Source: a bacterium (GTDB lineage Bacteria; Vulcanimicrobiota; JABDET01). Taken from it: 64,000 nt of DNA. Numbering within the stretch: the first letter of the stretch is position 1; every line of letters begins with the position of its first letter. A model generated the notes under the pieces. That model was given only the letters and a program-made list of their open reading frames with translations. It had not been told where the DNA came from and made no database searches. This document shows positions 1 through 64,000 of the stretch, piece after piece. The position numbers were made by a program, and so were the translations under genes. The DNA lies in assembly GCA_021800275.1 (NCBI GenBank), contig JAJYZB010000002.1, positions 70,997 through 134,996 on the forward strand, read 5' to 3'.

Positions 1-438
1 GAAAGTTATGATGAGGCTGCTGCTCAAGAATTTTTAAAACGAGGAGCACAATTAATTCTATTAGCTGGCTTTATGCGAATCCTCTCCACAAAATTTTTGT
101 CCTATTTTCCTGGAGCCGTGATCAATATCCATCCTGCTCTCCTGCCTGACAATCCCGAAGAAAATGAAATCATTCTCCCTGATGGAACCACTTCCAAAGT
201 ATTTAGAGGGAGCAGTGCAGTCAAACAAGCCCTAGAAGCAGGAACATCCTGGTCTGGCTGCACGATTCACCTAGTTACTGAAAAAGTTGACGCTGGACCT
301 GTTCTCATAAAAAAACCGATTAAAATCTACCCGGACGATACCATTTTTTCGCTGCATTCACGAATTCAAGAACAAGAACATATCCTTTTGCCTCTTGGAA
401 TTCAAGTGTGGATGAAGAAAAGGTTAACGATCTGTTAA
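1..438 (+). CDS. purN: Phosphoribosylglycinamide formyltransferase (PurN), C-terminal part; 5' end truncated by window edge
   Basis: Frame is open from position 1; translation contains the PurN-type 'INIHPALLP' and 'GCTIHLVTEKVDAGPVL' motifs; stop at 436-438. Confidence 0.8.
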   Translation, partial: ESYDEAAAQEFLKRGAQLILLAGFMRILSTKFLSYFPGAVINIHPALLPDNPEENEIILPDGTTSKVFRGSSAVKQALEAGTSWSGCTIHLVTEKVDAGPVLIKKPIKIYPDDTIFSLHSRIQEQEHILLPLGIQVWMKKRLTIC

Positions 439-525
439 TTCTCTGTAAATTCTTTCCTTTTCCTCTAGACAAAAGCTGTATTTGGAGGTAAAATAAAAAT
501 AAGAAATTTATATGGAGGTGTGCAA

Positions 526-882
526 ATGGCAATCAATCCGAGTTCATTAACAGGGAGTTATCTCCAAAACGATCCCGCTTACGGCGTTTTACAAGCCGCT
601 AAATCAGCCCAAACAGCCCATACAATTGGAAGCATTGGTGGATCCCTGGGGGGAGGAGCAATTGGAGCTCTTGTAGGAACAGCGGTGAGCCCAGGGGTAG
701 GGACACTGATTGGAGGTATGATAGGAGGTATGGCGGGAAATGCGGTAGGAAATGGAATCGCCAGCGCTGCGACCCAGCCAAAACTAAATCAAGCTTTCCA
801 AAATCAGACCAACACTTATCTTCAGCAGGATCAAACCATGCAGTCAAACGTTTTCGCTGCTATACAGTCTGGAGCCATCTAA
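526..882 (+). CDS. Small glycine-rich hypothetical protein (glycine-zipper-like GxxxG repeats)
   Basis: ORF 520-882; GGAGG at 514-518 sits 7 nt before the ATG at 526, so 526 is preferred over the GTG at 520; central 'GGSLGGGAIGALVGTAV...GGMIGGMAGNAVGNG' segment. Confidence 0.5.
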   Translation: MAINPSSLTGSYLQNDPAYGVLQAAKSAQTAHTIGSIGGSLGGGAIGALVGTAVSPGVGTLIGGMIGGMAGNAVGNGIASAATQPKLNQAFQNQTNTYLQQDQTMQSNVFAAIQSGAI

Positions 883-1006
883 TTTACCGCTGAAGATTTT
901 TAGAAAATAATACTTAAAAAAGCTAGGTCTTTTTAGAAAAAATAGAAAGACCTGATTTTTTTATGGTAAAAGAGTAAAATCCAAAATCTTGTAGAATAAC
1001 TCTTTT

Positions 1007-2224
1007 ATGTCATTATTTGAAAGTTTTTCATTAGTTGCAGATGAAATCCGACATGGAAAAGTGGAAGACCAAACTTTTTCTAACCACCTCAACATCCTGG
1101 AATCGGACTGCCTGCAGACAGAAAAACAAATTCAAGAATGGGCAGACCCTGAATTTGAAGAAGAACTCATCAGGCTGAAATCATCTTTTTCACAACTAAA
1201 GGATGGTATTTCTGAACTAAAAAGTTACTTTCAAAACCGCCGCGAAGAGAAGATAGAGAAAGGGCTTGCTCTTCTTGAATCCGCATTTGGAGAGATCTCA
1301 AGTGGAATAAATAACTTTTTCCTCCAAAAAGCAGCCAAATCCCCCTCTAAAGATGGTCCACTCAACATTTTAATTCATGCTGCTCCTGGTCTAGAACAGG
1401 GGGTTGGAGAGGCTTTTTTCGGAAACATGCTTCCACTTTTTGAACGGCACTTTAAAGGAATCAGGCGCAATTTTCGTCATATCCTCCAAATTTGTGAAAT
1501 GAACTCCCACTTGCAAGAAGCAGAAGAATCAACTCTCCCTGATATTCAAACAGCCTCCCATGCTCTTCAACAAATCCAAGAATCTTTTAAAAGAAAGAGT
1601 TACGCAGAAATTCAAGAGAATTTAAAAATCCTTGTAAAATTCATTGAACAGTATAATGAATTTTGCAAGAAAATTTTAGATGTCATCGCAAAGAAAGAAG
1701 AAAAAATATGTCCTAGGTGTGGAACTCACAATCCAGGAGAGACTAAAACCTGTGTTTACTGCAGCTTTGTTTTCCCGTTTCAAGATGATCGACCAACTTT
1801 CGCTGCCAATCTAGATGTAAAAGAAGGGGAAGCTCCTTTGGGTGAACCGATTTTATCTAGAAACCTAGCAAAAATTTACCGAGATTTAGGAAAAATCCAC
1901 AACATGGCAGAAGATTATCAAGATGGAGAAGTCAGCAAACAAGATTTAACCGCAGCCATAGAACAAGCAAAAGAAAAAACAGTCAATATCCTGAATCGTC
2001 TTTCTTCAGAAAAAGAAAAATTAGGAACACCTTCTTCTAAGAATGAAGAAAATATTAAATTAATAGAAACTGAACAAGAGGGATTCCAATTAATTTTAGA
2101 AGGGCTGCACACAACCCAAACCTGGATAGAATCAAAAAAAACAGAAGATTATTGGAATGGCTTCAAACAAGGTTTTTCAGGAATGGTGAGGCTGCAGGAA
2201 ACAAAATCACTCCAACATTCCTAA
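1007..2224 (+). CDS. Hypothetical coiled-coil protein with a CPRC...CVYC zinc-ribbon
   Basis: 405 aa ORF, E/K/Q-rich; 'CPRCGTHNPGETKTCVYCSF' four-cysteine motif; no family recognised. Confidence 0.5.
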   Translation: MSLFESFSLVADEIRHGKVEDQTFSNHLNILESDCLQTEKQIQEWADPEFEEELIRLKSSFSQLKDGISELKSYFQNRREEKIEKGLALLESAFGEISSGINNFFLQKAAKSPSKDGPLNILIHAAPGLEQGVGEAFFGNMLPLFERHFKGIRRNFRHILQICEMNSHLQEAEESTLPDIQTASHALQQIQESFKRKSYAEIQENLKILVKFIEQYNEFCKKILDVIAKKEEKICPRCGTHNPGETKTCVYCSFVFPFQDDRPTFAANLDVKEGEAPLGEPILSRNLAKIYRDLGKIHNMAEDYQDGEVSKQDLTAAIEQAKEKTVNILNRLSSEKEKLGTPSSKNEENIKLIETEQEGFQLILEGLHTTQTWIESKKTEDYWNGFKQGFSGMVRLQETKSLQHS

Positions 2225-2399
2225 AAAAATCTTTAAAAATCTTTAAAAAAGCCCTTTTTCTAGAAGGAATCTTAATTTATCAAGGCAAATTTGCCATAAA
2301 GCAAGCATATTTTACAAAGTGAAAGGAGGGTAGAGGGTTACAACGCTAGCTTGCATCAATCCCCAAAGGGGAAGAAATTAATAAAAGGGAGAGTGACTT

Positions 2400-2705
2400 A
2401 TGGCTTCAGGAAACAACAAAACAATGACAAAAAGCAGAATCATTTCGCACTTAGCGGAAAAAGTGGAAACCACAAAAAAACAGGTAACTGAACTTTTAGA
2501 AGAACTTGTTTCTCTGGCTATCAAAGAGACCAAGAATAATGGACAATTTGTGGTCCCTGGAATCGGCAAATTGGTGAAAGCGAATCGAAAAGCCAGAACG
2601 GGAAGAAATCCACAAACTGGGGAAGCGATTAAAATTCCCGCCAAGACCGTTGTAAAATTCCGAGTTGCGAAAGCTTGCAAAGAAGCAATTGTGCCAAAGA
2701 GATAA
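2400..2705 (+). CDS. hup: HU/IHF-family nucleoid-associated DNA-binding protein
   Basis: 101 aa; HU-like 'TKKQVTELLEEL...FVVPGIGKL...ARTGRNPQTGEAIKIPAKTVVKFR' arm; AGGGAGAG upstream of the ATG. Confidence 0.85.
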   Translation: MASGNNKTMTKSRIISHLAEKVETTKKQVTELLEELVSLAIKETKNNGQFVVPGIGKLVKANRKARTGRNPQTGEAIKIPAKTVVKFRVAKACKEAIVPKR

Positions 2706-2747
2706 GATAAAGCAGATTACTGCTTCTGCGTAACTGCATCACGATTG

Positions 2748-2783
2748 AAAGAGGGTTGTATGAAACAGCCCTCTTTCTTTTAT
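2748..2783. terminator. Candidate bidirectional intrinsic terminator between convergent genes
   Basis: 8 bp stem aaagaggg (2748-2755) pairs with ccctcttt (2769-2776), 13 nt loop, followed by a T-rich tract; lies between the HU gene (+) and the 2780-4318 gene (-). Confidence 0.45.
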
Positions 2784-4318
2784 ATTGAACGATAAAGATT
2801 TTCTCCAGAGATTCCTAGCAAAGAGTACATCTGAACAAAAGCGGACTGATCCAAATAATCAGGTACAGTTCCTCCATAATGCCCAATTCCCCCCTGATCC
2901 AATAACCCTGTTTTAGGATCCCTGGCATTATTCCAAGCTGACTGCAGATAACTCTTCAGCAGAACCCTTCCAGCCATTGAATTAGACTGAGCTTGCTCCA
3001 CTAAAGGAGAAGCAGCAGGAACCTTACCTCCTCCCTGGCTTGCAGCATCTCCAAGACTGAGCAAATTCCTGAAATAAATGGCATTAAAAGCTGGAGGCTG
3101 TTTCCAGAGACGGGTTTCACCTGCAGAATTGTGTGATTCTGCCGGCTGGCTCAGCTCTTTCATAGAAGCTATAGCAGTCTGATTAGCCAGAGCAAGATAA
3201 TGATTGGCAAGAGCCAGGTCTCCTGAATTCTCTCCAGGATTCTCCTGATACATTTGATAATAAGCTTTTGCCAGCAGAGCATTGGCTCCTAAAGTAACCC
3301 CTTGATTATAACTGTAAATCGCTTTCGCTGATTGATCTGAACCTTGATGATCCTGGTAAAGCCCTTGAGGAGTCCTGAGATGCGTATTCAAATAATCCAT
3401 GTTTTTCTGGGCAAATTGAAGATACTCTTGACGCCCAGCAGCAAAATAAAGCTCCATCGCAAACTCTGATGAGGCTCCAGTAGCAATCGTATTAATCCCC
3501 TGACTTTTCGTTCCATCCAGTTCTCTCCAGTGCATTCCACCTGTTTCAGCCTGCCCAGTTCGAATAAACTGATAAAGCTGCTCAGCTTGTGTTAAATACT
3601 GCTGTTCATGAGTTTGAGAGTAAGCCTGCATTAAATCAAGCCCAATCCAGGAATTGTCATCATAATAAAAATATTCATCTTGTCTTGGAATTCCTAATAA
3701 ACCCGTTGGTCCGCTGGGACTGTAAGCAGAAACTGTATGCTCATTTCCATTTGGACCTTTGACTTGAATGCCGCTGATTTGATAAAATCTTAAAGAATCC
3801 AAAAGGGCTTTTGAGTCAATACAACTCCCATTCAATGCCGACAAATCCAAAGCTCCTGCAGTCCCTTGAGACTGAGGCCAGGCTCCCGCAAATTTAGAGC
3901 CAAATCCTAAAAATTGTTCAATACTTCCTGCAGTGGAACTGTTGGGTTGAAGGGTATTCTTAAACAATCCGCTTGAAGTCTCAGAAAATGGTTTTAAAGC
4001 ATCCCAGCTTTTCTCTGCAGCAGCGCTTGGATTCTGAACAGCCTGTTCACCTGTTATGAGCTGGGCTTTTGCCTCTTCGCTGAAACTGACTTTATCCCCA
4101 GGGATTACAGAAGAACTTGTATCAGTTAAATCATGATAGGCATGATCCACAACATGAGTTACATAACTTTCCCCATAATGCGCTCCCTCTTCTACCCAAT
4201 GAGGCAAATTTCCCGCCCCTCCTAATGCTGAAGCTGAAATGGCTGAGGCTGCAAGAGCTGCCCCAAACAAACGCTTTGTCTTATCAAATCTAGTATGAGA
4301 TCTGGAATGAATTCTCAT
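2780..4318 (-). CDS. Secreted (alpha/alpha)6 glycoside-hydrolase-like protein, possibly GH76-like
   Basis: ORF 2780-4342; ATG at 4318 gives an N-terminus 'MRIHSRSHTRFDKTKRLFGAALAASAISASA' that looks like a signal peptide; 'YFYYDDNSWIGLD' and 'GGMHW' resemble GH76 motifs; family call is from memory. Confidence 0.4.
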   Translation of the reverse strand: MRIHSRSHTRFDKTKRLFGAALAASAISASALGGAGNLPHWVEEGAHYGESYVTHVVDHAYHDLTDTSSSVIPGDKVSFSEEAKAQLITGEQAVQNPSAAAEKSWDALKPFSETSSGLFKNTLQPNSSTAGSIEQFLGFGSKFAGAWPQSQGTAGALDLSALNGSCIDSKALLDSLRFYQISGIQVKGPNGNEHTVSAYSPSGPTGLLGIPRQDEYFYYDDNSWIGLDLMQAYSQTHEQQYLTQAEQLYQFIRTGQAETGGMHWRELDGTKSQGINTIATGASSEFAMELYFAAGRQEYLQFAQKNMDYLNTHLRTPQGLYQDHQGSDQSAKAIYSYNQGVTLGANALLAKAYYQMYQENPGENSGDLALANHYLALANQTAIASMKELSQPAESHNSAGETRLWKQPPAFNAIYFRNLLSLGDAASQGGGKVPAASPLVEQAQSNSMAGRVLLKSYLQSAWNNARDPKTGLLDQGGIGHYGGTVPDYLDQSAFVQMYSLLGISGENLYRSI

Positions 4319-4420
4319 TATTTTCTCTTTATAAGATAACACAAAAGTAAAAGCATTTACATTAACAAAACGTTAAATGTAGTTCATTAAAATAACAGAA
4401 GAAACATTGCGCTCAAGGAA

Positions 4421-6379
4421 CTAAAAACTTTTTTCTATGGCTTCTAAAGCTCCCAGACTTTCAAGTCCTGACAAATCCCCTAAATCATTCAACCTCAGAT
4501 ATTTAGCACGGATGACCCGCCTCATGACTTTCCCGTTTCGAGTTTTCGGAATCTCTCTCACAAAGCGAATTAGCTGCGGAGCAACCGCTTTACCTAGAAC
4601 TTTTTCCCCTGTTTTTCGAAGTTCTTCTCTGAGCTTTTCATCAGGATCTGTATTAGGTTTTAAAACCACAAAACAAACAATAGATTCCCCTTTCAACTCA
4701 TCAGGAATTCCGATGGCTGCTGCTTCTGAAACAGCAGGATGAGCTGTAAAAGCAGATTCTACCTCAGCGGGTCCAATCCGTTTTCCCGCCACTTTAATGG
4801 TATCATCAGAACGCCCTTCAATGAACCAGAACCCCTCTTCATCTTTTTTCACCCAATCTCCATGGACCCAAACATCAGAAAAACGAGACCAGTAAGTCTC
4901 TTCATAGCGTTTCGGATCTTTCCAGAATCCTCGCGTCATTCCAACCCAGGGTTTTCGAATCACCAGCTCTCCTACTTCCCCCTCTATAGATTCCCCTTTT
5001 TCATTCACGACATCTGCAGCGATTCCAAGGGTTGGTCCCGCGAAAGAGCAGGGTTTCAAAGACTGCAAAAAACTGCAGGCTAAAATCCCGCCCGAAATTT
5101 CAGTTCCTCCTGAGTAATTGATTATGGGAATTTTTTTCTTGCCGATTTCTTCAAAATACCAATTCCAGGCTTCTAGATTCCATGGCTCACCCGTTGATCC
5201 TAAAACACGAAGAGAAGATAAATCACGTTTTCGAACTCCATCTAAAGAGTATTTCATAAAAGCCCTGATTACGGTTGGAGACAGTCCGAGCATAGTAATT
5301 CCATAAGATTCAATGAGATTCCACAAACGATCCGGTTCAGGATAATCAGGAGCTCCATCATAAATAAAAAAAGTGCTTCCCACAGTTAATGTACCAGCAA
5401 CTTCCCAGGGTCCCATCATCCATCCCATATCACTGAACCAGAAAAGGATATCCTCAGGTTTTAAATCAAAATGATAGGCTAAATCCATTGCCGCTTTAAA
5501 AGGAAAGCCGCAGTGCACATGAACTGTCCCTTTCGGTTTTCCTGTTGTTCCAGAAGTATAGATAATCATGTAAGGATCTTCAGGATCCATGATTTCTGTT
5601 TCACAGTGAAAAGAAAAACGATTTAAAAATTCTCCCCAATCCAAATCTCTTGCCTCATCCCAGGGGATTTCATCTCCAATTCGGCGGTGGACAAGACAGT
5701 GTTTAACCGTTGGAGAAAGCGCTAGAGCTTCATCCGCTGTTTCTTTCATGGAAATTTTTTTTCCACGGCGGTAAAAACCATCTGAAGTCATTAAAAGTTT
5801 AGCTTCACAGTCATTTAATCTGGAAGCAATAGCCTGAGCCCCATAGCCTGAAAAAAGAGGAACAAAAATAGCTCCAATTTTAGAAGCAGCAAGAGTAGAA
5901 ATCACACATTCAGGGGTCATCGGCATAAAAATCCCAATCCGATCCCCTTTTTTAATCCCAAGAGCCTTTAAACCATTTGCCAATTGAGAGACTGCTCTGT
6001 TGAGGTCATAATAAGAAAGTTTTTGACTTTTTCCTTCTTCCCCTTCCCAAACTACTGCCAACTGATTTCTCCGAGTACTTTGGATATGCCGATCAATAGC
6101 ATTTCGAATTAAATTCATCTTTCCCCCAGAAAACCACTTTGCCCACTTCCAGTCAGCTGCAGGGATATCTAAAACTTTCTGATAAGACTGATACCATTCC
6201 AGATTTAAATCCTTAACAAAAGCATCCCAAAACCAGGAAACATCCTGGACTGTTTTTCGATAGAGAGATTCATAAGAATCAAATCCATGTTTTCTCAAAA
6301 ACGCATACAGACGACTGGAGCAAGTTTGATCTTCAGTGGGCTTCCAAGCGATCTGATCCAAAGTGTTCCACCTCACCAT
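4421..6379 (-). CDS. AMP-forming acyl-CoA synthetase (acetyl-/acetoacetyl-CoA synthetase family)
   Basis: 652 aa; 'YTSGTTGKPKG' adenylation P-loop; N-terminal 'WFSGGKMNLIRNAIDRH' typical of Acs/AacS. Confidence 0.75.
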   Translation of the reverse strand: MVRWNTLDQIAWKPTEDQTCSSRLYAFLRKHGFDSYESLYRKTVQDVSWFWDAFVKDLNLEWYQSYQKVLDIPAADWKWAKWFSGGKMNLIRNAIDRHIQSTRRNQLAVVWEGEEGKSQKLSYYDLNRAVSQLANGLKALGIKKGDRIGIFMPMTPECVISTLAASKIGAIFVPLFSGYGAQAIASRLNDCEAKLLMTSDGFYRRGKKISMKETADEALALSPTVKHCLVHRRIGDEIPWDEARDLDWGEFLNRFSFHCETEIMDPEDPYMIIYTSGTTGKPKGTVHVHCGFPFKAAMDLAYHFDLKPEDILFWFSDMGWMMGPWEVAGTLTVGSTFFIYDGAPDYPEPDRLWNLIESYGITMLGLSPTVIRAFMKYSLDGVRKRDLSSLRVLGSTGEPWNLEAWNWYFEEIGKKKIPIINYSGGTEISGGILACSFLQSLKPCSFAGPTLGIAADVVNEKGESIEGEVGELVIRKPWVGMTRGFWKDPKRYEETYWSRFSDVWVHGDWVKKDEEGFWFIEGRSDDTIKVAGKRIGPAEVESAFTAHPAVSEAAAIGIPDELKGESIVCFVVLKPNTDPDEKLREELRKTGEKVLGKAVAPQLIRFVREIPKTRNGKVMRRVIRAKYLRLNDLGDLSGLESLGALEAIEKSF

Positions 6380-6474
6380 ACTATCTGTTGAATTGTTTTA
6401 TACTGAATTCTGCACTGCAAGGATGACTGCTGAAGATTTTCCAGACGAATCAAATTCCAAAACATTCGATCGGG

Positions 6475-7563
6475 CTAACTGCTGACAGGAGTTAATACAG
6501 GAAGTCCTGCTTTTAAAACGCTCAATCTTCCTGCCATCTTACCCGCCACTTCTCTGAATGCACGAGAAGCAGGAAGGGCTGGATCAAAAACAACAACAGG
6601 TTTACCTTCATCCCCTGATTCTCTGACTAAAGGATGAAGAGGGATTTTCCCTAAGAATGGAACCCCATTTTCTCGGGAAGCCATCTCCCCGCCTCCATTT
6701 CCAAAAATCTCTTCTTTATGATGGCAGGATGGACATTCATAATAACTCATGTTTTCAACAACTCCTATGATCGGGGCTTTTAGTTTTCCAAACATGCTGA
6801 TCGCTTTTGCGGCAATTCGAGTGGCTGCTTCTTGGGGAGTTGTAACAACCACGACTCCTGACAAAGGAATCAATTGAGCAACAGTTAAAGCCGCATCCCC
6901 TGTGCCAGGAGGGAGATCAATCAATAAATAATCTAAATCCCCCCATTCTACAGCTCCCACAAATTCATGCACCATTTTTGCAACCATGGGGCCTCTCCAA
7001 ACGACTGCTTCTCCTTTAGGAAGGATCAATCCCATGCTCATAACTTTACACCCATACTGAAGGAGAGGAGCTAATCTTCCATTATGAACCTGTGGAGTCT
7101 GTTCCGAGATATTCATCATAAAAGGAATTGTAGGTCCATAGATGTCAGCATCCAAAATGCCTACTTTTGCTCCTTCTTGCACTAAAGCCACTGCCAAATT
7201 AGAAGCAACTGTTGATTTCCCCACCCCTCCTTTACCACTGGCAACTGCAATTGAGTACTTAACCCCTGGAAGAATCTCTTCCTTTCCAGAAATTTGAAAA
7301 GGAATCTTTTTCGCCATGTTCGAAGAAAGATTCACAACAACTTCTTTTGCTCCTGTTTTTAATACTGCTTGACGAACTGCTTCCTGAAACTCCCCTTTGA
7401 TAGGACAAGCTGGAGTCGTCAGTTCAAGAGTTAAACTGACAGCCCCATCCTCATTTACTTTTAAATCTTTAATCATATTTAAACTCACAACGTCACGTCC
7501 AAGCTCAGGATCTTTGACTGACTTTAATGATTCGAGAACAACTTCAGAACTTAATTTTGACAT
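6475..7563 (-). CDS. apbC: Mrp/NBP35-family Fe-S cluster carrier ATPase (ApbC) with N-terminal MIP18/DUF59-like domain
   Basis: 'GKGGVGKST' deviant Walker A, CPxC-containing C-terminus; ATG at 7563 with AGGTG upstream preferred over the GTG at 7575. Confidence 0.85.
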   Translation of the reverse strand: MSKLSSEVVLESLKSVKDPELGRDVVSLNMIKDLKVNEDGAVSLTLELTTPACPIKGEFQEAVRQAVLKTGAKEVVVNLSSNMAKKIPFQISGKEEILPGVKYSIAVASGKGGVGKSTVASNLAVALVQEGAKVGILDADIYGPTIPFMMNISEQTPQVHNGRLAPLLQYGCKVMSMGLILPKGEAVVWRGPMVAKMVHEFVGAVEWGDLDYLLIDLPPGTGDAALTVAQLIPLSGVVVVTTPQEAATRIAAKAISMFGKLKAPIIGVVENMSYYECPSCHHKEEIFGNGGGEMASRENGVPFLGKIPLHPLVRESGDEGKPVVVFDPALPASRAFREVAGKMAGRLSVLKAGLPVLTPVSS

Positions 7564-7756
7564 TCTTATTTTCACCTGCCTCAGAAATTATTACCCAAAA
7601 GTCAGATTTATCCCTGCGTAAATTTAAACAGGCAATTGTAAAAATTTTGTAATCCATAAGTTAAATCTTGGTAAACTCCCTAGACAGTCTTTAATTTCTG
7701 CGTGATAACAACGTCATTCGAGGAGTGTAATCATTAACCATTTCCGCTACAAGGCA

Positions 7757-9019
7757 ATGGACTGGCAGGATCGGGTCATAGATGGTATTATCCAAGCCCA
7801 GACCCTTGAACAGGCTTATCGAAATTTAGACAAAAAATTCCCTACCATTATTAAAGTAATACAGATCGCTCCCGAAGATCTTCCTGAAAATCCAGCTTCC
7901 ACGCAGCTTAAAAAAGTTTATTGGAAGCTGCCTGTTATTTCTGAACTTCTGTTCTCCAAACAGCGAAATCAAATTTGGAAAGGGAAAATTTCAACTGAAA
8001 ATTCAGCTCTTGCTGCAAAGCAGCTGTGGATCTTGCTGCATGCAGGATTTCCTGTGACTAAAGGATTAACTTTAATTGAACAAACTTCTGAGCCGCACCT
8101 TGGTTCAATCATAAAAGACATTCATCAAAACATCAAAAATGGGATTTCTTTTTCACAAGCAGTGGCAAAACATCCCAATCTTTTCCCACCTGTATGTCTG
8201 GCTATTATTCGCAGTGGAGAAACTTCGGGAAAATTAGAATACTGTTTCCAAGAGATTTCTGAACTTCTGGAAAAACAATTTGTTTTAAAGAAAAAGATTT
8301 GGGCGGCTCTGAGTTACCCTTTCACACTGACAGTGGTCAGTTCATTGATTTTATTCTTTTTTTTGGGGTATCTGCTGCCATCAGGAATGGCAGTTTATCA
8401 AAATTATCATTTTCAGCTGCCTCTTGCTACCAAATGCCTGCTAATCGTCATTTCTATCTTCCATTCCCAGCTTTTTAAAATCGCCATTTCAGCAGGAGCT
8501 GCTGTTTTTATTTTCCTGTATTTTTTCTTGTTTGGAACCGACATTTTTAAGAAAAAAATAGATCTGTGGCTTTTAAAAATTCCCGGGGTCAAAGATCTGA
8601 CTCTAAAAATCTGCATTCATCGTTCTCTATTCACTCTGGCATTTTTGATTGAAAATGGAATCTCAATTACGGAATCCTGCAATCTGGCAGCCGATGTCTC
8701 CGGAAACGCAATTTTTAGTAATAAATTTAAAACTATTGGCGAGCACATGAAAAAAGGGGAAGGAGTTCATGAATCATTTCGTTCCACTGACTTATTTACA
8801 AAACTAGCGCTGGATCTCATTGGAACAGGCGAATCTTCCGGAAAACTTCCTGAACTCTTAAAAAAAGCTTCTCAAATTTATGCACAGGAAGTGGATACTA
8901 AATTAGACACCCTGGTCAAACTCCTTGAACCCTGTTTTCTAGTAGGACTGTCTGGAATCGTTTTATTGATCGCTATTTCAGCTTTTATGCCAATGCTGAC
9001 CTTATCGCAGCATCTATGA
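7757..9019 (+). CDS. Type II secretion / type IV pilus inner-membrane platform protein (GspF/PilC family)
   Basis: 420 aa, two GspF-like repeats ('SGETSGKLEYCFQEISELLE', 'GTGESSGKLPELLKKASQIY') and TM segments. Confidence 0.8.
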   Translation: MDWQDRVIDGIIQAQTLEQAYRNLDKKFPTIIKVIQIAPEDLPENPASTQLKKVYWKLPVISELLFSKQRNQIWKGKISTENSALAAKQLWILLHAGFPVTKGLTLIEQTSEPHLGSIIKDIHQNIKNGISFSQAVAKHPNLFPPVCLAIIRSGETSGKLEYCFQEISELLEKQFVLKKKIWAALSYPFTLTVVSSLILFFFLGYLLPSGMAVYQNYHFQLPLATKCLLIVISIFHSQLFKIAISAGAAVFIFLYFFLFGTDIFKKKIDLWLLKIPGVKDLTLKICIHRSLFTLAFLIENGISITESCNLAADVSGNAIFSNKFKTIGEHMKKGEGVHESFRSTDLFTKLALDLIGTGESSGKLPELLKKASQIYAQEVDTKLDTLVKLLEPCFLVGLSGIVLLIAISAFMPMLTLSQHL

Positions 9020-9072
9020 AAGGACAAAGGCGATATGCAGATACTCATTCTCAACAAAACAGAGGAATACCG

Positions 9073-9528
9073 ATGAAAAAAAAAGGATTTTCTCTTTTAG
9101 AAGTAATGACTGCTCTCCTGGTCATCACGATTGGAATTCTTGGCGTAGCTTCTGTGTATATCTGGACATTGACAGGAGCAGAACATGGAACCCAGGTAGG
9201 AGCTGCTCTCCAAACAGCACAAGCGTTAATTGGACTAATCAAATCAGAGAACCAGGTTCCTTTTGGAAGCCCCTCCCTTCAAGTTGATGACTCATATCAA
9301 GACAATTCAGGCTTGTTTGATGCCTCTGGAGTTCAAAGACCCTTAAATTATAAACCTTTTGCCAGCAATTTTCCCGCCCATTCACCTTTTACAAGAAATA
9401 TCCATATTTCTCTTTTAGGAGAGGAATCATATCAACAAAATATTGCTGTTATTCAGGTTAAAGTTTTTTGGAAAGAAAAAGGAGCGGAAAAAGATGTTTC
9501 TTTTGTCGCCTATCAAAGGCAGCCGTAA
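9073..9528 (+). CDS. Prepilin-type N-terminal cleavage/methylation-domain protein (minor pseudopilin, GspH/PilV-like)
   Basis: ATG at 9073 after AGAGGA; N-terminus 'MKKKGFSLLEVMTALLVITIGILG' is a class III signal-peptide motif. Confidence 0.75.
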   Translation: MKKKGFSLLEVMTALLVITIGILGVASVYIWTLTGAEHGTQVGAALQTAQALIGLIKSENQVPFGSPSLQVDDSYQDNSGLFDASGVQRPLNYKPFASNFPAHSPFTRNIHISLLGEESYQQNIAVIQVKVFWKEKGAEKDVSFVAYQRQP

Positions 9529-10201
9529 GAACAAGTCCTCTGTCAGGCATGCCAATGCTATCCTGCACAGGTCCGGGTTTACCCTTTTCGAACTTTTGAC
9601 TGCTGCTGTGATTTCTGCTTTTATGACAGGAATTGTTCTTTTAATTTACACTGCCTTAAGAAATGCTTACTGGCAGGGAACAAACGTGATAGGAGCTCAG
9701 GAAGGTGCAAAAATCGCGATGATGCAGATTAAAGAAGTTCTAGGAAATGCCTGTCCTCCCAGCCCTATTCAAGATGCTCTTGTATCCCCTTCCATTGGAG
9801 GAAACAGTTCAGAAGTGGAATTTTGGGAACCCTGCGGCGGGCTCAGTCACCCTTTGAATCCAAACAGCCCTCTTTATACCCAATGCAGTCGAGAACTTCA
9901 GAATGCCGGCGTCAAACTGAAAGGGGGAGGATTGTTTTTTAATCCTCAAAACCCTTTCTATACAGAGATGGTTTTATCGCTCTTAAAAAATCAAGTTGTC
10001 TTATACAACGTGCAGGAAAATTTAACGCTTTACCAGCCTGAACAAACTGCGAACTTTATTACTAATGTCAATTTTGACAGACTTGAAGAAAACGCATTAG
10101 AAGTGACCATTACAAAACAAGAGGTGAGCAAAAATGCAGCAGGACAGAATAAAATTATTACCTCTCAGGCAGAGCAAATCATCTTCTTTCCACAAAAGTA
10201 A
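9494..10201 (+). CDS. Prepilin-type pseudopilin (GspJ/PilW-like), unusually long leader
   Basis: 'GFTLFELLTAAVISAFMTGIVLL' prepilin motif; ATG at 9494 with GGAG 10 nt upstream; start uncertain (ORF track opens at 9443). Confidence 0.6.
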   Translation: MFLLSPIKGSRKNKSSVRHANAILHRSGFTLFELLTAAVISAFMTGIVLLIYTALRNAYWQGTNVIGAQEGAKIAMMQIKEVLGNACPPSPIQDALVSPSIGGNSSEVEFWEPCGGLSHPLNPNSPLYTQCSRELQNAGVKLKGGGLFFNPQNPFYTEMVLSLLKNQVVLYNVQENLTLYQPEQTANFITNVNFDRLEENALEVTITKQEVSKNAAGQNKIITSQAEQIIFFPQK

Positions 10202-11906
10202 AGAGTTTGAAGCTCCTGTTTTCAAACCAAGCTCAAATGGAAAAAGAGGGAGCATTCTCCTTTTATCCCTCTTTATGATGATCATCTTATTTTTATTGGG
10301 AACTGCTCTCTTTGTACTTCTTCCCACTAATTTTTCCGTGATCATGAAAGAACAAAATGATGCTCAAGCCCGATATGCGGCAGATGCTGGCATTCAGGTG
10401 GCTTCTGCCCTGATTTCTGATGATATTCAAAACGGAGAAGCTGACGAAATTCCTGGAGAACTAGATTCCTCTTCTGGCAGTCCACTTGCTCCTTGGAAGT
10501 ATCAAGTCCAAATAACTCCTGGAGCAGAAAACGGCTCAGGTTCTTTATTAAGTTATGCTCTTGAATCCACTGGAACCAATGGAACTTTCAGCAAAAGGAT
10601 CACCACTGTGATTGAACAGGAAAGTTTTGGAGAGTATCTTGTTTTTACTAATTCAGAAATAGCCCCGGATGGTTCGACACTCTGGTATGTTCCAGGACTA
10701 ACACTCATGGATGGACCTGTTTTTACCAATGGACAATTTAATGTTGACATCCCTGAGAATTATTATCAAGATGGGTTCTGCTGTGACAGCAGCGGAAATA
10801 ACCTCCCTCCATCCCCCTTTTTTCTCTCTACTGCAACAAGTGTCTCTCCTCCAAGCTACCAGTACCCTGACGGCGTGAATTATGGGGGTTCACCTCCTTA
10901 TGACAGCAGTGGAAACCCTATCCCAGGTGATTACGAAGATATTTATAAAGGGGGAAGATCCGATCTTATAACAGGAGCAAAACCCATCCCGTTTCCAACT
11001 GGATATCTAAATATTCAAGATGCTTCATGGGGTGGAAACAGCGGATTTCCAACGGCTTCAGGACTCTATGTGAACCAATCACTAATTGGGACCAGCGCTC
11101 CAACTCATGGAAGAGGAAATCCATCATCTCAAAATTACCCTTATGTTACAACTGGCATCTACGTTCAAGGAACTGTGAATCAAATCACTATGGGAACTGA
11201 TCCAGTTTCTGAAAATTCAACCACTACTCTATCTCAAGGAGCCTCTGTGTACAAAATTACTTATGTGAACACAAATCCAGTTACCCTTCCTGCGGAAACA
11301 ATTGTCAATGAAAAACCAATTTCAGGGCCCAGGACGATCAACACAAACTCCCTGATCATCCGAAATAATAACCAATATTTTATCTATCAAGGACTTTCCA
11401 ATGGAACTATTTTTGTTAATGGGAATATTGGCTCCAGTTCAAGAGGAGGAATTTTGGGAAAAATTAAAGGGAAATACAGTGTCGCAGCCATTGGAAATCT
11501 CTATATTGATGGGAATCTTGATTATCAAGACACTCAGGCGGGGCAGCCCCCCACAAATTCCAATGACCTGCTGGGACTAATTGGAACCAATGTGATTATT
11601 GGAAACTCTGCTCCTTCCAATCTTACTATTTATGCCGATATCTATGCAGGAAAACAGAGCGACGGATCATTAAAAGGATGGGTCTATGCCCAAAATTTTG
11701 ATACAAGACAAACTGGAACTCTGCAGTTATTCGGCGGAGTAGTTTCAGTTTACCGTATTACAACTGGAATGATTGATCTTTACACTGGTGAAATGTTGAG
11801 TGGATACGCAAAAACACTCCACTATGACCCCCGCCTAGCCCAAACTCCTCCCCCTTATTTTCCAACAACAGGAAAGTTCAGAACGATTTACTGGCATGAA
11901 GAATAA
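10134..11906 (+). CDS. Large PilX-N-like minor pilin / pseudopilin-associated protein with G/N/S/T-rich extracellular region
   Basis: GAGGTG 8 nt before the ATG; 'KRGSILLLSLFMMIILFLLGTALFVLL' resembles the PilX N-terminal domain; 590 aa. Confidence 0.45.
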   Translation: MQQDRIKLLPLRQSKSSSFHKSKEFEAPVFKPSSNGKRGSILLLSLFMMIILFLLGTALFVLLPTNFSVIMKEQNDAQARYAADAGIQVASALISDDIQNGEADEIPGELDSSSGSPLAPWKYQVQITPGAENGSGSLLSYALESTGTNGTFSKRITTVIEQESFGEYLVFTNSEIAPDGSTLWYVPGLTLMDGPVFTNGQFNVDIPENYYQDGFCCDSSGNNLPPSPFFLSTATSVSPPSYQYPDGVNYGGSPPYDSSGNPIPGDYEDIYKGGRSDLITGAKPIPFPTGYLNIQDASWGGNSGFPTASGLYVNQSLIGTSAPTHGRGNPSSQNYPYVTTGIYVQGTVNQITMGTDPVSENSTTTLSQGASVYKITYVNTNPVTLPAETIVNEKPISGPRTINTNSLIIRNNNQYFIYQGLSNGTIFVNGNIGSSSRGGILGKIKGKYSVAAIGNLYIDGNLDYQDTQAGQPPTNSNDLLGLIGTNVIIGNSAPSNLTIYADIYAGKQSDGSLKGWVYAQNFDTRQTGTLQLFGGVVSVYRITTGMIDLYTGEMLSGYAKTLHYDPRLAQTPPPYFPTTGKFRTIYWHEE

Positions 11907-12104
11907 AACACGAATCCTTTCAGTCCTTGATTTCTTGGCAACATTCACCAGTTCCACATTTCCAGGGAGCTGTCTGCTTCAATATCTCACTGCAAATCAT
12001 ATACCCACTTAAAAAAGTTTTGTACGTTCCAAGGATAGAAAAAATGAGGAAACTGGATAAGCTGAAGCAGGCTTTCTCATCATAAAATAGAACATTAACT
12101 CGGA

Positions 12105-12581
12105 ATGAAAACAGAAAAAGCAGTGCTTGCAGCAGGCTGCTTCTGGGGTGTTGAATCTGAATTAGCAAAACTTCCAGGAGTTGTCTCCACAACAGTTGGA
12201 TACACGGGGGGAACTTTCCCAAATCCGACTTATGAGGATGTCTGCACCGATAAAACTGGACATGCTGAAGCTGTTGAGGTTCTCTTTGACCCTGAAAAGA
12301 TCTCTTATGAAAAACTTTTAGAGCATTTCTGGGAGATCCATGATCCCACCACTATCAATCGCCAGGGACCAGATGTTGGAACCCAATATCGATCTGCGGT
12401 TTTCTTTTCAAATGCTGAACAGGAAAAAACAGCAAAACAGTTAAAAGAAAAGTTAAATCACTCGAAAAAGTTTAAAAAACCCATTGTGACAGAAATTGCT
12501 CCTTCCAAAGAATTTTATCCCGCTGAAGAGTATCATCAAAAATATTACTTAAAACACACCAATCTGCACTGCGGAATATAA
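12105..12581 (+). CDS. msrA: Peptide methionine sulfoxide reductase MsrA
   Basis: 'AVLAAGCFWGVE' active-site motif, 158 aa. Confidence 0.9.
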   Translation: MKTEKAVLAAGCFWGVESELAKLPGVVSTTVGYTGGTFPNPTYEDVCTDKTGHAEAVEVLFDPEKISYEKLLEHFWEIHDPTTINRQGPDVGTQYRSAVFFSNAEQEKTAKQLKEKLNHSKKFKKPIVTEIAPSKEFYPAEEYHQKYYLKHTNLHCGI

Positions 12582-12685
12582 TTATTCCAATCCTTGATTC
12601 AAATCGAATCAGATATCATCTGATCACGACAAACACTTTTAGATATGAAAAGCAGCATGGCATCACAGGGAACTGTTCCCAACCA

Positions 12686-13873
12686 TTACTTCTGAATCAG
12701 TTCCAGATTTCCCCTTGGAAGAACCCAGTGTGTTCCATCTTTCAAAATCACTTCAGCGACCCTGACCTTAGCTTCGGTTTGAATGGTCTGCGGATCTGAG
12801 GGAAGAGCAGCAATTTTTGCAGTCTGCCCAAAATAAGGATCTCGAATAATGCGAACAGAGCTTCCCTCCTGCAGCATCATGCTCTCATGAGCATCATGCT
12901 CTTTTCCAGAAATCCCTTCATCCCGACTTTTTTCAGAAATCATTCCAACAAAAGTTGTTCCTTTTTCTCCTATCCCTTCTTCAAGATATGAAATGATCAC
13001 TTCAGGACGAATCACTCCCGCCCGTATCTGAGTGGTCCCATTGATTGCAACCTGCCTCCCTTCTGATTCTTTCAATAACCGAAAAGTTTTTTCTGCCATA
13101 GAAATCCTTCCAAATCCCTCGGTTAAAATGATCGTAATTCCCTTGTTTTCCCCTCCAGTTACAGCAACCCCTAAATCATACCCTAGAAAATCTCGAAGAT
13201 CCTGATCCTCAATTCCGCCAATAATGATCCCTTTAATCCCCAATTGTACTGCTTTTTGAAGAGCTTTCAGGGTGATGAGACTCCCCCCAAAAAGAATTTT
13301 TCCTAGAAAACTTGAATCTAAAGCTTTTTCATCCAAAATCTCATCTGGTTTATCAACAGCAGATTGTAAAACTCCCCAGGTCTCCCCTCCAATGCCAAAA
13401 ATCCCGTGAATATATGTTCCATAAGTTTTAATTACAACCCCTTCACCAGGGATAACTTCTTCCACAATTCCACTCACATACGCTTTCATTTCAAGGGGGA
13501 CAGGCTCTTGTCTTAATGTTATTTTTCCAGTAGCTTCTGAAATCGTTTCCACAAAACCTGAGACAGGAGATAAAAATTCAGATTTAAATAATCCAAACAA
13601 TCCGGGATTCTTGGCAATTAACTCCCCTTTACTGACGTGCTCTCCTTCTTTTTTTAAAAGATACTTCCGAACAGCTTTTGGATCAATCCCCAAATGATTT
13701 GCCACATTGACTAATTCCACATTTCCAGGAAGATGAGTTCTGGCAGCAGCAGTATCACTTTCCACTTTTTCTCCCAGTGAAACCAGAACCTCCCCTTTTA
13801 AAGGAAGCCGACGCTCTTTCCTAACAAGGGCGCGTTTAACAACTTTTAACCCAGGTGTATAGGCATTTCCCAT
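12686..13873 (-). CDS. Conserved hypothetical protein with a lipoyl/biotinyl-like hairpin segment
   Basis: 395 aa ORF with ATG start; 'GELIAKNPGLFGLFKSEFLSPVSGFVETI' resembles a barrel-sandwich hybrid; no family recognised. Confidence 0.4.
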   Translation of the reverse strand: MGNAYTPGLKVVKRALVRKERRLPLKGEVLVSLGEKVESDTAAARTHLPGNVELVNVANHLGIDPKAVRKYLLKKEGEHVSKGELIAKNPGLFGLFKSEFLSPVSGFVETISEATGKITLRQEPVPLEMKAYVSGIVEEVIPGEGVVIKTYGTYIHGIFGIGGETWGVLQSAVDKPDEILDEKALDSSFLGKILFGGSLITLKALQKAVQLGIKGIIIGGIEDQDLRDFLGYDLGVAVTGGENKGITIILTEGFGRISMAEKTFRLLKESEGRQVAINGTTQIRAGVIRPEVIISYLEEGIGEKGTTFVGMISEKSRDEGISGKEHDAHESMMLQEGSSVRIIRDPYFGQTAKIAALPSDPQTIQTEAKVRVAEVILKDGTHWVLPRGNLELIQK

Positions 13874-14086
13874 ATCAAGGTGAACAAGCCGCCATGACTG
13901 AGCTCTTGTACTCCATTTAAACTTTCGTTAAACCACGCATCAAAAATTTTCGCAAACCTTGCCCCTCCTCTTTCTACCGTATTTCGAGATCCAAAATCTT
14001 TCTCATTCTATATTGACACAAAGGGCTTCAGTCAGTGTCATTTTATCATCCTCCAAGGGTGAGTCTGTGAAACCTTCCATGTGCTA

Positions 14087-14503
14087 TTAGCCCGTTTTAA
14101 GAGTAGGCTCAAGTTCCGGATTAATGGCTTTCATGAGTTGATTGAGCTTTTCGATAGTAGGAATACTTCTACCCTGCTCGTAGCGCGCGTATGCATTCGG
14201 AGATTTTGAATCAAGCCTGTGCGCCATCTCCAGCAAGGTCAGATTGTGCGCTTCCCTCTGCCGTTTCAACATCAGGGCGAATAGTGTCCCTTCCTGGTTG
14301 GCGCCAATTGTAAAGCTCGACCCTGCAGATGGCCGCACGTCCACCTTAAAATCTTTTCTGCCGATCAAGACTTTAATTGCATCGGCAATCATCCAGTACG
14401 CGCTCTTTTTTGATGTGGCTTGTGTCATGATGTCTAGCAGTGGAACTTCGATCAACCAATAGCCGCTTCTTCTGTCTTTCCAAACACGTCCTTCAAATCT
14501 CAT
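14087..14503 (-). CDS. hicB: HicB-family antitoxin with C-terminal XRE-type helix-turn-helix
   Basis: N-terminal 'SGYWLIEVPLLDIMTQATSKKSAYWMIADAIKVLI' HicB fold signature; C-terminal 'LTLLEMAHRLDSKSPNAYARYEQGRSIPTIEKLNQLMKAI' HTH; GGGAGA RBS. Confidence 0.75.
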   Translation of the reverse strand: MRFEGRVWKDRRSGYWLIEVPLLDIMTQATSKKSAYWMIADAIKVLIGRKDFKVDVRPSAGSSFTIGANQEGTLFALMLKRQREAHNLTLLEMAHRLDSKSPNAYARYEQGRSIPTIEKLNQLMKAINPELEPTLKTG

Positions 14504-14714
14504 ATTTTTCTCCCTTCACTCCTGGATGTGCCTGGGCTTTTCGAAGGATTTTTCGGGCCAAGGGCTCGGCAATCTCCCTGTGTCGAGGAACAGGCTCTGT
14601 TTCTTTTCCGTTCGTCCATATTTCGTGATTCCCGCCTTCTCACGACAACCACCATCCGAAGGAGCTCAAGCAGCTTTCCAGGTCACGCTTCTTCACTAAA
14701 ATAATTTTACACAT
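14493..14714 (-). pseudogene. hicA: HicA mRNA-interferase toxin gene interrupted by an in-frame TGA at codon 25
   Basis: Minus-strand translation 'MCKIILVKKRDLESCLSSFGWWLS*EGGNHEIWTNGKETEPVPRHREIAEPLARKILRKAQAHPGVKGEKYEI'; the stop is plus 14640-14642 (tca); the 3' end overlaps the hicB start by 11 nt. Confidence 0.65.
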
Positions 14715-14726
14715 AAATGTGTAAAA
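14705..14726. promoter_or_regulatory. Perfect 10 bp inverted repeat (TTTTACACAT-AA-ATGTGTAAAA) overlapping the hicA start codon; candidate HicB operator
   Basis: Read directly from sequence; the right half-site contains the hicA ATG. Confidence 0.4.
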
Positions 14727-14850
14727 AGTTAAGAGTCCGAATCGAGTCATATATAATCTTACCACGGAGAGCATTATCGCGTCATAAATTTTCCCCTTTA
14801 TGTCAATGGAAGCAGCCAGGTGTATAGGCGTTTACCATTCGTTAACCCAT

Positions 14851-15336
14851 CTAAATCTCTCTAAAAAGTTTCTTCACTCCCACTATAAGAACACCCACTT
14901 TCCTCTCCCATACCTCTACTTCATAAGATTGAAACACGTTTTTTTCTGCAGGAGCTGTCCACTTCTTATCTTTCTCAAAAGGATACTCTGTGTTTCTCTT
15001 AGTCCATTTATCAGATGGAGCAGTTTGTTCCATTTCAAACAAAAACTTTTTCATTTCCTTAGAAAATAAGCGAGAAATACTGCCGCGAAGTTTTGGTGAA
15101 GATTCTGCTGCCCTTAAAATGCCTTGTATAAAACCTTTGAGAGCATGTGATGGCTTTATTTCTCCTACTGCCTTCAAAAAAAGAGCTTTGACAGCTTTTT
15201 CGCTAGCCTGCTGACAGTGAGCAGCTCGATAGCAAAGAGGAGTCAAAGGAAGACTATTTTTAATCTCAGCGACAAACTGATAATCGAATTCAGCCTGTTT
15301 TAAGAAAGCGCTGCTTTTCTCGCTGCGGCTGTTCAT
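14851..15336 (-). CDS. HEPN-domain protein
   Basis: 'CYRAAHCQQASEKAVKALFLKAVGEIKPSHALKGF' matches the HEPN core (QQAxEKAxKA...H). Confidence 0.6.
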   Translation of the reverse strand: MNSRSEKSSAFLKQAEFDYQFVAEIKNSLPLTPLCYRAAHCQQASEKAVKALFLKAVGEIKPSHALKGFIQGILRAAESSPKLRGSISRLFSKEMKKFLFEMEQTAPSDKWTKRNTEYPFEKDKKWTAPAEKNVFQSYEVEVWERKVGVLIVGVKKLFREI

Positions 15337-15718
15337 CTTTATAAAGTCTAGAAATTAAATTTTTACACTCAGGATCTTGATATAAAATTTCAAACTGATC
15401 GCTTCTAATTTCCCTGATGATACTCCACTTTTCTTCCAGTGAACGATCAAAATCTTGCTTTGAGAGTAAAGAGAGTTTAAGCAGACCATGAAGAACTATA
15501 AAATCACTGGAGGAACCAAATGAAACATGATAAATTTCTTTTTCATTTGCGACGTTTGGAAACTGATCAAGCACTTCAAGCAAATAAACATTCTTTTTAT
15601 CATGAATTTTGTACCAGACAGCAGCAAGAAGGGGGCTGTCATCCAATCTTTTATGTCTCCTTATTAATTTCTTTAAATGCGTTTTTTGAAAATTATAAAA
15701 CGCGTTGTCATCTTGCAT
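15290..15718 (-). CDS. Hypothetical protein immediately upstream of and overlapping the HEPN gene (possible cognate partner)
   Basis: 142 aa, ATG start 21 nt after the upstream gene's stop; 47 nt overlap with the HEPN ORF; 'VSFGSSSDFIVL' only loosely resembles a nucleotidyltransferase motif. Confidence 0.35.
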   Translation of the reverse strand: MQDDNAFYNFQKTHLKKLIRRHKRLDDSPLLAAVWYKIHDKKNVYLLEVLDQFPNVANEKEIYHVSFGSSSDFIVLHGLLKLSLLSKQDFDRSLEEKWSIIREIRSDQFEILYQDPECKNLISRLYKDEQPQREKQRFLKTG

Positions 15719-15739
15719 TGACTCACCATCCTCTTTTTT

Positions 15740-17545
15740 TCAATTCGCTCCAGCATCAGGGTAAACCTTTAACACACGATTCCACTCATTCAATTTTTCA
15801 ATTCTGTCAGATTTATTTTTAGGAAGAGAAAAAGGGCGTCCTCTCCCATCTAAAATAATCCCCACAGCCCCTCCCTTTACTTCAGTTTCAAAGGCTTCCC
15901 CTTTTCCTTTTCCGCAGTCTATCCCAGAGGCTGGCTGCAGAAAAACTTTTGCAGTCTCCCCTATTCCTAAAGGAATACACTGCAGGGTTCTCCTGTTTAA
16001 TTCAAGTTCTTCAATTTTTCCATTCTTAAACTGAATTCGAATTTTAGCCAGAGGTTTCCCCTCTTTCACTTCTCCAACAGGGGAGATGCAGGTTCCAAGC
16101 CAGATCAAGCAGTCTTTCTCAAAAACCTGTTCTGCTGCTTCAGGATGAACCTGACTTAAAACTCCTAATTGAGGCATCATGAAAATACTGTCCACAGTTA
16201 AAAAAGTGACTCCTTCAGGGAGATAGGCATCTATCATCATTAAAGCTGCTTGAGAGCGCCTGGGGGCATGACTTAAAACTCCGCCGCTGCCGATCAGCAT
16301 ATCCAGTTCCATCATTTTAATCAGAGTTTCTCCAGACTCGGTTTGAGCAAATGCATCCGAAATATTTCTCTCCTGCTGCACCCCTTTTAATCCAACTGCT
16401 AATAATTTATGCTGCTCAAATGAGAGCCTTAAAGCCTCTCTACAGACTGCCTGCTCTACAATCAATTCTTCCAGCAGCTGAGGGATTGTGGTCGGACGAA
16501 TCATTTTGTTTTTAATCTTATTTCGCAGCTCTTTTTCATTTAAATCAAAAGGTACCCACTGCAGAATCTTTTCAAGACCTGACTCTTTAAACACATTGGA
16601 TATCGAATAACTCATTCCTAAATTCGCGCTGACTGTGCGATTGTAAACATGATGAAAAACCGAAAAAACATCTGTAGTTGCCCCTCCAATATCAGCTCCC
16701 AGCACATTCATTTTATGTTTTTCAGCAATTTTCTGCATCAAAAGTCCAACAGCAGCAGGAGTTGGCATAATAGGGACATCAGTCCATTCCATCAGATTTT
16801 TATAACCAGGGGCATGAGCCATCACATGATTTAAAAAAAGCGCCTGAATGCTCTGACGAGCAGGAGCTAAATTTTCTGTTTTATCTGTAGGTCTTAAATT
16901 GTCAGTAATTTGAAGAGCAGTTTTATGATCCAGAATCTGTTTTACACTTTCTCTTGCCTCTATGTTTCCTGCATAAATCACAGGCAGCTCATAGCCGGAT
17001 CCGAGTCTTGGCTTAGGATCCGCTGCAGAGATCAATTGTGCAGCTTCCACCACATGAGAAACAGTCCCTCCATCCATTCCTCCTGATAAAAGAATCATAT
17101 CCGGTCTTAGAGATCGAATTCTTTCAATTCTCTGGTGAGGAACTCTGCCATCATTGGCAGCTGTCACATCCATCACAATAGCTCCAGCCCCTAAGGCTGC
17201 TCGAGCAGCTGATTCAGCAGAAATCTCTTTCACAACTCCTGATACCAGCATCTGCAGCCCACCTCCAGCGCTGGAGGTGGATACATAGAGATCCACCCCC
17301 TCATTTCCTGTTTGAGGTTTGATGATTTTCTCGTTTTTTAAAAGAGGTCTGCCAGCTAATTCTTCTACTTCAGTGATCGCGTTAATAACTCCACGAGTCA
17401 CATCTTCCACAGGAGCTTCTACTGTTGTCGGAGCTTCTCCGCGAGCCACTAAACGGTACTCTTCCCCTTTTTTGGCGATTAAAATCGCTTTAGTGGTAGT
17501 GGAGCCGCAGTCTGTGGCAAGGATGCTGCAGATTTCTGGTTTCAA
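15740..17545 (-). CDS. ASKHA-fold ATPase-like protein of the GlmL/MutL (glutamate-mutase accessory) family, function unknown
   Basis: 601 aa; N-terminal 'ILATDCGSTTTKAILI', 'ILLSGGMDGG' and 'LGADIGGATTDVFSV' phosphate-binding-like motifs; family assignment from memory. Confidence 0.45.
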   Translation of the reverse strand: MKPEICSILATDCGSTTTKAILIAKKGEEYRLVARGEAPTTVEAPVEDVTRGVINAITEVEELAGRPLLKNEKIIKPQTGNEGVDLYVSTSSAGGGLQMLVSGVVKEISAESAARAALGAGAIVMDVTAANDGRVPHQRIERIRSLRPDMILLSGGMDGGTVSHVVEAAQLISAADPKPRLGSGYELPVIYAGNIEARESVKQILDHKTALQITDNLRPTDKTENLAPARQSIQALFLNHVMAHAPGYKNLMEWTDVPIMPTPAAVGLLMQKIAEKHKMNVLGADIGGATTDVFSVFHHVYNRTVSANLGMSYSISNVFKESGLEKILQWVPFDLNEKELRNKIKNKMIRPTTIPQLLEELIVEQAVCREALRLSFEQHKLLAVGLKGVQQERNISDAFAQTESGETLIKMMELDMLIGSGGVLSHAPRRSQAALMMIDAYLPEGVTFLTVDSIFMMPQLGVLSQVHPEAAEQVFEKDCLIWLGTCISPVGEVKEGKPLAKIRIQFKNGKIEELELNRRTLQCIPLGIGETAKVFLQPASGIDCGKGKGEAFETEVKGGAVGIILDGRGRPFSLPKNKSDRIEKLNEWNRVLKVYPDAGAN

Positions 17546-17619
17546 GATGCTTCTAAATTTCCTTATCTAATGCTTTTTTCCTGGAAAGCACCTTCATGGA
17601 ATCGGTATGACTGCGTATT

Positions 17620-18270
17620 CTAATTTTCTAAAATTAAAATTCCTTCTCGAATTGCATATTTGATCAGTTCTGTTCGATTGTGCAGATTCAATTTTTCCAT
17701 GATATGATATCTGTGGGTCTGGACAGTTTTTACAGAAACAAACAATTGATCCGCAATCTCCTGATTTGATTTTCCATCCGCTAAAAGCTTTAAAACTTCT
17801 AATTCACGAGGGCTTAACGTTCGCTGCATAGAAGCTAATGTTTCCCCTGATGCGCACCCTTTTAAAAGAGTTCGTGTTAATGAAGGAGAAAAGTAAAGAT
17901 CCCCCTCATAAGCTGTAAAAATAGCTGAAATCAGCTCCTCTCGATTCGTTCCTTTTAAAATATATCCTGAACTCCCTGCTTGAACAGCTGAAAAAAAATA
18001 GTATTCTGACTCATATTGAGTCAGAATTAAAATCTTAATCTCTGGATAAAGTTTTTTAATGGTTTGAGTGGCTTTTAATCCATTCAAAATAGGCATCCCA
18101 ATATCCATTAAAATAACATCTGGCTTCAATCTTCCCGCCAGCTCCACTGCTTCTTCTCCATGGGAAGCTTTTCCAATGACTGAAATTTCAGGTTCCCGTG
18201 ACAGCAGACTTTCAAGCCCTTCCCTTAAAATCGTATGATCATCAGCTATCAGCACTTTAATCATGGACAA
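17620..18270 (-). CDS. Two-component response regulator, NarL/LuxR family
   Basis: REC domain ('VLIADDH...DVILMDIGMP') plus LuxR HTH ('LSPRELEVLKLLADGKSNQEIADQLFVSVKTVQTH'). Confidence 0.85.
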   Translation of the reverse strand: MSMIKVLIADDHTILREGLESLLSREPEISVIGKASHGEEAVELAGRLKPDVILMDIGMPILNGLKATQTIKKLYPEIKILILTQYESEYYFFSAVQAGSSGYILKGTNREELISAIFTAYEGDLYFSPSLTRTLLKGCASGETLASMQRTLSPRELEVLKLLADGKSNQEIADQLFVSVKTVQTHRYHIMEKLNLHNRTELIKYAIREGILILEN

Positions 18271-19395
18271 TCACTTCCTTTTTTGAAAGTTGCTCTGCTG
18301 CTCTGATGAAGAAAGCCCTGAATCTCCTGCAGGGAAAACAGCAGAAGGAAGAAAAACCTTTATTGAAGCGCCTCTGTTTATGGAAGAGTGCACTTCAAAG
18401 ATTCCTGAGAGTAAAGAAGCCCTTTCTGCGATTCCTAAAAGTCCCATACCCTGACTTGTTTTTCGAGCTGTTTCGACATCAAATCCAATGCCATTATCTT
18501 CAACTTTTAACATCACTCCATCGGGCTGAAAACAGAGTCGTACTGAAACTTTTGTCGCTTTAGCGTGCTTCATAATATTATTCGCAATCTCCTGAGAAAT
18601 CCGATAAACTGCAACTTCTGCAGCATCAGACAAAAGAATCTCCTTTCCTTCTGTGGCAAAATCTGTGTGGATTCCATTTTTTCCTAATTCTTCTCGAAAA
18701 AGTGACAAGAGTGCCTGTTTCAGCCCCATGTCTTCCAGCAGCATAGGACGTAGATTAAAAACCAGGTGCCTCAGTTCTTTTAAATCTTGATCAATCACTT
18801 GTTTCACCTGTGCCAAAGTCATTTTACACGAATCCAAGACTGAAGAATCAAGAGGAGCAGAAATGAGCAGTTCCACTTCTTCAATCCGCATTCTGAGGGT
18901 GGTCAGCCCCTGCATGGTTTCATCATGAAGATCACGAGCAATCCGCCGGCGTTCTTCTTCCTGCGCAAAAATCAATCTCTCAGCTAACAGATGAGATCTC
19001 TGTCTCTCTAAATTGAGAACATCCAGCATTTGATTTAAAGATCGAACACACAAATTGACTAAAGGTCCTGATGCAGGATGAGAAGCAGCGCGAAAATTTA
19101 AATCACCTTTTGCCACCTGATCCATGGCTTGAGATAAAGAACGGAGTGGAGCAAGAACCATTTTAACAAACCAGGAGCTTAACCAAAGGGTTCCTGCAGC
19201 AGATAAAACAATCAACAAAATCCCCTGACTATGGGTTAAAGGAAGACCTCTCATTCCAATGAATACTAAAAAACACCAGAACAAAACAATAAAAAAATTG
19301 GCCCAGAAAATTTTCTTGGATGTGTCCAGTCTTTTAAACCACTGCAGAAATTCTGTCGAATCATCCAAAGAAGAAATCTTTTTAGAATCTGTCAT
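18271..19395 (-). CDS. Sensor histidine kinase (HisKA_3/NarX-type) with N-terminal TM segments
   Basis: 'ERRRIARDLHDETMQGLTTL' H-box, 'EDNGIGFD' and 'GMGLLGIAERA' HATPase motifs; directly abuts the response regulator gene. Confidence 0.8.
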   Translation of the reverse strand: MTDSKKISSLDDSTEFLQWFKRLDTSKKIFWANFFIVLFWCFLVFIGMRGLPLTHSQGILLIVLSAAGTLWLSSWFVKMVLAPLRSLSQAMDQVAKGDLNFRAASHPASGPLVNLCVRSLNQMLDVLNLERQRSHLLAERLIFAQEEERRRIARDLHDETMQGLTTLRMRIEEVELLISAPLDSSVLDSCKMTLAQVKQVIDQDLKELRHLVFNLRPMLLEDMGLKQALLSLFREELGKNGIHTDFATEGKEILLSDAAEVAVYRISQEIANNIMKHAKATKVSVRLCFQPDGVMLKVEDNGIGFDVETARKTSQGMGLLGIAERASLLSGIFEVHSSINRGASIKVFLPSAVFPAGDSGLSSSEQQSNFQKRK

Positions 19396-19591
19396 AACCT
19401 AACCTCTTGCATCATAGATCCAATAATCCTCTATGCTTTTTTTATCGTATCAGAAGTTTCCTGGTTTTTCTATCAGTCAGATACCTGATTTGTTATACTG
19501 GTCTTCTGGCCTCTTTTCTGCAGCATAAAAAATCAGGTGTTTTACTGATACTCTGCATTCATTTTTTATGCTATGATAGAATTTGTTCTTG

Positions 19592-20263
19592 ATGATTATG
19601 GACTTAAGCGTTCGAGAGACCTCTTCTCTATTAAATATTTCTGAAAATAAAATTTACCGCTGGATTCAAAACGGTTCCATTCCCGCACACAAGCTGCATG
19701 AACAGTATTACTTAAACCGTGTATATCTCCTGGAATGGGCTGCTGCACATCATTATTCTGTGTCAAACCCATCTTTTAACATTAATCCACTGCAGCAGAA
19801 GGCTCCTCTTTCCATGGCTTTAAAAAAAGGAGGAATTTTTTATAATCTTTCTGGCGTCTCTAAAAAAGAAATTTTCCAAGCAGCAGCACATCTGCCTGGA
19901 ATCCCCAGCTGCATCAATCGCAAGCTTTTAAATCAAATTTTACAAAGGGACAGCATGACTCCACTCCTTTCTTTTACTAAAGAGGGAATCTTTATTCCTC
20001 ATCCTCGATATCCATTTGTATTTTCGATTCCTGATCCAGTCCTGCTGCTGTGTTCTCTCAAGTCACCTGTTATTTTTACCCTGAACTGTCCACCTGCTCA
20101 AGCTTTTTTTCTTCTTTTTTCCCCCTCTGTTCTCTTCCACATTCAAATCACAACTCTCTTAACAGTTTTCCTATCCGATGCTGTTCTGAAGGATCTCATT
20201 CTTCTGAGCGCCCCTGGAGAAGCTATTCTAGATCGCATCAAAACTCTAGAAGCGCAAATTTGA
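19592..20263 (+). CDS. Helix-turn-helix (excisionase/MerR-like) protein fused to a PTS EIIA(Ntr)-like domain
   Basis: 'LNISENKIYRWIQNGSIPAHKL' HTH; C-terminal 'GIFIPHPRYP' resembles the EIIA-2 His region; stop TGA overlaps the ATG of the next gene (TGATG at 20261-20265); start ambiguous (TTG 19583, ATG 19592 or 19598). Confidence 0.5.
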   Translation: MIMDLSVRETSSLLNISENKIYRWIQNGSIPAHKLHEQYYLNRVYLLEWAAAHHYSVSNPSFNINPLQQKAPLSMALKKGGIFYNLSGVSKKEIFQAAAHLPGIPSCINRKLLNQILQRDSMTPLLSFTKEGIFIPHPRYPFVFSIPDPVLLLCSLKSPVIFTLNCPPAQAFFLLFSPSVLFHIQITTLLTVFLSDAVLKDLILLSAPGEAILDRIKTLEAQI

Positions 20264-22257
20264 TGCAGGTACTTATTTTAATTTCGCTGCTGATCCTTGG
20301 CACAGTCCCTCTGCTGATCCTGTTTTTCGCTGAAAACGAAAAGCTAATTCTTGCTGTTGGAACAATTGGAAATGGAGCTGCCTGCTGCATCGGTTTAACT
20401 GCAGCTCTTGGAGCTCTTATAACGGGAGAAACCTGCTCTTTAAAAGCAGTATGGTCACTTCCCTTGGGAAAAGTTGCCATTGGACTTGACCCTCTTTCCT
20501 CCTTTTTCCTGGTCTGTATTTTCCTGGTATCCGGGCTTTCAGTCCTGTATGGAAATGGATATTTTTCTTATGAGATAGGAAAAAAAAAGTTAAAGTCCCC
20601 TCTTATTTTTTCCAGCCTGTTAACAGCTTCTATGGTAGGAGTCGTCATTTCGCGAAATGGAATTTTATTCCTTATGTCATGGGAGATCATGTCTCTTTCC
20701 TCATTTTTCCTGGTCACCTTTGAAAATGAGCGCAGAGAGGTTCGCAGAGCAGGGATCTTATATCTCATGGCATCCCAGGCAGGGGCTCTTCTTCTTTTTG
20801 TCTTATTCGCTCTTTTAAACCGAAATTCAGGCAGCTTTAATTTTAATTCTTTTCACATTTCTTATGCGAAAATGCCGCGGACTGCTGATCTCTGTTTTTT
20901 ATTAGCGCTGCTTGGATTTGGGACAAAAGCAGGTTTCTGGCCTATTCATATTTGGCTGCCTGAAGCCCATCCAGCTGCTCCAAGCCCTGTTTCTGCTGTC
21001 ATGTCAGGGGTGATGATTAAAATGGGAATTTACGGAATTCTACGCACCCTTCTTTTTTTAGGAACTCCGCCGCTCTGGTGGGGAGGAGTGGTGCTTGGAA
21101 TAGGAGTAGTTTCAGGAATATTAGGAGTCCTGCATGCTTTAACAGAGCATGATCTAAAACGTCTTCTGGCCTATCACAGTGTTGAAAATATTGGAATTAT
21201 TACAATTGGGATTGGACTCGGTCTTTTAGGCAAGGCTTTAAATAACCCTGTCGTCACTTTTTTAGGATATGCTGGAGCCCTGCTGCACGTGCTGAATCAT
21301 GGAATTTTTAAAGGGCTGCTGTTCCACAGCGCTGGAAGTGTGATTCATGCAGCTGGAACAAGGAATATGGAAGAGCTTGGAGGATTGTACCGCTTTATGC
21401 CAGTAACAGGAAGCGCTTTTTTAGTTGGTTCTATCGCCATCTGCGGACTCCCCCCTTTCAATGGATTTATCAGTGAATGGCTGCTCTATATGGGAGGATT
21501 CATCGGTTCTTCTCATTTTTTTTCGACAGCAGGGGAGCTGCTCTGTCTAACTGCAGTACCAGCTTTAGCCCTGATTGGCGGGCTGGCAGTTACCTGTTTT
21601 GTAAAAGCTTTTGGGATCACTTTTCTCGGAAATCCCAGAGTCAATATCCCTGTTAAGATCCATGAATCCAATCACTCCATGCTGATCCCCATGATTCTAG
21701 GCTCTTTTCTGTGTGTTCTGATCGGCTGCTGGCCCCTTGGAATTCTCAATATCATCACTCCTGCTGCAGCAGTTTTAGGAGGGGGAGCTAGTGGCACAGC
21801 ATCTGTGCTGAAAACTCTTGCTAGAGTCCCTTACTTTGCAGCCCTGCTCTTTATTCTAATCCTTTTATTTTCCCTGCTGCGGTGGAAACTGCTTCAAAAT
21901 CGCGATGTCAGAACAGCTTCTACCTGGAGCTGTGGTTATACCACCTATCATACAAGAATGCAGTACACGGCTTCCTCTTTTGCTGAACCAATCCTCACCC
22001 CTTTTGCATCCTTAATCCATTCTCAGATACGGCATGGAAAAAAAGTGGATGGGTATTTTCCCGCTGAAGCCCGATATGAAAAACATTTAGGGGATATTGC
22101 TCATCAAAAATGGTTTCTCCCGTCTATTCGAAAAGCAGTCGGCTTTCTTTCGCAGCTTCGCATCCTGCAGCATGGGAAAGTCCAACTGTACCTTCTCTAT
22201 ATTGGTGGAGCTTTTGTCATGCTTTTAATATGGCTCTCCATCTGGGGAGGTCATTGA
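20263..22257 (+). CDS. Proton-pumping antiporter-like membrane subunit (HyfB / NuoL / MrpA family)
   Basis: 'WPIHIWLPEAHPAAPSPVSAVMSG' signature, many TM helices; ATG at 20263 overlaps the upstream stop. Confidence 0.8.
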   Translation: MQVLILISLLILGTVPLLILFFAENEKLILAVGTIGNGAACCIGLTAALGALITGETCSLKAVWSLPLGKVAIGLDPLSSFFLVCIFLVSGLSVLYGNGYFSYEIGKKKLKSPLIFSSLLTASMVGVVISRNGILFLMSWEIMSLSSFFLVTFENERREVRRAGILYLMASQAGALLLFVLFALLNRNSGSFNFNSFHISYAKMPRTADLCFLLALLGFGTKAGFWPIHIWLPEAHPAAPSPVSAVMSGVMIKMGIYGILRTLLFLGTPPLWWGGVVLGIGVVSGILGVLHALTEHDLKRLLAYHSVENIGIITIGIGLGLLGKALNNPVVTFLGYAGALLHVLNHGIFKGLLFHSAGSVIHAAGTRNMEELGGLYRFMPVTGSAFLVGSIAICGLPPFNGFISEWLLYMGGFIGSSHFFSTAGELLCLTAVPALALIGGLAVTCFVKAFGITFLGNPRVNIPVKIHESNHSMLIPMILGSFLCVLIGCWPLGILNIITPAAAVLGGGASGTASVLKTLARVPYFAALLFILILLFSLLRWKLLQNRDVRTASTWSCGYTTYHTRMQYTASSFAEPILTPFASLIHSQIRHGKKVDGYFPAEARYEKHLGDIAHQKWFLPSIRKAVGFLSQLRILQHGKVQLYLLYIGGAFVMLLIWLSIWGGH

Positions 22258-23183
22258 TGCTGGTTCTTGACATTTTTATTCACCTGATCCTCCTAATTTT
22301 ATTCCCTCCTTTTTTAATTGGATTTATCAATAAAGTAAAAGCCTGGACAGCAGGAAAACAAGGTCCTTCTTTATTTCAAGTCTATTATGACATAGAAAAG
22401 CTTTTAAAAAAAGGGGCTGTATACAGCAGCACAGCCACCTGGATCTTTAAAGCAGGACCTATCCTGACTTCTGCCAGTCTTGTCTGCGCAGGATTAATCC
22501 TTCCCATGATGAGAAATCACTCTACTTTTGGATTCACAGGAGATCTCATTTTTTTTGTCTATCTCTTTGCTCTTGGACATTTTTTTCTTTTAATTTCAGC
22601 CCTTGATGTGGGATCCAGTTTTGAAGGAATGGGAGCCAGCAGAGGAGCTGCTTTTGGAACTTTCGCAGAACTGGCTCTTTTTTCAGCCTTGGCGATTTTC
22701 TGCATCCCTGCTGGAAGCCCTACTTTTAAATCTGTTTTCACAGCTTTACCCTGGAAAACATGGGGTTTTGCTCACCCCGCATATTTAGCAGGAGCCCTCG
22801 TTCTATTGGCTGTGCTGCTGACAGAAAATTCGCGGCTTCCCATTGATGATCCCAATACCCATCTTGAACTCACCATGATCCATGAAGTCATGGTTCTGGA
22901 TCACGGAGGTCCTGATTTTGCTTTTATCCTTTACAGCAGCTCTCTGAAACTACTTCTGCAGGCAGACCTTTTGATTCACTTCCTGCTTCCTTTCCCTTCT
23001 CATCTCACAGAGGAAGGAGTTCTTCTTCTCCTCAGCGGTATTTTGGGGATAGGAATTCTGATTGGGATTTTAGAGTCTGTTACTGCGCGGCTCAGACTGC
23101 AGCGAATCCCTCAATTTTTAATCGGCGCTTTTATCCTGACAGTTTTAGGGTTAATGATCTCTTTTTATCGAGGGGCGCCGTGA
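22257..23183 (+). CDS. HyfC / HycD / NuoH-like membrane subunit
   Basis: N-terminal 'FLIGFINKVKAWTAGKQGPSLFQVYYDIEKLLKK' (NuoH-like); TGATG overlap with the upstream gene; GGGGAGG RBS. Confidence 0.75.
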   Translation: MLVLDIFIHLILLILFPPFLIGFINKVKAWTAGKQGPSLFQVYYDIEKLLKKGAVYSSTATWIFKAGPILTSASLVCAGLILPMMRNHSTFGFTGDLIFFVYLFALGHFFLLISALDVGSSFEGMGASRGAAFGTFAELALFSALAIFCIPAGSPTFKSVFTALPWKTWGFAHPAYLAGALVLLAVLLTENSRLPIDDPNTHLELTMIHEVMVLDHGGPDFAFILYSSSLKLLLQADLLIHFLLPFPSHLTEEGVLLLLSGILGIGILIGILESVTARLRLQRIPQFLIGAFILTVLGLMISFYRGAP

Positions 23184-23833
23184 TCCCTTACGTTAATTTT
23201 ATCCTGACTGCTGCTATTGCTCTAAATCTTTATATTGTCTCTTCAAGCAGACTGAGGAGCTGTGTTCAGGCAGCTGCTTTACAAGGGAGTGTTTTAGCTT
23301 TTCTTCCTATTCTGCTCTGGGGAACCCAGGCTTCTAAACTAGAAATCATCAATCTCCTTTTAATCGGGATTGGAACCCTGGGTGTGAAAGCCCTCCTGAT
23401 TCCTTTCCTTATGTTTCGTTCTATTCAAGAAGCCAATGTGCGCCGAGAAGTAGAACCTTTTATCAGCCTCCATCTTTCTCTTTCTGCTGCAGCAGTTCTG
23501 GTGATCATTTCCTTTTGGATTTCGAAGGTGACGGGTCTCCCCCATCCTCCCTCTGCCTATCTTGTTCCAGCGGCTTTTTCTGGGATTTTGATTGGGTTCT
23601 TAATCATGGTCAGCAGACAGAAAGCGATCACTCAGGTGATCGGCTACTTAATCTTTGAAAATGGAATCTTTATTTTTGGACAAATACTGTTTCAAAAGAT
23701 CCCCTTAGCTGTAGAATTAGGGGTGCTGCTGGATCTTCTTGTGGGGATTCTTGTCATGGGAATCGCCATTTATCATATCAGCCGAGAGTTTGACCATATT
23801 GATGTCAGTCGTTTGGATGGATTAAAAGGATGA
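23180..23833 (+). CDS. HyfE-like small membrane subunit
   Basis: 217 aa polytopic membrane protein; GTG start overlapping the upstream stop (GTGA); position in operon matches hyfE. Confidence 0.6.
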   Translation: MIPYVNFILTAAIALNLYIVSSSRLRSCVQAAALQGSVLAFLPILLWGTQASKLEIINLLLIGIGTLGVKALLIPFLMFRSIQEANVRREVEPFISLHLSLSAAAVLVIISFWISKVTGLPHPPSAYLVPAAFSGILIGFLIMVSRQKAITQVIGYLIFENGIFIFGQILFQKIPLAVELGVLLDLLVGILVMGIAIYHISREFDHIDVSRLDGLKG

Positions 23834-25296
23834 ACCACAGCTCCCTTCTCATCTGGATTTTCCTTCTTTTTCCTGCTGCAGCTGCAGTGGGATGTCTTAT
23901 CCTCAGAAAAGCAAGCTGGATATTTCGTTTTATTATGGTTGGGGCCGCAGTGGATGCAGGGCTTGGTTTTATCCTTATTCAATCACTTTTTCAAAAAGGC
24001 GCCCTGCGCGCAGCAGGTTCATGGCTTCGAGTTGATACTCTTTCAGCTTATTATATTCTCATCATGATTCTCGTATTTTTAATGGCTTCAATTTATGCTG
24101 CCCGATATTTCAATGAGGAGATTCAAAAAGGATCCTTAAGTGACAAAACAGCTGCTCGATTTGGATCCCTCTGGTTTGGAACTTTAAGTGTTATGACCCT
24201 GGTCCTTCTTTCTAACAATCTCGGATTAATGTGGGTTGGAATTGAAGCCACCACGTTAGCCACGACGTTTCTTATCAGTCTGCATCCTTCTCCATTATCT
24301 TTAGAAGCCGCCTGGAAATATGTGCTGATCTGTTCTGTTGGGATTGCTCTTGCCTTCCTTGGAACTCTTTTTGTGGGAGCAGCAGACAGCAGCAGTCTAA
24401 TATGGACCAAACTGGCAAGCCATGCTTCAATCTTAAATCCTCAGTTAATGAAAATGGCTTTTATTTTCCTTCTGATAGGATATGGCACAAAAGTAGGGCT
24501 GGCTCCTCTTCACACCTGGCTGCCGGATGCCCACAGCCAGGCCCCTGCGCCAGTCTCAGCAGTTTTTTCCGGATTCATGGTCAATGAAGCCATGTACTGC
24601 ATTATGCGTTATCTTCCAATTGTTAATGGAGCAGTTGGGAATTCCCATTTTTCAAGGGATCTTCTTTTATTTTTTGGCATCTTTTCAATGGCTGTCGCAG
24701 CAGTCTTTATTCTATTTCAACATGATATTAAAAGACTGCTGGCTTACAGTACAGTGGAACATCTAGGAATTACTGCAATTGGCTTAGGACTTGGAGGACT
24801 CGGGGTTTTTGCAGCGCTTTTTCATACGTTAAACCACTCCATCTGCAAAACAACTGGTTTTTTGTCTGCAGGAAAATTAGGCCAAAAATACGGCACTCAT
24901 GATTTAAGAAAAATGCCAGGAACTCTTCAGAAAGAACAGGTCTGGGGATTGGGTCTATTCTTGAGCCTTATTATCTTAGTCGGATCTGCCCCTTTTGCTG
25001 TGTTCATGAGTGAACTCCTGATCATCAAAGCAGCTGTGGATCATCACCACTTTCTGCTTTTAACATTTTTTCTAACAGCTCTGGGAATTGTTTTTATAGG
25101 AGTTCTTTCTCACGCAGTTTCAGCAGTTTGGGGAGAACCCCCAGGTGATCATGTTCTTCCTGAACCCAATCACCTGGGAGATATGCTGCTGGTTGGAGCC
25201 CCACTTCTTTTACTTTTAATATTAGGAATCTGGATGCCTCATCCACTTCGAGAGCTTTTAGAAAAATCAACTTTTATTTTAACAGGAAAACAATGA
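23830..25296 (+). CDS. HyfF / NuoN / NuoM-like antiporter-type membrane subunit
   Basis: 'LAPLHTWLPDAHSQAPAPVSAVFSG' signature; ATGA overlap with the upstream gene. Confidence 0.8.
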   Translation: MNHSSLLIWIFLLFPAAAAVGCLILRKASWIFRFIMVGAAVDAGLGFILIQSLFQKGALRAAGSWLRVDTLSAYYILIMILVFLMASIYAARYFNEEIQKGSLSDKTAARFGSLWFGTLSVMTLVLLSNNLGLMWVGIEATTLATTFLISLHPSPLSLEAAWKYVLICSVGIALAFLGTLFVGAADSSSLIWTKLASHASILNPQLMKMAFIFLLIGYGTKVGLAPLHTWLPDAHSQAPAPVSAVFSGFMVNEAMYCIMRYLPIVNGAVGNSHFSRDLLLFFGIFSMAVAAVFILFQHDIKRLLAYSTVEHLGITAIGLGLGGLGVFAALFHTLNHSICKTTGFLSAGKLGQKYGTHDLRKMPGTLQKEQVWGLGLFLSLIILVGSAPFAVFMSELLIIKAAVDHHHFLLLTFFLTALGIVFIGVLSHAVSAVWGEPPGDHVLPEPNHLGDMLLVGAPLLLLLILGIWMPHPLRELLEKSTFILTGKQ

Positions 25297-26798
25297 ACGT
25301 AAACTCTTCTTCACCCTCTGTGTTCTGGATCCGAAATGGAGACTCCATCCCATTATCCCGGGTTCCTTTCTACACTCCTGAAGATTTCCGCAGAATCTGC
25401 CTTGAACAGGTTTATTCAGGGGGAAGGCTTGCTCTGCTTTCATCAGTTCCCGCTCTCTACGGCAGAAAAGGAGGGAAGACCCTCCTGGCTCTTGCAGCTG
25501 ATGATGAGAATGGAAAAATTGGAGTTCTGTGCGCTGATTTAGAAGAGAAAAACTCTTATTTAAGCCTTTCTTCAGAAATTCCGCAGGCTCAGGGATTTGA
25601 GAGAGAAATCTTTGAAGAACAAGGGATTCTTCCAAAAAATCACCCCTGGCTTAAGCCCTTAAGAAAACAAGAAACTCCTTATCCGTTTTTTAAAGTAAAA
25701 GGGGAGGGAATACATGAAGTGGCTGTTGGTCCTGTTCATGCAGGAATTATTGAACCAGGGCATTTTCGATTTCAATGTTCAGGAGAAACTGTTCACCATT
25801 TAGAAATCCAGTTAGGGTATCAGCACAGAGGAGCTGAAGAGCTTTTTCTTCGATCCTCACCTGAACGAAGATTGGTCATCTCAGAATCTTTTGCTGGTGA
25901 TACGGTTATTGGACATGCTCTGGCTTACTGCATGGAAATTGAAGCCCTTTCTAAGTCAGAACCCCCACTTTATGCCCATATTCTTCGAGGGGCAGCCCTT
26001 GAATTAGAACGAATTTCGAATCATATAGGGGATCTAGGGGCTCTGTGCGGTGATATTGGGTATCTTCCTGGAGCTGCCTGGTTCGGGAGAATCAGAGGGG
26101 AATTTTTAAACTGGCTAATGGAACTATCCGGGAACCGATTTGGAAGAGGACTTCTGAAGCCAGGAGGGGTGAGGTTTAATTTGAGCGCTCAACAAACAGA
26201 AAATTTCTTAATCCGCTTAGATAAAGCAGAAAGAGATCTAAAAGAAACAGCTGAACTGACCTTCAATCATCCTGCAGTTTGTTCAAGATTTGAAGAAACA
26301 GGGATCGTTTCGCGCGCTGCTGCAGAGGCTTTAGGAATGGTAGGACCAGCAGCCCGCTCCAGCGGCTGTGAAAGAGATGTCAGAAGGGATCACCCCTTTG
26401 GGATTTTTCGATTTTATCATATTCCAACAGCTGCAGCAGATACAGGAGACGTCATGGCTCGCGCTGTGCTGAGGTGGCTCGAAACAGAACGTTCTATTCA
26501 ATTTATCCGGGAGCAGCTGACAGGACTCCTTGAACAATCGCTGGAAGTTGAACTGCAGACAGAAATTCAAAAAATGTCTCCAGAACACCTTGCTGTTTCA
26601 ATGGTAGAAAGCTGGAGAGGAGAAATTCTGCATTTGGCTGTCACCACTTCAAAAGGGGAAATAACAGGATATAAAATTGTGGATCCTTCTTTCCACAATT
26701 GGTTTGGACTGGCTCTTGCTTTACGCGGAGGCCAGATCTCTGATTTTCCTTTGTGCAATAAAAGTTTTAACCTTTCGTACTCTGGACATGATTTATAA
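25293..26798 (+). CDS. Fused NuoC-NuoD-like 'large subunit' (HycE/HyfG-like) lacking both NiFe-binding cysteine motifs
   Basis: NuoC-like 'FEREIFEEQGILPKNHPWLKPLR'; NuoD-like 'GPVHAGIIEPGHFRF...LGYQHRGAEE'; L1 position reads 'ERRLVISESFAGDTVIGH' (no CxxC); C-terminus reads 'DPSFHNW' instead of DPCxxC. Confidence 0.75.
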   Translation: MNVNSSSPSVFWIRNGDSIPLSRVPFYTPEDFRRICLEQVYSGGRLALLSSVPALYGRKGGKTLLALAADDENGKIGVLCADLEEKNSYLSLSSEIPQAQGFEREIFEEQGILPKNHPWLKPLRKQETPYPFFKVKGEGIHEVAVGPVHAGIIEPGHFRFQCSGETVHHLEIQLGYQHRGAEELFLRSSPERRLVISESFAGDTVIGHALAYCMEIEALSKSEPPLYAHILRGAALELERISNHIGDLGALCGDIGYLPGAAWFGRIRGEFLNWLMELSGNRFGRGLLKPGGVRFNLSAQQTENFLIRLDKAERDLKETAELTFNHPAVCSRFEETGIVSRAAAEALGMVGPAARSSGCERDVRRDHPFGIFRFYHIPTAAADTGDVMARAVLRWLETERSIQFIREQLTGLLEQSLEVELQTEIQKMSPEHLAVSMVESWRGEILHLAVTTSKGEITGYKIVDPSFHNWFGLALALRGGQISDFPLCNKSFNLSYSGHDL

Positions 26799-26821
26799 AT
26801 ATTGATCATGGAGAAAAACCA

Positions 26822-27607
26822 ATGTTTAAACTTTTAAAAGCAAGACTGCACCAGGGATATCAAACTTCCCGATTTCCTGAAGCAGAGATAAAACTCCCTG
26901 AGCGATTTAGGGGAAAACCTGTCCTTGATCCTGCCCCTTGTCAAGAGAACTGCTCAGCCTGTGCAGCAGTTTGTCCTACACAGGCGATAACTCTTGATCC
27001 TTTTCAAATCGATCTCGGAGCCTGTTTGTTCTGCCCTCTCTGCCAGGAAGTATGTCCCGAGAAAAAAATTCATTATACCCCTGATTATCATTTAGCCGTC
27101 AATTCCAAAAAGGACTTAAAAATTTCAGAAAAAGAAGCAAAATTAGCAGAGGCGCTGAAGACTGAAATGCTGAAAGTGTTGGGACGATCCTTAAAACTCC
27201 GTCAGGTTTCTGCAGGGGGATGCAGTGGATGTGAAGCAGAGCTGACAGCCTTAGGAAATGTCGTGTTTGATTTGAGCCGCTTCGGCATACAATTTACAGC
27301 ATCCCCTCGTCATGCTGATGGAATTGCTGTAACAGGGCCTGTTTCAAAAAATATGGAAGCAGCGCTGCGAGAAACCTATGCAGCAGTCCCCTCTCCTAAA
27401 ATAGTGATTGCTGTAGGAGCCTGCGCCATCAGCGGCGGCCCTTTTGCAGGAGCCAAAGCAGCTCTCCTAGGAATTCCTGAAGATATCCCTGTGGATCTGT
27501 ATATCCCAGGCTGCCCTCCACATCCCTTAACCATTCTGGATGGCCTGCTGCGATTATTGAACCGAATCAAAGGATCTCCTTCCCCATTCCAAAAATCAGG
27601 TGTTTAA
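26822..27607 (+). CDS. Fusion of a 2x[4Fe-4S] ferredoxin domain (HyfH/NuoI-like) with a NuoB/HycG-like small subunit
   Basis: 'CQENCSACAAVCP' and 'CLFCPLCQEVCP' clusters; then 'GGCSGCEAE', 'GACAISGGPF', 'PGCPPHP' small-subunit cysteines; GGAGA RBS. Confidence 0.75.
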   Translation: MFKLLKARLHQGYQTSRFPEAEIKLPERFRGKPVLDPAPCQENCSACAAVCPTQAITLDPFQIDLGACLFCPLCQEVCPEKKIHYTPDYHLAVNSKKDLKISEKEAKLAEALKTEMLKVLGRSLKLRQVSAGGCSGCEAELTALGNVVFDLSRFGIQFTASPRHADGIAVTGPVSKNMEAALRETYAAVPSPKIVIAVGACAISGGPFAGAKAALLGIPEDIPVDLYIPGCPPHPLTILDGLLRLLNRIKGSPSPFQKSGV

Positions 27608-27708
27608 CCGATACCCTTTTTTTCCTTTTTCTGATAGTCTAAGGAAAGAGACTGTATTAAATCTTCCGTTTTCGAGGAAAACAAGGGAGACAGCAGTAGA
27701 GGAAAACA

Positions 27709-28131
27709 GTGAAAATGCAACCAAAGAAAAAAGTAAAAAAGGGTCCTCTTTTGTTAAAAGCCGTCAAAAAGAGACCAGGGCAAAAGTCAGATCCTGAGAG
27801 TTCTGCCTCAAATTTTACAAAGAACGATTTATTTGGGATAAAAGACTGCCTCGGAATCTCTGATAAAGAACTAGCTCAAATCCTTTTAATTGAGCCTGAA
27901 GTCTTAACAGAACCTGATTTTAAAAACATTCCTATTTCCAGAATCGCTGATCTGCAGAAGGTCGTCAGCAGGGCTGTCGAAATCTTTACTTTAAAAGGAA
28001 TGAGTGAGTGGTTTCATCAACCCCATCCTGAACTCGAGGATCAGTCCCCTCTGGAAGTTTTGAGAGCGCCAGAAGGGGATCAAAAAATTCTGCAGCTTCT
28101 TGCAGCAATTGAATGGGGGGTACCTGTATGA
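27709..28131 (+). CDS. Xre-like antitoxin with DUF2384 (MbcA/ParS-type) toxin-binding domain
   Basis: C-terminal 'WFHQPHPELEDQSPLEVLRAPEGDQKILQLLAAIEWGV' matches the DUF2384 signature; stop overlaps the downstream RES gene start. Confidence 0.65.
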   Translation: MKMQPKKKVKKGPLLLKAVKKRPGQKSDPESSASNFTKNDLFGIKDCLGISDKELAQILLIEPEVLTEPDFKNIPISRIADLQKVVSRAVEIFTLKGMSEWFHQPHPELEDQSPLEVLRAPEGDQKILQLLAAIEWGVPV

Positions 28132-28703
28132 ATATTTTAATGCAGGAAGGAACATTTTACCGAATTGTCATAGGCTGCCGCAGAAAAGAGATTCATAAGC
28201 CTGCCGAGAACTTAATTTTCGGAGGACGATTTACCCCCCCAGAACTTTCCAATACTCTTTATTTAAGCTCTTCTGTTCAAGGATGTCTGGAAGAAATTCG
28301 ATTTAGAATCGGAGGGGATCTAAGAAAAGTTAAACCTCTTGTTTTAGGAACTTTTCAGACGCGATTTTCAAAAATATTAGATTTAACAGATGAAGCTGTT
28401 GTTAAAGTTTTTTTAGGAGATAATCACAGTAAAATTTTTTCCTCAAACTCTGCAAATTACGAGACAACACACCGTCTTGCAGCAGCAGCTGTAAAACGCG
28501 GTTTTGAAGGAATTTTGTATCATTCTGCTGTTTCTCCAGAACATAAAAATCTGGCTGTTTTTTTAGACAATCTGGGTCCAAATTCGTTTATTAAGAAGAT
28601 TTCTATAGATAAAGTGAATATCGGGTGTCAGCCTTTGTCTGGCCGCAGCGCCTGCAGCAGATCTTCAGAATCGGTCTGGCAGAAGGTTTATCAGGTTATT
28701 TAA
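28128..28703 (+). CDS. RES-domain toxin (MbcT/ParT-like NAD+-targeting family)
   Basis: 'GGRFTPPELSNTLYLSSSVQGCLEEI' and 'GILYHSAVSP' carry the R, E and S positions; ATG at 28128 overlaps the antitoxin stop (ATGA). Confidence 0.7.
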   Translation: MNILMQEGTFYRIVIGCRRKEIHKPAENLIFGGRFTPPELSNTLYLSSSVQGCLEEIRFRIGGDLRKVKPLVLGTFQTRFSKILDLTDEAVVKVFLGDNHSKIFSSNSANYETTHRLAAAAVKRGFEGILYHSAVSPEHKNLAVFLDNLGPNSFIKKISIDKVNIGCQPLSGRSACSRSSESVWQKVYQVI

Positions 28704-28807
28704 AAAATAATATCCTATAAAAGATAAAAACTCAAAATCCTGTCAAAAATTTGCCAAAACTTTAAAACAGGAAATAGGCTCGCAAATCGTAATGGAGGGT
28801 AATAACT

Positions 28808-29488
28808 ATGCTGAAAGTAGGAGTGGTTTTAAGTGGATGTGGAGTCATGGATGGTTCAGAAATTCATGAAGCCGTTTTGACCCTGTATTTCCTTGACAAA
28901 CAAGGTGCAGAGGTGGTTTTTATGGCTCCTGACCTATCCTTTAAAGCGGTGGACCATTTATCAGGGAGAGAAACAGGGGAAATGCGGAATGTTCTCGTGG
29001 AATCCGCCAGGATTGCCCGCGGAAAAATTCGAGATATAAAAGAGGTGAAAGCTGCTGAATTAGATGCTTTGATCTTACCAGGAGGATTTGGAGCCGCTAA
29101 AAACCTCTGCGATTTTGCTTCTAAAGGAGCTGGTGCTGCCCCTCATCCAGAAGTTGCAAGACTGGTGAAAGAGATGCATCAGTTTAAAAAACCGATCGGA
29201 GCAGTCTGCATTTCTCCTGCTTTAATCGCCAGTATTTTTAAAGGCACATCCATAACACCCCTTCTAACCATTGGAACAGACTCCTCAACAGCAGAAGCTC
29301 TAGAAAAAATGAATGCCAGACATGAACCCCATTCTGTTCATGAAATTTCAGTTGATCGAGAGAATAAAATTGTCAGCACTCCTGCTTATATGCTGGGACA
29401 GCGAATCTCAGAAGTTGGTTCAGGAATTGAAAAATTAGTCAGTGAAGTTTTGTCGCTGGCTCGAGAAAAAGCAGGAGCGGTCCGGTAA
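28808..29488 (+). CDS. elbB: DJ-1/PfpI-family glyoxalase ElbB
   Basis: 'KVGVVLSGCGVMDGSEIHEAVLTL' N-terminus and 'AVCISPALIA' nucleophile elbow. Confidence 0.8.
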   Translation: MLKVGVVLSGCGVMDGSEIHEAVLTLYFLDKQGAEVVFMAPDLSFKAVDHLSGRETGEMRNVLVESARIARGKIRDIKEVKAAELDALILPGGFGAAKNLCDFASKGAGAAPHPEVARLVKEMHQFKKPIGAVCISPALIASIFKGTSITPLLTIGTDSSTAEALEKMNARHEPHSVHEISVDRENKIVSTPAYMLGQRISEVGSGIEKLVSEVLSLAREKAGAVR

Positions 29489-29644
29489 GATAATTCAAAA
29501 AATCCACCTTTTCTGATTTTTCAGCGCCCTACTTTTCTCAATCAATTTCCAGAATAAATAGAAAGCAACATGGGAATTGAAATTTTAGATGCCTCAAAAC
29601 ATTTAGAACTTAACCGATCCGCTCCAAAGGTGAAACTGGAAAAT

Positions 29645-29995
29645 TTAAAATCGGCTTGAAGTTGTAATTTTTTTTATAATTTCAAACCTATTTTTGACAG
29701 GGGTATGCTGCGATAAAAAGGAGATGAAATCTGATGGCGATTCTGCATCAAAAACGGAAATAAACTTATGAGGATTATCGCAAACTCCCTTTCTGAACGC
29801 AAAAGCTGATACTTCACTTCTGCTTTCGTCGTTTTCTAATCTCTGACATAATCTCTTTTGCTGTGCCAGAACTGAGACGGCCTGCTTTAATATCTCCACT
29901 GGCTTTTCGTTCTCCTTCCTGCCAGGCTGGAGACCCGACAGGATCATTTCTAGAGCCATTGGTGGAATTTCTATCCACGGCAGAAATATGCCCAC
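29645..29995 (-). CDS. Hypothetical ORF of doubtful validity
   Basis: 116 aa ORF with no recognisable domain; an overlapping alternative frame also encodes a long open stretch. Confidence 0.2.
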   Translation of the reverse strand: MGIFLPWIEIPPMALEMILSGLQPGRKENEKPVEILKQAVSVLAQQKRLCQRLENDESRSEVSAFAFRKGVCDNPHKFISVFDAESPSDFISFLSQHTPVKNRFEIIKKITTSSRF

Positions 29996-30046
29996 CTTTT
30001 AGGTGCTTAACTTTGCCGCCAAAATCTCGTGGAACTGATAATATTT

Positions 30047-30445
30047 TTAAGTTTGCTCAAATCGCCAGAAGTCGCTCGGTTTAATCACAGGAATTCCATC
30101 AAAATTCTTAAGAGCCAGTAAATCGCTGTCGCCACTGATAAGACAGTCAGAGCCTCCATTCCGCCCTGCAGCTAGAATCCCATTATCATCCGGATCTCGG
30201 CAAATAGAAGGGATAGGTAATTTAACATCCACTAGGCAGGCATTTTCTCTAATAAATTCCAAAAACAGACCTACATTATCTTTTGAAAAGTGAAGTTTAT
30301 TCATTAATTTGTCTAAAATCTCATGCAGAATCTGCTGGGATGTCAAAAGAGAATGATTTAACAGGCAGTGGTCCAGAAGTTCGCTGCACGCGCCTGGAGA
30401 AACAAATGCAGCAATCCAGATATTAGTGTCAAAGAAAACTTTCAC
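30047..30445 (-). CDS. PIN-domain ribonuclease toxin (VapC-like)
   Basis: 'KVFFDTNIWIAAF', 'RDPDDNGILAAG', 'DCLISGDSDLL' PIN acidic motifs; GTG start overlapping the upstream reading frame. Confidence 0.75.
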   Translation of the reverse strand: MKVFFDTNIWIAAFVSPGACSELLDHCLLNHSLLTSQQILHEILDKLMNKLHFSKDNVGLFLEFIRENACLVDVKLPIPSICRDPDDNGILAAGRNGGSDCLISGDSDLLALKNFDGIPVIKPSDFWRFEQT

Positions 30446-30513
30446 GAAATAATACGAAAAACATCTTCTTCTGAAAAGATACCTTTACTTCTAGCCTCCA
30501 GCATCAGACGCTG

Positions 30514-30659
30514 CTAAATTTCTTTAAATTCACGACGGGCTAAATAAATGCGCACAGCTTCCCGAACAATGTCGCTGCGATTGACTTTTTCTTGTTTTGA
30601 CACTTGATCCAGCTTTTTTTGATCTCTTTAGGAAGAGAAATAGTAACCGAATCTCTCAT
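30514..30659 (-). pseudogene. Ribbon-helix-helix (CopG-like) antitoxin gene disrupted by a frameshift in an A7 homopolymer
   Basis: GGAGGA RBS then ATG at 30659; 'MRDSVTISLPKEIKK' continues as 'KLDQVSKQEKVNRSDIVREAVRIYLARREFKEI' only if one A is added to the run (plus-strand T7 at 30614-30620); the span is 146 nt, not a multiple of 3. Confidence 0.55.
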
Positions 30660-30752
30660 TCATGTCCTCCTGTATTAAATTGTAACACATCTCTGTGGTT
30701 CAGTCAATGGAAACTTCTCTATGAAGATAAGGGGTTTGCAAGAAGTACCTTT

Positions 30753-32075
30753 TTACTTCCTCAAATCAAGAATTCTCCTGAGCTTCCCTGTTCTGGGATT
30801 GACCCCCATTTTATCCAAAGTGGTCCATTCGACCTCCATCGGATGAATTAAATTTCGTTCCACAGCAATTAAATACGCAGAACGTTCCTGATTGAAACAA
30901 TTCAAAATTTTCTCCCAGGCATTTTTCAACTTTTCCAATCTCTTTTCCTGAACTTGCAGTGATCTGTCCTCCTCAGGCTGAATCGCAATTCTCACCACAA
31001 GACCATCTTTCCTGTCCTTATGGTAAATCATGAATTGAAACCCTGAAATTTGAACCCCTGGATCGGCTTGTTCCATCACAGATCTCATATCTTCATAATA
31101 AACAGAAAGAGGACCAACTCTAGCGGCATCTTCAGCTCTCCCTAAAAGTCGAAATTTTCGGTCCTGATTCTCCCCATGATAAACTTCTTTCCACTCTGCT
31201 CTATCTCCAACAGGATAGCGAATAATTGGCATCAGGCGCCTCATTAAGCTCGTAGCCACCAGTTTTCCGGGCTGGTTTATCTCGTGAATCGGCTCACCTG
31301 TATCTTCATCCAGAATTTCAAGAATAACCACTTTTGAAAAACTTTTGTGCTCATCCAGTTCACAGTCTGCATCCGCATACCCCAGCAGCCCTGCATCCAC
31401 ACTGGCGTATCCAACAGAAGAAATTTTCACCCCAGGAAAAACAGACTGGAGCTGTTCCCTTTGATCCTGGTAAACAGACTCTCCTCCATACAGCAGCTTC
31501 TGGATCCGAATCTCTGGATACACAGAACGATTTTCAGAATAATAAGCTGCTGCACTGAGAAGAGTGGTTGGAGGACCCACCAGAACATTGAGTTTAAAAT
31601 CCTGAATCGTTTTTAAAATAACCTCGATTGGAGTTCCCCCTCCAATCGGAAACTGCAGCACAGGAACAGGTCCTTCTTCTAAAGATCTCATGATAAAAAT
31701 AAATGAACCATACAAATCTCCAACATAAAAAAGATTTCCTACTCTATCCCCTTCTAAAATTCCAGTCCTGCTCATCCCTTCTCCAAAAAGCCGAACCATA
31801 CATGACCATTCTTCACGACTGAAAACAGAAAACTTCGGGTTCCCTGTGGTTCCTCCGCTTTTAAACACAATCCCATCAGGTGCTGCGGAAGTCAGAACAC
31901 GATTATCATGAATCGTGTTAGCTTTCCAAAAATCATCTTGATTGATGATTGGGAGATTCGAAAGTTTTTCAAATGAAAAAATCCCTTGATAAAGCTTCTT
32001 ATAATACGAAGAATGTTTCAGCGCCCACTCCACTATCTCTTGCCAGGTATATTTTTTTATTCCATCCTGTCTCAT
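30753..32075 (-). CDS. Adenylate-forming enzyme of the PaaK/F390-synthetase/CapK family
   Basis: 'FKSGGTTGNPKF' phosphate-binding loop; N-terminal 'YKKLYQGIFSFEKLSNLPIINQDDF' PaaK-like; 440 aa. Confidence 0.65.
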   Translation of the reverse strand: MRQDGIKKYTWQEIVEWALKHSSYYKKLYQGIFSFEKLSNLPIINQDDFWKANTIHDNRVLTSAAPDGIVFKSGGTTGNPKFSVFSREEWSCMVRLFGEGMSRTGILEGDRVGNLFYVGDLYGSFIFIMRSLEEGPVPVLQFPIGGGTPIEVILKTIQDFKLNVLVGPPTTLLSAAAYYSENRSVYPEIRIQKLLYGGESVYQDQREQLQSVFPGVKISSVGYASVDAGLLGYADADCELDEHKSFSKVVILEILDEDTGEPIHEINQPGKLVATSLMRRLMPIIRYPVGDRAEWKEVYHGENQDRKFRLLGRAEDAARVGPLSVYYEDMRSVMEQADPGVQISGFQFMIYHKDRKDGLVVRIAIQPEEDRSLQVQEKRLEKLKNAWEKILNCFNQERSAYLIAVERNLIHPMEVEWTTLDKMGVNPRTGKLRRILDLRK

Positions 32076-32396
32076 TTCACTCTCGCTTCATTTTCCCCAT
32101 TAATCTCGAACACAGATCTGGATAAACAGCATCTAGTCGTTTTTTGATCGTCTCTTTCATGTTCATCTTTGTTATGTTCTGCCCTTAAAAAAGAAATCTT
32201 GCTCTGCAAAGCTTTTTCTTGAGTGGAATTAGAAGCTGGCATTTCTCAAACTCTGGCAAAAATTTGGCCCTAAAATCCTGCATTCCTAGCAGCGAGGATT
32301 AGACAGGGAGTAGATAATATTCAAATCATTTCCCACAGCGATATATTTTCAATTAACAGGAAAAATAACAGGTGCAAGAAAAATGTAAATGAAATT

Positions 32397-33350
32397 ATGA
32401 AAACCGATAAAAAGCTGTTTGGATTGATTTCAGATCCGGCTGATCCTCATACTCTTTCCATTGCAGAAGAGCTGAGAAAACTAGGGCATGAGTCCCAAAT
32501 CATCGTCTCTTCTGGCGGAGGAAAGTTCTCTTTTTACGAAGGAGAATGGAAATATGAGGGACAGAATCTGGATAAAATAAAAGTTTTCTATTTCCGAAAT
32601 ATGCTGAGTCAAACCCCTGCCGCTAAACAAGAAGGGGGAGAACACAGACTTTACAGGGATTGGTACTACCAGTCCATGCATGCTCGGGAAATTTATGGAG
32701 TCCAGCTTTCCTGGATTCAAGGGCTCCAATCTGCCGGCAAAATTCTCGTGAATCCTCCAACCCCAATGATTGTTGGAGTGCTGAAGCCTCATCAACTTTA
32801 CCTTTTAAAAAAAGCTGGATTTCCTGTCCCGCCCACAATCATTACCCGTGATCCTGAGGAAGCCAGAACCTTTATCCAAGCTCATGGAAAAGTCATTTAT
32901 AAACCGGTGATGGGAGGGGCTTTTGCAGAGTTAATAGATGAAAAAGCGATGCAGCGCCTGGATGCCATCCGGAGTCATTATGTGATTTTTCAGGAATATA
33001 TTGAAGGAACCGATATTCGAGTAACCGTGACAGAAGATGAAATTCTGGCTGCTGCTGAACTGGAGAGTCAGGCTGTAGATTTCCGCGCCACACCCGGGTA
33101 TTTGGAAAACAAAGCCGAAGTCAATTCCTGTGAAATTCCGGAGAAAATCTCAAAAATATGTTTTGACGGATTAAAACTTTTAAACCTTCATTACTCTGGA
33201 ATTGATTTAAAAAGAACTCCTGATGGAAAATATGTTTTTTTAGAATTTAATCTTCATCCCGCCTTTCTGTGGATTGAGCAGAAACTCAATAAACCGATTT
33301 CTCACGGGATAGCCGATCTCCTAATAAAAATAGCGCGTGAGGCAGACTGA
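32397..33350 (+). CDS. ATP-grasp-fold ligase (RimK-like)
   Basis: 'VIYKPVMGGAF', 'VIFQEYIEGTDIRVTV', 'VFLEFNLHPAF' ATP-grasp motifs; 317 aa. Confidence 0.65.
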   Translation: MKTDKKLFGLISDPADPHTLSIAEELRKLGHESQIIVSSGGGKFSFYEGEWKYEGQNLDKIKVFYFRNMLSQTPAAKQEGGEHRLYRDWYYQSMHAREIYGVQLSWIQGLQSAGKILVNPPTPMIVGVLKPHQLYLLKKAGFPVPPTIITRDPEEARTFIQAHGKVIYKPVMGGAFAELIDEKAMQRLDAIRSHYVIFQEYIEGTDIRVTVTEDEILAAAELESQAVDFRATPGYLENKAEVNSCEIPEKISKICFDGLKLLNLHYSGIDLKRTPDGKYVFLEFNLHPAFLWIEQKLNKPISHGIADLLIKIAREAD

Positions 33351-33418
33351 CTTTAAGGAGCCAATCTAACTCACACGCAAGGGGTGTGTTATGGGTGAGT
33401 TTCAATTATAAGTGATGA

Positions 33419-34054
33419 TTAGCCATCATCTGTGCCGCCGCCAGGCAGACCAGCGCTCATCATCATCGTGTGCAGACCTCCTGGCTGTGATTGACCAGGC
33501 AGTGGATAATTGATAAAACCAGGGGGCTGCGGGTTTTCCCAGAAAGGGGGATTCGAGTAACTGAATTCATTGACCTGATCATAAGGATTCTGACCCCATG
33601 GATCTCCATATCCGCCATATCCGCCGCATCCGCCAGGAGCCTCTCTCTGAAAATCAGTTGTTGTTTCGTTCTGGCGTCCGCCAAATCCGATATTATCCTG
33701 CTGAACCTGCATATTGCCATTCTGATCAAGAGTATAAGAAGTTGTGCTGGGGCCAGTTCCAAAATCGTTCGGAGGGGCAGGAGTCGTTATCTGAACACAT
33801 TGATCCCCATTTTGATTAATCCAAACATTATAATTATTCCCATTCGCAGAATAGGTCGTATGCTGTATTCCATTTTGATCCGTATAAGTATTGGTATCGT
33901 ACTGACCATTAAACGCATTTTGTGTTGCCTGATCAATGATCCCTAAATTCTGGTTGTACTGCTGATCCTGTGAATTAAACGGCATGACCGGCGATACCCA
34001 GGAAGTTGGACTCATCTCCTGCAGCAAATTATTCAAGCCTCCGATTCCACCCAT
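33419..34054 (-). CDS. Q/N/G/T-rich low-complexity protein beginning 'MGGIGG'
   Basis: AAGGAGG 8 nt before the ATG; 211 aa dominated by Q, N, G, T, with a 'GGCGGYGGYGDPWG' segment. Confidence 0.5.
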   Translation of the reverse strand: MGGIGGLNNLLQEMSPTSWVSPVMPFNSQDQQYNQNLGIIDQATQNAFNGQYDTNTYTDQNGIQHTTYSANGNNYNVWINQNGDQCVQITTPAPPNDFGTGPSTTSYTLDQNGNMQVQQDNIGFGGRQNETTTDFQREAPGGCGGYGGYGDPWGQNPYDQVNEFSYSNPPFWENPQPPGFINYPLPGQSQPGGLHTMMMSAGLPGGGTDDG

Positions 34055-34356
34055 TTTTTTACCTCCTTAAAAGAGCTTTGCTGTTTTTTATATCAATTCA
34101 CTAACTCTTTTTTTTGATTTTCTTTAATTATAATCCATTTCAGCCCTTATTTCTTGCATTCTTGTGTAGAAAATGTTAAAATTTTGTTAAAATGAACCTT
34201 GGACTCAATCATCTGTGTTTAGCGCTATTCCCAGCAGAGGTGAAATGAACAGGAGAACGGAGCTGCAAATCCATTTTTGTAAATTTACCATACTTGTTCT
34301 ATAAATTTGCCGTCCTTTAGTAAGGAAAACGAGAAAATAGATAGAAAAATCTCTCT

Positions 34357-36627
34357 ATGGCAAAAATTCTGCTGGTTGAAGATGATGTCCATATTTTGAA
34401 AACTCTAGAGAAGATCCTAAAAGAGCGAGGATTTGAAGTTGTCACTGCTGCCAATGGCTTGGAAGCTATCGAATTAGCGCAGAAAGAAGAACTCTCAATG
34501 GTCATTACCGATGTAAGAATGCCTGGAATGGATGGGATTGAAGCCCTTGGAAAAATAAAAACTTATCAACCTGATGCCAGAAAATTAATTATCACAGGTT
34601 ATGCGGGAGATGATGCTCCAATTAGAGCTATTCATCTTTCTGTGGACGACTATTTAATGAAACCATTTTCCCCCGAAAAGTTTTTGCAAAGTGTTGAAAC
34701 AGCGATTCTGAAATATCAATCTGAAGCGCAAAAAACTGAGGCTGCAATTTTCTCTTCCAGCCTACAGCAAAGTCTTAGAACTCTTGTGCAGGAGATTGAA
34801 ACAAGAATTCCAAATGGAACTGAGCGTTCCCGAAGGATCTCTGAATTGGGAACAAAGCTTGGTCAAATAGCAAAACTTGAAAAAAATCAAACTGAAATCC
34901 TGCTTTTTCTTTTATCTTTCCATGATCTCGGCTATTTATCTTATTCAGATCAAGAACTGGAAAATTTACTTTCCATCAAACATGCCGAATGTCTGGGAAA
35001 AATTTTCAAAGGGATGCCCGGTGGTGAACAAATCGCGCTCCTTTACTTGAATCACCATATGCCTTTTGAAGAATCAGATGAAAATTTTTCTATCCTGCCT
35101 CATCTCCTTTTCCTCAGCGAGTCTTTCGAAAACTTAATCTCTACAGGGCTCAGCTCAAAAGAAGCTCTGCAGACCCTGTTAAAAGATGCGGGAAAACTTT
35201 GGGAGCCTTCTCTCCTCGAGATGCTTGAGGATGCTTTGTTCAATCCTCTGCAGAGATTTTCTGAAAAACCCTCCTCAAAAATTTATGAAATACTCCTGCA
35301 TCTCGGAAAAACTTATACTTCTATCGGAGAAATTGAAACAGGAAAAGCGGCCATCCAAAAACTTTTAGAAAAAGAACACGAGATAGATGATCCAGATTTT
35401 AAGTTCAGGCTTCATCTCGCCTTGGCGCAGAACTTAATTCGAGATCAGAAATTCTTGGAAGGGGAGGAAGAAGCCTGCAGAACCCTTGAAACCGCTCTGA
35501 CTTTAAATCTCAGCCCACTCATGATCTCATCGGTTCTTCTGGAAATTGTTCTAGCAAGACTGTTTCTGGAAAAGACCGATAAACTGGAAGAATTCCTTGA
35601 AAAGGGAAAAAGCCATTTTGAAAAATTCAGCGATAAACGGAATTTAGCTCGAACCGAGCTCTATTTTTCCATTCTTGCCGGGATCCTCAAAAAAAGTGAT
35701 CACGCCAAAAGTCATTTCGAAGTCTGCAGAAAGATTGTGGAAGAAGAAAAACTTGAAGACTTCTGGGAATCCGAATTCTCAGCCTTGAAACTTATGAAAA
35801 CACGCTCGGATTCTGATCAGGTCTTCAATTCGAACATTCCTGAAGAAAAAGGACTTAAAATTTACTCTCTTGGACCCGTTCGGATTTATCGAGATGGAAC
35901 TATGATTTCAGAAGAGGCATGGAAAAGCAAAAAAGGAAAAATTCTCTTAAATTATCTTCTGCTGAACATGGAACGGCCTGTTTCAGAAGATAAATTATGC
36001 GATCTATTCTGGCCTCAAGGGGATCCAGAAAGATCCAGAAAAAATCTCCATCATGTCATCTATCTTTTAAGAAGAATTCTTGAACCAGACTTAAAAGATG
36101 GGGCTGATTCGCAGTATATTCTTTCACAACACAATGCCTATCAATTTAATAAATCATCAACCTACTGGTGGGACGTCCATGAGTTTAAAGAAAATATCCA
36201 GAAAGCCCAGTCTTTCTGCAGTTCGAAACAGCACGAAAAAGGGATTGAAACCATACGAAAATTAGAGAATCTTTATGGAGGGGATCTTCTAGAAGATTAT
36301 CTGGAAGAAACCTGGTGCAATTTTGAGCGAGATAGATTAAAGGAACCATTCTTAAATTTGCTTTTAGCCGCTTCATCCTATTATGAACAAAAACAAGACG
36401 ACGTGATGGCTTTAGAATTTGCCCAAAAAACCCTATCCCTGGAGCCATTCCGTGAAAAAACGGCTCAACTGGTCATCCATCTCTTATATAAAAGCGGGAA
36501 AAGAACAGAAGCAGTCAGAAAATATCAAATTTGGTGTTCCCAATTAGAAAAAGAGTTAAATTTAAAGCCCTCACCTGAATTCGCTGCGCTTTATGAAAAA
36601 ATGGTGATTGGCAGCACCTCTTATTGA
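34357..36627 (+). CDS. Multidomain regulator: REC receiver, degenerate HD-GYP-like domain, OmpR-type winged helix and BTAD (SARP-like) domain
   Basis: REC 'ILLVEDD...MVITDVRMPGMDG'; middle 'LSFHDLGY...NHHMPFEE' (HD-GYP-like without the GYP signature); 'IYSLGPVRIYRDGTMISEEAWKSKKGKILLNYLL' wHTH followed by a helical BTAD-like tail. Confidence 0.6.
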   Translation: MAKILLVEDDVHILKTLEKILKERGFEVVTAANGLEAIELAQKEELSMVITDVRMPGMDGIEALGKIKTYQPDARKLIITGYAGDDAPIRAIHLSVDDYLMKPFSPEKFLQSVETAILKYQSEAQKTEAAIFSSSLQQSLRTLVQEIETRIPNGTERSRRISELGTKLGQIAKLEKNQTEILLFLLSFHDLGYLSYSDQELENLLSIKHAECLGKIFKGMPGGEQIALLYLNHHMPFEESDENFSILPHLLFLSESFENLISTGLSSKEALQTLLKDAGKLWEPSLLEMLEDALFNPLQRFSEKPSSKIYEILLHLGKTYTSIGEIETGKAAIQKLLEKEHEIDDPDFKFRLHLALAQNLIRDQKFLEGEEEACRTLETALTLNLSPLMISSVLLEIVLARLFLEKTDKLEEFLEKGKSHFEKFSDKRNLARTELYFSILAGILKKSDHAKSHFEVCRKIVEEEKLEDFWESEFSALKLMKTRSDSDQVFNSNIPEEKGLKIYSLGPVRIYRDGTMISEEAWKSKKGKILLNYLLLNMERPVSEDKLCDLFWPQGDPERSRKNLHHVIYLLRRILEPDLKDGADSQYILSQHNAYQFNKSSTYWWDVHEFKENIQKAQSFCSSKQHEKGIETIRKLENLYGGDLLEDYLEETWCNFERDRLKEPFLNLLLAASSYYEQKQDDVMALEFAQKTLSLEPFREKTAQLVIHLLYKSGKRTEAVRKYQIWCSQLEKELNLKPSPEFAALYEKMVIGSTSY

Positions 36628-36637
36628 TTGGCATAAA

Positions 36638-38533
36638 TTAAAGCTGATCTAAAGCTCTATCAATCACAGACGCTTTTTCGAGAGAAGGCTTTATATTTTC
36701 TACTGCTGGGATTTTTAAAACAAACTGACTCCCCTCCCCCTTCTTGCTTTTCACCTGAATTTCCCCACCCATTGATTTGATAATTCCAAAACTGACTGAC
36801 AATCCTAACCCTGTCCCTTTTCCGATCTCTTTTGTCGTGAAAAACGGATCAAAAATTTTAGAAAGATTCTCTTCTGAGATTCCGCAGCCATTATCCGAAA
36901 TGCGCAAAATACTTTCTCGAGAATCTCCAAAAATATTGATCTCAATCACACCTGGGTTTTCTTTTTTTTCAAAAATCGCGTCTCTGGCATTTGATATTAA
37001 ATTCGCAAGAACCTGTATTAAATTATCAGGAACTCCATACACAGGCAGGCAGTCTTGAAAATCCGCTTTAACTTGAATATTATCCAGAGTTAACTGCTTA
37101 TCCCATAAATTCAAAGCCGCTGCAGCAGCCTCCTCAAGCTTGAAATTCTTTTTTTCATCAGCAGATTTTCTGGAAAAATTTAAAAGTTTTTGAACGATTC
37201 CCTGACATCTCTGAGAAGCTTGAAGAATGGTTTCAACAGCATCTTTATCCTCAGGTTTCTGCTGCAGCTGCCAGGCATTCAACACAATGGCTCCAAGGGG
37301 ATTATTAATTTCGTGCGCAACTCCTGCGGCCAGCTGCCCAACAGCAGCCAGTTTACTAGTTTCAATCAGCTGCGCCTGCATTTTTTTTAAATGATCGTTC
37401 GCCTGCAGGACTTCCTGATACAAAAAACTATTATTGACAGATGAAGAAATCTGACCCGCTAAAATCGTCAGAAATTTCTCCTGCTCTTCTCCAATGAAAG
37501 GGCGGCTGAGAAGCAGATATCCCAGGATTTCTCTTTCTGTTCTGAGAGGAATGACAGCTAGGGGAAGAAGGGCTTTAGGAAAAAGATGAGTGGGATGTTT
37601 GATGACACTCGTCAATTCGCCTTTTTCATTTAGAAAATCATTCTCCATCAAAGTCTCGGGCAGAGGGCTTCTCTCAAACTCCCCACAAGAATTTTTTTTA
37701 CAAAAAGAATCTTTCTCTTTTAAATAGATACTCACTCCAGAGGCTTTCAGTTTTTCCATAAGACCCATTAAAATCTCAGGAGCCATCTTCTGAAAATCCA
37801 AAGCCGCGGACAATTTTTTAGAAAGTTCGTAAATAATTTGCAGCTTTTCTTTTTCAACGTAAGATTTAAATCCAAATTTAAAAACAAAAAAAGCCACAAA
37901 AAATGAAACTGGGATAAAAAGAAAAAGGGGAGTTGAAAGGGAATGCTTTGCAATCGGAACAAAAGGCGCTAAAAGATAAAAAGGCAGTTCGAAAGCATAT
38001 CCGGCGCCAATCTCTTTTAATGAGAACTTCTCTTGAAATCTTCCAGCTTGAAAGACAAATGTCGTAAAATCGGTAAGAAGATGAAAAATAACAGCTGCTG
38101 CCAAAGGAAAAAATAAAGCATCTGAAAAGTTAAAAAAGTTTATTTTGCCCCCAATCTGTCCATAAAATAGAGAGGTCAGTCCTGTTGTGAAAGTATATCT
38201 GCTCACATTTGAAAAAATGGTATCAAAATTTATGCGGCCTTTTCTAACGAAGAAAAAAATAAGGAAGCCAAAGAAAACGGGTAGAACAGTTTGATTTCCC
38301 CATAATAAAATATAACAAAAAATCAGCGGATTTTCAAATCCAAAAGTAATGCTTGACCAGGGAAGTCGAACATACGTAAAAAGGGCGAGAACCAGAAATA
38401 CAGCTCCTAAAACAGTCTCTGTCCAATGGCTGAAAGGATGGCGCAAAAAAGCGCGCGCTAAAAATAAAATTGACACAATAGAGATAAGAATCTCAACAGC
38501 TAAGAATTTAAATCTCTTCTTATTAATGCTCAA
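36638..38533 (-). CDS. Membrane sensor histidine kinase (multi-TM N-terminus, HisKA plus HATPase_c)
   Basis: 'AAGVAHEINNPLGAI' H-box; 'ISDNGCGISEENLSKIFDPFFTTK' and 'GTGLGLSVS' ATPase motifs. Confidence 0.8.
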   Translation of the reverse strand: MSINKKRFKFLAVEILISIVSILFLARAFLRHPFSHWTETVLGAVFLVLALFTYVRLPWSSITFGFENPLIFCYILLWGNQTVLPVFFGFLIFFFVRKGRINFDTIFSNVSRYTFTTGLTSLFYGQIGGKINFFNFSDALFFPLAAAVIFHLLTDFTTFVFQAGRFQEKFSLKEIGAGYAFELPFYLLAPFVPIAKHSLSTPLFLFIPVSFFVAFFVFKFGFKSYVEKEKLQIIYELSKKLSAALDFQKMAPEILMGLMEKLKASGVSIYLKEKDSFCKKNSCGEFERSPLPETLMENDFLNEKGELTSVIKHPTHLFPKALLPLAVIPLRTEREILGYLLLSRPFIGEEQEKFLTILAGQISSSVNNSFLYQEVLQANDHLKKMQAQLIETSKLAAVGQLAAGVAHEINNPLGAIVLNAWQLQQKPEDKDAVETILQASQRCQGIVQKLLNFSRKSADEKKNFKLEEAAAAALNLWDKQLTLDNIQVKADFQDCLPVYGVPDNLIQVLANLISNARDAIFEKKENPGVIEINIFGDSRESILRISDNGCGISEENLSKIFDPFFTTKEIGKGTGLGLSVSFGIIKSMGGEIQVKSKKGEGSQFVLKIPAVENIKPSLEKASVIDRALDQL

Positions 38534-38539
38534 TGTGGA

Positions 38540-39082
38540 TTAATGATCCACCCGCGGACCTAAAATTGGACCCACTGCACTACACATATTATCCATTAAA
38601 TTTTCCGGATTTTCCCAATTGAAATCTTCTTCAACTTTTTTTCTTCCCAGATCGTAGCTCCTAATTGTATTGTAAATGGAAGGCTGTGAAGAAAAATTCT
38701 GAGGATCGATCCATGGACCCTGAATTGGACCCTGGCTGTCAAATCCTGATGAAATTCCACCTGTCCCGAAGAAAGAACTCCATGGAGAACCAAGCCCTGA
38801 AAGAAATCCAGGAGAGTATAAAGGCGAAGAATACGGACTGCCGTAAAATGAATTCAACCAGTTTCCTGACCACGGGCTTTCACAAAACTGTTCACAAGGA
38901 GGGCAGCTGCAGAACCCGGAATCAGACCCCAAAGCATTCTCCCAGGAAGACTTAAATTGAAGTTGGGGATACGAGGATGAACAAGGATTAAAAGAAGGAC
39001 TTGCCGGACAGCTGCATGCTACTTCCGATGGAGCAGAAAAATCAAAAAACTGATTTCCCGAAAAAATCTCTCCTATGCTCAT
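38540..39082 (-). CDS. S/P/G/C-rich low-complexity hypothetical protein
   Basis: 180 aa ORF; TTTACA-N16-TATAAT promoter-like sequence and a GGGGG RBS upstream. Confidence 0.4.
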   Translation of the reverse strand: MSIGEIFSGNQFFDFSAPSEVACSCPASPSFNPCSSSYPQLQFKSSWENALGSDSGFCSCPPCEQFCESPWSGNWLNSFYGSPYSSPLYSPGFLSGLGSPWSSFFGTGGISSGFDSQGPIQGPWIDPQNFSSQPSIYNTIRSYDLGRKKVEEDFNWENPENLMDNMCSAVGPILGPRVDH

Positions 39083-39149
39083 CTGAAAACCCCCTTTGTT
39101 TGTATTATACCTTCAAAACTCTATTTGTAAAGTTCTGACAAAAAAAATT

Positions 39150-40172
39150 TCACGCCTCCTGGTGATTTTTTAGTGATTTTGTGAATCCATCGGGATGTTT
39201 TTTATGCCATTGATAGGCTGAAGAAAGAATTTTATCAAGAGATTGGCATTGGGGAACCCAGGACAGCTCCTGGCGAATTTTTTTAGAACTGGCGACAAGA
39301 ACAGCAGGATCCCCGGGTCTTCTTCCCGCAGTCTGAACAGGAACTTTTCTGCCCGAAATTTTCTCCAGATTTTCAATAACCTCTCTCACACTGTACCCTT
39401 TTTCACTCCCGATGTTATAGACTGTTGAAGCTAAACCCTTATCAAGGGCTTCTGCGGCTAAAAAATGCGCCTGAGCCAGATCCCAAACATGAACATAATC
39501 TCGGATACAGGTTCCATCTGGAGTGGGATAGTCCATTCCATACATAGAAAGAAAAGGGATCAAGTTAAGGGACGCTTGACAGGCTAAAGGAATCAGATGG
39601 GATTCAGGAAGATGTGCCTCTCCTAAATTACCGGAAGGATGGGCTCCAGAGGCATTAAAATAACGGAGACAGACTGAACGAATCCCAAAACTTCTCTCAT
39701 ACACCTGGAGCATCTCTTCCATCATCAATTTTGTCAATCCATAAGGACTTGTCGGCCTCAAAGGAAAGCTTTCTGATATTGGATTCTCAACCGGTTCTCC
39801 ATAAACAGCTGCTGAAGAAGAAAACAGAACCCAGGGAATCCGACATTTCCTGACAACTTCTAAAAAGGGAATCGCTTTTGAGACATTATTCTCAAAATAC
39901 TTTCCTGGATTTTTCACGGATTCTCCAACCTCAATGAACCCTGCAAAATGCAGCACCCCAGCCACAGGATAAGTATTGAATATTTGGTTTAGAATTTCTA
40001 CATCTGAAATATCAGACTGAAAAAAAGGAATGTCAGCAGGAACCGCTTCTCTGTACCCTTTTGACAAATTATCCAGAATAATGCACTTTTTTTCCCTCTC
40101 AAGAAAAAAACTTAAAACATGACTGCCTACGTATCCAGCAGCACCTGTGAAAAGATAATACTTTTGGGACAT
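39150..40172 (-). CDS. galE: NAD-dependent epimerase, UDP-glucose 4-epimerase-like
   Basis: 'FTGAAGYVGSH' Rossmann motif; 340 aa with GalE-like overall layout. Confidence 0.8.
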   Translation of the reverse strand: MSQKYYLFTGAAGYVGSHVLSFFLEREKKCIILDNLSKGYREAVPADIPFFQSDISDVEILNQIFNTYPVAGVLHFAGFIEVGESVKNPGKYFENNVSKAIPFLEVVRKCRIPWVLFSSSAAVYGEPVENPISESFPLRPTSPYGLTKLMMEEMLQVYERSFGIRSVCLRYFNASGAHPSGNLGEAHLPESHLIPLACQASLNLIPFLSMYGMDYPTPDGTCIRDYVHVWDLAQAHFLAAEALDKGLASTVYNIGSEKGYSVREVIENLEKISGRKVPVQTAGRRPGDPAVLVASSKKIRQELSWVPQCQSLDKILSSAYQWHKKHPDGFTKSLKNHQEA

Positions 40173-40354
40173 GTCAGGGATCGTTCTTGTCCTCTATTGT
40201 TTCTCCTTTTCTTCTTTTTTCTTCATTTTCCACAGATTTTTGACATCGCATTATATTTATGTCAGATTATTGTCTTGAACTTAAAATTTTAAAAAAAATG
40301 AAGATTGACTATTTCACAATTGTCGTGATATTAAAAACAAGAACCTCAACAAGA

Positions 40355-40384
40355 TTTACAAAATGTTAAACTTCTTGTCATAAC
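40355..40384 (+). promoter_or_regulatory. Sigma70-like promoter (TTTACA-N18-CATAAC) with a conserved AAAATGTTAAACTT spacer motif
   Basis: About 50 nt upstream of the 40436 gene; 24 of 31 positions are shared with the 43123-43153 element. Confidence 0.4.
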
Positions 40385-40435
40385 TTAGCAGCAAGAAAGT
40401 GTTATGATAAGGGGAACAGCAGGAGGGTGAGAATT

Positions 40436-41716
40436 ATGGGCGGCATTAGCGTAGCATTAGGAAACATAGAAAAATCTGCAGTTAATTCAGTTGATAATAT
40501 TGGAAATACGCTTGGACATGATCTCGGCATAAACAAACCAGCGACTCCACCACCCCAGACACAAACTCCTGATGTTCAAACACAGACACAAGCTCAGGGT
40601 GGAACTCAGCCCCAAACTCAGGATAAAACCTCAATCTTATCCCAAGCAAAATCCACTCTCACAAACTTTGGTCATTCTGTGGCAGGGGCTTTAGGAGTCG
40701 GTAAAACCAGCGCAGGCGCTGTGGCGACTGCTGCAGTCACAGGAGGTGCAGTGGCAGGACCCCTTGGAGCTGCTGCAGCAGGTGGAGTAACGGCAGCAGT
40801 TGTGGGTGGAGCAAGTCTTGCAGCTAATCAGGAAAACAAACAAGGGGCAGATGCTAGCGCAGGCTCAATTCTTAAAGATAATCTTGTCAGTGGAGTAACA
40901 GGAATTGGCCAGGATCTAGGACTGCTTCAAAATTCTCCTCTCACAAAGACAGGTTATCCTCCAATTTATGGAGGAACTCAAGCACAGGCGAATCAAATCT
41001 GGGGATACATGGACGGAAAACCTCCTATGCCTCTTGCTGACAGGCAAGCCGTTCATTCCATCCATGTGGGATCCAATTACACAACAGGAGCTTTTCAAAC
41101 TGTGGCTAAAGGAGCGAATGGACAAGACCAGAATTTCGGAGATATTTATCTCAATACAAATGATTTAAAAAATCAAGGGCAGTATGTTGTTCTTCATGAA
41201 TCAGGACATGCGGTAGAAATACACAATGGAACCTTACAGGGTCCGACAGCGAGTGTCTGGAATGGACCAGATATCTACGGCACAGCTGCAGCTGATTCTC
41301 AAGCAGGGGAAGCGAATAATCCAGCAGCAGAAACTTTTGCTGATGCTTATGCAGCATATTACAGTGGAAATGGAGCTGCTCTGCAGAAAGTTGCTCCCCA
41401 GGAATATAATGCCATTGCATCAGGAGCTTACAAAGCCCAGGGACCTTCAACTGTTACTACAGGAGATCAAGTGATGAGTGGACTCACTAATTTTGGAGAG
41501 GCAGTCTCCTCTGGAATTGGGTGGTTAGGAAACACAATTGGAGGAGCTGTTGGAGCAGGGTTAGCCGCTGCGGGGAATGGCTTTCTAGCGAATACCGGAT
41601 TTGGAGCCAATGCTTTTGCAGGATCAGCTGCTCCTGTTTTGCAAGGAATAGGAGCTGGCAATCTGGCGGATAATTCTGCTGGCGGCGGACCGAGGGTTCC
41701 AGTCTGGGGTGGGTAA
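40436..41716 (+). CDS. HExxH zinc-metallopeptidase-like protein with anthrax-lethal-factor-like (ATLF / M34-like) catalytic core and Gly/Ala-rich flanks
   Basis: 'VVLHESGHAVE' followed ~40 aa later by 'AAETFADAYAAYY' (HExxH plus E-x-F-A-E/D-A-F/Y); AGGAGG 9 nt before the ATG at 40436 (ORF track opens at the GTG at 40427). Confidence 0.5.
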   Translation: MGGISVALGNIEKSAVNSVDNIGNTLGHDLGINKPATPPPQTQTPDVQTQTQAQGGTQPQTQDKTSILSQAKSTLTNFGHSVAGALGVGKTSAGAVATAAVTGGAVAGPLGAAAAGGVTAAVVGGASLAANQENKQGADASAGSILKDNLVSGVTGIGQDLGLLQNSPLTKTGYPPIYGGTQAQANQIWGYMDGKPPMPLADRQAVHSIHVGSNYTTGAFQTVAKGANGQDQNFGDIYLNTNDLKNQGQYVVLHESGHAVEIHNGTLQGPTASVWNGPDIYGTAAADSQAGEANNPAAETFADAYAAYYSGNGAALQKVAPQEYNAIASGAYKAQGPSTVTTGDQVMSGLTNFGEAVSSGIGWLGNTIGGAVGAGLAAAGNGFLANTGFGANAFAGSAAPVLQGIGAGNLADNSAGGGPRVPVWGG

Positions 41717-41727
41717 GAATATGCAGA

Positions 41728-43089
41728 ATGTTTGTGTCTAAAAATAAAAATTATTCTTTACAGGTTTATCTAGGATTTTTAAATTTAACAGCATTTTTTT
41801 GTTTATTTTTCTCATTGCACAAAAACTCTTTTGATATCAGCGAAGTCTTACTAGGATTCTGGGTTCTCCTTTTCTTTTTTGCGAATATGCTTTCAACAAA
41901 AGTTTTTATAAAAAATTTCGAAATGTACTTAAATGTTTCTTCTGCCATCAGCACAGCGAGTTATTTTCTATTCGGTTTAACCCCTTGCCTTTTAGTCATT
42001 ATCTTCGGATTTTCAAGTTTTTTTCTATGGAAGCGATGGCATTTTTATAAGTGGGCAGGAACAGTCTCATTTTGGGTGATCAGTTATTCGATTGATAGTT
42101 TTTTTATTTCTCTAATTCAAACCCCTTTTTCTTATCCATGGATTATCGTAAAGGTGATTGTTTTTCAAGCGATTTTTATTCTACTTGGAACCCTTCTTGC
42201 TGATCTTCTCATCAGTTTTGGGCAAAAAATTTCATTAAAAACACTTTTACTTTCAGAAACAAAAGAAGTTTTGTCAGGAAATCTCATGGAAACTTTCATT
42301 TATTCCATGCTTGCCTGCATCCTGATGTCTCTCTGGCTCCACACCCCCTGGGCAGTCTCCCTTCTTTTCATTCCATTTTACGGATTAAAACTCGTGATGG
42401 AAAGCGGACAGAAAATTCAAGCTGAACTGGCAAAAGCCATGAATGCCTTAAATGACATTTTAGAGGCAAAAGATGAATACACTGAACGGCATACAGATCG
42501 AGTGGCTAAATATGCAGTGATCATTGCTAAACATTATGGAGGGTTCTCTGATGAACAATTAGACCTGATCGCCAAAGTGGGGAAGATTCATGATGTCGGA
42601 AAAGTGATGGTCAGAGATGATGTATTGAAAAAACCAGGAAAATTAACTCCTGAAGAATATGAACACATCAAACTTCATGTCCAGAAAGATTTTGTCACAA
42701 ATACAATCCCTCCTGAATATCCGCTTGCCAAATGGCTGCAGCTTGCCAGACTGCATCATGAACGATATGATGGCAAAGGATATCCGTTTGGATTAAAAGG
42801 AGAAGAAATTCCGATAGAACTCAGAATTATCTCTGTGGCTGATGCCTGGGATGCCATGACCACCCGCAGGGTTTATCGGGCAAGTCTCGCAAATGACACC
42901 GCTCTGCAAACTCTTAAAGAGGGGGCTGGAACTCAATGGGATCCAACCGTTATCAACGCTTTCTTCAAAGCTTATGATTCAGGACAAATTCAAGCGCTTC
43001 AAGCTGAACACAAAGCAAAGCTGCAAAAGCAGAAATGGGATGCCCTTCAAAAACTAGACCAGTATCTGTCTCTTGAAAGCAGTCTTTAA
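41728..43089 (+). CDS. Membrane-anchored HD-GYP phosphohydrolase, paralogue 1
   Basis: Multi-TM N-terminus; 'KIHDVGKV' and 'HHERYDGKGYP' HD-GYP motifs; starts 11 nt after the metallopeptidase-like gene. Confidence 0.8.
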   Translation: MFVSKNKNYSLQVYLGFLNLTAFFCLFFSLHKNSFDISEVLLGFWVLLFFFANMLSTKVFIKNFEMYLNVSSAISTASYFLFGLTPCLLVIIFGFSSFFLWKRWHFYKWAGTVSFWVISYSIDSFFISLIQTPFSYPWIIVKVIVFQAIFILLGTLLADLLISFGQKISLKTLLLSETKEVLSGNLMETFIYSMLACILMSLWLHTPWAVSLLFIPFYGLKLVMESGQKIQAELAKAMNALNDILEAKDEYTERHTDRVAKYAVIIAKHYGGFSDEQLDLIAKVGKIHDVGKVMVRDDVLKKPGKLTPEEYEHIKLHVQKDFVTNTIPPEYPLAKWLQLARLHHERYDGKGYPFGLKGEEIPIELRIISVADAWDAMTTRRVYRASLANDTALQTLKEGAGTQWDPTVINAFFKAYDSGQIQALQAEHKAKLQKQKWDALQKLDQYLSLESSL

Positions 43090-43098
43090 CCCAGAGCC
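42331..43098 (+). repeat. Direct repeat copy 1 (3' part of HD-GYP paralogue 1)
   Basis: Aligns base for base with 44108-44875 at a constant 1777 bp offset; the 3' portion is nearly identical by eye. Confidence 0.8.
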
Positions 43099-43123
43099 AT
43101 AGGCTTAAGACCGGAGACCAAAA

Positions 43124-43153
43124 TTTACAAAACGTTAATCTTTCCATCATAAT
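43124..43153 (+). promoter_or_regulatory. Sigma70-like promoter (TTTACA-N18-CATAAT) with a conserved AAAACGTTAATCTT spacer motif
   Basis: About 50 nt upstream of the 43204 gene; near-duplicate of the 40355-40384 element. Confidence 0.4.
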
Positions 43154-43203
43154 GCTGCAATACTTGTATGTTATACTAAAACCAGGAAGAGGAGGCATTA
43201 ATA

Positions 43204-43488
43204 ATGAATGTAGCCTTGATTCGTTCTCACAACACAGGAAGCATTGTTTCAGGCAGCACAGGAACAGCCGCAGCAAAAGCTCTTAATACTGCTCCCCCAC
43301 ATGTCAACTCTCAAGTCCGAGACACAGCTTCAATTTCGTCCCCAACAGTGGATGCTTTTGCAAAATTCCACAATTCCATAAAAGGAGCATTAGACGGCAC
43401 CAGTGGAAGTAAAGAGAAGAATTCTCCAAAATTTCATCATAAAAACCACGGCAAAATCACAATAGGGATTGGAAACCCACATCCTTAA
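43204..43488 (+). CDS. Small S/T/G-rich hypothetical protein
   Basis: 94 aa ORF with AGGAGG 8 nt upstream of the ATG; its stop lies inside the apparent start region of HD-GYP paralogue 2. Confidence 0.45.
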   Translation: MNVALIRSHNTGSIVSGSTGTAAAKALNTAPPHVNSQVRDTASISSPTVDAFAKFHNSIKGALDGTSGSKEKNSPKFHHKNHGKITIGIGNPHP

Positions 43489-44866
43489 GGAGTCACAAGA
43501 AAACCTCTTGTCAGAACCTAAGAATCTCTCCTTAAGAATTTTCCGCTGTGCTTCAATTATAATTGGAATTACAGCTTTTCTTTATGGAACTTTTCACTCC
43601 AACGCAGCAGTAAATCTTTTTTCTCTTTTTGTTTGGAGCTTATTTCTTTTTTGCGCCAGTATGCTGGAATGTAAAATCTCAATTAAAAATCTCACTTTCT
43701 ACTTGGATATTTCTAATGCCATTGGAATTGGAGCTTATTTTCTTTTTGGATTAAAATTCTTTCTGCTGGTTCTAGGGTTAGGAAAACTGATGTTTTATCT
43801 ATTGAAAAAATACCCTCTTTATCCCTGGTGGGCTCAAGCCATTACTTTCTGGTGTATTTCTTATGTAATCCCAAGCTTATTTATCCCATACAATTTAGTT
43901 CATCTCACTTTCCCAGAAAAAATACTTCATATTATCCTTTTCTCGGTAATCTCAGGTCTAATTTTAATTCTGCTTATGGATCTTTTAAACGGTTTTCAGG
44001 AGAATATCTCTCTAAAAGAAATGCTCATGATCGAAATAAAAGAAGGGCTATTTATAGATTTTATCCAGATCTTCATTTTTGCCATGCTTTCCTTTGACTT
44101 AATCTTCCTCTGGCTCCACACCCCCTGGGCAGTCCCCCTTCTTTTCATCCCATTTTACGGGTTAAAACTCGTGATGGAGAATGGCCAGAAGATCCAGGCT
44201 GAACTGGCAAAAACCATGAATGCCTTGAATGACATTTTAGAAGCCAAAGATGAAGACACAGAAAAACATACTGAAAGGGTTTCTAAATATGCCGTGATCA
44301 CTGCTAAACATTATGGAGGATTTTCTGATGAGCAATTAGACCTGATCGAAAAAGTGGGAAAACTCCATGATGTCGGAAAAATTTTGGTCAGAGATGACGT
44401 ATTGAAAAAACCAGGCAAATTAACTCCTGAAGAATATGAACACATCAAACTTCATGTCCAGAAAGATTTTGTCACAGATACAATCCCTCCTGAATATCCG
44501 CTTGCCAAATGGCTGCAGCTTGCCCGACTGCATCATGAACGATATGATGGCAAAGGATATCCGTTTGGATTAAAAGGAGAAGAAATTCTGATAGAACTCA
44601 GAATTATTTCAGTGGCTGATGCCTGGGATGCCATGACCACCCGCAGGGTTTATCGGGCAAGCCTCTCAAACGAAACCGCGCTGCAGACTCTAAAGGAAGG
44701 GGCTGGAACTCAATGGGATCCAACCGTTATCAACGCTTTTTTCAAAGCTTATGATTCCGGAGAAATTCAAGCGCTTCAAGCTGAACACAAAGCAAAGCTG
44801 CAAAAGCAGAAATGGGATGCCCTTCAAAAACTAGACCAGTATCTCTCCCTTGAAAGCAGTCTTTAA
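43469..44866 (+). CDS. Membrane-anchored HD-GYP phosphohydrolase, paralogue 2
   Basis: Same motifs as paralogue 1; the N-terminal TM region also aligns; the start at 43469 is a TTG and is uncertain. Confidence 0.8.
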   Translation: METHILKESQENLLSEPKNLSLRIFRCASIIIGITAFLYGTFHSNAAVNLFSLFVWSLFLFCASMLECKISIKNLTFYLDISNAIGIGAYFLFGLKFFLLVLGLGKLMFYLLKKYPLYPWWAQAITFWCISYVIPSLFIPYNLVHLTFPEKILHIILFSVISGLILILLMDLLNGFQENISLKEMLMIEIKEGLFIDFIQIFIFAMLSFDLIFLWLHTPWAVPLLFIPFYGLKLVMENGQKIQAELAKTMNALNDILEAKDEDTEKHTERVSKYAVITAKHYGGFSDEQLDLIEKVGKLHDVGKILVRDDVLKKPGKLTPEEYEHIKLHVQKDFVTDTIPPEYPLAKWLQLARLHHERYDGKGYPFGLKGEEILIELRIISVADAWDAMTTRRVYRASLSNETALQTLKEGAGTQWDPTVINAFFKAYDSGEIQALQAEHKAKLQKQKWDALQKLDQYLSLESSL

Positions 44867-44875
44867 CCCAGAGCC
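44108..44875 (+). repeat. Direct repeat copy 2 (3' part of HD-GYP paralogue 2)
   Basis: See copy 1; both copies end with the same stop context 'TAACCCAGAGCC'. Confidence 0.8.
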
Positions 44876-45037
44876 GCCTCAAAAATATTCTGAGCGCTTT
44901 TTAAACAAAAAGTAAACTTAAAAACGCGAAGTTAATTTTCGGTGAACATTTGCTGACTGCCGTTGACTCTTAAAATTTTGTCGTGTAAAATATAATTAGT
45001 GAAGAGCAGTAAAAAATAAATGGAGAGGAGAAGTGCT

Positions 45038-46429
45038 ATGACATTTACGTTTGATGATGTGTTTGAGAGTCATTTAGATTTCCCCGAAAAATCTCTTTAT
45101 TTTTTCGATCTTTTTTTAGCGGCAACTCTTATTTGCCTTGCTGCCGTTACTCTGCTTTTCCCTTTTCACTTCAACCTGCAAACTTTTCTTTTATGGGGAA
45201 TTTTAGCGTGGGTAGGGCACAGACGCAAATTTTTTCTAAAAATCAAACAAACTTCTTACACCCTGGATCTCGCGCATCCAATTTATCTGGCTGCATTCTT
45301 CCTCCATGGACTTCCTTTTGCTCTCTGGGTTTTCACTGCTTCAGGAGCGATTCAAGTTATTCTCGCAAACAAAGGTATCAGGCGCTTTGGTCTGGAAGTA
45401 GGAACCACTGTTTTAATCTCAACCCTCATCTATTCAATCCCATTTTTCCGTTCACCCATCAATAAAACTAATTTGCCCCAAGCTCTGCTCTTCATCCTGT
45501 TATTTCAGGCTCTTTATGTTCCATTTCATGCCATGATGCTCAGACTTTTTCAAGGAAGACGAACCAATCTCAAATCTTTCGAAAAAAATTCAAAAGAAAC
45601 ATTCGACTTGCTAAATATTAAAGAAATAATAGAGGAATTGGGTTTTCAACCCTTTCTATCCAGTCTGGTCATTCTAATTTCTTTATGGCACGAACTTTTA
45701 ATCCTCTTCTTTTTCTTGTTCGTGTCAGACATAATTTTTTCCCTGGAAGAACAATCCCGCCTTGGGAGAGGACTCGAGCAGACCACCCAAATTTTAAATC
45801 AAGCCCTCTTGACAAAAGATGGAACCACAGAACGCCATACCGAAAGAGTCAGGAGATATGCGGAACTCATTGCCAAAGAAATGAGACTCTCTCCTAAAGA
45901 AATTGAAAAAATTGGCTGGGCTGCTAAACTCCATGACATTGGAAAACTCTTTATTAAAGACGAAGTGTTAAAAAAAGCGTCTAATTTAACACAGAACGAA
46001 TACGAACACATCAAGCTTCACGTAAAACTGGATAACCTTCTGGATCCTTTGTTTAAAATACACAATCCCCTTGCTGAATTCATACACGTGGGGAGACTGC
46101 ACCATGAACGATACGATGGACAAGGATACCCTTTCGGATTAAAAGCGTCAGAAATCCCGCTTGCAGCTCGCATTATTTCTGTTGCTGATGCCTGGGATGC
46201 CATGACTTCCAACCGCCCCTATCGAAAACCCTTTGAGGAAAAACTAGCTCTGAAAATCTTAAAACAGGGGGCAGGGACTCAATGGGATCCTGAAGTTGTT
46301 TTCATCTTTAATCACCTGTATGATTCTCCAGAAATGATGGGCATCAGAAATGAATATCAGGATTGGAAAAAAACCGAAACAAAAAGAACACTGCAGAGAT
46401 TCGCAAGGCTCCTGGCATTTGAGACGTAA
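45038..46429 (+). CDS. Membrane-anchored HD-GYP phosphohydrolase, paralogue 3 (more divergent)
   Basis: 'KLHDIGKL' and 'HHERYDGQGYP'; GAGAGGAG 8 nt before the ATG at 45038 (ORF track opens at 45020). Confidence 0.75.
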   Translation: MTFTFDDVFESHLDFPEKSLYFFDLFLAATLICLAAVTLLFPFHFNLQTFLLWGILAWVGHRRKFFLKIKQTSYTLDLAHPIYLAAFFLHGLPFALWVFTASGAIQVILANKGIRRFGLEVGTTVLISTLIYSIPFFRSPINKTNLPQALLFILLFQALYVPFHAMMLRLFQGRRTNLKSFEKNSKETFDLLNIKEIIEELGFQPFLSSLVILISLWHELLILFFFLFVSDIIFSLEEQSRLGRGLEQTTQILNQALLTKDGTTERHTERVRRYAELIAKEMRLSPKEIEKIGWAAKLHDIGKLFIKDEVLKKASNLTQNEYEHIKLHVKLDNLLDPLFKIHNPLAEFIHVGRLHHERYDGQGYPFGLKASEIPLAARIISVADAWDAMTSNRPYRKPFEEKLALKILKQGAGTQWDPEVVFIFNHLYDSPEMMGIRNEYQDWKKTETKRTLQRFARLLAFET

Positions 46430-46545
46430 GCCTGTTTTTCACACGATTGCAGAAATTCACGCAGCAGGACATGATCGCGTGGAATAACAATTATCACGCT
46501 GCAAGAGGATTTTTAAAAACCGTCTCGAACAAGCAATCAAGGTTT

Positions 46546-47460
46546 ATGAACGTGCGAAAAATAATTCTGCTGCTGAACATCTATCTGTTTTTATCGCTCA
46601 CCGCTTTTGCCTCTACATACTGGCATTATGCGGGATATGACATTTCCCCAGATGGTCTGATGCTCTCAAACTGGACAATCTCTGGACCTGCCGGTGGACC
46701 TAATCCAAGGTTATCCCATCCTCTTGGGAAAGCCATTTACGCGACTTTTACCCTGACCAATGTCAGCGATCAACCCATTCTTCTAACGAAAATTTATGTG
46801 GCATGTCATTATACGGGAAAGGCTCAAAAAATTCAAGCAGAACAAAAAGAAGATTTCGGCTTTCTTCAAAATGTAAGATTGAACCCTGGAGAATCTAAAA
46901 CTTTAACAGCGAGCTTTCCTTTAAACAAAACAGGAAATTGGAGACTCTGGCCTGCCTACAGGATTGGAAAAATTAAAAGCCACATCAGGTGGCATGATGT
47001 GATTTTAAGAGTCAGCAGAAGAGCTCTAGGTTTATTAGGCGGGATTCAATATTACAGAGGACCTGAAATAGTAAAAAGAGATGGACTCGAAGTGACAAAC
47101 TTCAAGTTGCATACCGTCAAAAATCCAAAAGTTGGAGATTATGCTGTTGTTGATTTTGACATTACCAATACAACCCAATATCGAATTTCTCTCAGCCCAA
47201 ATGGACTTTTTGTGTCTGCCAGAGACAATTATCCAACCGTGATTAAAAATTTTGGATTTAAATCCATTGTTCTTTCTCCCGGGCAAAGCGCCCATGTTCA
47301 TGCTGCCAGAGTGATGGATGGGAAAGGATTGTGGATGTTCTGGGCAGGCTACCAGATTAAGAAAGGCAAAAACACCTATTTTGGCAGAACAGTGACAACG
47401 ACTGGAGATATTTCACCTTTTAAATGGCATGATTTAGATGTGATTGTTCACGGCCACTAA
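46546..47460 (+). CDS. Secreted hypothetical protein built from two homologous domains
   Basis: ATG at 46546 gives a signal-peptide-like '[23 protein letters not shown]'; the two halves end in similar 'W..WPAYRIGK...WHDVIL' and '[11 protein letters not shown]...WHDLDVIV' segments. Confidence 0.5.
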
Positions 47461-47471
47461 GGGCTTGCTCA

Positions 47472-49268
47472 ATGCCCTCACGACAATCTCTAATCCGCAA
47501 TTTTTCTATTATTGCTCATATTGATCACGGAAAAAGCACGCTGGCTGACCGCCTTCTTGAAATCACTGGTTCCATCTCAAAGCGAGAAATGCAGGATCAA
47601 ATTTTAGACAGCCATCCTCTTGAAAAAGAAAGAGGAATTACAATCAAAGCTCACCCTGTTCAGCTGCATTACAAAGCTAAAAATGGATCTATTTATACCC
47701 TCCACCTTATTGATACTCCTGGCCATGTAGATTTCAATTATGAAGTTTCTCGATCTCTAGCAGCCTGCGAAGGAGCTCTTCTGGTGGTGGATGGAACTCA
47801 AGGAGTAGAAGCCCAGACTCTTGCCAATTATCTCCTGGCTGTTGAAAACATGCTGACCATTATCCCTGTCATCAATAAAATTGACCTGCCAACCGCTGAA
47901 CCCGATCGAGTTGAAAAAGAACTAAACGAACATCTTCTTCTAGAACCCTCAAAAATTTTAAAAGTAAGTGCAAAACAGGGAACTGGAATTGACGAAATCC
48001 TGGAGATGATTGTTGAAAAAATCAAACCCCCGGCAGGGAGCCCTGAATCCCCTCTCCGCGCTCTAATTTTTGACTCACATTATAACGCTTATCGTGGAGT
48101 CGTTGTGTCAGTCCGTGTGGTAGATGGAATTCTTAAAGCGCAGCAGAGGATCAAGATGATCTCAACTGAAAAAGAATATATTGTTGAAGAAGTAGGCGTT
48201 TTTACTCCTGAAATGAAACCCGTTGAACAAATTGAAGCTGGGGAAGTCGGTTATGTGATCGCCGGCATAAAAACAATCAGTGACACGCAGGTAGGAGACA
48301 CATTGACACATGCTGAACGCCCTGCCCTTCAGCCTCTTCCAGGGTATCGCAAAGTCACCCCAATGGTTTACTGCGGGTTTTATCCAATCGAAAATTCAGA
48401 TTATCTCTCTTTAAAAGATGCGCTCGAAAAACTAAAACTAAATGACTCCTCTTTATTTTATGAACCAGAAACATCGGCCGCTTTAGGATTTGGATTTAGA
48501 TGCGGATTTTTAGGGCTTCTCCACATGGAAATCATTCAAGAACGGCTGGAAAGAGAATACACCTTAACCCTTTTATCCACTGCTCCTAATGTGGTCTATC
48601 ACATTAAAACAGGCGACGGGAAAAACCATGTTATTCATAATCCGGCTGACTGGCCTGATGGAAAAATTGAAATAGTTGAAGAGCCATTTGTAAAAGCCAT
48701 CCTTTTTACTCCTGAAGAATATGTTGGATCTCTGATGGACATCTGTCAAATGAAGAGAGGAATTTACCAGCATCTGGAATATCTATCTCCTGGAAAAGTG
48801 GAGCTCCAGTATGAGCTTCCTCTTGCAGAAGTGATTACTGATTTCTATGATCAACTAAAAAGCAGAAGCCATGGTTACGCCTCTATTGATTATGAATTCT
48901 CAGGATACAAAGCTTCTGATCTGGTTAAACTTGAAATTTTGATCGCTGAAGAGGTTGTGGATGCTTTAAGTTATATTATCCATAGAGATAATGCCCAGCA
49001 GTTAGGGCGTTCTCTGGCAAATAAATTAAGAGAAGTGATTCCCAGGCAGTGGTTCGATGTCCCTATTCAAGCTGCGATTGGCGGCAAAATCATCGCTAGA
49101 GAAAATATAAAAGCGATGAGGAAAAATGTGCTTGCCAAATGTTATGGAGGAGACATAACCCGGAAAAGAAAGCTTCTAGAAAAACAAAAAGAGGGAAAGA
49201 AAAGAATGAAACAGTTAGGTAAAGTTGAAATTCCTCAAGAAGCCTTCTGGGCAATCCTAAAATTATGA
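47472..49268 (+). CDS. lepA: Translation elongation factor 4 (LepA)
   Basis: '[20 protein letters not shown]' G1 motif, 'DTPGHVDF', full-length 598 aa. Confidence 0.95.
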
Positions 49269-50674
49269 TCGAAAAAATCCTTGTCGTAGATGACGACCCC
49301 CATATCCTTTATCTTTTGAGAATCACTTTAAAAACAGAAGGATTTGTGGTTGTCACATGCCAGGATGACCACGGTCTTTTAGAAGTCATTAAAAAAGAAA
49401 AACCCAATCTTTTGATTCTAGATATCCTGCTGCCTGAGACAAACGGCTGGGATATCTGCAAACAGTTGCGAAAAGAACCTGAAACCAGCCAACTTCCTAT
49501 CATCTTTTTGTCTGCCCTGCCTTTGAAGGAAAAAGAAAGACTTCTTTTATCAGAATTAAACATCTTCGACTATATCACAAAACCGTTCGAACCTACTTCT
49601 CTTCTTGCAAAAGTAAAGAACCTTTTTGGAGTGCCCCAATCCCTGCGTCATCTCCTTCTTAAAACTTCTGATAAACCAGAAATAAAAAGAGGAATCTCCA
49701 CAAAAAAAGAAGAGGTTGTGATCATGGGAGCTGGACTTGCAGCTGTGGCAGCTGCAGAATCCTGCGCCAAGATGGGAATAGAACCATTAGTCATCAGCCC
49801 CTGGCCCTTTCTAGGAGGAGAAGTTTTAGCTTTGTATTCTCTTCTTCTACCAGCAGATGCACTGGAATGGAAAAACGAGAAAATTTTTCGCCTCCTGGAG
49901 AAACGAGAAAATATCAGATTTATAAAAGCTTTAAATAATTTTGTCCTTGATCCCGAAGGGGTCCGCCTGTCTGTCTATCAGATTCTGAAAGACTGCAGCG
50001 CTCCTTTTTATCTAAACAACCATCTTCTGGATATTATTCGAGAAGGAACAACTGTAAAGGGGGTCGTTGTAGAAGGAGAAAATGGCCCTGAAAGAATTGA
50101 AAGTAAAATCGTGATTGACGCAACTCTCGATAATAAAGCCAGTGAGATCGCTGGCATCCCCATTATTCATGAAAAAATAGAAGCAGAGGGAAATTTTATT
50201 TGGGGAGGAGTGGATGGAAATGCTTTCGAGAAAAGCCAGGAATCTGGAAAATTCACCTGGGGATGGAAACTCGAACTTCTGCCTTCCCTCAAAGAAGCTG
50301 TTCTGCTGAATGTAAAAATGGGTGAAGACTGGGAATCTTTCTTTTATGAAGGGATTGAAAAGCTGACCCTGTCTCTGAGAGAAAAGATCCCGGGATTTGA
50401 AAAAACATACTTATTGAGAAGGCCCCTCCATATTATGCTTGAAAAAAGAAAAATTTCCATGAGTTCATTCCCAGGTTATGGAAACATTATCCCTAAAACT
50501 TATGATCACATTCTAGTTGTTCAATCCTCTCCACTTGACCTCGGGAACTTTTACAAATCGGGAAAAATCGCCGGAATATTGGCAGGAATTTCAGTTTCGT
50601 TAAATCAAAATCCAAAAGAAATTGAATCCGGAATCATTCGAGAGCATCTTGAAAAAGAAGGAATCCATATCTGA
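49265..50674 (+). CDS. Receiver (REC) domain fused to an FAD/NAD(P)-binding oxidoreductase-like domain
   Basis: '[14 protein letters not shown]...[15 protein letters not shown]' REC; '[21 protein letters not shown]' dinucleotide-binding motif; start overlaps the lepA stop (ATGA). Confidence 0.6.
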
Positions 50675-50682
50675 GTAAAAAT

Positions 50683-51927
50683 TTAAGGGATATCTTTCAT
50701 CAAAAGATCGGCTTTTGCCCATGCCCTCAACCCTGAAATCTCAACAGGATAAATGCTTTTCTTTTTTCGCATCGTTTTGCTGCCAACAGACAATTGTATC
50801 CGCTTTCCACTTTTCTCCCATAATTTTATCACTGCCGCAGGCTTAAAAATTCCAGGAGGGCTGCCAGAATAGAGAGGGCTTTCCAATCCTTTTAAATCAT
50901 TAATGATCAAATTGGCTTTCCAGCCTCTTACTTTTGTTTTCAAAGGTTTCTCAATCTTCCATCCTTTGCTTGTTTTCTTAAAAAGATAATCCTGAGTTCC
51001 ACGCTCAACTTCCAATTTTTCCACAGAACTTTCTTTAAAACCAAGCAGATGCAGATCCACAAAATGGCGAGGAGACTTCTCCAAGTCTTTTACAAGGGAT
51101 CCCGTTACAAAATAAGGATAATTCCGAGTGCTACTGAAAGCAGGGAATCCAATGCTAATTTTCTTAAAAATCTCTACATATTCAGGTTTTGCTTTGCCGA
51201 CTGTCCAGAGAGACAAAACAATCTGCGGCAGCTTTTCTTTCAAAGTTTCCTTTGTGCCTGAGGAAAACTTTTTCATTCGGAAACCAGAAATCTCACTCAA
51301 TAAATTCTGCACTTTCGCTGTTTCTGCTTTTGCCTTCAGAGGAGATATTAAAATCCATCCCATTTTTTTTCTTTTTAAAACAAGGGGCATCCCCTTAGAC
51401 TGAATCTCAATCTGAGATACATCGGCTGGTTTCAGATGAAAAAGCTTTTTAGATCTCCAGCGATTCAAAGGCTGCTCCACCAGTTTGCCTAGAAAAAGAG
51501 AAACGATGCACAATTTTTTTTGAGCGGGAATATAGGCATAATAGCCCTGATTAGTCGGAGTTAAATCACCAAGCAGCAAAGTCAAAATAGCGCCTGAACT
51601 CTGCCGGATTGAAACTGCATAAGAAAGCTTTGAAAGGCCATAATCCCTCATCTTTTCCTTTTGGAGTACACTGCCTTCACTGCTCAAACGAGAAAGAGAC
51701 TCTGTCAAATTTTCTGCCTGCACAGAAGATGCCCAATCAAAAATTGGCTTTCCCAGCAGCCAGCTTCTCTTTCCCTTTCGCTTCAACTCAATCACTTCTG
51801 TCCCATGTTTAATTTGTACCATTTGAATTTCACCCGCTTTAAGATCCTTGAAAATCCTATTTTTACTCCGCGCAGCAGGATGTTTTTGAAGATAAAAAAA
51901 ATACCCTAAAAGTCCAAGAAAAAGCAA
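50683..51927 (-). CDS. DUF4340-like protein, terminal gene of a GldG-type ABC transporter operon
   Basis: 414 aa, N-terminal TM helix; position downstream of the GldG-like gene matches the usual operon layout; domain call from memory. Confidence 0.55.
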   Translation of the reverse strand: MLFLGLLGYFFYLQKHPAARSKNRIFKDLKAGEIQMVQIKHGTEVIELKRKGKRSWLLGKPIFDWASSVQAENLTESLSRLSSEGSVLQKEKMRDYGLSKLSYAVSIRQSSGAILTLLLGDLTPTNQGYYAYIPAQKKLCIVSLFLGKLVEQPLNRWRSKKLFHLKPADVSQIEIQSKGMPLVLKRKKMGWILISPLKAKAETAKVQNLLSEISGFRMKKFSSGTKETLKEKLPQIVLSLWTVGKAKPEYVEIFKKISIGFPAFSSTRNYPYFVTGSLVKDLEKSPRHFVDLHLLGFKESSVEKLEVERGTQDYLFKKTSKGWKIEKPLKTKVRGWKANLIINDLKGLESPLYSGSPPGIFKPAAVIKLWEKSGKRIQLSVGSKTMRKKKSIYPVEISGLRAWAKADLLMKDIP

Positions 51928-51956
51928 AAAATAAACGAGAGTAGAAATACTTCTTT

Positions 51957-53348
51957 TCAGAGGCTTCTCCTGCGAATCCAGTTGGAAAATCCAAAGGCAA
52001 TCCCAAATCCTGGGAGAATAATAAAAACCAATAAAAGCAGCTGAGCAGCAGAAACTCTGTCCAAAATTAAAGGCTGCCCCTGATTATTTTTGGGAGGAAT
52101 CGCAAGGGTGTTAGGACTCTGGGAAAGCCAGGAGACAATATTCAAAACAAAATCCTGATTGGCGTAATCTTGTATCCACTGATTATCCGCAAATGAACCG
52201 CTCCCGATCACAACAACTCTTCCAGGAAGTTTTTTGTTTTTTAAATTTGGAAGCTGCACTGTCATGGCAACTGGAATCTTTCCACTTAAAATTGGTTTTT
52301 TAAATGTGACTTGCACCTTTTTGCCCTGAAAATGCAGCGGGAATGCCTGACCAAACGTAGAAGTGCTGACCAGAGGAGAAACCTTCATGGCAGAAGGAAG
52401 GGACATAGATGGCAAGAGGTTCCTGGCTAAAGGCAGCACCAGAAAAGAGGGAGTATTGGTTTTTTCAAAAGGGCGCGTAATCGGGCTTTGCCCATAATGA
52501 TTCGCAACTAAAATCCCAGGACCAGCTCCTAAAAGTCTCACGTTTGGATCCGCATCAATCACCAGATTCTTTCCTGCTTCAATCCCAAAAGACTTCAAAA
52601 AATTCACGTTCTTAGGGGAAGTTCTAAATCCGATAAAAAACAAAATTCTTCCACCTTTGTGAAAATAACTTAAAAGCTCCTTTTTTTCAATAGAAAAAAA
52701 AGGATAATGAGGGTCTGCCTCAATGACACAGGAAGCATTCTTAGGAATGGCTTTTTCTTTATATAAAACAAGATTTCTAACCACGAAATTCTCATGTGTC
52801 ATGGCTTGAATCACTTGAGAATAGCCGGTTGAACCACTCGAATTTGGATTAGGGGCTCCGGGCTCATCCAAAAAATAAACAACCCGTTTTTTCCCTGTGA
52901 TGAGCAAATTAATGGCATTCGTGATTCGGCTCTCATCAGGCTGGGTAATAAGGGTAGGAGGATTGTTCTGATACTTTACAGCAACCACAGGAGGAGGAGA
53001 TGTAATTCCAAATTTTCTAGCTGTCAAAGGTTCTGAATTCGGATTCACAAAATGCACCCTGATCTCCGAAGAAGCAGCTCTGTATTCATGAATCAACTCT
53101 TCCAAAGATTGGTCATGAGGAGAGATAAACGCCCAGAGATTTAATCTGTGATGCAGAGAGGAGAGCACTTTTTTCGATAGTCCTGAAAGAGAAAAAATTT
53201 TATTTTTCGTTAAATCCCACTGCTTTGGATGGAGAGAGATGAAATACTGAATGAGAATGCAAATTCCTAAAACAAGAACAATATTGAACCATGAACCTGC
53301 GCCTTCTTTAAAGGAACGAGAAAATCTCATTCTTTTGCTCCCTGCCAA
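51957..53348 (-). CDS. GldG-like ABC-transporter auxiliary component
   Basis: 463 aa with N- and C-terminal TM helices; overlaps the upstream ABC-2 permease gene. Confidence 0.6.
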   Translation of the reverse strand: MAGSKRMRFSRSFKEGAGSWFNIVLVLGICILIQYFISLHPKQWDLTKNKIFSLSGLSKKVLSSLHHRLNLWAFISPHDQSLEELIHEYRAASSEIRVHFVNPNSEPLTARKFGITSPPPVVAVKYQNNPPTLITQPDESRITNAINLLITGKKRVVYFLDEPGAPNPNSSGSTGYSQVIQAMTHENFVVRNLVLYKEKAIPKNASCVIEADPHYPFFSIEKKELLSYFHKGGRILFFIGFRTSPKNVNFLKSFGIEAGKNLVIDADPNVRLLGAGPGILVANHYGQSPITRPFEKTNTPSFLVLPLARNLLPSMSLPSAMKVSPLVSTSTFGQAFPLHFQGKKVQVTFKKPILSGKIPVAMTVQLPNLKNKKLPGRVVVIGSGSFADNQWIQDYANQDFVLNIVSWLSQSPNTLAIPPKNNQGQPLILDRVSAAQLLLLVFIILPGFGIAFGFSNWIRRRSL

Positions 53349-54109
53349 ACTCGACTCTGCAAAACTTGATACGTTAAAAACTGGAAGAAAAAAATAAAAA
53401 GCAAATAAAAACTCAAATCAGGGATGCTTAAAACTCCTTTGGAAAAATTGACAAAATGAATCAAAATAGAGAACTGATGCAAGATTTTAGCGATTTTAAT
53501 AGTAGAAAAGCGATTTATTCCCCATGAGAGCATCCACAACATGAGCAGAACTCCAAGAGTGATGACAAAAGATGTTCCTGTATTTTCATTTAGAGATGAA
53601 ATCCAGGTTCCCACAGAAATATAAAGCCCGCCCATCAAAAACATCCCTAAATACTGCACAAAAATAACGGGCCACTGAATTTGCGCCAAATGTTTCAACT
53701 GAAGAAACAAAGGATACAACAGGGTTGGGAGAACGATAAAAGCCATCAGGGTTATAGCACCGAAAAACTTGCCTAACATCAAGTCTAAATCACTGATTGG
53801 ATAGCTGAATAAAAGTTCAATGGTTCTAGTTCTCTTTTCCTCAGAGAAAAGTCTCATGGTAAAAAGAGGTGTCAAAAATAAAAGAATCAAGGTCAAATTT
53901 TGAACAAGGGAACGAAAAACAAACTGCATCACATCAACATCTGACATCCCGAATGGGTTTGAGCTGTTCATGGCTAGAGAATAAACAATAGCCCAGAACA
54001 GGTAGCCAGAGACAAAAAGAAAACAGGTGAATGCTGCATAAGCTGCAAACGAAGCAAACGCAATTTTAGTCTCTTTCGCCCAGATAATCCAGACGTTTCT
54101 TAATTTCAT
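53327..54109 (-). CDS. ABC-2 type transporter permease
   Basis: 260 aa, six predicted TM helices; start overlaps the ATPase gene stop. Confidence 0.65.
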   Translation of the reverse strand: MKLRNVWIIWAKETKIAFASFAAYAAFTCFLFVSGYLFWAIVYSLAMNSSNPFGMSDVDVMQFVFRSLVQNLTLILLFLTPLFTMRLFSEEKRTRTIELLFSYPISDLDLMLGKFFGAITLMAFIVLPTLLYPLFLQLKHLAQIQWPVIFVQYLGMFLMGGLYISVGTWISSLNENTGTSFVITLGVLLMLWMLSWGINRFSTIKIAKILHQFSILIHFVNFSKGVLSIPDLSFYLLFIFFFQFLTYQVLQSRVWQGAKE

Positions 54110-55035
54110 GCGGATTCTTCCTTAGTAAGGATTTTCAGATAAACATCTTCAAAGCTCATCTCGCGCGTTTTCAGAGTCAATAAACTCCAATGATTATTAA
54201 TCACTGTGCTGGCAATCTCGTTACGCACATCTGTTTCTTGTGTTTCAAGGATAAAGGTCTGGGTTTCATCTGAAGGCTGACTTAAAACATTGACTTTTAA
54301 AATACCCTGAAGTCCTGATAACACCTTAACAATAGACTCCTGGGGACCTTTTATTTCGACTTCAACCTGGGGGGCATTTTGAATGCTTTTTCCAAGTGAT
54401 TCTGGGGAGCCTTCTGCCGCGATTTCGCCCTTGTGAATAATCACGACTTTTTGGCATGTCATGCTGACCTCTGGCAAAATATGGGTGCTCAGGATAACGG
54501 TCTTTTTTCTGGAAAAGCTCTTAATTAAATCCCGAATCTCTCGAATCTGTTTAGGATCAAGACCCACTGTAGGTTCATCTAAAATCAACACATCAGGGTT
54601 ATGAATAAGCGCTTGAGCCAGTCCAACTCTCTGCCTGTATCCTCTTGAAAGACGAGTAATAAGGGCATTAGACACTGATTCTAAGCCGCATTGTTCAATC
54701 ACCAGATCCCTATCTTTCTTTCCGCATTTCCAGATAGAAGCCACAAAATCCAAATATTCCATAACAGTTAACTCTGGATAAAGCGGGACTTGTTCAGGCA
54801 GATAACCAATCTTTCTTTTTACTTCCATTGGCTCTTTAATCACATCCATTCCTGCCACAATCGCTCTGCCTGAAGTAGGAGGAATAATTCCTGCCAGAAT
54901 GCGCATGGTTGTGGTCTTCCCCGCCCCATTAGGACCTAAAAAACCTAAAATCTCCCCGTCCTTTATTGTAAACGAAAGCTTTGATACAGCCTGTACTGCT
55001 CCAAAACTCTTCGTTAATTCTCTAACTTCGATCAT
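54106..55035 (-). CDS. ABC transporter ATP-binding protein
   Basis: Walker A 'GPNGAGKTT', signature 'LSRGYRQRVGLAQAL', Walker B 'LILDEPTVGLD'. Confidence 0.9.
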   Translation of the reverse strand: MIEVRELTKSFGAVQAVSKLSFTIKDGEILGFLGPNGAGKTTTMRILAGIIPPTSGRAIVAGMDVIKEPMEVKRKIGYLPEQVPLYPELTVMEYLDFVASIWKCGKKDRDLVIEQCGLESVSNALITRLSRGYRQRVGLAQALIHNPDVLILDEPTVGLDPKQIREIRDLIKSFSRKKTVILSTHILPEVSMTCQKVVIIHKGEIAAEGSPESLGKSIQNAPQVEVEIKGPQESIVKVLSGLQGILKVNVLSQPSDETQTFILETQETDVRNEIASTVINNHWSLLTLKTREMSFEDVYLKILTKEESA

Positions 55036-55146
55036 GCTCTTATCACAGCTGACAGCAAAATCTTATTTTCCAAACATGATTGTTTTCCTGCTTCAATTCC
55101 TGCCCAAAGGATAAAAATTCTAAATAGTTTAATAGGATTTCTAGAA

Positions 55147-56085
55147 TTAATGGCTTCCAATTCTATACTTAACACCCGTGTCAATAATCGTGGGAACCGG
55201 CGGGTCAGCCACATAATCGTAAAACCCTTTTTTTACTTTTCTTCCTAAATATCCCATTCTAACCATAAAGCGATTTAAAGGACAGGGTCTAAACTTGGGA
55301 TCCCCAAACTCTCGGTAAAGAGTTTCACAGGCATGAAGCTGGACATCCAAACCCACTAAATCTAAAAGCTGGAGTGGGCCAATCGGCATATTCCCCCCCA
55401 GCTTCATGGCTTTATCAATATCTTCCACTTTCCCAATCCCCTCATAAACAGCCCAGAAAGCCTCGTTTAAATAAGGAATGATCAAACGGTTAAAAATAAA
55501 CCCAGGTGTATCTTGAGCTTCAATGGGTTCTTTTCCCATTTTTTTTGCCAGATCCCAGGTTGTTTGAAACGTTTCCTGAGAAGTCAGTCCTGTTCTCACT
55601 ACTTCTACCAACTTCATCACTGGAACAGGATTAAAAAAGTGCATTCCTACAACCTTTCCCCCTCTTTTTGTGCAAAGGGCAAGTTCTGTTACAGAAAGAC
55701 TGGAAGTATTGGTGGCAATTACAGCTTCTGGTTTCGCGAGAGAATCCAGCTGCCGAAATACTTCTTTTTTTATTTCAAGATCTTCGGTAACAGCCTCAAT
55801 GATAAAATCTCCATTTTTAACCTTCTCAAACTCTGTTGTCAACTTCAAACGGGACAAAATTCCATCTTTATCAGAAAGAGAAATAGTCCCCTTTTTAACC
55901 AGTCGAGAAAGACTGTCTTCAATCCCTTCTTTTCCTTTCTTTAAAAATCGCTCTTCTGTATCCCGAACAATCACGGAGTATCCTGATTGAGCAAGAACCT
56001 GAGCGATTCCAGCTCCCATGGCTCCTGAACCTAAAACAACCACGGTTTTTATTCCTGCTACTGTATCTGCTAAAGATGCTGCCAT
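55147..56085 (-). CDS. hbd: 3-hydroxyacyl-CoA / 3-hydroxybutyryl-CoA dehydrogenase
   Basis: 'VVVLGSGAMGAGIAQV' NAD-binding motif and Hbd-like C-terminal domain. Confidence 0.85.
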   Translation of the reverse strand: MAASLADTVAGIKTVVVLGSGAMGAGIAQVLAQSGYSVIVRDTEERFLKKGKEGIEDSLSRLVKKGTISLSDKDGILSRLKLTTEFEKVKNGDFIIEAVTEDLEIKKEVFRQLDSLAKPEAVIATNTSSLSVTELALCTKRGGKVVGMHFFNPVPVMKLVEVVRTGLTSQETFQTTWDLAKKMGKEPIEAQDTPGFIFNRLIIPYLNEAFWAVYEGIGKVEDIDKAMKLGGNMPIGPLQLLDLVGLDVQLHACETLYREFGDPKFRPCPLNRFMVRMGYLGRKVKKGFYDYVADPPVPTIIDTGVKYRIGSH

Positions 56086-56090
56086 GTTGA

Positions 56091-59000
56091 TTACCCCCTC
56101 TCTGCCAGAATCACTTTGATCTGTTTAGCAACAGTACTTTGATTCCCGGCTCCATTGAATGCGCGAACTTGAATTTGCTTGATGTTTGAAACAGGGATAC
56201 CTAAGAAATTAAAATAAAACTTTTCTTTTTTTGAATCAAAAAGCCCATTTTCAGGGACCGCTTGAAACCAGGCTCCACCTTTCATTCGAATTTCAACGTT
56301 CCTAACATAACTTCCCAAATCCTCTGCTTTTCCCTCTACATGAAGAAATCCATTCTGCACATCTACTTTCGTCACAGAAATCTGAGGGATGGTGGAATCA
56401 AACGTTAAATTTTTAATCACTTTCTTCTCTATTATGACCTGTGTAGGAAGATTAGAAGGGGCATTAGAAATAGCAAGTTTCAAATTTAACGTCCCATTTT
56501 GGTGTATAAAATTCAATGGGATTATAAAAGGAACTGCTCCTTTTATAGGAGTCGAAAAAAGATTGGAATAAACTTTTTTCTCCTTTCCATTTCTCTGAGT
56601 CCAGATTTGAAGAAGGAGAGTATTCCCATCAGAATCCTGCAGAGTTCCACGCAGCATTGATTTAAAGTCAATCACATCTCCTGATTTGGGCAGCAAGAGG
56701 TTAACAACAGGGGGAACACTTTCAGGTTTCCAAAAAATCTGTACTCCACTTAGAAGAGGACTCTTTCCTCCAGAGGCTTTAGCAAGAGATATCCTGAACT
56801 GCAGATATCTTCCATTTCCTACAATCTTTCCTCCTGAAGAAGGATAGGGGGGTGACCATGAACTCCAAGAAGAATTAACGATAGGAGTGCTGCCAGTCCT
56901 TGTTCTGACCACAATATCAGAACCTTTGGGTGTTTTCCCATACCATATGAGTCTTCCCCACAGCGAATTAATCCCAGAGTTCAGGACCTGAGACAAAAAT
57001 ACTCCATGATTAAACTCTTCATCCGAAAAATGGAAGAGTCGAGAAGAGATTCCCGAAACAACAAAATCATCCCCCTTCCCGCTCCCTTTCAATCCAATTT
57101 TTAAAGAACTGTCCAGTGAAAGCGCTCCATTCCATAAAAGAGAAACAGCTCCGTTATGGCGGATAGAATAAAGCGCCGCTGGAATTCCAGTTCCCGCCAA
57201 CAAAGTTCCGCGCTTTATCCCTAGCCAGGTAACATCCTGTGAAGGCAGAGTGGCTAAAAGACGCAGAACACCATCAGGTTTAAGCTTATAAACCATTCCA
57301 TTTCCTGAAACACCAATGAATAAATCCCCTGCTGAATTTTCGACCAAAGAAAGAACTGCCTGGGCATTTAAATCAGCTGCAGTTTGAACTTTCCCTTTTC
57401 GGCTAATCCGTAGCAAAAGCCCGTTGTTTGCTGTGCCTGCGTAAACGCCATGAGCATCCGGACAAATGACAGTGATGTGTGACTCCGCTGTTCTAGCAAA
57501 AAGAATGGGAGGATGCTCAGGATCCAGGCGATTTATCGTATAAAGGGCGCCTTCAGGATTCCCTGCGGAAAAATAAACGGTATTACCATAAGGAATAATA
57601 TCCCAAATATATTTTTGAGGAATCTGATAATCATGAATGATTTTCCCATGAGGACTAAGCCAGTAAAGACGTCCATCCATAGTTCCAGCTAACAGATCTC
57701 CGTTTGGTAAAGAAGCCAGACTTAAAATTGCAATACTTCTAGAGTCAAAAAATAAAACTTTCTTTTTTTTAGTAATTTTATAAATTTTTCCAGGGTTCGC
57801 AGTTCCAACATAGGCAGCTTCATTAAACCAGGCAAGTGAAAAAAGATTGTTTTGTTTAAAATACGCTAAAGTCCTTAAATCAGGAGAAATTAAAAGATTC
57901 CCATCTGGTGAGACGGCAAGATGTTTCAGTATTCCATTCTGCCAGCTCTGCATCCGATCAAAAGAAAGTGTCATCACATTGCTCGGCTGCTGCAAGTTCA
58001 CCATGGGAAGAGAAGGTAATGGGTTAGCAATTCCTTTCTTCTCTCCCTGGGTTGAAATTCCAGATAATTTCTTCTTGACCGTTTGCTCAGATCCAGTTTT
58101 ATTAGATAAATCAGCCTCTGCAGGCAAATCACTTGACAGAAATCGAAATCCATTCTGAGATGTCCCAGATAAAATGGGATGGGGCTGAACAGGAAGAATA
58201 TGAATCTGAGGCTGCTTCAGCTTGGGCTGAAAGCTTCCCTCAACCATTACGTGTTTAATTATATTCCCCAAGATGACATATGGCATTCGATAGACTTCTT
58301 TCAAAGTATCGGGATGTATAACTAAATTTTCAGAACCTGCTGTTTTTAAAAGAGCGGCAAAAGGGGAGGGAAAATTCGAATACGATTTTCCTTCCCAATT
58401 AATGGCCCCTCTAGGCAGCCCAAGGCGAACTATCAAAGAATTAAAAGGAGGCGATTTTTGAATCTGATGAATAATCTCTCTAATATTTAAAGGAGATGCC
58501 TCTGGAATATTCATGTTCCTTTTCAGCAGATCATTGGCTGTTCCCCCAGCCACTCCAACCTGAATCATTCCTTGAACATCAGACGGAATTTTAATTCTCA
58601 ATTTTTTTTCTACCACTTTCTGGTCATACGGTTTCAGCCAAACTCTAACTCCTAAAAATCTGCCTGGTCTAACTTCTTCTCTATCTAAAACCACTTTCTG
58701 CAGAGTTGCTTCCCTGATCCCTGACTTAACATTGACTCGAACATTCACTTTCAATAAATGAACTTTTTTAAAATTATTTTCCAGTACTTTTTCAATTGGG
58801 GCTAGAACGTCTAAGGTCGTAATGGCTGAAATGCTCGCTTGAGAAAAAAGAAGATTTTTCTTTCGAATTGGAGGATATCCTTGAAATTGCACCGTGTAAG
58901 CAAGTGATGCTGTTGCTCCTCCTAATAATTTTGTAACAGCAGGAATCGCCTGACTCACTGCCAGAGTCGCAAGTCTTGGGGTCAAAACAGAAGATCGGAT

Positions 59001-60056
59001 AATTCGAACATGAAACTCTTTTTTTATCCTTCTCCGCTTGTCGAAAACAGTGATGTTAATCGGTATAAGAGAAGCTGGTTTGCCCAAAAATCCCCCAATT
59101 CCATAAAGCCTATCCTGGGCTATTTGCCCCACGGGTCGAATAGGAGAAGCAAACTTAAAAGGAAGCTCCAAACTTGGAAGGATATAATGGACATAGGTTT
59201 GGACCATTGGAAAATCCACATTCCCAAGGAAAAGGAATGGATGGCCGAAAGCCAAAACCTGAGATCCACTGCGGTAAGTCAGTGTCCCGGTAGCCACCAA
59301 ATTCATGTCGCCTTCCATTAAAGCAACTCCAACAGATTGTCCGGGCTCAACAGGAGGAGGATCTTTCACTGTCATTTTTCCTCCCCCAGGAACGATCGCA
59401 TCCATTGGGAAGATCCTCCCAAGAGTTTCTAATCCTTCGGCATTAAATCCTGAAGCTGATAAGACTCCTCCCAATGGGACTAAAGACAATGAATTGGGGG
59501 AAGCATTGAAATCTTCTCGACTCTCAGCATTCTGCCCTCCGGGAATGTCAGCAGTTATCGTGCTGACCATTTTCCCGCCAATCCTCAAGGCTTTTCTTAA
59601 GTGATAAGCGCCATTATAAGCGAGAGGAAGATTCTTTTCAGGGAGATTCGTTGTCAACATGGCATGAATAGGGACGACTCCAGCAACAGCGGCTTTCGTA
59701 AAGGGCCATCCATAGGCAATGGCTCCAGCTAATTTTCCGTCAAAATAAACAGGAGAACCACTCATCCCAGCGACCAGGCCAATTCCTCTCTTAGCGAGGA
59801 AAGGGCTCTCAACTTTTACGAGAATCAAATCAGCCCCTGAAATAAACTTTGGAATAACTCCTAAAACAACCACCTTAAACGTCGAAATTTTAGTTCCCTC
59901 AAAAACTGTTTTGCCATACCCAACCATTCCGCGATGCAAATTCCGAGCAGAGATAAAATGTCCTGAAGCAAAAGCAGGAAAAATTAAAAGGATGGCAGCA
60001 AAGGCAAAAAAGAAAAAGCGTCTCATCTTTCTGATTTCAATTTTTCTCCGTTTCAT
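56091..60056 (-). CDS. Very large secreted protein: N-terminal SpoIVB-like (S55) serine peptidase domain plus long beta-rich C-terminal region
   Basis: 'GLVAGMSGSPVYFDGKLAGAIAYGW' serine-protease motif; ATG at 60056 gives 'MKRRKIEIRKMRRFFFFAFAAILLIFPAFASG', which looks like a signal peptide (ORF track opens at 60155, overlapping tsaD). Confidence 0.6.
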   Translation of the reverse strand: MKRRKIEIRKMRRFFFFAFAAILLIFPAFASGHFISARNLHRGMVGYGKTVFEGTKISTFKVVVLGVIPKFISGADLILVKVESPFLAKRGIGLVAGMSGSPVYFDGKLAGAIAYGWPFTKAAVAGVVPIHAMLTTNLPEKNLPLAYNGAYHLRKALRIGGKMVSTITADIPGGQNAESREDFNASPNSLSLVPLGGVLSASGFNAEGLETLGRIFPMDAIVPGGGKMTVKDPPPVEPGQSVGVALMEGDMNLVATGTLTYRSGSQVLAFGHPFLFLGNVDFPMVQTYVHYILPSLELPFKFASPIRPVGQIAQDRLYGIGGFLGKPASLIPINITVFDKRRRIKKEFHVRIIRSSVLTPRLATLAVSQAIPAVTKLLGGATASLAYTVQFQGYPPIRKKNLLFSQASISAITTLDVLAPIEKVLENNFKKVHLLKVNVRVNVKSGIREATLQKVVLDREEVRPGRFLGVRVWLKPYDQKVVEKKLRIKIPSDVQGMIQVGVAGGTANDLLKRNMNIPEASPLNIREIIHQIQKSPPFNSLIVRLGLPRGAINWEGKSYSNFPSPFAALLKTAGSENLVIHPDTLKEVYRMPYVILGNIIKHVMVEGSFQPKLKQPQIHILPVQPHPILSGTSQNGFRFLSSDLPAEADLSNKTGSEQTVKKKLSGISTQGEKKGIANPLPSLPMVNLQQPSNVMTLSFDRMQSWQNGILKHLAVSPDGNLLISPDLRTLAYFKQNNLFSLAWFNEAAYVGTANPGKIYKITKKKKVLFFDSRSIAILSLASLPNGDLLAGTMDGRLYWLSPHGKIIHDYQIPQKYIWDIIPYGNTVYFSAGNPEGALYTINRLDPEHPPILFARTAESHITVICPDAHGVYAGTANNGLLLRISRKGKVQTAADLNAQAVLSLVENSAGDLFIGVSGNGMVYKLKPDGVLRLLATLPSQDVTWLGIKRGTLLAGTGIPAALYSIRHNGAVSLLWNGALSLDSSLKIGLKGSGKGDDFVVSGISSRLFHFSDEEFNHGVFLSQVLNSGINSLWGRLIWYGKTPKGSDIVVRTRTGSTPIVNSSWSSWSPPYPSSGGKIVGNGRYLQFRISLAKASGGKSPLLSGVQIFWKPESVPPVVNLLLPKSGDVIDFKSMLRGTLQDSDGNTLLLQIWTQRNGKEKKVYSNLFSTPIKGAVPFIIPLNFIHQNGTLNLKLAISNAPSNLPTQVIIEKKVIKNLTFDSTIPQISVTKVDVQNGFLHVEGKAEDLGSYVRNVEIRMKGGAWFQAVPENGLFDSKKEKFYFNFLGIPVSNIKQIQVRAFNGAGNQSTVAKQIKVILAERG

Positions 60057-60069
60057 CTGGTTCTCTGCA

Positions 60070-61074
60070 TCAACTAAGAAACCCTTCCAATTGAGGAATA
60101 ACATCCATGGTAAGTTCTTCTTGAACTCCTTTTTGATATAAAAAACTAGCGGCACAAGCGATCATTGCGGCGTTGTCAGTGCAAAATTTGGGGGAGGGGT
60201 AATACAGAGAAAAATTAAGTTCTTGAGAGGCCTGTTTTAGTTTCTCCCTTAAACGGGTGTTGCAGGCAACTCCACCTGCAAGCAAAACCTGCTTAATGCC
60301 GGTGTTGGAAATCGCTCGCTTAGTTTTTTCCACCAGAGGATCTACCACTGCCTCCTGAAAAGAGGCAGCAGTATCTTCTATGGAAAAATTTTTAAACTCC
60401 CCTCTTTTCTGCGCATTCATCACAGCGGTTTTCAATCCGCTGAAACTGAAATCCAGAGAATTAGATTCTAAATAGCTCCGAGGAAATCGAATTTTCTTTG
60501 GATCTCCTTTTGCAGCCAGCTTATCAATGATAGGCCCGCCAGGATATCCTAAACTCAAAATCCGCGCCACTTTATCAAAAGCTTCTCCTGCGGCGTCATC
60601 ACGGGTTGTCCCAAGAGTTTCCCAAGAAAAATGCTCTCTCATTTTAACGAGGCAGGTATGCCCTCCTGACACAACAAGAGCGATAAAAGGAAACTCTAGT
60701 TCGGAGTGCTCTAAAAAGTTAGCATAAACATGAGCAACCAGGTGGTTGACACCCACCAGAGGGAGATTCAAAGCAGCAGCCAGGCTTTTCGCTGCTGCTG
60801 CACCTACCAACAAAGCTCCTACCAGACCTGGACCTTTTGTGACAGAAATTAAATTCACCTGATTCCAAGAAATGGCGCTCTGCTGAAGCGCCTGATCTAT
60901 TAAAATATTAATATTCTCAAGATGTTTGCGTGAAGCAATTTCAGGGACTACTCCTCCATACTCGCTGTGGATCTCAACTTGAGAAGATATCAAGTTTGCT
61001 TTTATTTTAACGGCATCTTCCACAAATGCGACTGAAGTTTCATCACAACTGGTCTCAATTCCTAAACAAATCAT
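60070..61074 (-). CDS. tsaD: tRNA N6-adenosine threonylcarbamoyltransferase TsaD
   Basis: 'MICLGIETSCDETSVA' N-terminus, 'GVNHLVAH' motif. Confidence 0.9.
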   Translation of the reverse strand: MICLGIETSCDETSVAFVEDAVKIKANLISSQVEIHSEYGGVVPEIASRKHLENINILIDQALQQSAISWNQVNLISVTKGPGLVGALLVGAAAAKSLAAALNLPLVGVNHLVAHVYANFLEHSELEFPFIALVVSGGHTCLVKMREHFSWETLGTTRDDAAGEAFDKVARILSLGYPGGPIIDKLAAKGDPKKIRFPRSYLESNSLDFSFSGLKTAVMNAQKRGEFKNFSIEDTAASFQEAVVDPLVEKTKRAISNTGIKQVLLAGGVACNTRLREKLKQASQELNFSLYYPSPKFCTDNAAMIACAASFLYQKGVQEELTMDVIPQLEGFLS

Positions 61075-61616
61075 GATGGTTGGATTTCCTGGAAATCCGA
61101 TTCTCCTTTATCAAAAGGTTCTTTTAATTTTTGCAGTTTGAGTTTGAAATTTTCTCCTCTTAAATTTCCCGCCCACATAATAACAGCATTTTCATTTTCT
61201 TCCATATAATAGTTCTTTCTAATCCCGACAGATAAAAATCCAAATTTTTTATATAAATTCTGGGCAGCCTGGTTGGATTCTCTGACTTCGAGAGTAGCCC
61301 ATCTAGAACCTTTCGAGGAGGCAAACGCCAGTAAATGGAAAAGGAGCTGTTCTCCAATTTTTTTTCCTCTATATTCAGGATGAACAGCAATAGTCGTAAT
61401 ATGAGCTTCATCCAGCACAATCCAAATGCCTGTGTAACCCACTAAAATTTTTTCATATCGAGCAGCGAAATAAAAAGCTAAACGATTGTTGGTTATTTCA
61501 TTTATAAAAGCGACCGCTGGCCAATATGACTTGAAAGTCTGTCTCTCGATGGACATCACTTCATCAATATCGCTTTCAACCAGTGGCTGGATGGAAACTC
61601 TCAAAACATCGCTCAT
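61071..61616 (-). CDS. rimI: GNAT N-acetyltransferase, RimI-like
   Basis: 'HITTIAVHPEYRGKKIGEQLL' acetyl-CoA-binding motif; sits between tsaB and tsaD. Confidence 0.75.
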   Translation of the reverse strand: MSDVLRVSIQPLVESDIDEVMSIERQTFKSYWPAVAFINEITNNRLAFYFAARYEKILVGYTGIWIVLDEAHITTIAVHPEYRGKKIGEQLLFHLLAFASSKGSRWATLEVRESNQAAQNLYKKFGFLSVGIRKNYYMEENENAVIMWAGNLRGENFKLKLQKLKEPFDKGESDFQEIQPS

Positions 61617-61619
61617 GTC

Positions 61620-62306
61620 CTAGCTTCTCTTTCTTTCTATTTCGGCGTTAGATCCTCTTAAATACAGCGGATCAACAGCAAATAAATCGCCACTCAATAT
61701 ATTCTTCTTCTGATAAGCCAGAATCCCTATCGTAGAAGCTTTTATGATACCCGAAGAATCAGCGAATAAAGCTTCAGGAAGCCCTGCTGCAAGCGCATCG
61801 CGAAAAGGATTATTTTCACCCACCACAATCCAGGATCCCTTGTATCTCTGCGCCTTGATCACAATTTTGTCAGGAGAAAGACACCCAAGCTCTTCTTTTA
61901 AACTCAAAGAAGAGCCGCGGCCTTCGAAAAAGCCATAAAAAAGCTCTCCCCTTCTTGCGTCAATACAAGATAAAATCATCCCATTCCAGGGGAGAACTTG
62001 GAAGGCTAAAGTCTCAAGTCCTGATATTCCGTATAAAGGAATTCCACGAGCTTGAGCAAAAGCGCGTGCTGTTGCCAACTGAAGCCTCACCCCGGTAAAT
62101 GAGCCTGGACCAATTCCAACAGCAAGAGCATGCACTTGCTCCACTGGCAGATTCGTTTCTTTTAATATTTTTTGAATGGTTGGAGAAAGCCAGATTAGCA
62201 GGTTCATTGGGGAACGAATCAGTTCTTCTGCATGAAGAACACCATTTTTAAAAATAGCCACGCTCCCAACATCAGTTGAAGTGTCAAATGCTAAAAGGTG
62301 AGCCAT
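61620..62306 (-). CDS. tsaB: tRNA threonylcarbamoyladenosine biosynthesis protein TsaB
   Basis: 'LLAFDTSTDVGSVAI' N-terminus. Confidence 0.8.
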   Translation of the reverse strand: MAHLLAFDTSTDVGSVAIFKNGVLHAEELIRSPMNLLIWLSPTIQKILKETNLPVEQVHALAVGIGPGSFTGVRLQLATARAFAQARGIPLYGISGLETLAFQVLPWNGMILSCIDARRGELFYGFFEGRGSSLSLKEELGCLSPDKIVIKAQRYKGSWIVVGENNPFRDALAAGLPEALFADSSGIIKASTIGILAYQKKNILSGDLFAVDPLYLRGSNAEIERKRS

Positions 62307-62746
62307 TCAGCCGAAATTCCTTTAGGTATGAAAGAAAATATTCTAGAATCTGAAGTCTCTCCATAAGATATCGAAATCTCCAAATGCGGAAAAGAAAAAC
62401 TGCCTTCAGCTCTGTCAATCCACTCCAGGAGTGAAATTCCATTTCCGCCCAGATACTCTTCCAGCCCAAGATCCAAAAAATCTTTAGAAGTAAGTCTGTA
62501 TAAATCAAAATGATAGACAGGGACTTTTTGACCTCGAATTTCTCCTGAGTACACATTCATTAAAACAAAAGTTGGACTGACCACTAATTCAGAAACCTTC
62601 AATCCTCTGCAGATCCCCTGAATAAAAGTAGTTTTTCCTGTTCCCAGCTCCCCCTTGAAACCCAAAACAAAACCTCGATCTAAATAACTCGATAATTTTT
62701 CTCCTAATTCCTGAGTTTGTTCAAATGAGCTTGTTTCAATCACCAT
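62291..62746 (-). CDS. tsaE: tRNA threonylcarbamoyladenosine biosynthesis ATPase TsaE
   Basis: 'GELGTGKTTFIQG' P-loop. Confidence 0.85.
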   Translation of the reverse strand: MVIETSSFEQTQELGEKLSSYLDRGFVLGFKGELGTGKTTFIQGICRGLKVSELVVSPTFVLMNVYSGEIRGQKVPVYHFDLYRLTSKDFLDLGLEEYLGGNGISLLEWIDRAEGSFSFPHLEISISYGETSDSRIFSFIPKGISAEWLTF

Positions 62747-62879
62747 TTAAATTATTTCCTGTTCAAGTGGCATTCCAAACCTTATCTTTAATCTCGCAGC
62801 ATAACATAATTCGAGTCAAAATGCAAATACCTCCCAGGAATCCTGAAAAATCGGCGGAATTTTAATCATTGGGCAAACA

Positions 62880-63827
62880 ATGGAAGGTCTAGCTAAAATC
62901 TTATTTCTGATGTTCATGGGGGGAGGAATTGCCCTTGTCGGGGATCGAATTGGGAAATATTTCGGGAAAAAAAAATTGACTATTTTCAATATCAGACCGC
63001 GCTATACCTCCATGATCTTTACTTTTCTTTATGGAATGGCAATCAGCCTTGTAACCATTGGATTTTTAGTTCTTGTATCAGGAAATGTCCGAATTTCTTT
63101 ATGGGGTGTCCATTCCCTGGAAACAGCCAAAAATAAACTGGAAAATGAAGTTCAGCAGCTGACCCATGTAACAGCAGAAACCCAGCTTGTTTTTCATTTA
63201 AATCAGCCTCTTGTTATGGGAGTTGTGAAAGGCGGCGAACCTGCTCAAATAATCGCCCGGCAGCTGCATTCCCTTTTAAAAAAAGCGAATGCGCAGTCTA
63301 TCAAAGATTACAATCGGATTGAAGCCATTCAAGGGAAAAATCAGGTTCCACTCAATACCCGTTTAATTTCTATTAAAAACACCAATTACAGCCAGGTTGT
63401 CCATTTTCTATCTGCAGCTTCAAAAAGTTACGTCGTCATCATTTCCACTACTCGCAATACTTATCTTATGGAACCCGTTTCTGTAAAATTCGGCTTAACG
63501 GCTAACAGAAAAGTGTTTGCGGCTGGCCAGATTATCACCAGCATTGAAATTGACGGGACCCAGCCTGGGAATCAAATTTTAGTCAGTCTTTTTAAACTTC
63601 TAAGCCTCCTCCAAAAATCTGCTTTAAAGGCAGGAATGATTCCCAATCCAGTGACAAATGATTTTGGCGGGAAAATTCTGGTGGCAACTCTTTTAGATAA
63701 GAAAGCTGAAATTAAAGCGATTGACGGACCTGCTGTAATTCGAGTTATAGCCCAAAAAAACATCTACATCACAGGGCCATTGGACGTCACCTTCCAAGTT
63801 AGCCCTGCTGGCATTAGTTCAGAATGA
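62880..63827 (+). CDS. Hypothetical membrane protein (N-terminal TM helices plus coiled-coil)
   Basis: 315 aa ORF with ATG start; no catalytic motif recognised. Confidence 0.45.
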   Translation: MEGLAKILFLMFMGGGIALVGDRIGKYFGKKKLTIFNIRPRYTSMIFTFLYGMAISLVTIGFLVLVSGNVRISLWGVHSLETAKNKLENEVQQLTHVTAETQLVFHLNQPLVMGVVKGGEPAQIIARQLHSLLKKANAQSIKDYNRIEAIQGKNQVPLNTRLISIKNTNYSQVVHFLSAASKSYVVIISTTRNTYLMEPVSVKFGLTANRKVFAAGQIITSIEIDGTQPGNQILVSLFKLLSLLQKSALKAGMIPNPVTNDFGGKILVATLLDKKAEIKAIDGPAVIRVIAQKNIYITGPLDVTFQVSPAGISSE

Positions 63828-64000
63828 TTTTGCTCTCTATCGATCCGGGTAGAGAAAAATGTGGATTAGCCGTCCTGGAAGATAAAGGAGAAATATTGGA
63901 TCAGGCAGTCATTCCTACTTCACAATTTGAGATAGAATTTGAAAAAAAACTTAAACAGTGGAATCCAGAAATTATCCTGGTTGGGGATGGAACATTTTCA
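63824..64000 (+). CDS. ruvX: RuvX/YqgF-like putative pre-16S rRNA nuclease, 3' end truncated by window edge
   Basis: 'MILLSIDPGREKCGLAVLED...IILVGDG' matches the YqgF N-terminus; ATGA overlap with the upstream gene. Confidence 0.6.
   Translation, partial: MILLSIDPGREKCGLAVLEDKGEILDQAVIPTSQFEIEFEKKLKQWNPEIILVGDGTFS

What the first reader, a model, noticed from the sequence alone, without database searches (positions are those of the whole stretch)
19592..27607. Hyf-like respiratory operon with group-4 hydrogenase architecture but a non-hydrogenase catalytic subunit
Seven consecutive genes are translationally coupled (TGATG, GTGA or ATGA overlaps at 20263, 22257, 23180, 23830 and 25293). Their order follows hyfB-C-E-F-G-(H+I) of hydrogenase-4 / formate hydrogenlyase: antiporter-like, NuoH-like, HyfE-like, antiporter-like, NuoCD-like, ferredoxin plus NuoB-like. 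The large subunit has no NiFe ligands, so this is a complex-I-like, Ehr-type module rather than a hydrogenase. No electron-input module (NuoEFG, formate dehydrogenase, hypA-F maturases) lies in the window.
Basis: partly seen in the sequence, partly recalled or inferred. Interest (0 to 1): 0.7.

Follow-up and report, generated by a model that had tools for sequence, protein, structure and literature searches.

The report
Ehr-type hydrogenase-like membrane complex operon
This is a well-preserved copy of the widespread but still uncharacterised "Ehr" complex, a membrane-bound relative of formate hydrogenlyase and respiratory complex I that has lost its nickel-iron centre, encoded together with a conserved PTS-type regulator gene.

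Summary

**What is there.** Window 19592-27607 (+) holds seven tightly packed genes:
- an HTH_17 + PTS-EIIA regulator;
- HyfB-like, HycD/NuoH-like, HyfE-like and HyfF-like membrane subunits;
- a fused NuoC-NuoD/HycE-like large subunit;
- a fused HycF/HyfH ferredoxin + HycG/NuoB small subunit.

**Not a hydrogenase.** All four NiFe cysteines are replaced (A201, T204, S495, G498). The protein ends exactly where mature HycE ends.

**Family.** Gene order and 47-48% large-subunit identity match the Geobacter ehrA-B-C-D-L-S cluster. It is therefore a new member of the known Ehr class (Ech-hydrogenase-related), whose function is still unknown in papers up to 2026.

**Conserved features.**
- The family occurs in at least 596 species genomes across many phyla and is strongly conserved. 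This argues against a dead relic.
- It keeps the FeS wire, the hydrogenase/complex I substrate-proton pathway, the coupling loops and the antiporter charges.
- It has an invariant family-specific pocket (D203, N489, K490, Y496, D500).
- The regulator gene accompanies the cassette in 41 of 49 informative loci, with an invariant phospho-acceptor His.
- No electron-input module is linked, either in the window or in 80 related loci.

**Best reading.** A ferredoxin-fed, ion-translocating oxidoreductase that reduces and protonates an unidentified acceptor.

Interest is moderate.

The parts
19396..19591 (.). Divergent intergenic region between a histidine-kinase gene (minus strand) and the operon; candidate control region with inverted repeats
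   Evidence: inverted repeat with 30-nt arms at 19471-19500 / 19521-19550, and a perfect 12-nt inverted repeat at 19522-19533 / 19561-19572; the + strand folds at -33.6 kcal/mol, z = -3.67. Sigma-70 and terminator scans gave no more sites than shuffles. Function not shown.
19592..20263 (+). HTH_17 (excisionase/MerR-like) + PTS_EIIA_2 protein; presumed phospho-controlled regulator. The public gene call uses an alternative start at 19598.
   Evidence: Pfam PF12728 2e-11 and PF00359 8e-11. The stop overlaps the next start (TGATG). Homologs are present in 41/49 informative related loci and lie directly upstream of a HyfB-like gene in at least 31. His137 in the IPH motif is invariant in 43/43.
20263..22257 (+). 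EhrA: HyfB/HycC-like antiporter-like subunit with an ND3-like C-terminal extension
   Evidence: NF005086 hydrogenase 4 subunit B 1e-181, below its cutoff. HycC 7z0s_C 1.4e-73 over residues 19-585. Retains the TM5 Glu (SWEIM), TM7 Lys (GTKAG), TM8 Lys (MIKMG), TM12 Lys (IFKGLLF) and the conserved WxCGY loop Cys that aligns to the AWVCGY loop of HycC, presumably the Cys537 named in PMC9474812.
22257..23183 (+). EhrB: HycD/MbhM/NuoH-like membrane anchor subunit
   Evidence: PF00146 5.5e-27. HycD 8.5e-25 and MbhM 3e-19, but complex I/NDH-1 NuoH-type subunits only 2e-4. DVGSSFEGMGASR and the TM5-6 loop ENSRLPIDDPNTHLELTMIHE are near-invariant in 62 homologs.
23180..23833 (+). EhrC: HyfE-like small membrane subunit
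   Evidence: NF008556 hydrogenase 4 membrane subunit 5e-21; weak PF00420 (NuoK-like).
23830..25296 (+). EhrD: HyfF-like antiporter-like subunit
   Evidence: NF005044 hydrogenase 4 subunit F 9e-122. Best PDB match is MbsH 6u8y_H at 1.2e-31. TM5 Glu (GIEAT), TM7 Lys (GTKVG) and TM12 Lys (SICKT) are present; the TM8 Lys position is Asn-Glu.
25293..26798 (+). EhrL: fused NuoC + NuoD/HycE-like large subunit without NiFe ligands
   Evidence: PF00346 1e-33. HycE 1.3e-35, MbhL 2.9e-32, Nqo4 2e-21. AlphaFold model pLDDT 84.5 / pTM 0.88. Best Foldseek hit is HycE 7z0s_E with TM 0.84. HycE C241/C244/C531/C534 correspond to A201/T204/S495/G498. The protein ends at L501, the position of the HycE Arg that closes the DPCxxCxxR motif.
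26822..27607 (+). EhrS: fusion of a HycF/HyfH/NuoI-like 2x[4Fe-4S] ferredoxin domain (about residues 1-100) and a HycG/MbhJ/NuoB-like domain carrying the proximal [4Fe-4S] cluster
   Evidence: PF12838 and PF01058. MbhJ 9e-31, HycG 5.5e-30, HycF 1.4e-15 for residues 1-99. Eight ferredoxin Cys (40, 44, 47, 51, 68, 71, 74, 78) are present in 57-66 of 70 homologs. NuoB-type Cys 134, 137, 201 and 231 are at least 95% conserved, in hydrogenase-type CxxC spacing.

Best explanation
The region encodes a Geobacter-type Ehr (Ech-hydrogenase-related) complex plus its co-encoded regulator.

Shown here:
- Six subunits (EhrA, B, C, D, L, S) are homologous one-for-one to HyfB/HycC, HycD, HyfE, HyfF, HycE/HyfG and HycF+HycG.
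- The nickel-iron site is gone and no C-terminal maturation peptide exists, so it cannot be a [NiFe] hydrogenase.
- The chain of three [4Fe-4S] clusters is kept.
- The hydrogenase/complex I substrate-proton pathway is kept: E154 on the beta1-beta2 loop, and R442, N493, H244, E397 and R355, which correspond to HycE E193, R478, D529, H284, E437 and R395.
- The interface loop motifs examined (ND3-type, ND1-type and beta1-beta2) and the charged residues of both antiporter-like subunits are kept.
- The former metal pocket carries a family-specific invariant polar set: D203, N489, K490, S495, Y496, D500.

Inferred:
- A soluble low-potential carrier (ferredoxin or flavodoxin) docks directly on the HycF-like domain, as in MBH and Ech. 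The basis is that no HycB/HyfA, FdhF or NuoEFG partner is linked anywhere.
- Electrons pass through the three clusters to the remodelled pocket. There a non-proton acceptor is reduced and protonated. A membrane quinone is the leading candidate and a small soluble oxidant is the alternative.
- This chemistry drives H+/Na+ translocation through EhrB/C and the two antiporter-like subunits. The reverse reaction, ion-gradient-driven ferredoxin reduction, is equally compatible with the evidence.
- The upstream HTH-EIIA protein, with its invariant phospho-acceptor His, probably sets operon expression according to the phosphorylation state of a PTS or PTS-Ntr relay.
For: - Architecture and coupling.
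- Loss of all four Cys, and the C-terminus at the end of the L2 motif; in 80/80 family members the protein ends in ..D(L/M/R).
- Match to the named Ehr cluster.
- Strong purifying selection across phyla: mean column identity is 60-71%, and the C-terminal DFPLCNKSFNLSY.G.DL motif is near-invariant.
- FeS ligands conserved.
- The proton-pathway and loop residues named in the FHL structure paper map onto invariant Ehr residues through the alignment and the invariant list.
- Antiporter residues and the ND3-type loop Cys.
- Fold confirmed.
- No conserved partner gene in 80 loci. None in the window.
- The HycF C-terminal Cys quartet that contacts FdhF lies outside the matched region (query 1-99 against HycF 1-106) and has no counterpart in the fusion.
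- Regulator linkage and its invariant His.
Against: - Neither the electron donor nor the acceptor is identified by any result here.
- The complex I quinone ligands are absent. The Nqo4 Tyr87 position is the invariant Gly202, and the His38 region is Ile153/Glu154.
- EhrB resembles HycD far more than NuoH, which weakens the quinone idea.
- The regulator is missing from 8 of 49 informative loci. Geobacter carries an extra IclR gene inside the cluster, so PTS control is not universal.
- The ferredoxin-domain Cys are degenerate in some members, for example Geobacter argillaceus.
- Published proteomics link Geobacter Ehr abundance to growth on formate. That fits an unlinked formate dehydrogenase partner better than ferredoxin.
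- No expression or biochemical data exist for this organism.
Confidence: 0.6

Rival explanations
1. It is a genuine group 4 (Hyf/FHL-2-type) [NiFe] hydrogenase that evolves or consumes H2.
For: Subunit order and best matches are all to hydrogenase-4 / FHL subunits. Public annotation calls the protein 'Ni,Fe-hydrogenase III large subunit'.
Against: All four NiFe-ligating Cys are replaced, in the window and throughout the family. There is no C-terminal extension for endopeptidase maturation. No hyp genes and no HyfA/HycB or FdhF were found in the window. HydDB deliberately excludes Ehr as non-hydrogenase.
Confidence: 0.02
2. It is a ferredoxin:quinone oxidoreductase that works like an 11-subunit complex I / NDH-1. 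The former NiFe pocket binds the quinone head group through new ligands such as Y496, D203 and H499.
For: - It belongs to the same superfamily, and the proton pathway to the pocket is intact.
- The canopy pair N243/H244 is of the complex I type: N185/H186 in NDUFS2 against S283/H284 in HycE.
- There are two pumping subunits.
- The family occurs in aerobes and anaerobes that normally make quinones.
- The literature suggests interaction with quinones.
Against: Tyr87 and His38 equivalents are absent. The cluster ligation is CxxC rather than the tandem Cys of N2. EhrB is HycD-like, with a complex I/NDH-1 NuoH-type match of only 2e-4. H499 is Phe in 21/80 members.
Confidence: 0.3
3. It docks an unlinked formate dehydrogenase or another oxidoreductase (the 'FDH-Ehr' model) rather than ferredoxin.
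For: Proposed for Margulisbacteria and Saganbacteria. Geobacter Ehr subunits are most abundant on formate.
Against: No FDH, HycB/HyfA or NuoEF gene lies next to the cassette in 80 loci from many phyla or in the window. The HycF C-terminal Cys quartet that contacts FdhF in FHL has no counterpart in the fusion.
Confidence: 0.12
4. It is a non-functional evolutionary relic of a hydrogenase, drifting under relaxed selection.
For: Stated for G. sulfurreducens KN400 in PMC13194489.
Against: Large subunits from different phyla share 47-70% identity, with more than 100 invariant columns in the 60-sequence alignment A2. These include the FeS ligands, the proton pathway and a new pocket motif. The cassette is intact and translationally coupled. 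The subunits are detected as proteins in Geobacter.
Confidence: 0.02
5. It is an MBS/Mbx-like sulfane-sulfur (polysulfide) reductase.
For: MBS is the one characterised NiFe-less relative. EhrD's best PDB match is MbsH.
Against: The large subunit matches MbsL only weakly (3e-14, against 1e-35 for HycE). No Mrp-type small subunits are present. The family is common in aerobic soil lineages such as Gemmatimonadota, Myxococcota and Alphaproteobacteria.
Confidence: 0.05

Closest known systems
Ehr (Ech-hydrogenase-related) complex of Geobacter sulfurreducens: ehrA-1/B/C/D/L = GSU0739-0743, ehrS = GSU0745, ehrA-2 = GSU0734
   Same: Same subunit set and order (NuoL/HyfB-like, NuoH-like, HyfE-like, HyfF-like, large, small). 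The large subunit lacks the NiFe Cys. Geobacter argillaceus and Geomonas limicola loci with this order are 47-48% identical in EhrL and share the C-terminal NKSFNLSY.G.DL motif.
   Different: The window has a single EhrA and places the HTH-EIIA gene at the head of the same operon. Geobacter has a second ehrA paired with the HTH-EIIA gene on the opposite strand, an IclR gene between ehrL and ehrS, a partly degenerate ferredoxin domain, and Phe instead of His499. G. sulfurreducens EhrL itself was not aligned.
E. coli hydrogenase-4 / formate hydrogenlyase (Hyf; Hyc, PDB 7Z0S)
   Same: Best sequence match for EhrA (HycC), EhrB (HycD) and EhrL (HycE), second-best after MBH MbhJ for the NuoB half of EhrS (HycG), and the best match for its ferredoxin half (HycF). 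NCBIfam places EhrA, EhrC and EhrD nearest HyfB, HyfE and HyfF. Also shared: the fused NuoC-NuoD large subunit, CxxC ligation of the proximal cluster, the beta1-beta2 loop Glu, the proton-pathway residues and the ND3-type loop Cys.
   Different: No NiFe ligands and no C-terminal maturation peptide. No HyfA/HycB, HyfD, HyfJ, FdhF, HyfR or hyp genes. HycF and HycG are fused into one protein that lacks the HycF C-terminal metal site.
Respiratory complex I / NDH-1 Q-module (NuoB, C, D, H, I)
   Same: Same superfamily and fold: Foldseek TM about 0.8 to E. coli NuoCD. It is NiFe-less, and the N243/H244 canopy pair matches NDUFS2 N185/H186.
   Different: No Tyr87/His38 quinone ligands, no tandem-Cys N2 cluster and no NuoEFG. 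The membrane anchor is much closer to HycD than to NuoH.
Pyrococcus furiosus MBS (membrane-bound sulfane reductase, PDB 6U8Y)
   Same: A NiFe-less descendant of a group 4 hydrogenase that still uses ferredoxin and pumps ions. MbsH is the best PDB match of EhrD.
   Different: Weak similarity of the catalytic subunit (3e-14), no Mrp module, and a different pocket motif.

Membership tests
Ehr (Ech-hydrogenase-related) complex, Geobacter type | Gene set and order ehrA(NuoL/HyfB-like)-ehrB(NuoH-like)-ehrC(HyfE-like)-ehrD(HyfF-like)-ehrL-ehrS | tested here: met
   Window order. Published G. sulfurreducens list. Same order in 80 related loci, including Geobacter, Geomonas and Geothrix.
Ehr (Ech-hydrogenase-related) complex, Geobacter type | Large subunit homologous to group 4 [NiFe]-hydrogenase large subunits but lacking the two CxxC NiFe-binding motifs | tested here: met
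   HycE alignment: C241/C244/C531/C534 correspond to A201/T204/S495/G498. Family statistics.
Ehr (Ech-hydrogenase-related) complex, Geobacter type | Sequence relatedness to EhrL of Geobacter | tested here: met
   47-48% identity over nearly full length to Geobacter argillaceus (L058), Geomonas limicola (L064) and Geobacteraceae MAGs. The L058 protein's nearest relatives include G. pickeringii and G. grbiciae proteins. GSU0743 itself was not available for alignment.
Ehr (Ech-hydrogenase-related) complex, Geobacter type | Small subunit retaining the proximal [4Fe-4S] ligands | tested here: met
   Cys134, 137, 201 and 231 are at least 95% conserved.
Group 4 [NiFe] hydrogenase (Hyf/Hyc, group 4a) | L1 (RxCGxCxxxH) and L2 (DPCxxCxxH/R) cysteine pairs ligating NiFe | tested here: not met
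   alignment. L1 reads ESFAGDTVIGH and L2 reads FNLSYSGHDL.
Group 4 [NiFe] hydrogenase (Hyf/Hyc, group 4a) | C-terminal extension removed by a maturation endopeptidase | tested here: not met
   The protein ends at L501, aligned to the Arg that closes the HycE DPCYSCTDR motif. All 80 homologs end at the same position.
Group 4 [NiFe] hydrogenase (Hyf/Hyc, group 4a) | hypA-F maturation genes in the genome | not testable with these tools
   None among the window ORFs scanned.
Respiratory complex I (NuoD/NuoB quinone module) | Quinone head-group ligands Tyr87 and His38 (T. thermophilus Nqo4 numbering) | tested here: not met
   Nqo4 alignment: Tyr87 aligns to the invariant Gly202, and His38 to Ile153 (Glu154 next to it). 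The loop alignment is uncertain by 1-2 residues.
Respiratory complex I (NuoD/NuoB quinone module) | Tandem-cysteine ligation of cluster N2 in NuoB | tested here: not met
   GGCSGCE, i.e. CxxC as in HycG and MbhJ. The contrast is described in PMC9474812.
MBS/Mbx sulfane reductase | Mrp-type multi-subunit membrane module and an MbsL-type catalytic subunit | tested here: not met
   Only HyfB/C/E/F-type membrane subunits are present. MbsL matches at 3.3e-14, against 1.3e-35 for HycE.
PTS EIIA (PF00359) phospho-relay domain (first gene) | EIIA_2 fold with the conserved phospho-acceptor His in a G-I-x-I-P-H motif | tested here: met
   PF00359 8e-11 above its cutoff. His137 is invariant in 43/43 homologs. 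Actual phosphorylation is not testable here.

The most novel reading that the evidence does not exclude
Ehr is a distinct fourth functional type within the complex I / group 4 hydrogenase superfamily, alongside H2-evolving, quinone-reducing and sulfane-reducing enzymes. On this reading it is a ferredoxin-driven ion pump whose former NiFe cavity has become a metal-free polar active site (D203, N489, K490, Y496, D500). The site is fed by the ancestral proton pathway and reduces an acceptor not yet considered for this superfamily. Expression would be tied to the PTS/PTS-Ntr phosphorylation state through a dedicated HTH-EIIA regulator.
Probability: 0.25. Interest if true: 0.7.

Novelty: new member of a known kind. 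Interest (0 to 1): 0.4.

Why it matters
Ehr clusters were named in Geobacter about twenty years ago and are reported routinely in metagenome papers. Every paper read here still calls their role unknown, and one calls the complex non-functional.

This window adds one more intact example from a poorly placed uncultured lineage. The comparative work around it gives concrete handles:
- The redox wire, the substrate-proton pathway and the coupling loops are all under strong selection, so the complex is an active proton-coupled redox enzyme.
- The remodelled pocket has a short list of invariant residues suitable for mutagenesis.
- No partner dehydrogenase is genetically linked.
- A PTS-type regulator travels with the cassette.

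If the acceptor were identified, it would fill a gap in the evolutionary series from hydrogenase to complex I. It would also correct widespread 'hydrogenase' or 'NuoC/NuoD' misannotation in several hundred species at least.

Tried and rejected
- The first literature query ('Ehr' by word start) returned only electronic-health-record and Ehrlichia papers.
- Rfam and tRNA scans of the window found nothing.
- Promoter and terminator scans across the operon gave no more sites than shuffled sequence. They give no evidence about transcript boundaries.
- A PDB sequence search with the regulator found nothing.
- Taxonomy could not be resolved. LepA has unnamed relatives at 75-90% identity, and the best named hits (Bacillota, Eremiobacterota) reach only 64-67%. 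Cluster look-up gave only JGI functional names.
- A search for conserved neighbours by all-vs-all clustering of ORFs from 81 loci found only the cassette, antisense artefacts and generic response-regulator domains.
- SulP-family transporter genes lie next to the cassette in 5 loci. This was judged too sparse to build on.
- I considered a new Zn or Fe site made from C162, C488, C497, H499 and D203. I rejected it as an essential feature because C497 is Ala/Ser in 19/80 (including this window), H499 is Phe in 21/80 and C162 is Ala in 7/80.
- The upstream inverted repeats are not recognisably conserved in three other loci.
- The AlphaFold model has low confidence exactly at the beta1-beta2 loop (123-155) and the C-terminal tail (494-501). 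The pocket geometry therefore could not be assessed.

Full report
**1.

ORF listing and public gene calls place seven same-strand genes at these coordinates:
- 19592 (or 19598)-20263
- 20263-22257
- 22257-23183
- 23180-23833
- 23830-25296
- 25293-26798
- 26822-27607

I read each junction in the sequence. It is TGATG at 20263 and 22257, GTGA at 23180, and ATGA at 23830 and 25293. The last gene follows a 23-nt spacer containing GGAG. So five start/stop overlaps chain the first six genes, and the seventh is closely appended.

The operon is slightly more G+C-rich (0.43-0.44) than its flanks (0.39-0.42). It is strongly T-skewed, as expected for membrane proteins.

**2. What the genes are**

Pfam and NCBIfam and sequence searches of the PDB agree gene by gene.

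| Gene | Assignment | Key matches |
|---|---|---|
| 1 | HTH_17 + PTS_EIIA_2 protein, not a complex subunit | Pfam, |
| 2 | HyfB-like | NF005086 E=1e-181; HycC 1.4e-73 |
| 3 | HycD/NuoH-like | HycD 8.5e-25; MbhM 3e-19; complex I/NDH-1 NuoH-type only 2e-4 |
| 4 | HyfE-like | NF008556 5e-21 |
| 5 | HyfF-like | NF005044 9e-122; best PDB hit MbsH |
| 6 | Fused NuoC-NuoD/HycE-like large subunit | HycE 1.3e-35; MbhL 2.9e-32; Nqo4 2e-21; MbsL 3e-14 |
| 7 | HycF/HyfH/NuoI-type two-cluster ferredoxin domain (residues 1-99, HycF 1.4e-15) fused to a HycG/MbhJ/NuoB domain | MbhJ 9e-31; HycG 5.5e-30 |

An AlphaFold model of the large subunit has pLDDT 84.5 and pTM 0.88. Its best structural match is HycE of the E. 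coli FHL structure (TM 0.84), followed by the fused NuoCD of E. coli complex I.

All NCBIfam hits fall below the curated cut-offs. No curated model covers this family. Public annotation calls the large subunit 'Ni,Fe-hydrogenase III large subunit', 'hydrogenase' or 'NADH-quinone oxidoreductase subunit C'.

**3. It is not a hydrogenase**

In the HycE alignment the L1 segment sdrvCgiCgfaH reads sesfAgdTvigH. The L2 segment sldpCysC reads sfnlSysG. All four NiFe ligands are therefore replaced by A201, T204, S495 and G498.

The protein ends at L501. This position aligns with the Arg that closes the HycE DPCYSCTDR motif, so there is no maturation peptide.

Forty larger window ORFs were scanned against Pfam. 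None is a hyp gene, a formate dehydrogenase, a HycB/HyfA-type protein or NuoE/F/G.

**4. It is a member of the known Ehr class**

The supplementary gene table of PMC7894505 lists the Geobacter sulfurreducens Ech-hydrogenase-related complex:
- ehrA-1 (NuoL-like) GSU0739
- ehrB (NuoH-like) GSU0740
- ehrC (HyfE-like) GSU0741
- ehrD (HyfF-like) GSU0742
- ehrL GSU0743
- ehrS GSU0745
- a second ehrA-2 at GSU0734

The phyla include Planctomycetota, Verrucomicrobiota, Gemmatimonadota, Spirochaetota, Myxococcota, Acidobacteriota, Bacteroidota, Omnitrophota, Elusimicrobiota and Desulfuromonadota (Geobacter, Geomonas, Pelobacter).

In the 80 loci retrieved, the order B-C-E-F-G-HI recurs, sometimes with two B genes. 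Geobacter argillaceus (L058) shows exactly the published Geobacter layout. That includes an extra gene between ehrL and ehrS, here an IclR-type regulator, and a divergently transcribed second ehrA. Its EhrL is 47-48% identical to the window protein.

I did not have GSU0743 itself, so the link to the type cluster rests on congeners and synteny.

Papers from 2012 to 2026 consistently describe Ehr as lacking the NiFe Cys and as having unknown function.

**5. What the family conserves**

*Overall conservation.* Large subunits drawn from different phyla share 47-70% identity.

*Invariant residues.* Over 80 species-level loci the following never vary: H149, E154, H157, R159, G202, D203, H208, N489, K490, S495, Y496, G498 and D500. 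All of these proteins end at the same position, with ...SY(C/A/S)G(H/F)DL.

*Proton pathway.* Using the residues named in the FHL structure paper and the alignment:

| HycE residue | Role in FHL | Ehr residue |
|---|---|---|
| Glu193 | proton-donating residue on the beta1-beta2 loop | E154 |
| His188 | beta1-beta2 loop | H149 |
| R478 | canopy / proton pathway | R442 |
| D529 | canopy / proton pathway | N493 |
| S283 / H284 | canopy / proton pathway | N243 / H244 |
| E437 | proton pathway | E397 |
| R395 | proton pathway | R355 |

All of these Ehr residues are invariant or nearly so. The N243/H244 pair is the complex I version of that canopy position.

*Coupling loops and antiporter residues.*
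- The ND3-type loop Cys of HycC is kept in EhrA (WSCGY).
- The HycD Phe122 region is kept in EhrB (DVGSSFEGMGASR), as is the TM5-6 loop.
- Both antiporter-like subunits keep the TM5 Glu and the TM7 and TM12 Lys.

*FeS ligands.* The four Cys of the proximal cluster are at least 95% conserved, in hydrogenase-type CxxC spacing. The eight ferredoxin-domain Cys are present in most members and in the window.

*Conclusion.* This pattern is not that of a relic, contrary to the remark in PMC13194489. It points to an enzyme that still moves electrons to the old active-site pocket, still delivers protons there, and still couples this to the membrane arm.

*The pocket itself.* The NiFe ligand positions are now small residues. 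They are surrounded by Ehr-specific invariant polar residues (D203, N489, K490, Y496, D500). The nearby Cys and His residues (C162, C488, C497, H499) are common but not invariant, so an obligatory new metal site is unlikely.

**6. Donor and acceptor**

*Donor.* No additional gene is conserved next to the cassette in 81 clustered loci. The HycF-like domain is fused straight onto the NuoB-like domain. It lacks the HycF C-terminal Cys quartet that contacts FdhF in FHL. The simplest inference is direct docking of a soluble ferredoxin or flavodoxin, as in MBH, Ech and NDH-1. An unlinked formate dehydrogenase, suggested, cannot be excluded.

*Acceptor.* It is not identified.
- For quinone: superfamily precedent and the intact proton path.
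- Against quinone: the Gly at the Tyr87 position, the absence of a His38 equivalent, the HycD-like anchor subunit and the non-N2-type cluster ligation.

**7. The regulator**

The first gene encodes an excisionase/MerR-type HTH joined to a PTS EIIA_2 domain. BLAST against the related loci finds a homolog in 41 of 49 loci that have enough upstream sequence. In at least 31 of these it lies directly upstream of a HyfB-like gene on the same strand. In Geobacter it pairs with ehrA-2, divergent from the main operon.

The His of the IPH motif, the usual EIIA phospho-acceptor, is invariant in 43/43. The eight loci without it have unrelated upstream genes. I found no mention of this linkage in the searchable literature.

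The inference is phosphorylation-dependent transcriptional control by a PTS or PTS-Ntr relay. Neither DNA binding nor phosphorylation is shown.

The 196-bp region upstream contains strong inverted repeats. These are not obviously conserved elsewhere.

**8. Context**

- The organism is an uncultured bacterium. The identical large subunit occurs on an ENA contig of 327 kb, on a JGI metagenome contig and in GCA_027371935.1.
- Its placement is unresolved.
- Upstream lies a divergent HisKA_3 kinase / LuxR-type response regulator pair. Downstream lie an Xre/RES toxin-antitoxin pair and an ElbB-like protein. The kinase and the Xre-type antitoxin recur in the closest relative L004.

**9. Verdict**

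This is a new member of a known but functionally uncharacterised kind. It is not surprising to a specialist as an occurrence.

Its value lies in the family-level constraints listed above, which make the long-open Ehr question more testable. Interest is 0.4.

Noticed in passing
window 19396-19591: The divergent intergenic region upstream of the operon has a 30-nt-arm inverted repeat (19471-19500 / 19521-19550) and a perfect 12-nt inverted repeat (AGCATAAAAAAT ... ATTTTTTATGCT at 19522-33 / 19561-72). As RNA it folds at -33.6 kcal/mol (z = -3.67). It could be an operator or a leader structure. It is not obviously conserved in three other loci.
   Followed up: partly
window 27709-28703: An Xre/ParS-type antitoxin and RES-domain toxin pair lies immediately downstream of the operon. 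An Xre-like antitoxin gene also follows the operon in the closest relative, L004.
   Followed up: partly
window 28808-29488: An ElbB-type DJ-1/PfpI family glyoxalase (NF008747, 1.9e-93) follows the toxin-antitoxin pair.
   Followed up: no
window 41728-46429: Three tandem paralogous genes (453, 465 and 469 aa), each with a C-terminal HD_5/HD domain (HD-GYP-like), preceded by an uncharacterised 429-aa ORF.
   Followed up: no
window 49265-50674: A response-regulator receiver domain fused to an FAD-dependent oxidoreductase domain, overlapping the end of lepA. This is an unusual output domain for a response regulator.
   Followed up: no
window 56091-60155 (minus strand): A 1354-aa ORF whose only Pfam match is a short SpoIVB peptidase S55 segment near the N-terminus. 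The rest is unannotated.
   Followed up: no
window 15740-19395 (minus strand): A PF13941 'MutL' (glutamate-mutase-associated) family protein, followed by a LuxR-type response regulator and a HisKA_3 histidine kinase, divergent from the Ehr operon. The kinase and response regulator recur upstream in the closest relative only.
   Followed up: partly
L039 2561-4360, L067 2357-4264, L075 1500-3320, L042 10383-12371, L043 2242-3915: A SulP-family anion transporter gene lies next to the Ehr cassette in 5 of 80 loci from different phyla. In two of these it is directly upstream of the HTH-EIIA gene. This is too sparse to interpret, but it is the only transporter seen repeatedly.
   Followed up: partly
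L058 11501-12376 (Geobacter argillaceus): An IclR-type regulator gene sits between ehrL and ehrS in Geobacter, in the position of GSU0744. In the same locus the first ferredoxin Cys motif of EhrS is degenerate.
   Followed up: partly
L063 13248-20566: A Geobacteraceae MAG carries a second, more divergent B-C-E-F-G-HI cluster (large subunit about 35% identical) right after the Ehr cluster. I did not check whether it is a true hydrogenase.
   Followed up: no
window 14851-15718 and 29645-30445 (minus strand): Small gene pairs with weak HEPN and PIN_3 matches, probably additional toxin-antitoxin modules, flank the region.
   Followed up: no

Follow-up and report, generated by a model that had tools for sequence, protein, structure and literature searches.

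By the logic of addiction, the toxin of a toxin–antitoxin (TA) module must die before its antitoxin. How, then, could a locus arise in which the toxin gene is open and the antitoxin gene in front of it is broken? The question is posed by positions 30047–30659 of a 64,000-nt bacterial window (the whole stretch of DNA analysed here, to which all coordinates refer), where a PIN toxin gene lies on the minus strand behind a ribbon-helix-helix (RHH) antitoxin gene that shifts frame in a run of seven A's. A preliminary description of the locus had offered three answers: an error in the sequence of the homopolymer; antitoxin expression that depends on phase variation or slippage; or an inactivated antitoxin beside a toxin that is tolerated or itself inactive.

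The antitoxin gene and its two lesions

The signals for expression of the antitoxin gene are in place. A σ70-type promoter (TTGACT, a 17-nt spacer and an extended −10 element, TG-n-TACAAT; 10/12 matches in the scan) occupies 30679–30707 of the minus strand, and the Shine-Dalgarno (SD) sequence AGGAGG occupies 30666–30671 of the same strand, six bases before the ATG at 30659. The computed anti-SD duplex at this start is −10.3 kcal/mol, compared with an average of −2.6 for positions drawn at random from the window, and the strong ribosome-binding site and ATG with which the preliminary description had opened the antitoxin are thereby borne out. The promoter block is near-identical in the intact sister cassette described below (L006-L015), and the DNA upstream of the block is unrelated between the two. 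A search of the promoter region for an operator returned weak inverted repeats at most, none of them convincing.

From this ATG the zero frame reads MRDSVTISLPKEIKK, loses its sense past the A7 run and gives an out-of-frame product of 39 aa, which ends at a TAG at 30540–30542 (minus strand), 95 nt upstream of the PIN start. Read with A8 in place of A7, the frame goes on with KLDQVSKQEKVNRSDIVREAVRIYLARREFKEI; the RHH sequence resumes in that frame past 30614–30620, and the antitoxin is in frame only in this way, as had been proposed. The run (30614–30620 on the minus strand; T7 on the plus strand) covers codons 14–16 (KKK), where homologues have K/R-K-K, and the gene as a whole (30442–30659, minus strand) measures 218 nt instead of the 219 nt expected for 72 codons and a stop. 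The first lesion is most simply read as a one-base deletion that turned A8 into A7.

The restored frame carries another lesion. The preliminary description took REFKEI as the end of the antitoxin; the TAG that follows (30514–30516, minus strand, codon 49) turned out to be a second defect, as at this codon the nearest homologue carries CAG (Gln) and the majority of the rest Arg, and as the ancestral frame stays open for 23 more conserved codons (QRLMLEARSKGIFSEEDVFRIIS) up to the TGA that overlaps the GTG of the PIN gene. By comparison with the homologues, this lesion is a CAG-to-TAG nonsense change (C-to-T), independent of the first one, and the TAG cuts off the conserved C-terminal 24 residues of the antitoxin. 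TAG ends 4 of the 41 long ORFs in the window and is an ordinary stop there, by which count its reassignment or read-through is ruled out.

Once repaired by one added A, the translation belongs to the CopG/RHH group (PF01402 / PF12651): it matches Pfam RHH_3 (E 7.5e-10; 39.1 bits, cut-off 21.6) and RHH_1 (E 2.3e-9; 37.3 bits, cut-off 20.5), both above the curated cut-offs, and it does so only as the repaired translation. A family HMM built from 61 intact antitoxins, applied without manual repair, matches two frames of the window (positions 2–20, E 8e-4; positions 16–74, E 8e-22) and switches between them at the A7 run. The RHH identity of the upstream ORF, which the preliminary description had left for profile searches to decide, is confirmed by these matches. 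A search of 5.8 billion protein clusters yielded nine close full-length homologues, which measure 72 aa except for one of 75 aa; the repaired antitoxin is 90% identical to one of them, the intact 72-aa protein P0001, and 53–60% identical to the eight further antitoxins (72–75 aa). Residues E55, A56, G60, F62, E65, D66, F68 and S72 of the C-terminal part are invariant in the homologues. The ancestral antitoxin had 72 codons ending in GTGA, and relative to the nine intact homologues of 72–75 aa the present gene is, from its sequence, a true pseudogene with two lesions. An intact antitoxin with a DNA-binding domain and a toxin-binding tail, as a type II TA module has, is missing from the window locus. 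Degenerate RHH N-termini were also seen at two other loci of the family (L017 and L056), beside a PIN with a nearly full-length tblastn match.

P0001 (RHH, 72 aa) precedes P0012 (PIN_3, 140 aa) in many MAGs, e.g. GCA_027421885.1, in a genomic context unrelated to that of the window, with an AP-endonuclease-family gene on one side and an HDOD gene on the other; the window PIN and P0012 share 67% protein identity. The sole stretch of the window homologous to this sister cassette is 30050–30710 (minus strand; 75% nucleotide identity by blastn and MAFFT). Because the homology is confined to the segment from the −35 box through the PIN end, and the flanks are unrelated, the unit is a mobile two-gene cassette. 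Comparison of the window with L006 by the Nei-Gojobori method gave dS 1.48, dN 0.05 and dN/dS 0.034 for the RHH antitoxin, and dS 1.41, dN 0.21 and dN/dS 0.146 for the PIN toxin. By these ratios, strong purifying selection acted on the antitoxin through nearly the whole period since the split of the two cassettes, and an antitoxin dN/dS of about 0.03 against the nearest intact cassette implies that the lesions are recent.

Accuracy of the sequence and frameshifting at the A7 run

Both disabling lesions are reproduced in independent assemblies: the A7 run and the TAG are present, in identical sequence, in 10/10 public assemblies that carry the locus. Exact searches with the PIN and with the 440-aa ligase next to it recovered these assemblies, which comprise Logan assemblies (SRR22746145, SRR22746133, SRR22746123 and SRR13201254), ENA assemblies (ERZ27237019, ERZ27237044 with a 327-kb contig, and ERZ27237364), a JGI assembly (3300039716) and NCBI MAGs (GCA_027371935.1 and GCA_027421905.1). 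Behind them stand several pipelines and no fewer than five separate read sets; some of the MAGs may share reads with other assemblies. Against the window they show 0–2 mismatches over up to 7.3 kb of overlap, none of them in the cassette, and since two of the assemblies differ from the window by 1–2 SNPs outside the cassette, more than one genotype carries both lesions. The sampled populations are nearly clonal: the identity proves that the sequence is accurate, not that the broken state has persisted for long, and an intact toxin ORF across near-clonal genomes says little about selection either way.

A homopolymer is the classic place for sequencing and assembly errors, and an error of this kind in the A7 run would leave the real gene intact. 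The ten identical assemblies, together with a lesion in the same gene that lies outside any homopolymer (the TAG), effectively refute such an error, which we regard as extremely improbable. The search of 5.8 billion protein clusters yielded no intact allele closer than the 90%-identical P0001, and the other homopolymer-rich genes that were checked are in frame. The window has 94 homopolymer runs (A/T of at least 7 or G/C of at least 6); among the suspicious overlapping ORF pairs checked, at 19583–22257 and 9016–10201, there was no sign of genes frameshifted at homopolymers, as the former pair has unrelated Pfam domains and represents two separate genes with an over-extended start, and the latter gave no sign of a split gene. 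A search of JGI metagenome contigs for the antitoxin pattern with an A run of 5–11 returned 0 matches, not even the known allele, as this organism is absent from the collection, and is uninformative on A8.

If the A7 run is real, antitoxin could in principle be made from it by ribosomal −1 frameshifting, transcriptional slippage or phase variation, and the module would then be regulated and functional. The promoter and ribosome-binding site are intact and strong, and A7 followed by G would let the second Lys-tRNA re-pair perfectly after a −1 slip, with the shifted frame going on as KLDQ. However, the zero frame at the run reads ATC AAA AAA AGC, which offers the heptamer C AAA AAA and not X XXY YYZ; the nearest intact homologue reads AGG AAA AAA TTG (A6 preceded by GG); all homologues are in frame, so that the frameshift is conserved in none of them; and the rescued product would still stop at the TAG of codon 49, which is a normal stop codon for the window, and would be short of its conserved C-terminal third. 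A suitable heptamer, conservation and a full-length product, the marks of a programmed −1 frameshift or transcriptional slippage site, are thus all missing. Polymorphism in run length, by which a phase-variable locus would be known, was likewise not seen, A7 being present in 10/10 consensus assemblies, from which minority variants could escape. The phase-variable or slippage-dependent antitoxin of the preliminary description is, on these sequence features, largely refuted already, and we hold it to be highly improbable.

A variant of this idea starts from a 20-codon ORF that opens at ATG 30504, ten bases past the TAG of the second lesion, encodes MLEARSKGIFSEEDVFRIIS and ends at the same GTGA. 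The module might have been rewired into a split antitoxin, in which rare slippage makes a 48-aa repressor of the RHH domain alone and the 20-codon ORF supplies a toxin-binding tail peptide; as the TGA of the peptide overlaps the GTG of the PIN, peptide and toxin would be made coupled, 1:1. Over codons 50–72, the sole amino-acid change from the sister cassette is Ile-to-Met, the change that creates ATG 30504. We consider this reading very unlikely: no SD precedes ATG 30504 (−0.6 kcal/mol), intact family members often have Met here or at an adjacent position, and the low dN/dS of the tail is accounted for just as well by recent lesions.

The PIN toxin and the probable coupling of its translation

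The PIN_3 (VapC-like) toxin gene is an uninterrupted ORF of 132 aa at 30047–30445 (minus strand), with a GTG start and no SD. Its product belongs to PIN_3/TIGR00305 (PF13470, 44.7 bits, cut-off 27; TIGR00305, 58.6 bits, cut-off 29.15), in agreement with the preliminary description, which had called the gene intact. In an alignment of 27 family sequences it keeps all invariant columns (D6, N8, R83, D84, L91, G105, D106, L110 and F126) and also the near-invariant T7, E42, D87 and D108. The AlphaFold (AF2) model has a mean pLDDT of 94.8 and is confident to the last helix; Foldseek matched it to VapC structures with probability 1.00 and TM 0.65–0.72, the matches at about 0.7 including R. felis 3zvk, Shigella 5ecw, M. 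tuberculosis 5x3t and 4chg, and the PIN-like PcrIIC1 (8wmm_G). A search of PDB sequences with the PIN profile found no match at E 0.01, PADLOC found none for the antitoxin, the PIN or the neighbours, and in these searches (PDB, PADLOC) no experimentally studied member of this PIN_3 sub-family was found. Gene callers disagree on the PIN start in identical DNA. Polarised with 15–25 outgroups, the window PIN has 4–5 derived substitutions compared with 7–9 in the sister lineage, and thus appears free of relaxed constraint or accelerated change.

The start of the PIN gene is of particular interest. Its GTG (30445–30443, minus strand) shares bases with the TGA of the ancestral antitoxin (30444–30442), forming a GTGA overlap at 30442–30445 that looks like a termination-reinitiation junction. 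The GTG has no SD (anti-SD +0.3 kcal/mol), and the mRNA fold around it has a z-score of −0.05, which provides no evidence of a sequestering structure. The same layout is found across the family: 59 of 79 related loci (species-representative genomes, among the matches listed) have a 4-nt NTGA overlap between the stop of an RHH gene of about 72 aa and the toxin start. In these 59 loci, again among the matches listed, the median anti-SD energy is −1.4 kcal/mol for toxin starts, 40/59 of which are GTG or TTG, and −6.3 kcal/mol for antitoxin starts, 57/59 of which are ATG (Wilcoxon p 1e-6 for the difference in energy). An SD-poor, overlapping toxin start is, judged by these loci, a trait of the whole family. 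The window pair also has the type II TA layout: the genes are co-oriented and overlapping, with the antitoxin upstream and one promoter for both. A −4 nt GTGA overlap is known to couple vapC to vapB translation by termination-reinitiation, and downstream genes of such overlapping pairs are reportedly unexpressed without coupling (PMC13488343, citing Huber et al. 2023). In the window, the distance still left to the GTGA junction when ribosomes terminate would be 95 nt in the zero frame and 69 nt in the shifted frame.

These features suggest that the locus is probably a recently dead type II TA module (RHH/PIN_3, VapBC-like) whose toxin fell silent when translational coupling was lost. Only ribosomes that have translated the whole antitoxin and terminate at its stop would reach the SD-less GTG inside GTGA; either lesion would halt ribosomes upstream, and translation of antidote and toxin would be lost together; because of this joint loss, decay that begins with the antitoxin would be survivable and neutral. 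The PIN, presumably toxic in its ancestral form, would now be translationally silent. What stands of the preliminary description is therefore the inactivated antitoxin beside a tolerated or silent toxin, and its sequencing error, its slippage and its TAG as a natural stop do not. With that choice of stop it also passed over the GTGA overlap, on which the probable tolerance of the toxin turns. Some observations speak against silencing: the promoter is intact and near consensus, and should be de-repressed with the repressor gone; low-level SD-independent initiation at the GTG or at an internal ATG (30304) is possible; and the 20-codon ORF from ATG 30504, ending at GTGA, could in principle restore some coupling.

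Were the PIN still made, it might be neutralised in trans by a similar antitoxin elsewhere in the genome, or be kept as a solitary RNase (an “orphan toxin”). Such a role would agree with the open PIN ORF, with its intact catalytic-type residues and with a branch that shows no acceleration; related MAGs that share the accession batch and ENA study series carry the 90%-identical antitoxin P0001, surveys commonly report orphan toxins (PMC10790755), and compensation by similar TA systems is among the explanations given by Belot et al. (PMC13617665). We nevertheless consider it unlikely, as little PIN is to be expected from a start that has no SD and whose coupling is broken, and as recent lesions explain the intactness of the PIN equally well; in addition, no second RHH or PIN copy exists within the 64-kb window, and P0001, among the matches listed, is found solely in assemblies or MAGs other than the carriers of the locus, which is weak evidence.

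It is also conceivable that the toxin was inactivated first, by changes that preserved its ORF, and that the antitoxin then decayed freely, which would hide the usual order of decay. That order is by far the commoner one: among the eroded TA copies of Photorhabdus, 185 are eroded in the toxin only, 186 in both genes, and 8 have an intact toxin with a defective antitoxin (Belot et al. 2026, Mol Biol Evol, PMC13617665). The window PIN, moreover, has specific changes at well-conserved positions, D41H (beside the near-invariant E42) and A94G (Ala in 92–100% of outgroups), and a 7-nt gap relative to L006 creates its TAA and removes 8 C-terminal residues that are present in the nearest homologue; the PIN might, from these changes, have been inactive already. 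On the other hand, His at position 41 also occurs in at least one intact family member (P0033); the C-terminal tail varies in length across the family and is absent in more distant members; the invariant and near-invariant columns are kept, with a model confident to the last helix; and the window branch has no excess of derived substitutions. Taking these points together, we judge prior inactivation of the toxin to be distinctly unlikely, and retain the reading in which lost coupling silenced the PIN.

Known systems and genomic surroundings

The closest kind of system is the VapBC-type RHH-PIN module, represented by M. tuberculosis VapBC26 (5x3t), K. pneumoniae VapBC (7by2/7by3) and Neisseria FitAB (2bsq). 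The window locus shares with these the antitoxin-then-toxin order, the 4-nt stop/start overlap and the promoter immediately upstream, as well as an antitoxin composed of an N-terminal RHH domain and a conserved C-terminal tail, and a PIN of about 130 aa with acidic residues. The RHH profile matched PDB entries 7by2 (E 0.005) and 5x3t_A (E 0.02), and the PIN model matched 5x3t_B (TM 0.71), 7by3_B (TM 0.63) and 3zvk (TM 0.70). Unlike VapC, however, the window PIN falls in the PIN_3/TIGR00305 branch and not in PF01850; its match to the NCBIfam VapC equivalog (E 0.097) is below the cut-off, and its identity to solved VapCs is only 13–17%. Unlike a working VapBC, the locus has a broken antitoxin and is a remnant that cannot act as a TA pair. 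The sister cassette P0001/P0012 has the same promoter boxes, the same position of the ribosome-binding site and the same GTGA junction; it differs in that P0001 has no frameshift and has CAG at codon 49, and in that P0012 is 8 residues longer.

Erosion confined to the antitoxin accounted for 8/379 eroded copies (~2%) in Photorhabdus (PMC13617665), for which Belot et al. proposed three causes: polar effects, silent mutations in the toxin, or similar TA systems that compensate (PMC13617665). Our locus resembles this class in its pattern, in the explanations that apply to it and in its position in a small variable spot beside other TA genes (PMC13617665). It differs in that their study concerns Photorhabdus and other TA families, and in that the coupling signals in the window specifically support the explanation by polar effects. 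The haloarchaeal NgVapBC1 has a similar GTGA overlap, a weak GTG toxin start and toxin translation that needs a completed antitoxin (PMC13488343), and parD kis-kid of plasmid R1, which is cited there, is another coupled TA operon with a −4 nt overlap. In contrast to NgVapBC1, coupling in the family of the window is suggested by the layout of 59 loci (among the matches listed).

The locus is an ordinary, known kind of module that took the rarer order of decay, in a way already described. It offers a clean natural case of this rare order, with two independent antitoxin lesions and ten assemblies. If coupling operates as proposed, it would serve as a fail-safe under which the antitoxin can suffer nonsense or frameshift mutations without harm, and would bear on the erosion of chromosomal TA modules and on the annotation of “orphan toxins”. 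For annotation, the antitoxin is best entered as a pseudogene and the PIN best left out of counts of working TA toxins.

From its sequence surroundings, the cassette sits in a typical variable spot, at the edge of a variable genomic segment. In the window, about 13 kb separate the ligase gene from a MutL-like gene, with the cassette at the edge of this interval; in a related MAG (L101, GCA_027421525.1), a GmrSD gene lies between the orthologues of these two genes. Another TA-type pair, Xre/MbcA-RES, is located two genes from the cassette, with both ORFs open and matching Pfam. The window has no tRNA genes and no Rfam families. A scan of GTDB species-representative genomes with the PIN alignment gave a best match of 50% identity, and this lineage and the sister cassette were absent among the 80 loci listed. 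The 440-aa ligase beside the cassette has its nearest named homologues, ~50% identical, in Obscuribacterales and Bdellovibrionota MAGs. An 80-codon frame downstream drew no family name from a search of 1.84 billion representatives, in which it matched one small homologue (P0176) and, over short stretches, two large multi-stretch proteins.

Inconsistent annotation of the PIN gene

Because the operon is broken, the PIN toxin of the minus-strand RHH-PIN cassette is annotated inconsistently on identical DNA. We compared the gene calls of the database records that carry this locus (L096-L098 vs. L099 and L001-L005): the NCBI and ENA calls (30047-30304, minus strand) reduce the PIN to an 85-aa fragment that begins at an internal ATG at 30304, whereas the JGI and Logan calls give a 132-aa ORF initiated at GTG; a 29-aa RHH fragment is also entered as a gene in one call.

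Fold and C-terminal end of the toxin

The top Foldseek match of the PIN model (mf17eb1b6334b; 30047-30445, minus strand) is PcrIIC1, the PIN-like accessory protein of the CbCas9 complex (8wmm_G; E 1.5e-5, TM 0.71), with a score marginally above those of classical VapC toxins. Alignment of window positions 30040-30052 (minus strand) with the intact sister cassette (L006:4608-4641) reveals a 7-nt gap, owing to which the window PIN gains a TAA and loses a basic C-terminal tail of eight residues, HHRKRSSS. Beyond this stop some similarity to L006 persists, and the gap is possibly a third, mild lesion of the cassette.

Antitoxin damage and sequence evolution in the family

Damaged antitoxins are also found at two related loci (L017:1-290 and L056:5670-6000) in species-representative MAGs, one from the Binatia and one from the Acidobacteriota; at both, the antitoxin C-terminus and the NTGA junction, at which the antitoxin stop overlaps the toxin start, are conserved, the RHH N-terminus is unrecognisable, and the tblastn match to the PIN covers residues 1-130. 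This pattern indicates that antitoxin damage beside an open toxin ORF recurs within the RHH-PIN family. In the lineage of the intact sister cassette (L006-L015), the protein sequence of the antitoxin (P0001) is identical across 30 contigs, and its PIN partner (P0012) occurs as 12 sequence variants, all inside one 90% cluster. Judged from these sequences, the toxin of this sub-family evolves faster than the antitoxin, consistent with dN/dS values of 0.146 for the PIN and 0.034 for the RHH protein.

Surroundings of the remnant

In a related MAG locus (L101, GCA_027421525.1; 6404-8349), a single GmrSD-family gene lies between a PaaK-like ligase and a MutL-like gene; the window orthologues of these two genes stand ~13 kb apart (17567-30752), separated by Mrp/NADH-dehydrogenase-like genes, an HTH-EIIA gene, RES-Xre, DJ-1 and the TA remnant. 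The stretch from the ligase to the MutL-like gene is a variable hotspot.

Two small overlapping ORFs, of 54 and 47 aa, occupy 29674-29978 on the minus strand. The 54-aa ORF starts at a GTG at 29978 behind a good SD (-7.4 kcal/mol) and resembles P0176, a 51-aa protein of the representative library (59% identity across 39 residues, E 3e-5). It ends in a TGA that shares bases with the GTG start of the 47-aa ORF, forming another GTGA. Pfam, NCBIfam and PADLOC searches here returned zero matches, and the two ORFs may be a further small two-gene unit, or a remnant.

On the plus strand, at 27709-28703, a Xre/MbcA/ParS-type antitoxin (140 aa, PF09722) and a RES-domain toxin (196 aa, PF08808), both open and overlapping by 19 nt, form a type II module, the second in the window, two genes away from the broken RHH-PIN cassette.

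What the first reader, a model, noticed from the sequence alone, without database searches (positions are those of the whole stretch)
30753..34054. Divergent PaaK-like adenylating enzyme and ATP-grasp ligase next to a Q/N/G-rich protein
Two amide-bond-forming enzymes of different mechanism (acyl-adenylate and acyl-phosphate) are transcribed divergently from a 320 bp shared intergenic region. Immediately downstream is a 211 aa low-complexity protein with a strong RBS. This could be a substrate-and-ligase arrangement for peptide tagging, cross-linking or small-molecule conjugation; the region lies near the centre of the window.
Basis: partly seen in the sequence, partly recalled or inferred. Interest (0 to 1): 0.55.

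Follow-up and report, generated by a model that had tools for sequence, protein, structure and literature searches.

The report
Plesiocin-type peptide cyclase with protein-sized substrate
The ATP-grasp gene is a relative of a known peptide-cyclising enzyme (PsnB, which makes the graspetide plesiocin), the odd Q/N/G-rich protein next to it is probably its unusually large substrate, and the PaaK-like enzyme on the other side is an unrelated neighbour put there by a genome rearrangement.

Summary
All three ORFs exist at the stated coordinates. The proposed pairing of the two ligases does not hold. No PaaK-like gene lies near any of 82 other loci of the ATP-grasp family, including the 77-80% identical relatives. 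DNA homology to the nearest relative starts only 53 nt upstream of the ATP-grasp. The closest PaaK-like homologues sit at the end of an MFS / GNAT-like / LuxE / LuxC operon that is absent from the window.

The ATP-grasp is a full-length homologue of PsnB, the group 2 graspetide macrocyclase (PDB 7DRM, E 1.5e-35). It keeps PsnB's core-binding arginines, DFR loop and leader-binding pocket. About 80% of family loci carry an adjacent precursor with 1-18 repeats of TTxAxGEEGG, plus a leader motif such as PFIKYELP or LFIEDL. The window has no such core.

The convergent 211-aa Q/N/G protein has a predicted folded N-terminal domain and a disordered tail. The tail carries the window's only match to the leader motif (GFINYPLP), followed by a C-terminal HTMMMSAGLPGGGTDDG. 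A 59%-identical enzyme has a convergent partner with SFINYSPL and HTMAYGVDDG.

Best reading (confidence about 0.6): a divergent graspetide enzyme-substrate pair. It is a new variant of a known kind and moderately interesting. No modification has been shown.

The parts
32397..33350 (+). PsnB-type (group 2, plesiocin-type) graspetide ATP-grasp macrocyclase, 317 aa
   Evidence: The best solved homologue is PsnB 7DRM, E 1.5e-35, aligned 10-311 to 30-330. R67/R97/R208 correspond to PsnB R72/R101/R213. D228-F229-R230 is the DFR loop. Y168/L188/I191/V196/F198 correspond to the leader pocket. Most family loci carry TTxAxGEEGG precursors.
33419..34054 (-). Q/N/G-rich 211-aa protein, the candidate protein-sized graspetide precursor (convergent with the ATP-grasp)
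   Evidence: It is adjacent to the enzyme in the window, L005, L006 and L100. Only 5 clusters exist among 5.8 billion proteins. It ranks first of 1090 window segments with two HMMs built only from canonical precursors.
33551..33997 (-). Predicted folded N-terminal domain of the Q/N/G protein (about aa 20-168): one helix and eight strands
   Evidence: AlphaFold2 block-mean pLDDT is mostly 62-90 over residues 21-140, with residues 140-153 below 50. There is no significant PDB fold match. Remote homologues P0215 and P0217 have the domain without the tail, and P0216 matched in three stretches.
33497..33517 (-). Leader-recognition-like motif F180-I-N-Y-P-L-P186 in the disordered tail
   Evidence: It matches the Myxococcota precursor leader motif (P/S)F(I/V)x(Y/F)x(L/T)P, for example L010 PFINYELP and L030 SFINYQLP. 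It is the only match in six frames of the 64-kb window, against 0.76 expected. It is invariant in 5 of 6 family members.
33422..33472 (-). Candidate core peptide H195-TMMMSAGLPGGGTDD-G211 at the extreme C-terminus
   Evidence: (T/S)(M/Q)MMS and (L/M)PGGGTDDG are invariant in 5 of 6 homologues, while the linkers between them vary. The partner of a 59%-identical enzyme has HTMAYGVDDG. The canonical core is TTMAVGEEGG.
30753..32075 (-). PaaK-like adenylate-forming enzyme, 440 aa. It is an adjacent gene but not part of the system.
   Evidence: It is absent next to the ATP-grasp in all 82 other loci. Homologues at 69% and 53% identity are the last gene of an MFS / GNAT-like / LuxE / LuxC-fusion operon, and none of those genes is in the window. 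The best PDB match is 4R1L at E 2e-16.
32072..32242 (-). 56-aa called ORF overlapping the PaaK-like start by 4 nt; unsupported
   Evidence: It is called. It is found only in identical copies of this contig. It is not a remnant of the LuxC fusion and has no Pfam hit.
32344..32396 (.). Left edge of the block that is syntenic with the nearest relatives (the breakpoint lies just upstream of the ATP-grasp)
   Evidence: The blastn alignment of the window to L006 and L005 begins at 32344-32350. There is no homology to the left of that point.
34357..36627 (+). Response regulator with wHTH and BTAD (SARP-like) domains, divergent from the Q/N/G gene; a conserved neighbour and possible regulator (inference)
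   Evidence: Pfam finds Response_reg, Trans_reg_C and BTAD. It is syntenic in L006 and L100.
36638..38533 (-). Membrane histidine kinase; a conserved neighbour and possible partner of the regulator (inference)
   Evidence: HisKA and HATPase_c domains are recorded. The L006 counterpart is 72% identical in protein.

Best explanation
The conserved unit is the ATP-grasp gene (32397-33350) together with the convergent Q/N/G-rich gene (33419-34054).

The ATP-grasp is a PsnB-type graspetide macrocyclase. By analogy with PsnB, its helical leader-binding pocket would dock the Phe of the motif G-F180-I-N-Y-P-L-P in the substrate's disordered tail. It would then use ATP to phosphorylate the side-chain carboxylate of Asp209 and/or Asp210 in the C-terminal G-T-D-D-G. 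A hydroxyl from Thr196 and/or Ser200 in H-T-M-M-M-S would attack the acyl-phosphate, closing one or two side-chain macrolactone rings across a P-G-G-G turn.

The substrate is unusual in two ways. The leader motif is preceded by a folded domain of about 150 aa. The core differs from the family's canonical TTxAxGEEGG, with Asp in place of Glu, wider spacing, and one Thr plus one Ser. A second copy with an intact tail (P0212) lies elsewhere, probably in the same genome, and would be a second substrate.

The PaaK-like enzyme is an unrelated gene, detached from its usual LuxE/LuxC operon and brought alongside by a rearrangement.

Shown: the homology, the residue conservation, the motif occurrence, the synteny and the breakpoint. 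Inferred: that the Q/N/G protein is the substrate, which residues are linked, and what the product does.
For: Enzyme:
- Full-length match to PsnB 7DRM at E 1.5e-35. Other graspetide maturases (CdnC, MdnC, MdnB) score E 1e-11 to 6e-16, and RimK only 7e-8 over the core.
- The PsnB residues shown experimentally to bind the core (R72, R101, R213), the DFR loop and the leader pocket are all present.

Family function:
- In about 63 of 78 non-window-clade loci, an ORF within 2.5 kb of the enzyme, usually the adjacent gene, carries 1-18 TTxAxGEEGG cores and a leader motif.

Substrate candidate:
- The strict leader motif occurs once in 128,000 six-frame codons of the window, and that match is in the neighbouring gene.
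- HMMs built only from canonical Myxococcota precursors rank the Q/N/G protein first of 1090 segments. E is 0.46-0.64 window-wide, which is about 5e-4 per segment.
- The motifs lie in the disordered tail. They are invariant islands between variable linkers in 5 of 6 homologues.
- A 59%-identical enzyme (P0007) has a convergent downstream partner with SFINYSPL and SHTMAYGVDDG. That partner is otherwise not BLAST-similar to the Q/N/G protein.
- The enzyme / Q/N/G adjacency is kept in L005, L006 and L100.
- PsnB R181 contacts the acidic leader residue D18. The equivalent residue is Glu in the window clade and the 43% clade only, matching the loss of the acidic residue in FINYPLP.
- In an NJ tree the window clade is sister to the Myxococcota clade, whose leaders are of the FIxYxLP type.
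Against: - The motif matches are short and not significant window-wide (E about 0.5).
- The canonical TTxxxxEE core, which PsnB needs for efficient turnover, is absent.
- Adjacency of the Q/N/G gene is seen only in one narrow lineage (enzyme 77-80% identical), where synteny by descent is expected anyway.
- A 59%-identical enzyme in L089 has a different convergent neighbour (RamC_N-like), and L086 and L090 end before the downstream gene.
- One paralogue (P0214) next to the enzyme in L006 has lost both motifs, and one paralogue with intact motifs (P0212) is not next to any ATP-grasp.
- A folded leader domain of about 150 aa is not typical of graspetides.
- No biochemical data exist.
Confidence: 0.6

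Rival explanations
1. The ATP-grasp is a graspetide-type macrocyclase, but the Q/N/G protein is not its substrate. The adjacency would then be synteny inherited within one narrow lineage and the FINYPLP/TDDG resemblance would be chance. The real precursor would be encoded elsewhere, or the enzyme would be an orphan.
For: The motif HMM E-values are about 0.5 window-wide. About 15 of 78 canonical family loci also lack a detectable precursor within 2.5 kb. L089 has a different neighbour. P0212 keeps the motifs although it is unlinked from any ATP-grasp.
Against: The top-scoring segment of 1090 is exactly the adjacent gene. The motifs are invariant islands in a disordered tail. A comparable motif pair occurs independently in the partner of a 59%-identical enzyme. 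The enzyme has a clade-specific change at a leader-contacting residue.
Confidence: 0.28
2. One reading: the PaaK-like adenylating enzyme and the ATP-grasp act together on the Q/N/G protein or on a small molecule, expressed from a shared divergent promoter.
For: The two genes are divergent and 321 bp apart in this genome. AMP-binding proteins are reported to co-occur with group 1 graspetide clusters (PMC13097080).
Against: No PaaK-like gene is present in 0 of 82 other family loci, including the 77-80% identical relatives. The synteny breakpoint lies 53 nt upstream of the ATP-grasp. The PaaK-like family has its own conserved operon with LuxE and LuxC. Both families occur on separate contigs in one MAG.
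Confidence: 0.04
3. The ATP-grasp is a RimK-like C-terminal amino-acid ligase that extends the acidic C-terminus (…TDDG) of the Q/N/G protein, as RimK extends ribosomal protein S6.
For: There is a Pfam RimK hit. The substrate candidate has a conserved acidic C-terminus.
Against: RimK matches are weak and limited to the ATP-grasp core: PDB E 7e-8 over 130-296, and NCBIfam rimK_fam 72 bits against a cut-off of 143. The graspetide-specific R213 equivalent, the DFR loop and the leader pocket are conserved. Family members sit next to TTxAxGEEGG precursors.
Confidence: 0.05

Closest known systems
PsnB / PsnA2 (plesiocin, group 2 graspetide; Plesiocystis pacifica; PDB 7DRM-7DRP)
   Same: The enzyme is homologous over its full length. 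The core-binding Arg triad, the DFR loop and the hydrophobic leader pocket are the same. The candidate substrate has a leader motif centred on a Phe, followed by a hydroxyl…acid-acid motif. A single ATP-grasp is present with no second ligase.
   Different: Identity is only about 30%. The core is HTMMMSxxxPGGGTDDG rather than TTxxxxEE. The leader motif is of the FINYPLP type, not LFIEDL. The leader is preceded by a folded domain of about 150 aa. The core is single and at the extreme C-terminus. The two genes are convergent. PsnB R181 is replaced by Glu.
Myxococcota PsnB-like loci with FIKYELP-leader, TTMAVGEEGG-repeat precursors (for example Archangium, Pyxidicoccus and Hyalangium loci L033-L054)
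   Same: They are the sister clade in the NJ tree. The leader motif is nearly identical (PFINYELP against GFINYPLP). Precursors can be long proteins of 57 to more than 600 aa.
   Different: They have canonical Glu-Glu cores, often 2-18 repeats, with the leader at the N-terminus and the precursor gene divergent upstream of the enzyme.
Microviridin-type maturases MdnB/MdnC/MvdC/MvdD and CdnC
   Same: They are ATP-grasp RiPP macrocyclases with the same chemistry through an acyl-phosphate intermediate.
   Different: They are much more distant (E 1e-11 to 6e-16). The PF21068 pre-ATP-grasp domain is not detected in the window protein, and the leader and core motifs differ.
RimK (ribosomal protein S6 glutamate ligase)
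   Same: It has the ATP-grasp fold and acts on an acidic C-terminal tail of a folded protein.
   Different: It adds residues to the alpha-carboxylate. Similarity is weak and limited to the core, and it lacks the graspetide-specific recognition residues.
PaaK (phenylacetate-CoA ligase) and PaaK-like ligases (4R1L, 2Y27, 6SIW)
   Same: The PaaK-like gene shares the short ANL-type adenylate-forming architecture and the SGGTTGNPK motif.
   Different: It scores far below the PaaK equivalog cut-off (52 against 646 bits). There is no paa operon. It belongs to an uncharacterised clade that is normally the last gene of an MFS / GNAT-like / LuxE / LuxC operon.

Membership tests
Graspetide ATP-grasp macrocyclase, PsnB type (group 2) | Full-length sequence homology to PsnB | tested here: met
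   phmmer against PDB gives 7DRM at E 1.5e-35, query 10-311 aligned to chain 30-330.
Graspetide ATP-grasp macrocyclase, PsnB type (group 2) | Core-binding Arg72, Arg101 and Arg213, and the D(F/W)R loop | tested here: met
   R67, R97, R208 and D228-F229-R230 are present. They are invariant or nearly so in the family. Their roles are taken from bioRxiv 10.1101/2021.03.09.434688.
Graspetide ATP-grasp macrocyclase, PsnB type (group 2) | Hydrophobic leader-binding pocket (Y171/I193/L196/V201/F203) and R192 | tested here: met
   The equivalents are Y168/L188/I191/V196/F198 and R187, read from the alignment. R181 is replaced by E178, which is specific to the window clade and the 43% clade.
Graspetide ATP-grasp macrocyclase, PsnB type (group 2) | NCBIfam curated model for ATP-grasp RiPP maturases (TIGR04187, TIGR04184, TIGR04185) above its cut-off | tested here: not met
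   TIGR04187 is the best match but scores 117 bits against a cut-off of 350, and it covers only residues 115-309.
Group 2 (plesiocin-type) graspetide biosynthetic locus | Adjacent precursor with the TTxxxxEE core | tested here: not met
   There is no T[TS]xxxGE[ED] in any frame of the 64-kb window, nor within 2.5 kb of the enzyme in L005, L006, L100 or L086-L093. A divergent candidate core ending in GTDDG is present instead.
Group 2 (plesiocin-type) graspetide biosynthetic locus | Precursor leader motif with a key Phe (LFIEDL or PFIKYELP type) | tested here: met
   GFINYPLP lies at residues 179-186 of the Q/N/G protein. It is the only strict match in the window and ranks first with the leader HMM.
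Group 2 (plesiocin-type) graspetide biosynthetic locus | Side-chain macrolactone cross-links in the product | not testable with these tools
   This needs co-expression and mass spectrometry or NMR.
RimK family alpha-L-glutamate ligase | Score above the rimK_fam cut-off, or equivalog-level similarity to RimK | tested here: not met
   TIGR00768 scores 72 bits against a cut-off of 143. PRK10446 scores 33 against 331. PDB RimK scores E 7e-8 over the core only.
Phenylacetate-CoA ligase PaaK (bona fide) | Equivalog-level score and a paa operon context | tested here: not met
   TIGR02155 scores 52 bits against a cut-off of 646. The neighbours are a PIN toxin gene and the ATP-grasp, with no paa genes.
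Uncharacterised PaaK-like clade of the MFS / GNAT-like / LuxE / LuxC-fusion operon | Close homology to operon members, and the operon context itself | tested here: inconclusive
   Homology is met: 69% identity to P0091 and 53% to P0095. The operon context is not met within the window, and the rest of the genome could not be searched.

The most novel reading that the evidence does not exclude
The Q/N/G protein and its unlinked paralogue P0212 are not leader-cleaved RiPP precursors. On this reading they are mature folded proteins whose disordered C-terminal tails are stapled into a lactone hairpin by the PsnB-like enzyme. Graspetide chemistry would then be used as a post-translational modification of whole proteins, with an Asp-based, wider-spaced core. 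Expression might be controlled by the conserved adjacent BTAD response regulator and histidine kinase.
Probability: 0.25. Interest if true: 0.6.

Novelty: new variant of a known kind. Interest (0 to 1): 0.4.

Why it matters
If confirmed, the locus would extend group 2 graspetide chemistry in three ways. It would add a new core pattern, with Asp acceptors, a single Thr/Ser donor pair and a longer loop closed over a PGGG turn. It would show that a PsnB-type enzyme can take a substrate whose recognition motif follows a folded domain of about 150 residues, which bears on engineering these cyclases to staple tails on whole proteins. It would also supply a natural enzyme variant with a charge reversal at a leader-contacting residue that tracks a change in the leader, a usable pair for studying specificity. 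For genome annotation, the PaaK-like neighbour should not be read as part of a biosynthetic cluster.

Tried and rejected
- A conserved PaaK-like / ATP-grasp pair was rejected on 82 loci, the synteny breakpoint and the PaaK-like clade's own operon.
- The 56-aa ORF was tested as a precursor and as a remnant of the LuxC fusion. It has no similarity to the fusion, no homologues and no graspetide motif.
- Clustering of neighbouring ORFs of at least 60 aa found no conserved partner across the family. This was misleading, because precursors are short or repetitive. A motif scan then found them.
- Short precursor ORFs were sought in 32076-32396 and the flanks. None had TTxxxGEE or a leader motif.
- A metagenome scan for more window-clade loci found nothing.
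- Foldseek of the Q/N/G model against PDB gave no significant match, only avidin-like beta meanders at E of at least 0.06.
- Rfam found nothing in 29500-35000, and the terminator scan found nothing between the convergent genes.
- HMMs of the canonical leader and core rank the Q/N/G protein first, but their E-values are not significant window-wide.
- The C-terminal extension of the 43%-identical enzymes (TFFDYGVPKPS) looked like a fused leader, but it did not score with the leader HMM.
- A structure of the enzyme-tail complex could not be attempted, because chimeric sequences are not accepted by the predictor.
Full report
**Observation.** The three ORFs are present exactly as described: a 440-aa PaaK-like protein at 30753-32075 (-), a 317-aa ATP-grasp protein at 32397-33350 (+), and a 211-aa protein at 33419-34054 (-). 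The 211-aa protein is rich in G, N, Q, P and T. It has a strong AAGGAGG ribosome-binding site. Two details differ from the description. First, the 211-aa gene is convergent with the ATP-grasp, tail-to-tail with a 68-bp gap, not downstream of it on the same strand. Second, gene callers place a 56-aa ORF (32072-32242, -) in the 'shared' intergenic region. That ORF has no homologues outside identical copies of the contig and no family hit.

**The PaaK-like / ATP-grasp pairing is not conserved.** I collected 80 loci of the ATP-grasp family from species-representative genomes, plus contigs for closer metagenomic homologues. A tblastn search with the PaaK-like protein finds it beside the ATP-grasp only in the window's own contig copies, and in none of 82 other loci. 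This includes the nearest relatives L005, L006 and L100, whose enzymes are 77-80% identical.

DNA homology between the window and L006 or L005 begins at 32344-32350. It then runs through the ATP-grasp, the Q/N/G gene, the BTAD response regulator, the histidine kinase and the epimerase. Nothing to the left is shared. In L006 the left flank is instead OGG, FolD-PilZ, tRNA-Leu and a second Q/N/G paralogue.

That paralogue's apparent counterpart (P0212) lies on a different contig of the same metagenome as the window, and it sits next to tRNA-Leu, FolD, PilZ and OGG. This indicates a rearrangement with a breakpoint just upstream of the ATP-grasp.

The PaaK-like protein belongs to a large family with more than 1500 hits at 45-69% identity. 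In its 69% and 53% identical homologues it is the last gene of an operon: MFS, a 385-aa GNAT-like protein, LuxE, a LuxC::PaaK-like fusion, then the PaaK-like gene. None of those genes is in the window. One Obscuribacteraceae MAG has both families on different contigs (L060, L095). The protein is not bona fide PaaK: TIGR02155 scores 52 bits against a cut-off of 646, and the best PDB match is E 2e-16.

**What the ATP-grasp is.** Its best solved homologue is PsnB, the plesiocin (group 2 graspetide) macrocyclase, at E 1.5e-35 over essentially the full length. Other graspetide maturases follow, and RimK comes far behind.

The PsnB paper (bioRxiv 10.1101/2021.03.09.434688) sets out how the enzyme recognises its substrate:
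- Arg213 recognises the ring-forming Glu.
- Arg101 binds the second Glu.
- Arg72 binds the backbone of the preceding Gly.
- A D(F/W)R loop binds ATP.
- A pocket formed by Y171, I193, L196, V201 and F203, together with R192, holds Phe15 of the leader motif LFIEDL.
- R181 pairs with leader residue Asp18.

The window protein has R208, R97, R67, D228-F229-R230, Y168/L188/I191/V196/F198 and R187 at the corresponding positions. The one change is E178 in place of R181. That charge reversal occurs only in the window clade and its 43%-identical sister.

**What the family does.** The first neighbourhood clustering used ORFs of at least 60 aa and found no conserved partner. Inspection of low-GC members then showed short upstream ORFs ending in TTLALGEEGG-type repeats. 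A motif scan found an ORF with 1-18 repeats of TT[MLKQ]A[VLI]GEEGG within 2.5 kb of the enzyme in about 63 of 78 loci outside the window clade. In most of these loci it is the adjacent gene. These precursors have a leader motif upstream of the core. The motif is LFIE(D/E)L in Firmicutes and plesiocin-like loci, and (P/S)F(I/V)(K/N/Q/R)(Y/F)x(L/T)P in Myxococcota. The family is therefore the PsnB-type graspetide synthetase family.

**The window clade lacks the canonical core.** No T[TS]xxxGE[ED] occurs in any frame of the 64-kb window, nor near the enzyme in L005, L006, L100 or L086-L093.

**The Q/N/G protein as candidate substrate.** The protein belongs to a very small family, with five clusters among 5.8 billion proteins. 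The six available sequences share about 90 invariant positions. AlphaFold2 predicts a helix plus eight strands with good confidence for residues about 21-137 and 161-168, and disorder for 169-211. The fold has no significant PDB match. Remote homologues have the domain without the tail, and one 592-aa homologue matched in three stretches and seems to hold three tandem copies.

The disordered tail reads PPFWENPQPP-GFINYPLP-GQSQPGGL-HTMMMSAGLPGGGTDDG. Several observations bear on it:
- GFINYPLP matches the Myxococcota leader motif, for example L010 PFINYELP and L030 SFINYQLP.
- It is the only match to the strict motif in all six frames of the window, against 0.76 expected.
- Two HMMs built solely from canonical precursors (leader plus core, and leader alone) rank the Q/N/G protein first of 1090 window segments. 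E is 0.46-0.64 window-wide, or about 5e-4 per segment.
- In five of the six homologues, PGFINYP(L/M)P, (T/S)(M/Q)MMS and (L/M)PGGGTDDG are invariant, while the linkers between them vary.
- The enzyme P0007, 59% identical to the window enzyme, has a convergent downstream partner that is not BLAST-similar to the Q/N/G protein. That partner carries SFINYSPL, SHTMAYGVDDG and STD(N/D)G repeats. HTMAYGVDDG can be laid residue for residue on the canonical TTMAVGEEGG.
- An NJ tree, without support values, places the window clade inside the family and sister to the Myxococcota clade that uses FIxYxLP leaders.
- The leader's acidic residue is lost (FIKYELP becomes FINYPLP). This parallels the R-to-E change at the enzyme residue that contacts that part of the leader in PsnB.

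**Mechanism proposed.** This part is inferred. The enzyme docks F180, phosphorylates D209 and/or D210, and T196 and/or S200 close one or two nested macrolactones over the PGGG turn. This is analogous to the T32-E37 and T31-E38 rings of plesiocin. P0212, which has an intact tail, would be a second substrate. The conserved BTAD response regulator and histidine kinase next door may regulate the system, but this rests on synteny alone.

**Weaknesses.**
- The motifs are short and the E-values are not significant window-wide.
- The Q/N/G adjacency is confined to one narrow lineage.
- L089, with a 59% identical enzyme, has a different downstream neighbour.
- One paralogue beside the enzyme in L006 has lost the motifs.
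- PsnB itself works poorly on non-native cores.
- A metagenome scan for more examples found nothing.
- No modification has been shown.

**Verdict.** The finding as written, two cooperating ligases plus a substrate, is not supported with respect to the PaaK-like enzyme. Its second half is supported: the ATP-grasp is a graspetide-type cross-linking ligase and the neighbouring odd protein is probably its substrate. The system belongs to a known kind, the group 2 graspetides. It departs from that kind in the core motif, in having a large folded domain ahead of the leader motif, and in gene orientation. I rate it a new variant of a known kind, with interest 0.4.

Noticed in passing
L087 734-1861 (P0010), also P0008 and P0009: The 43%-identical sister enzymes carry a C-terminal extension of 30-60 aa containing TFFDYGVPKPS, TFFHYGLPKPS or PFFRFAAPEPS. 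This loosely resembles the precursor leader motif PF(I/V)KYELPK and might be a natural leader-enzyme fusion. It did not score with the leader HMM.
   Followed up: partly
L087 1-435 (+): The ORF upstream of the 43%-clade enzyme on the same strand has a CxxCH motif and ends in …PPGGGGGDDDDGDDDDGGKGDDD. This Gly/Asp-rich C-terminus is reminiscent of PGGGTDDG.
   Followed up: no
L086 866-1915 (-); L089 1-498 (-): In the 59-63% identical relatives, the gene that diverges 36-38 nt upstream of the ATP-grasp encodes a 349-aa protein. Its motifs look kinase- or aminoglycoside-phosphotransferase-like to the eye (…IIGDFAPQNILM…FLIDLEF…). It has no Pfam hit.
   Followed up: partly
L094 1901-9404; L095 1886-9275: There is a conserved five-gene operon of unknown function: MFS transporter, a 385-aa GNAT-like protein, LuxE, a LuxC::PaaK-like fusion of about 845 aa, and the PaaK-like gene. 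It occurs in the closest homologues of the window's PaaK-like gene. The fusion's C-terminal half is a 31% identical paralogue of the PaaK-like protein.
   Followed up: partly
L097 8001-8642; L099 1564-2205 (same metagenome as the window): A second Q/N/G paralogue (P0212, 213 aa) with an intact FINYPLP…PGGGTDDG tail lies between HMG-CoA reductase and tRNA-Leu/FolD/PilZ. About 110 nt downstream of it is similar to window 33316-33419, which covers the last 35 nt of the ATP-grasp gene. This suggests an old duplication of the ATP-grasp 3' end together with the Q/N/G gene.
   Followed up: partly
L006 9199-9852 (-): In the nearest relative, two Q/N/G paralogues flank the ATP-grasp. The upstream one (P0214, 217 aa) has lost both the FINY motif and the TDDG end.
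   Followed up: yes
window 38540-39082 (-): Another lineage-specific low-complexity protein (180 aa, rich in S, P, G and F, several Cys) sits beside the histidine kinase. Its L006 counterpart is 34% identical. It has no family hit and no graspetide-like motif.
   Followed up: partly
window 27709-28703 and 30047-30445: Toxin-antitoxin genes lie just left of the PaaK-like gene: a Xre/MbcA-type antitoxin with a RES toxin, and a PIN_3 toxin. This is consistent with a variable, rearrangement-prone stretch.
   Followed up: no
window 41728-46429 (+): There are three tandem paralogous HD_5 (HD-GYP-like) proteins of 453-469 aa.
   Followed up: no
window about 20050-27607 (+): A complex I-like or group 4 [NiFe]-hydrogenase-like cluster is present, with NADHdh, Proton_antipo_M, Complex1_49kDa and Oxidored_q6/Fer4 genes.
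   Followed up: no
L013, L033, L025, L028 (Myxococcota): Canonical family precursors can be very long and repetitive. A single ORF of up to several hundred residues can hold 12-18 TTxAxGEEGG cores.
   Followed up: partly
L061 10966-12060 (+): In Aeribacillus, a membrane protein with weak Peptidase_M50 / zincin similarity follows the precursor and the ATP-grasp. It is a candidate leader protease.
   Followed up: no
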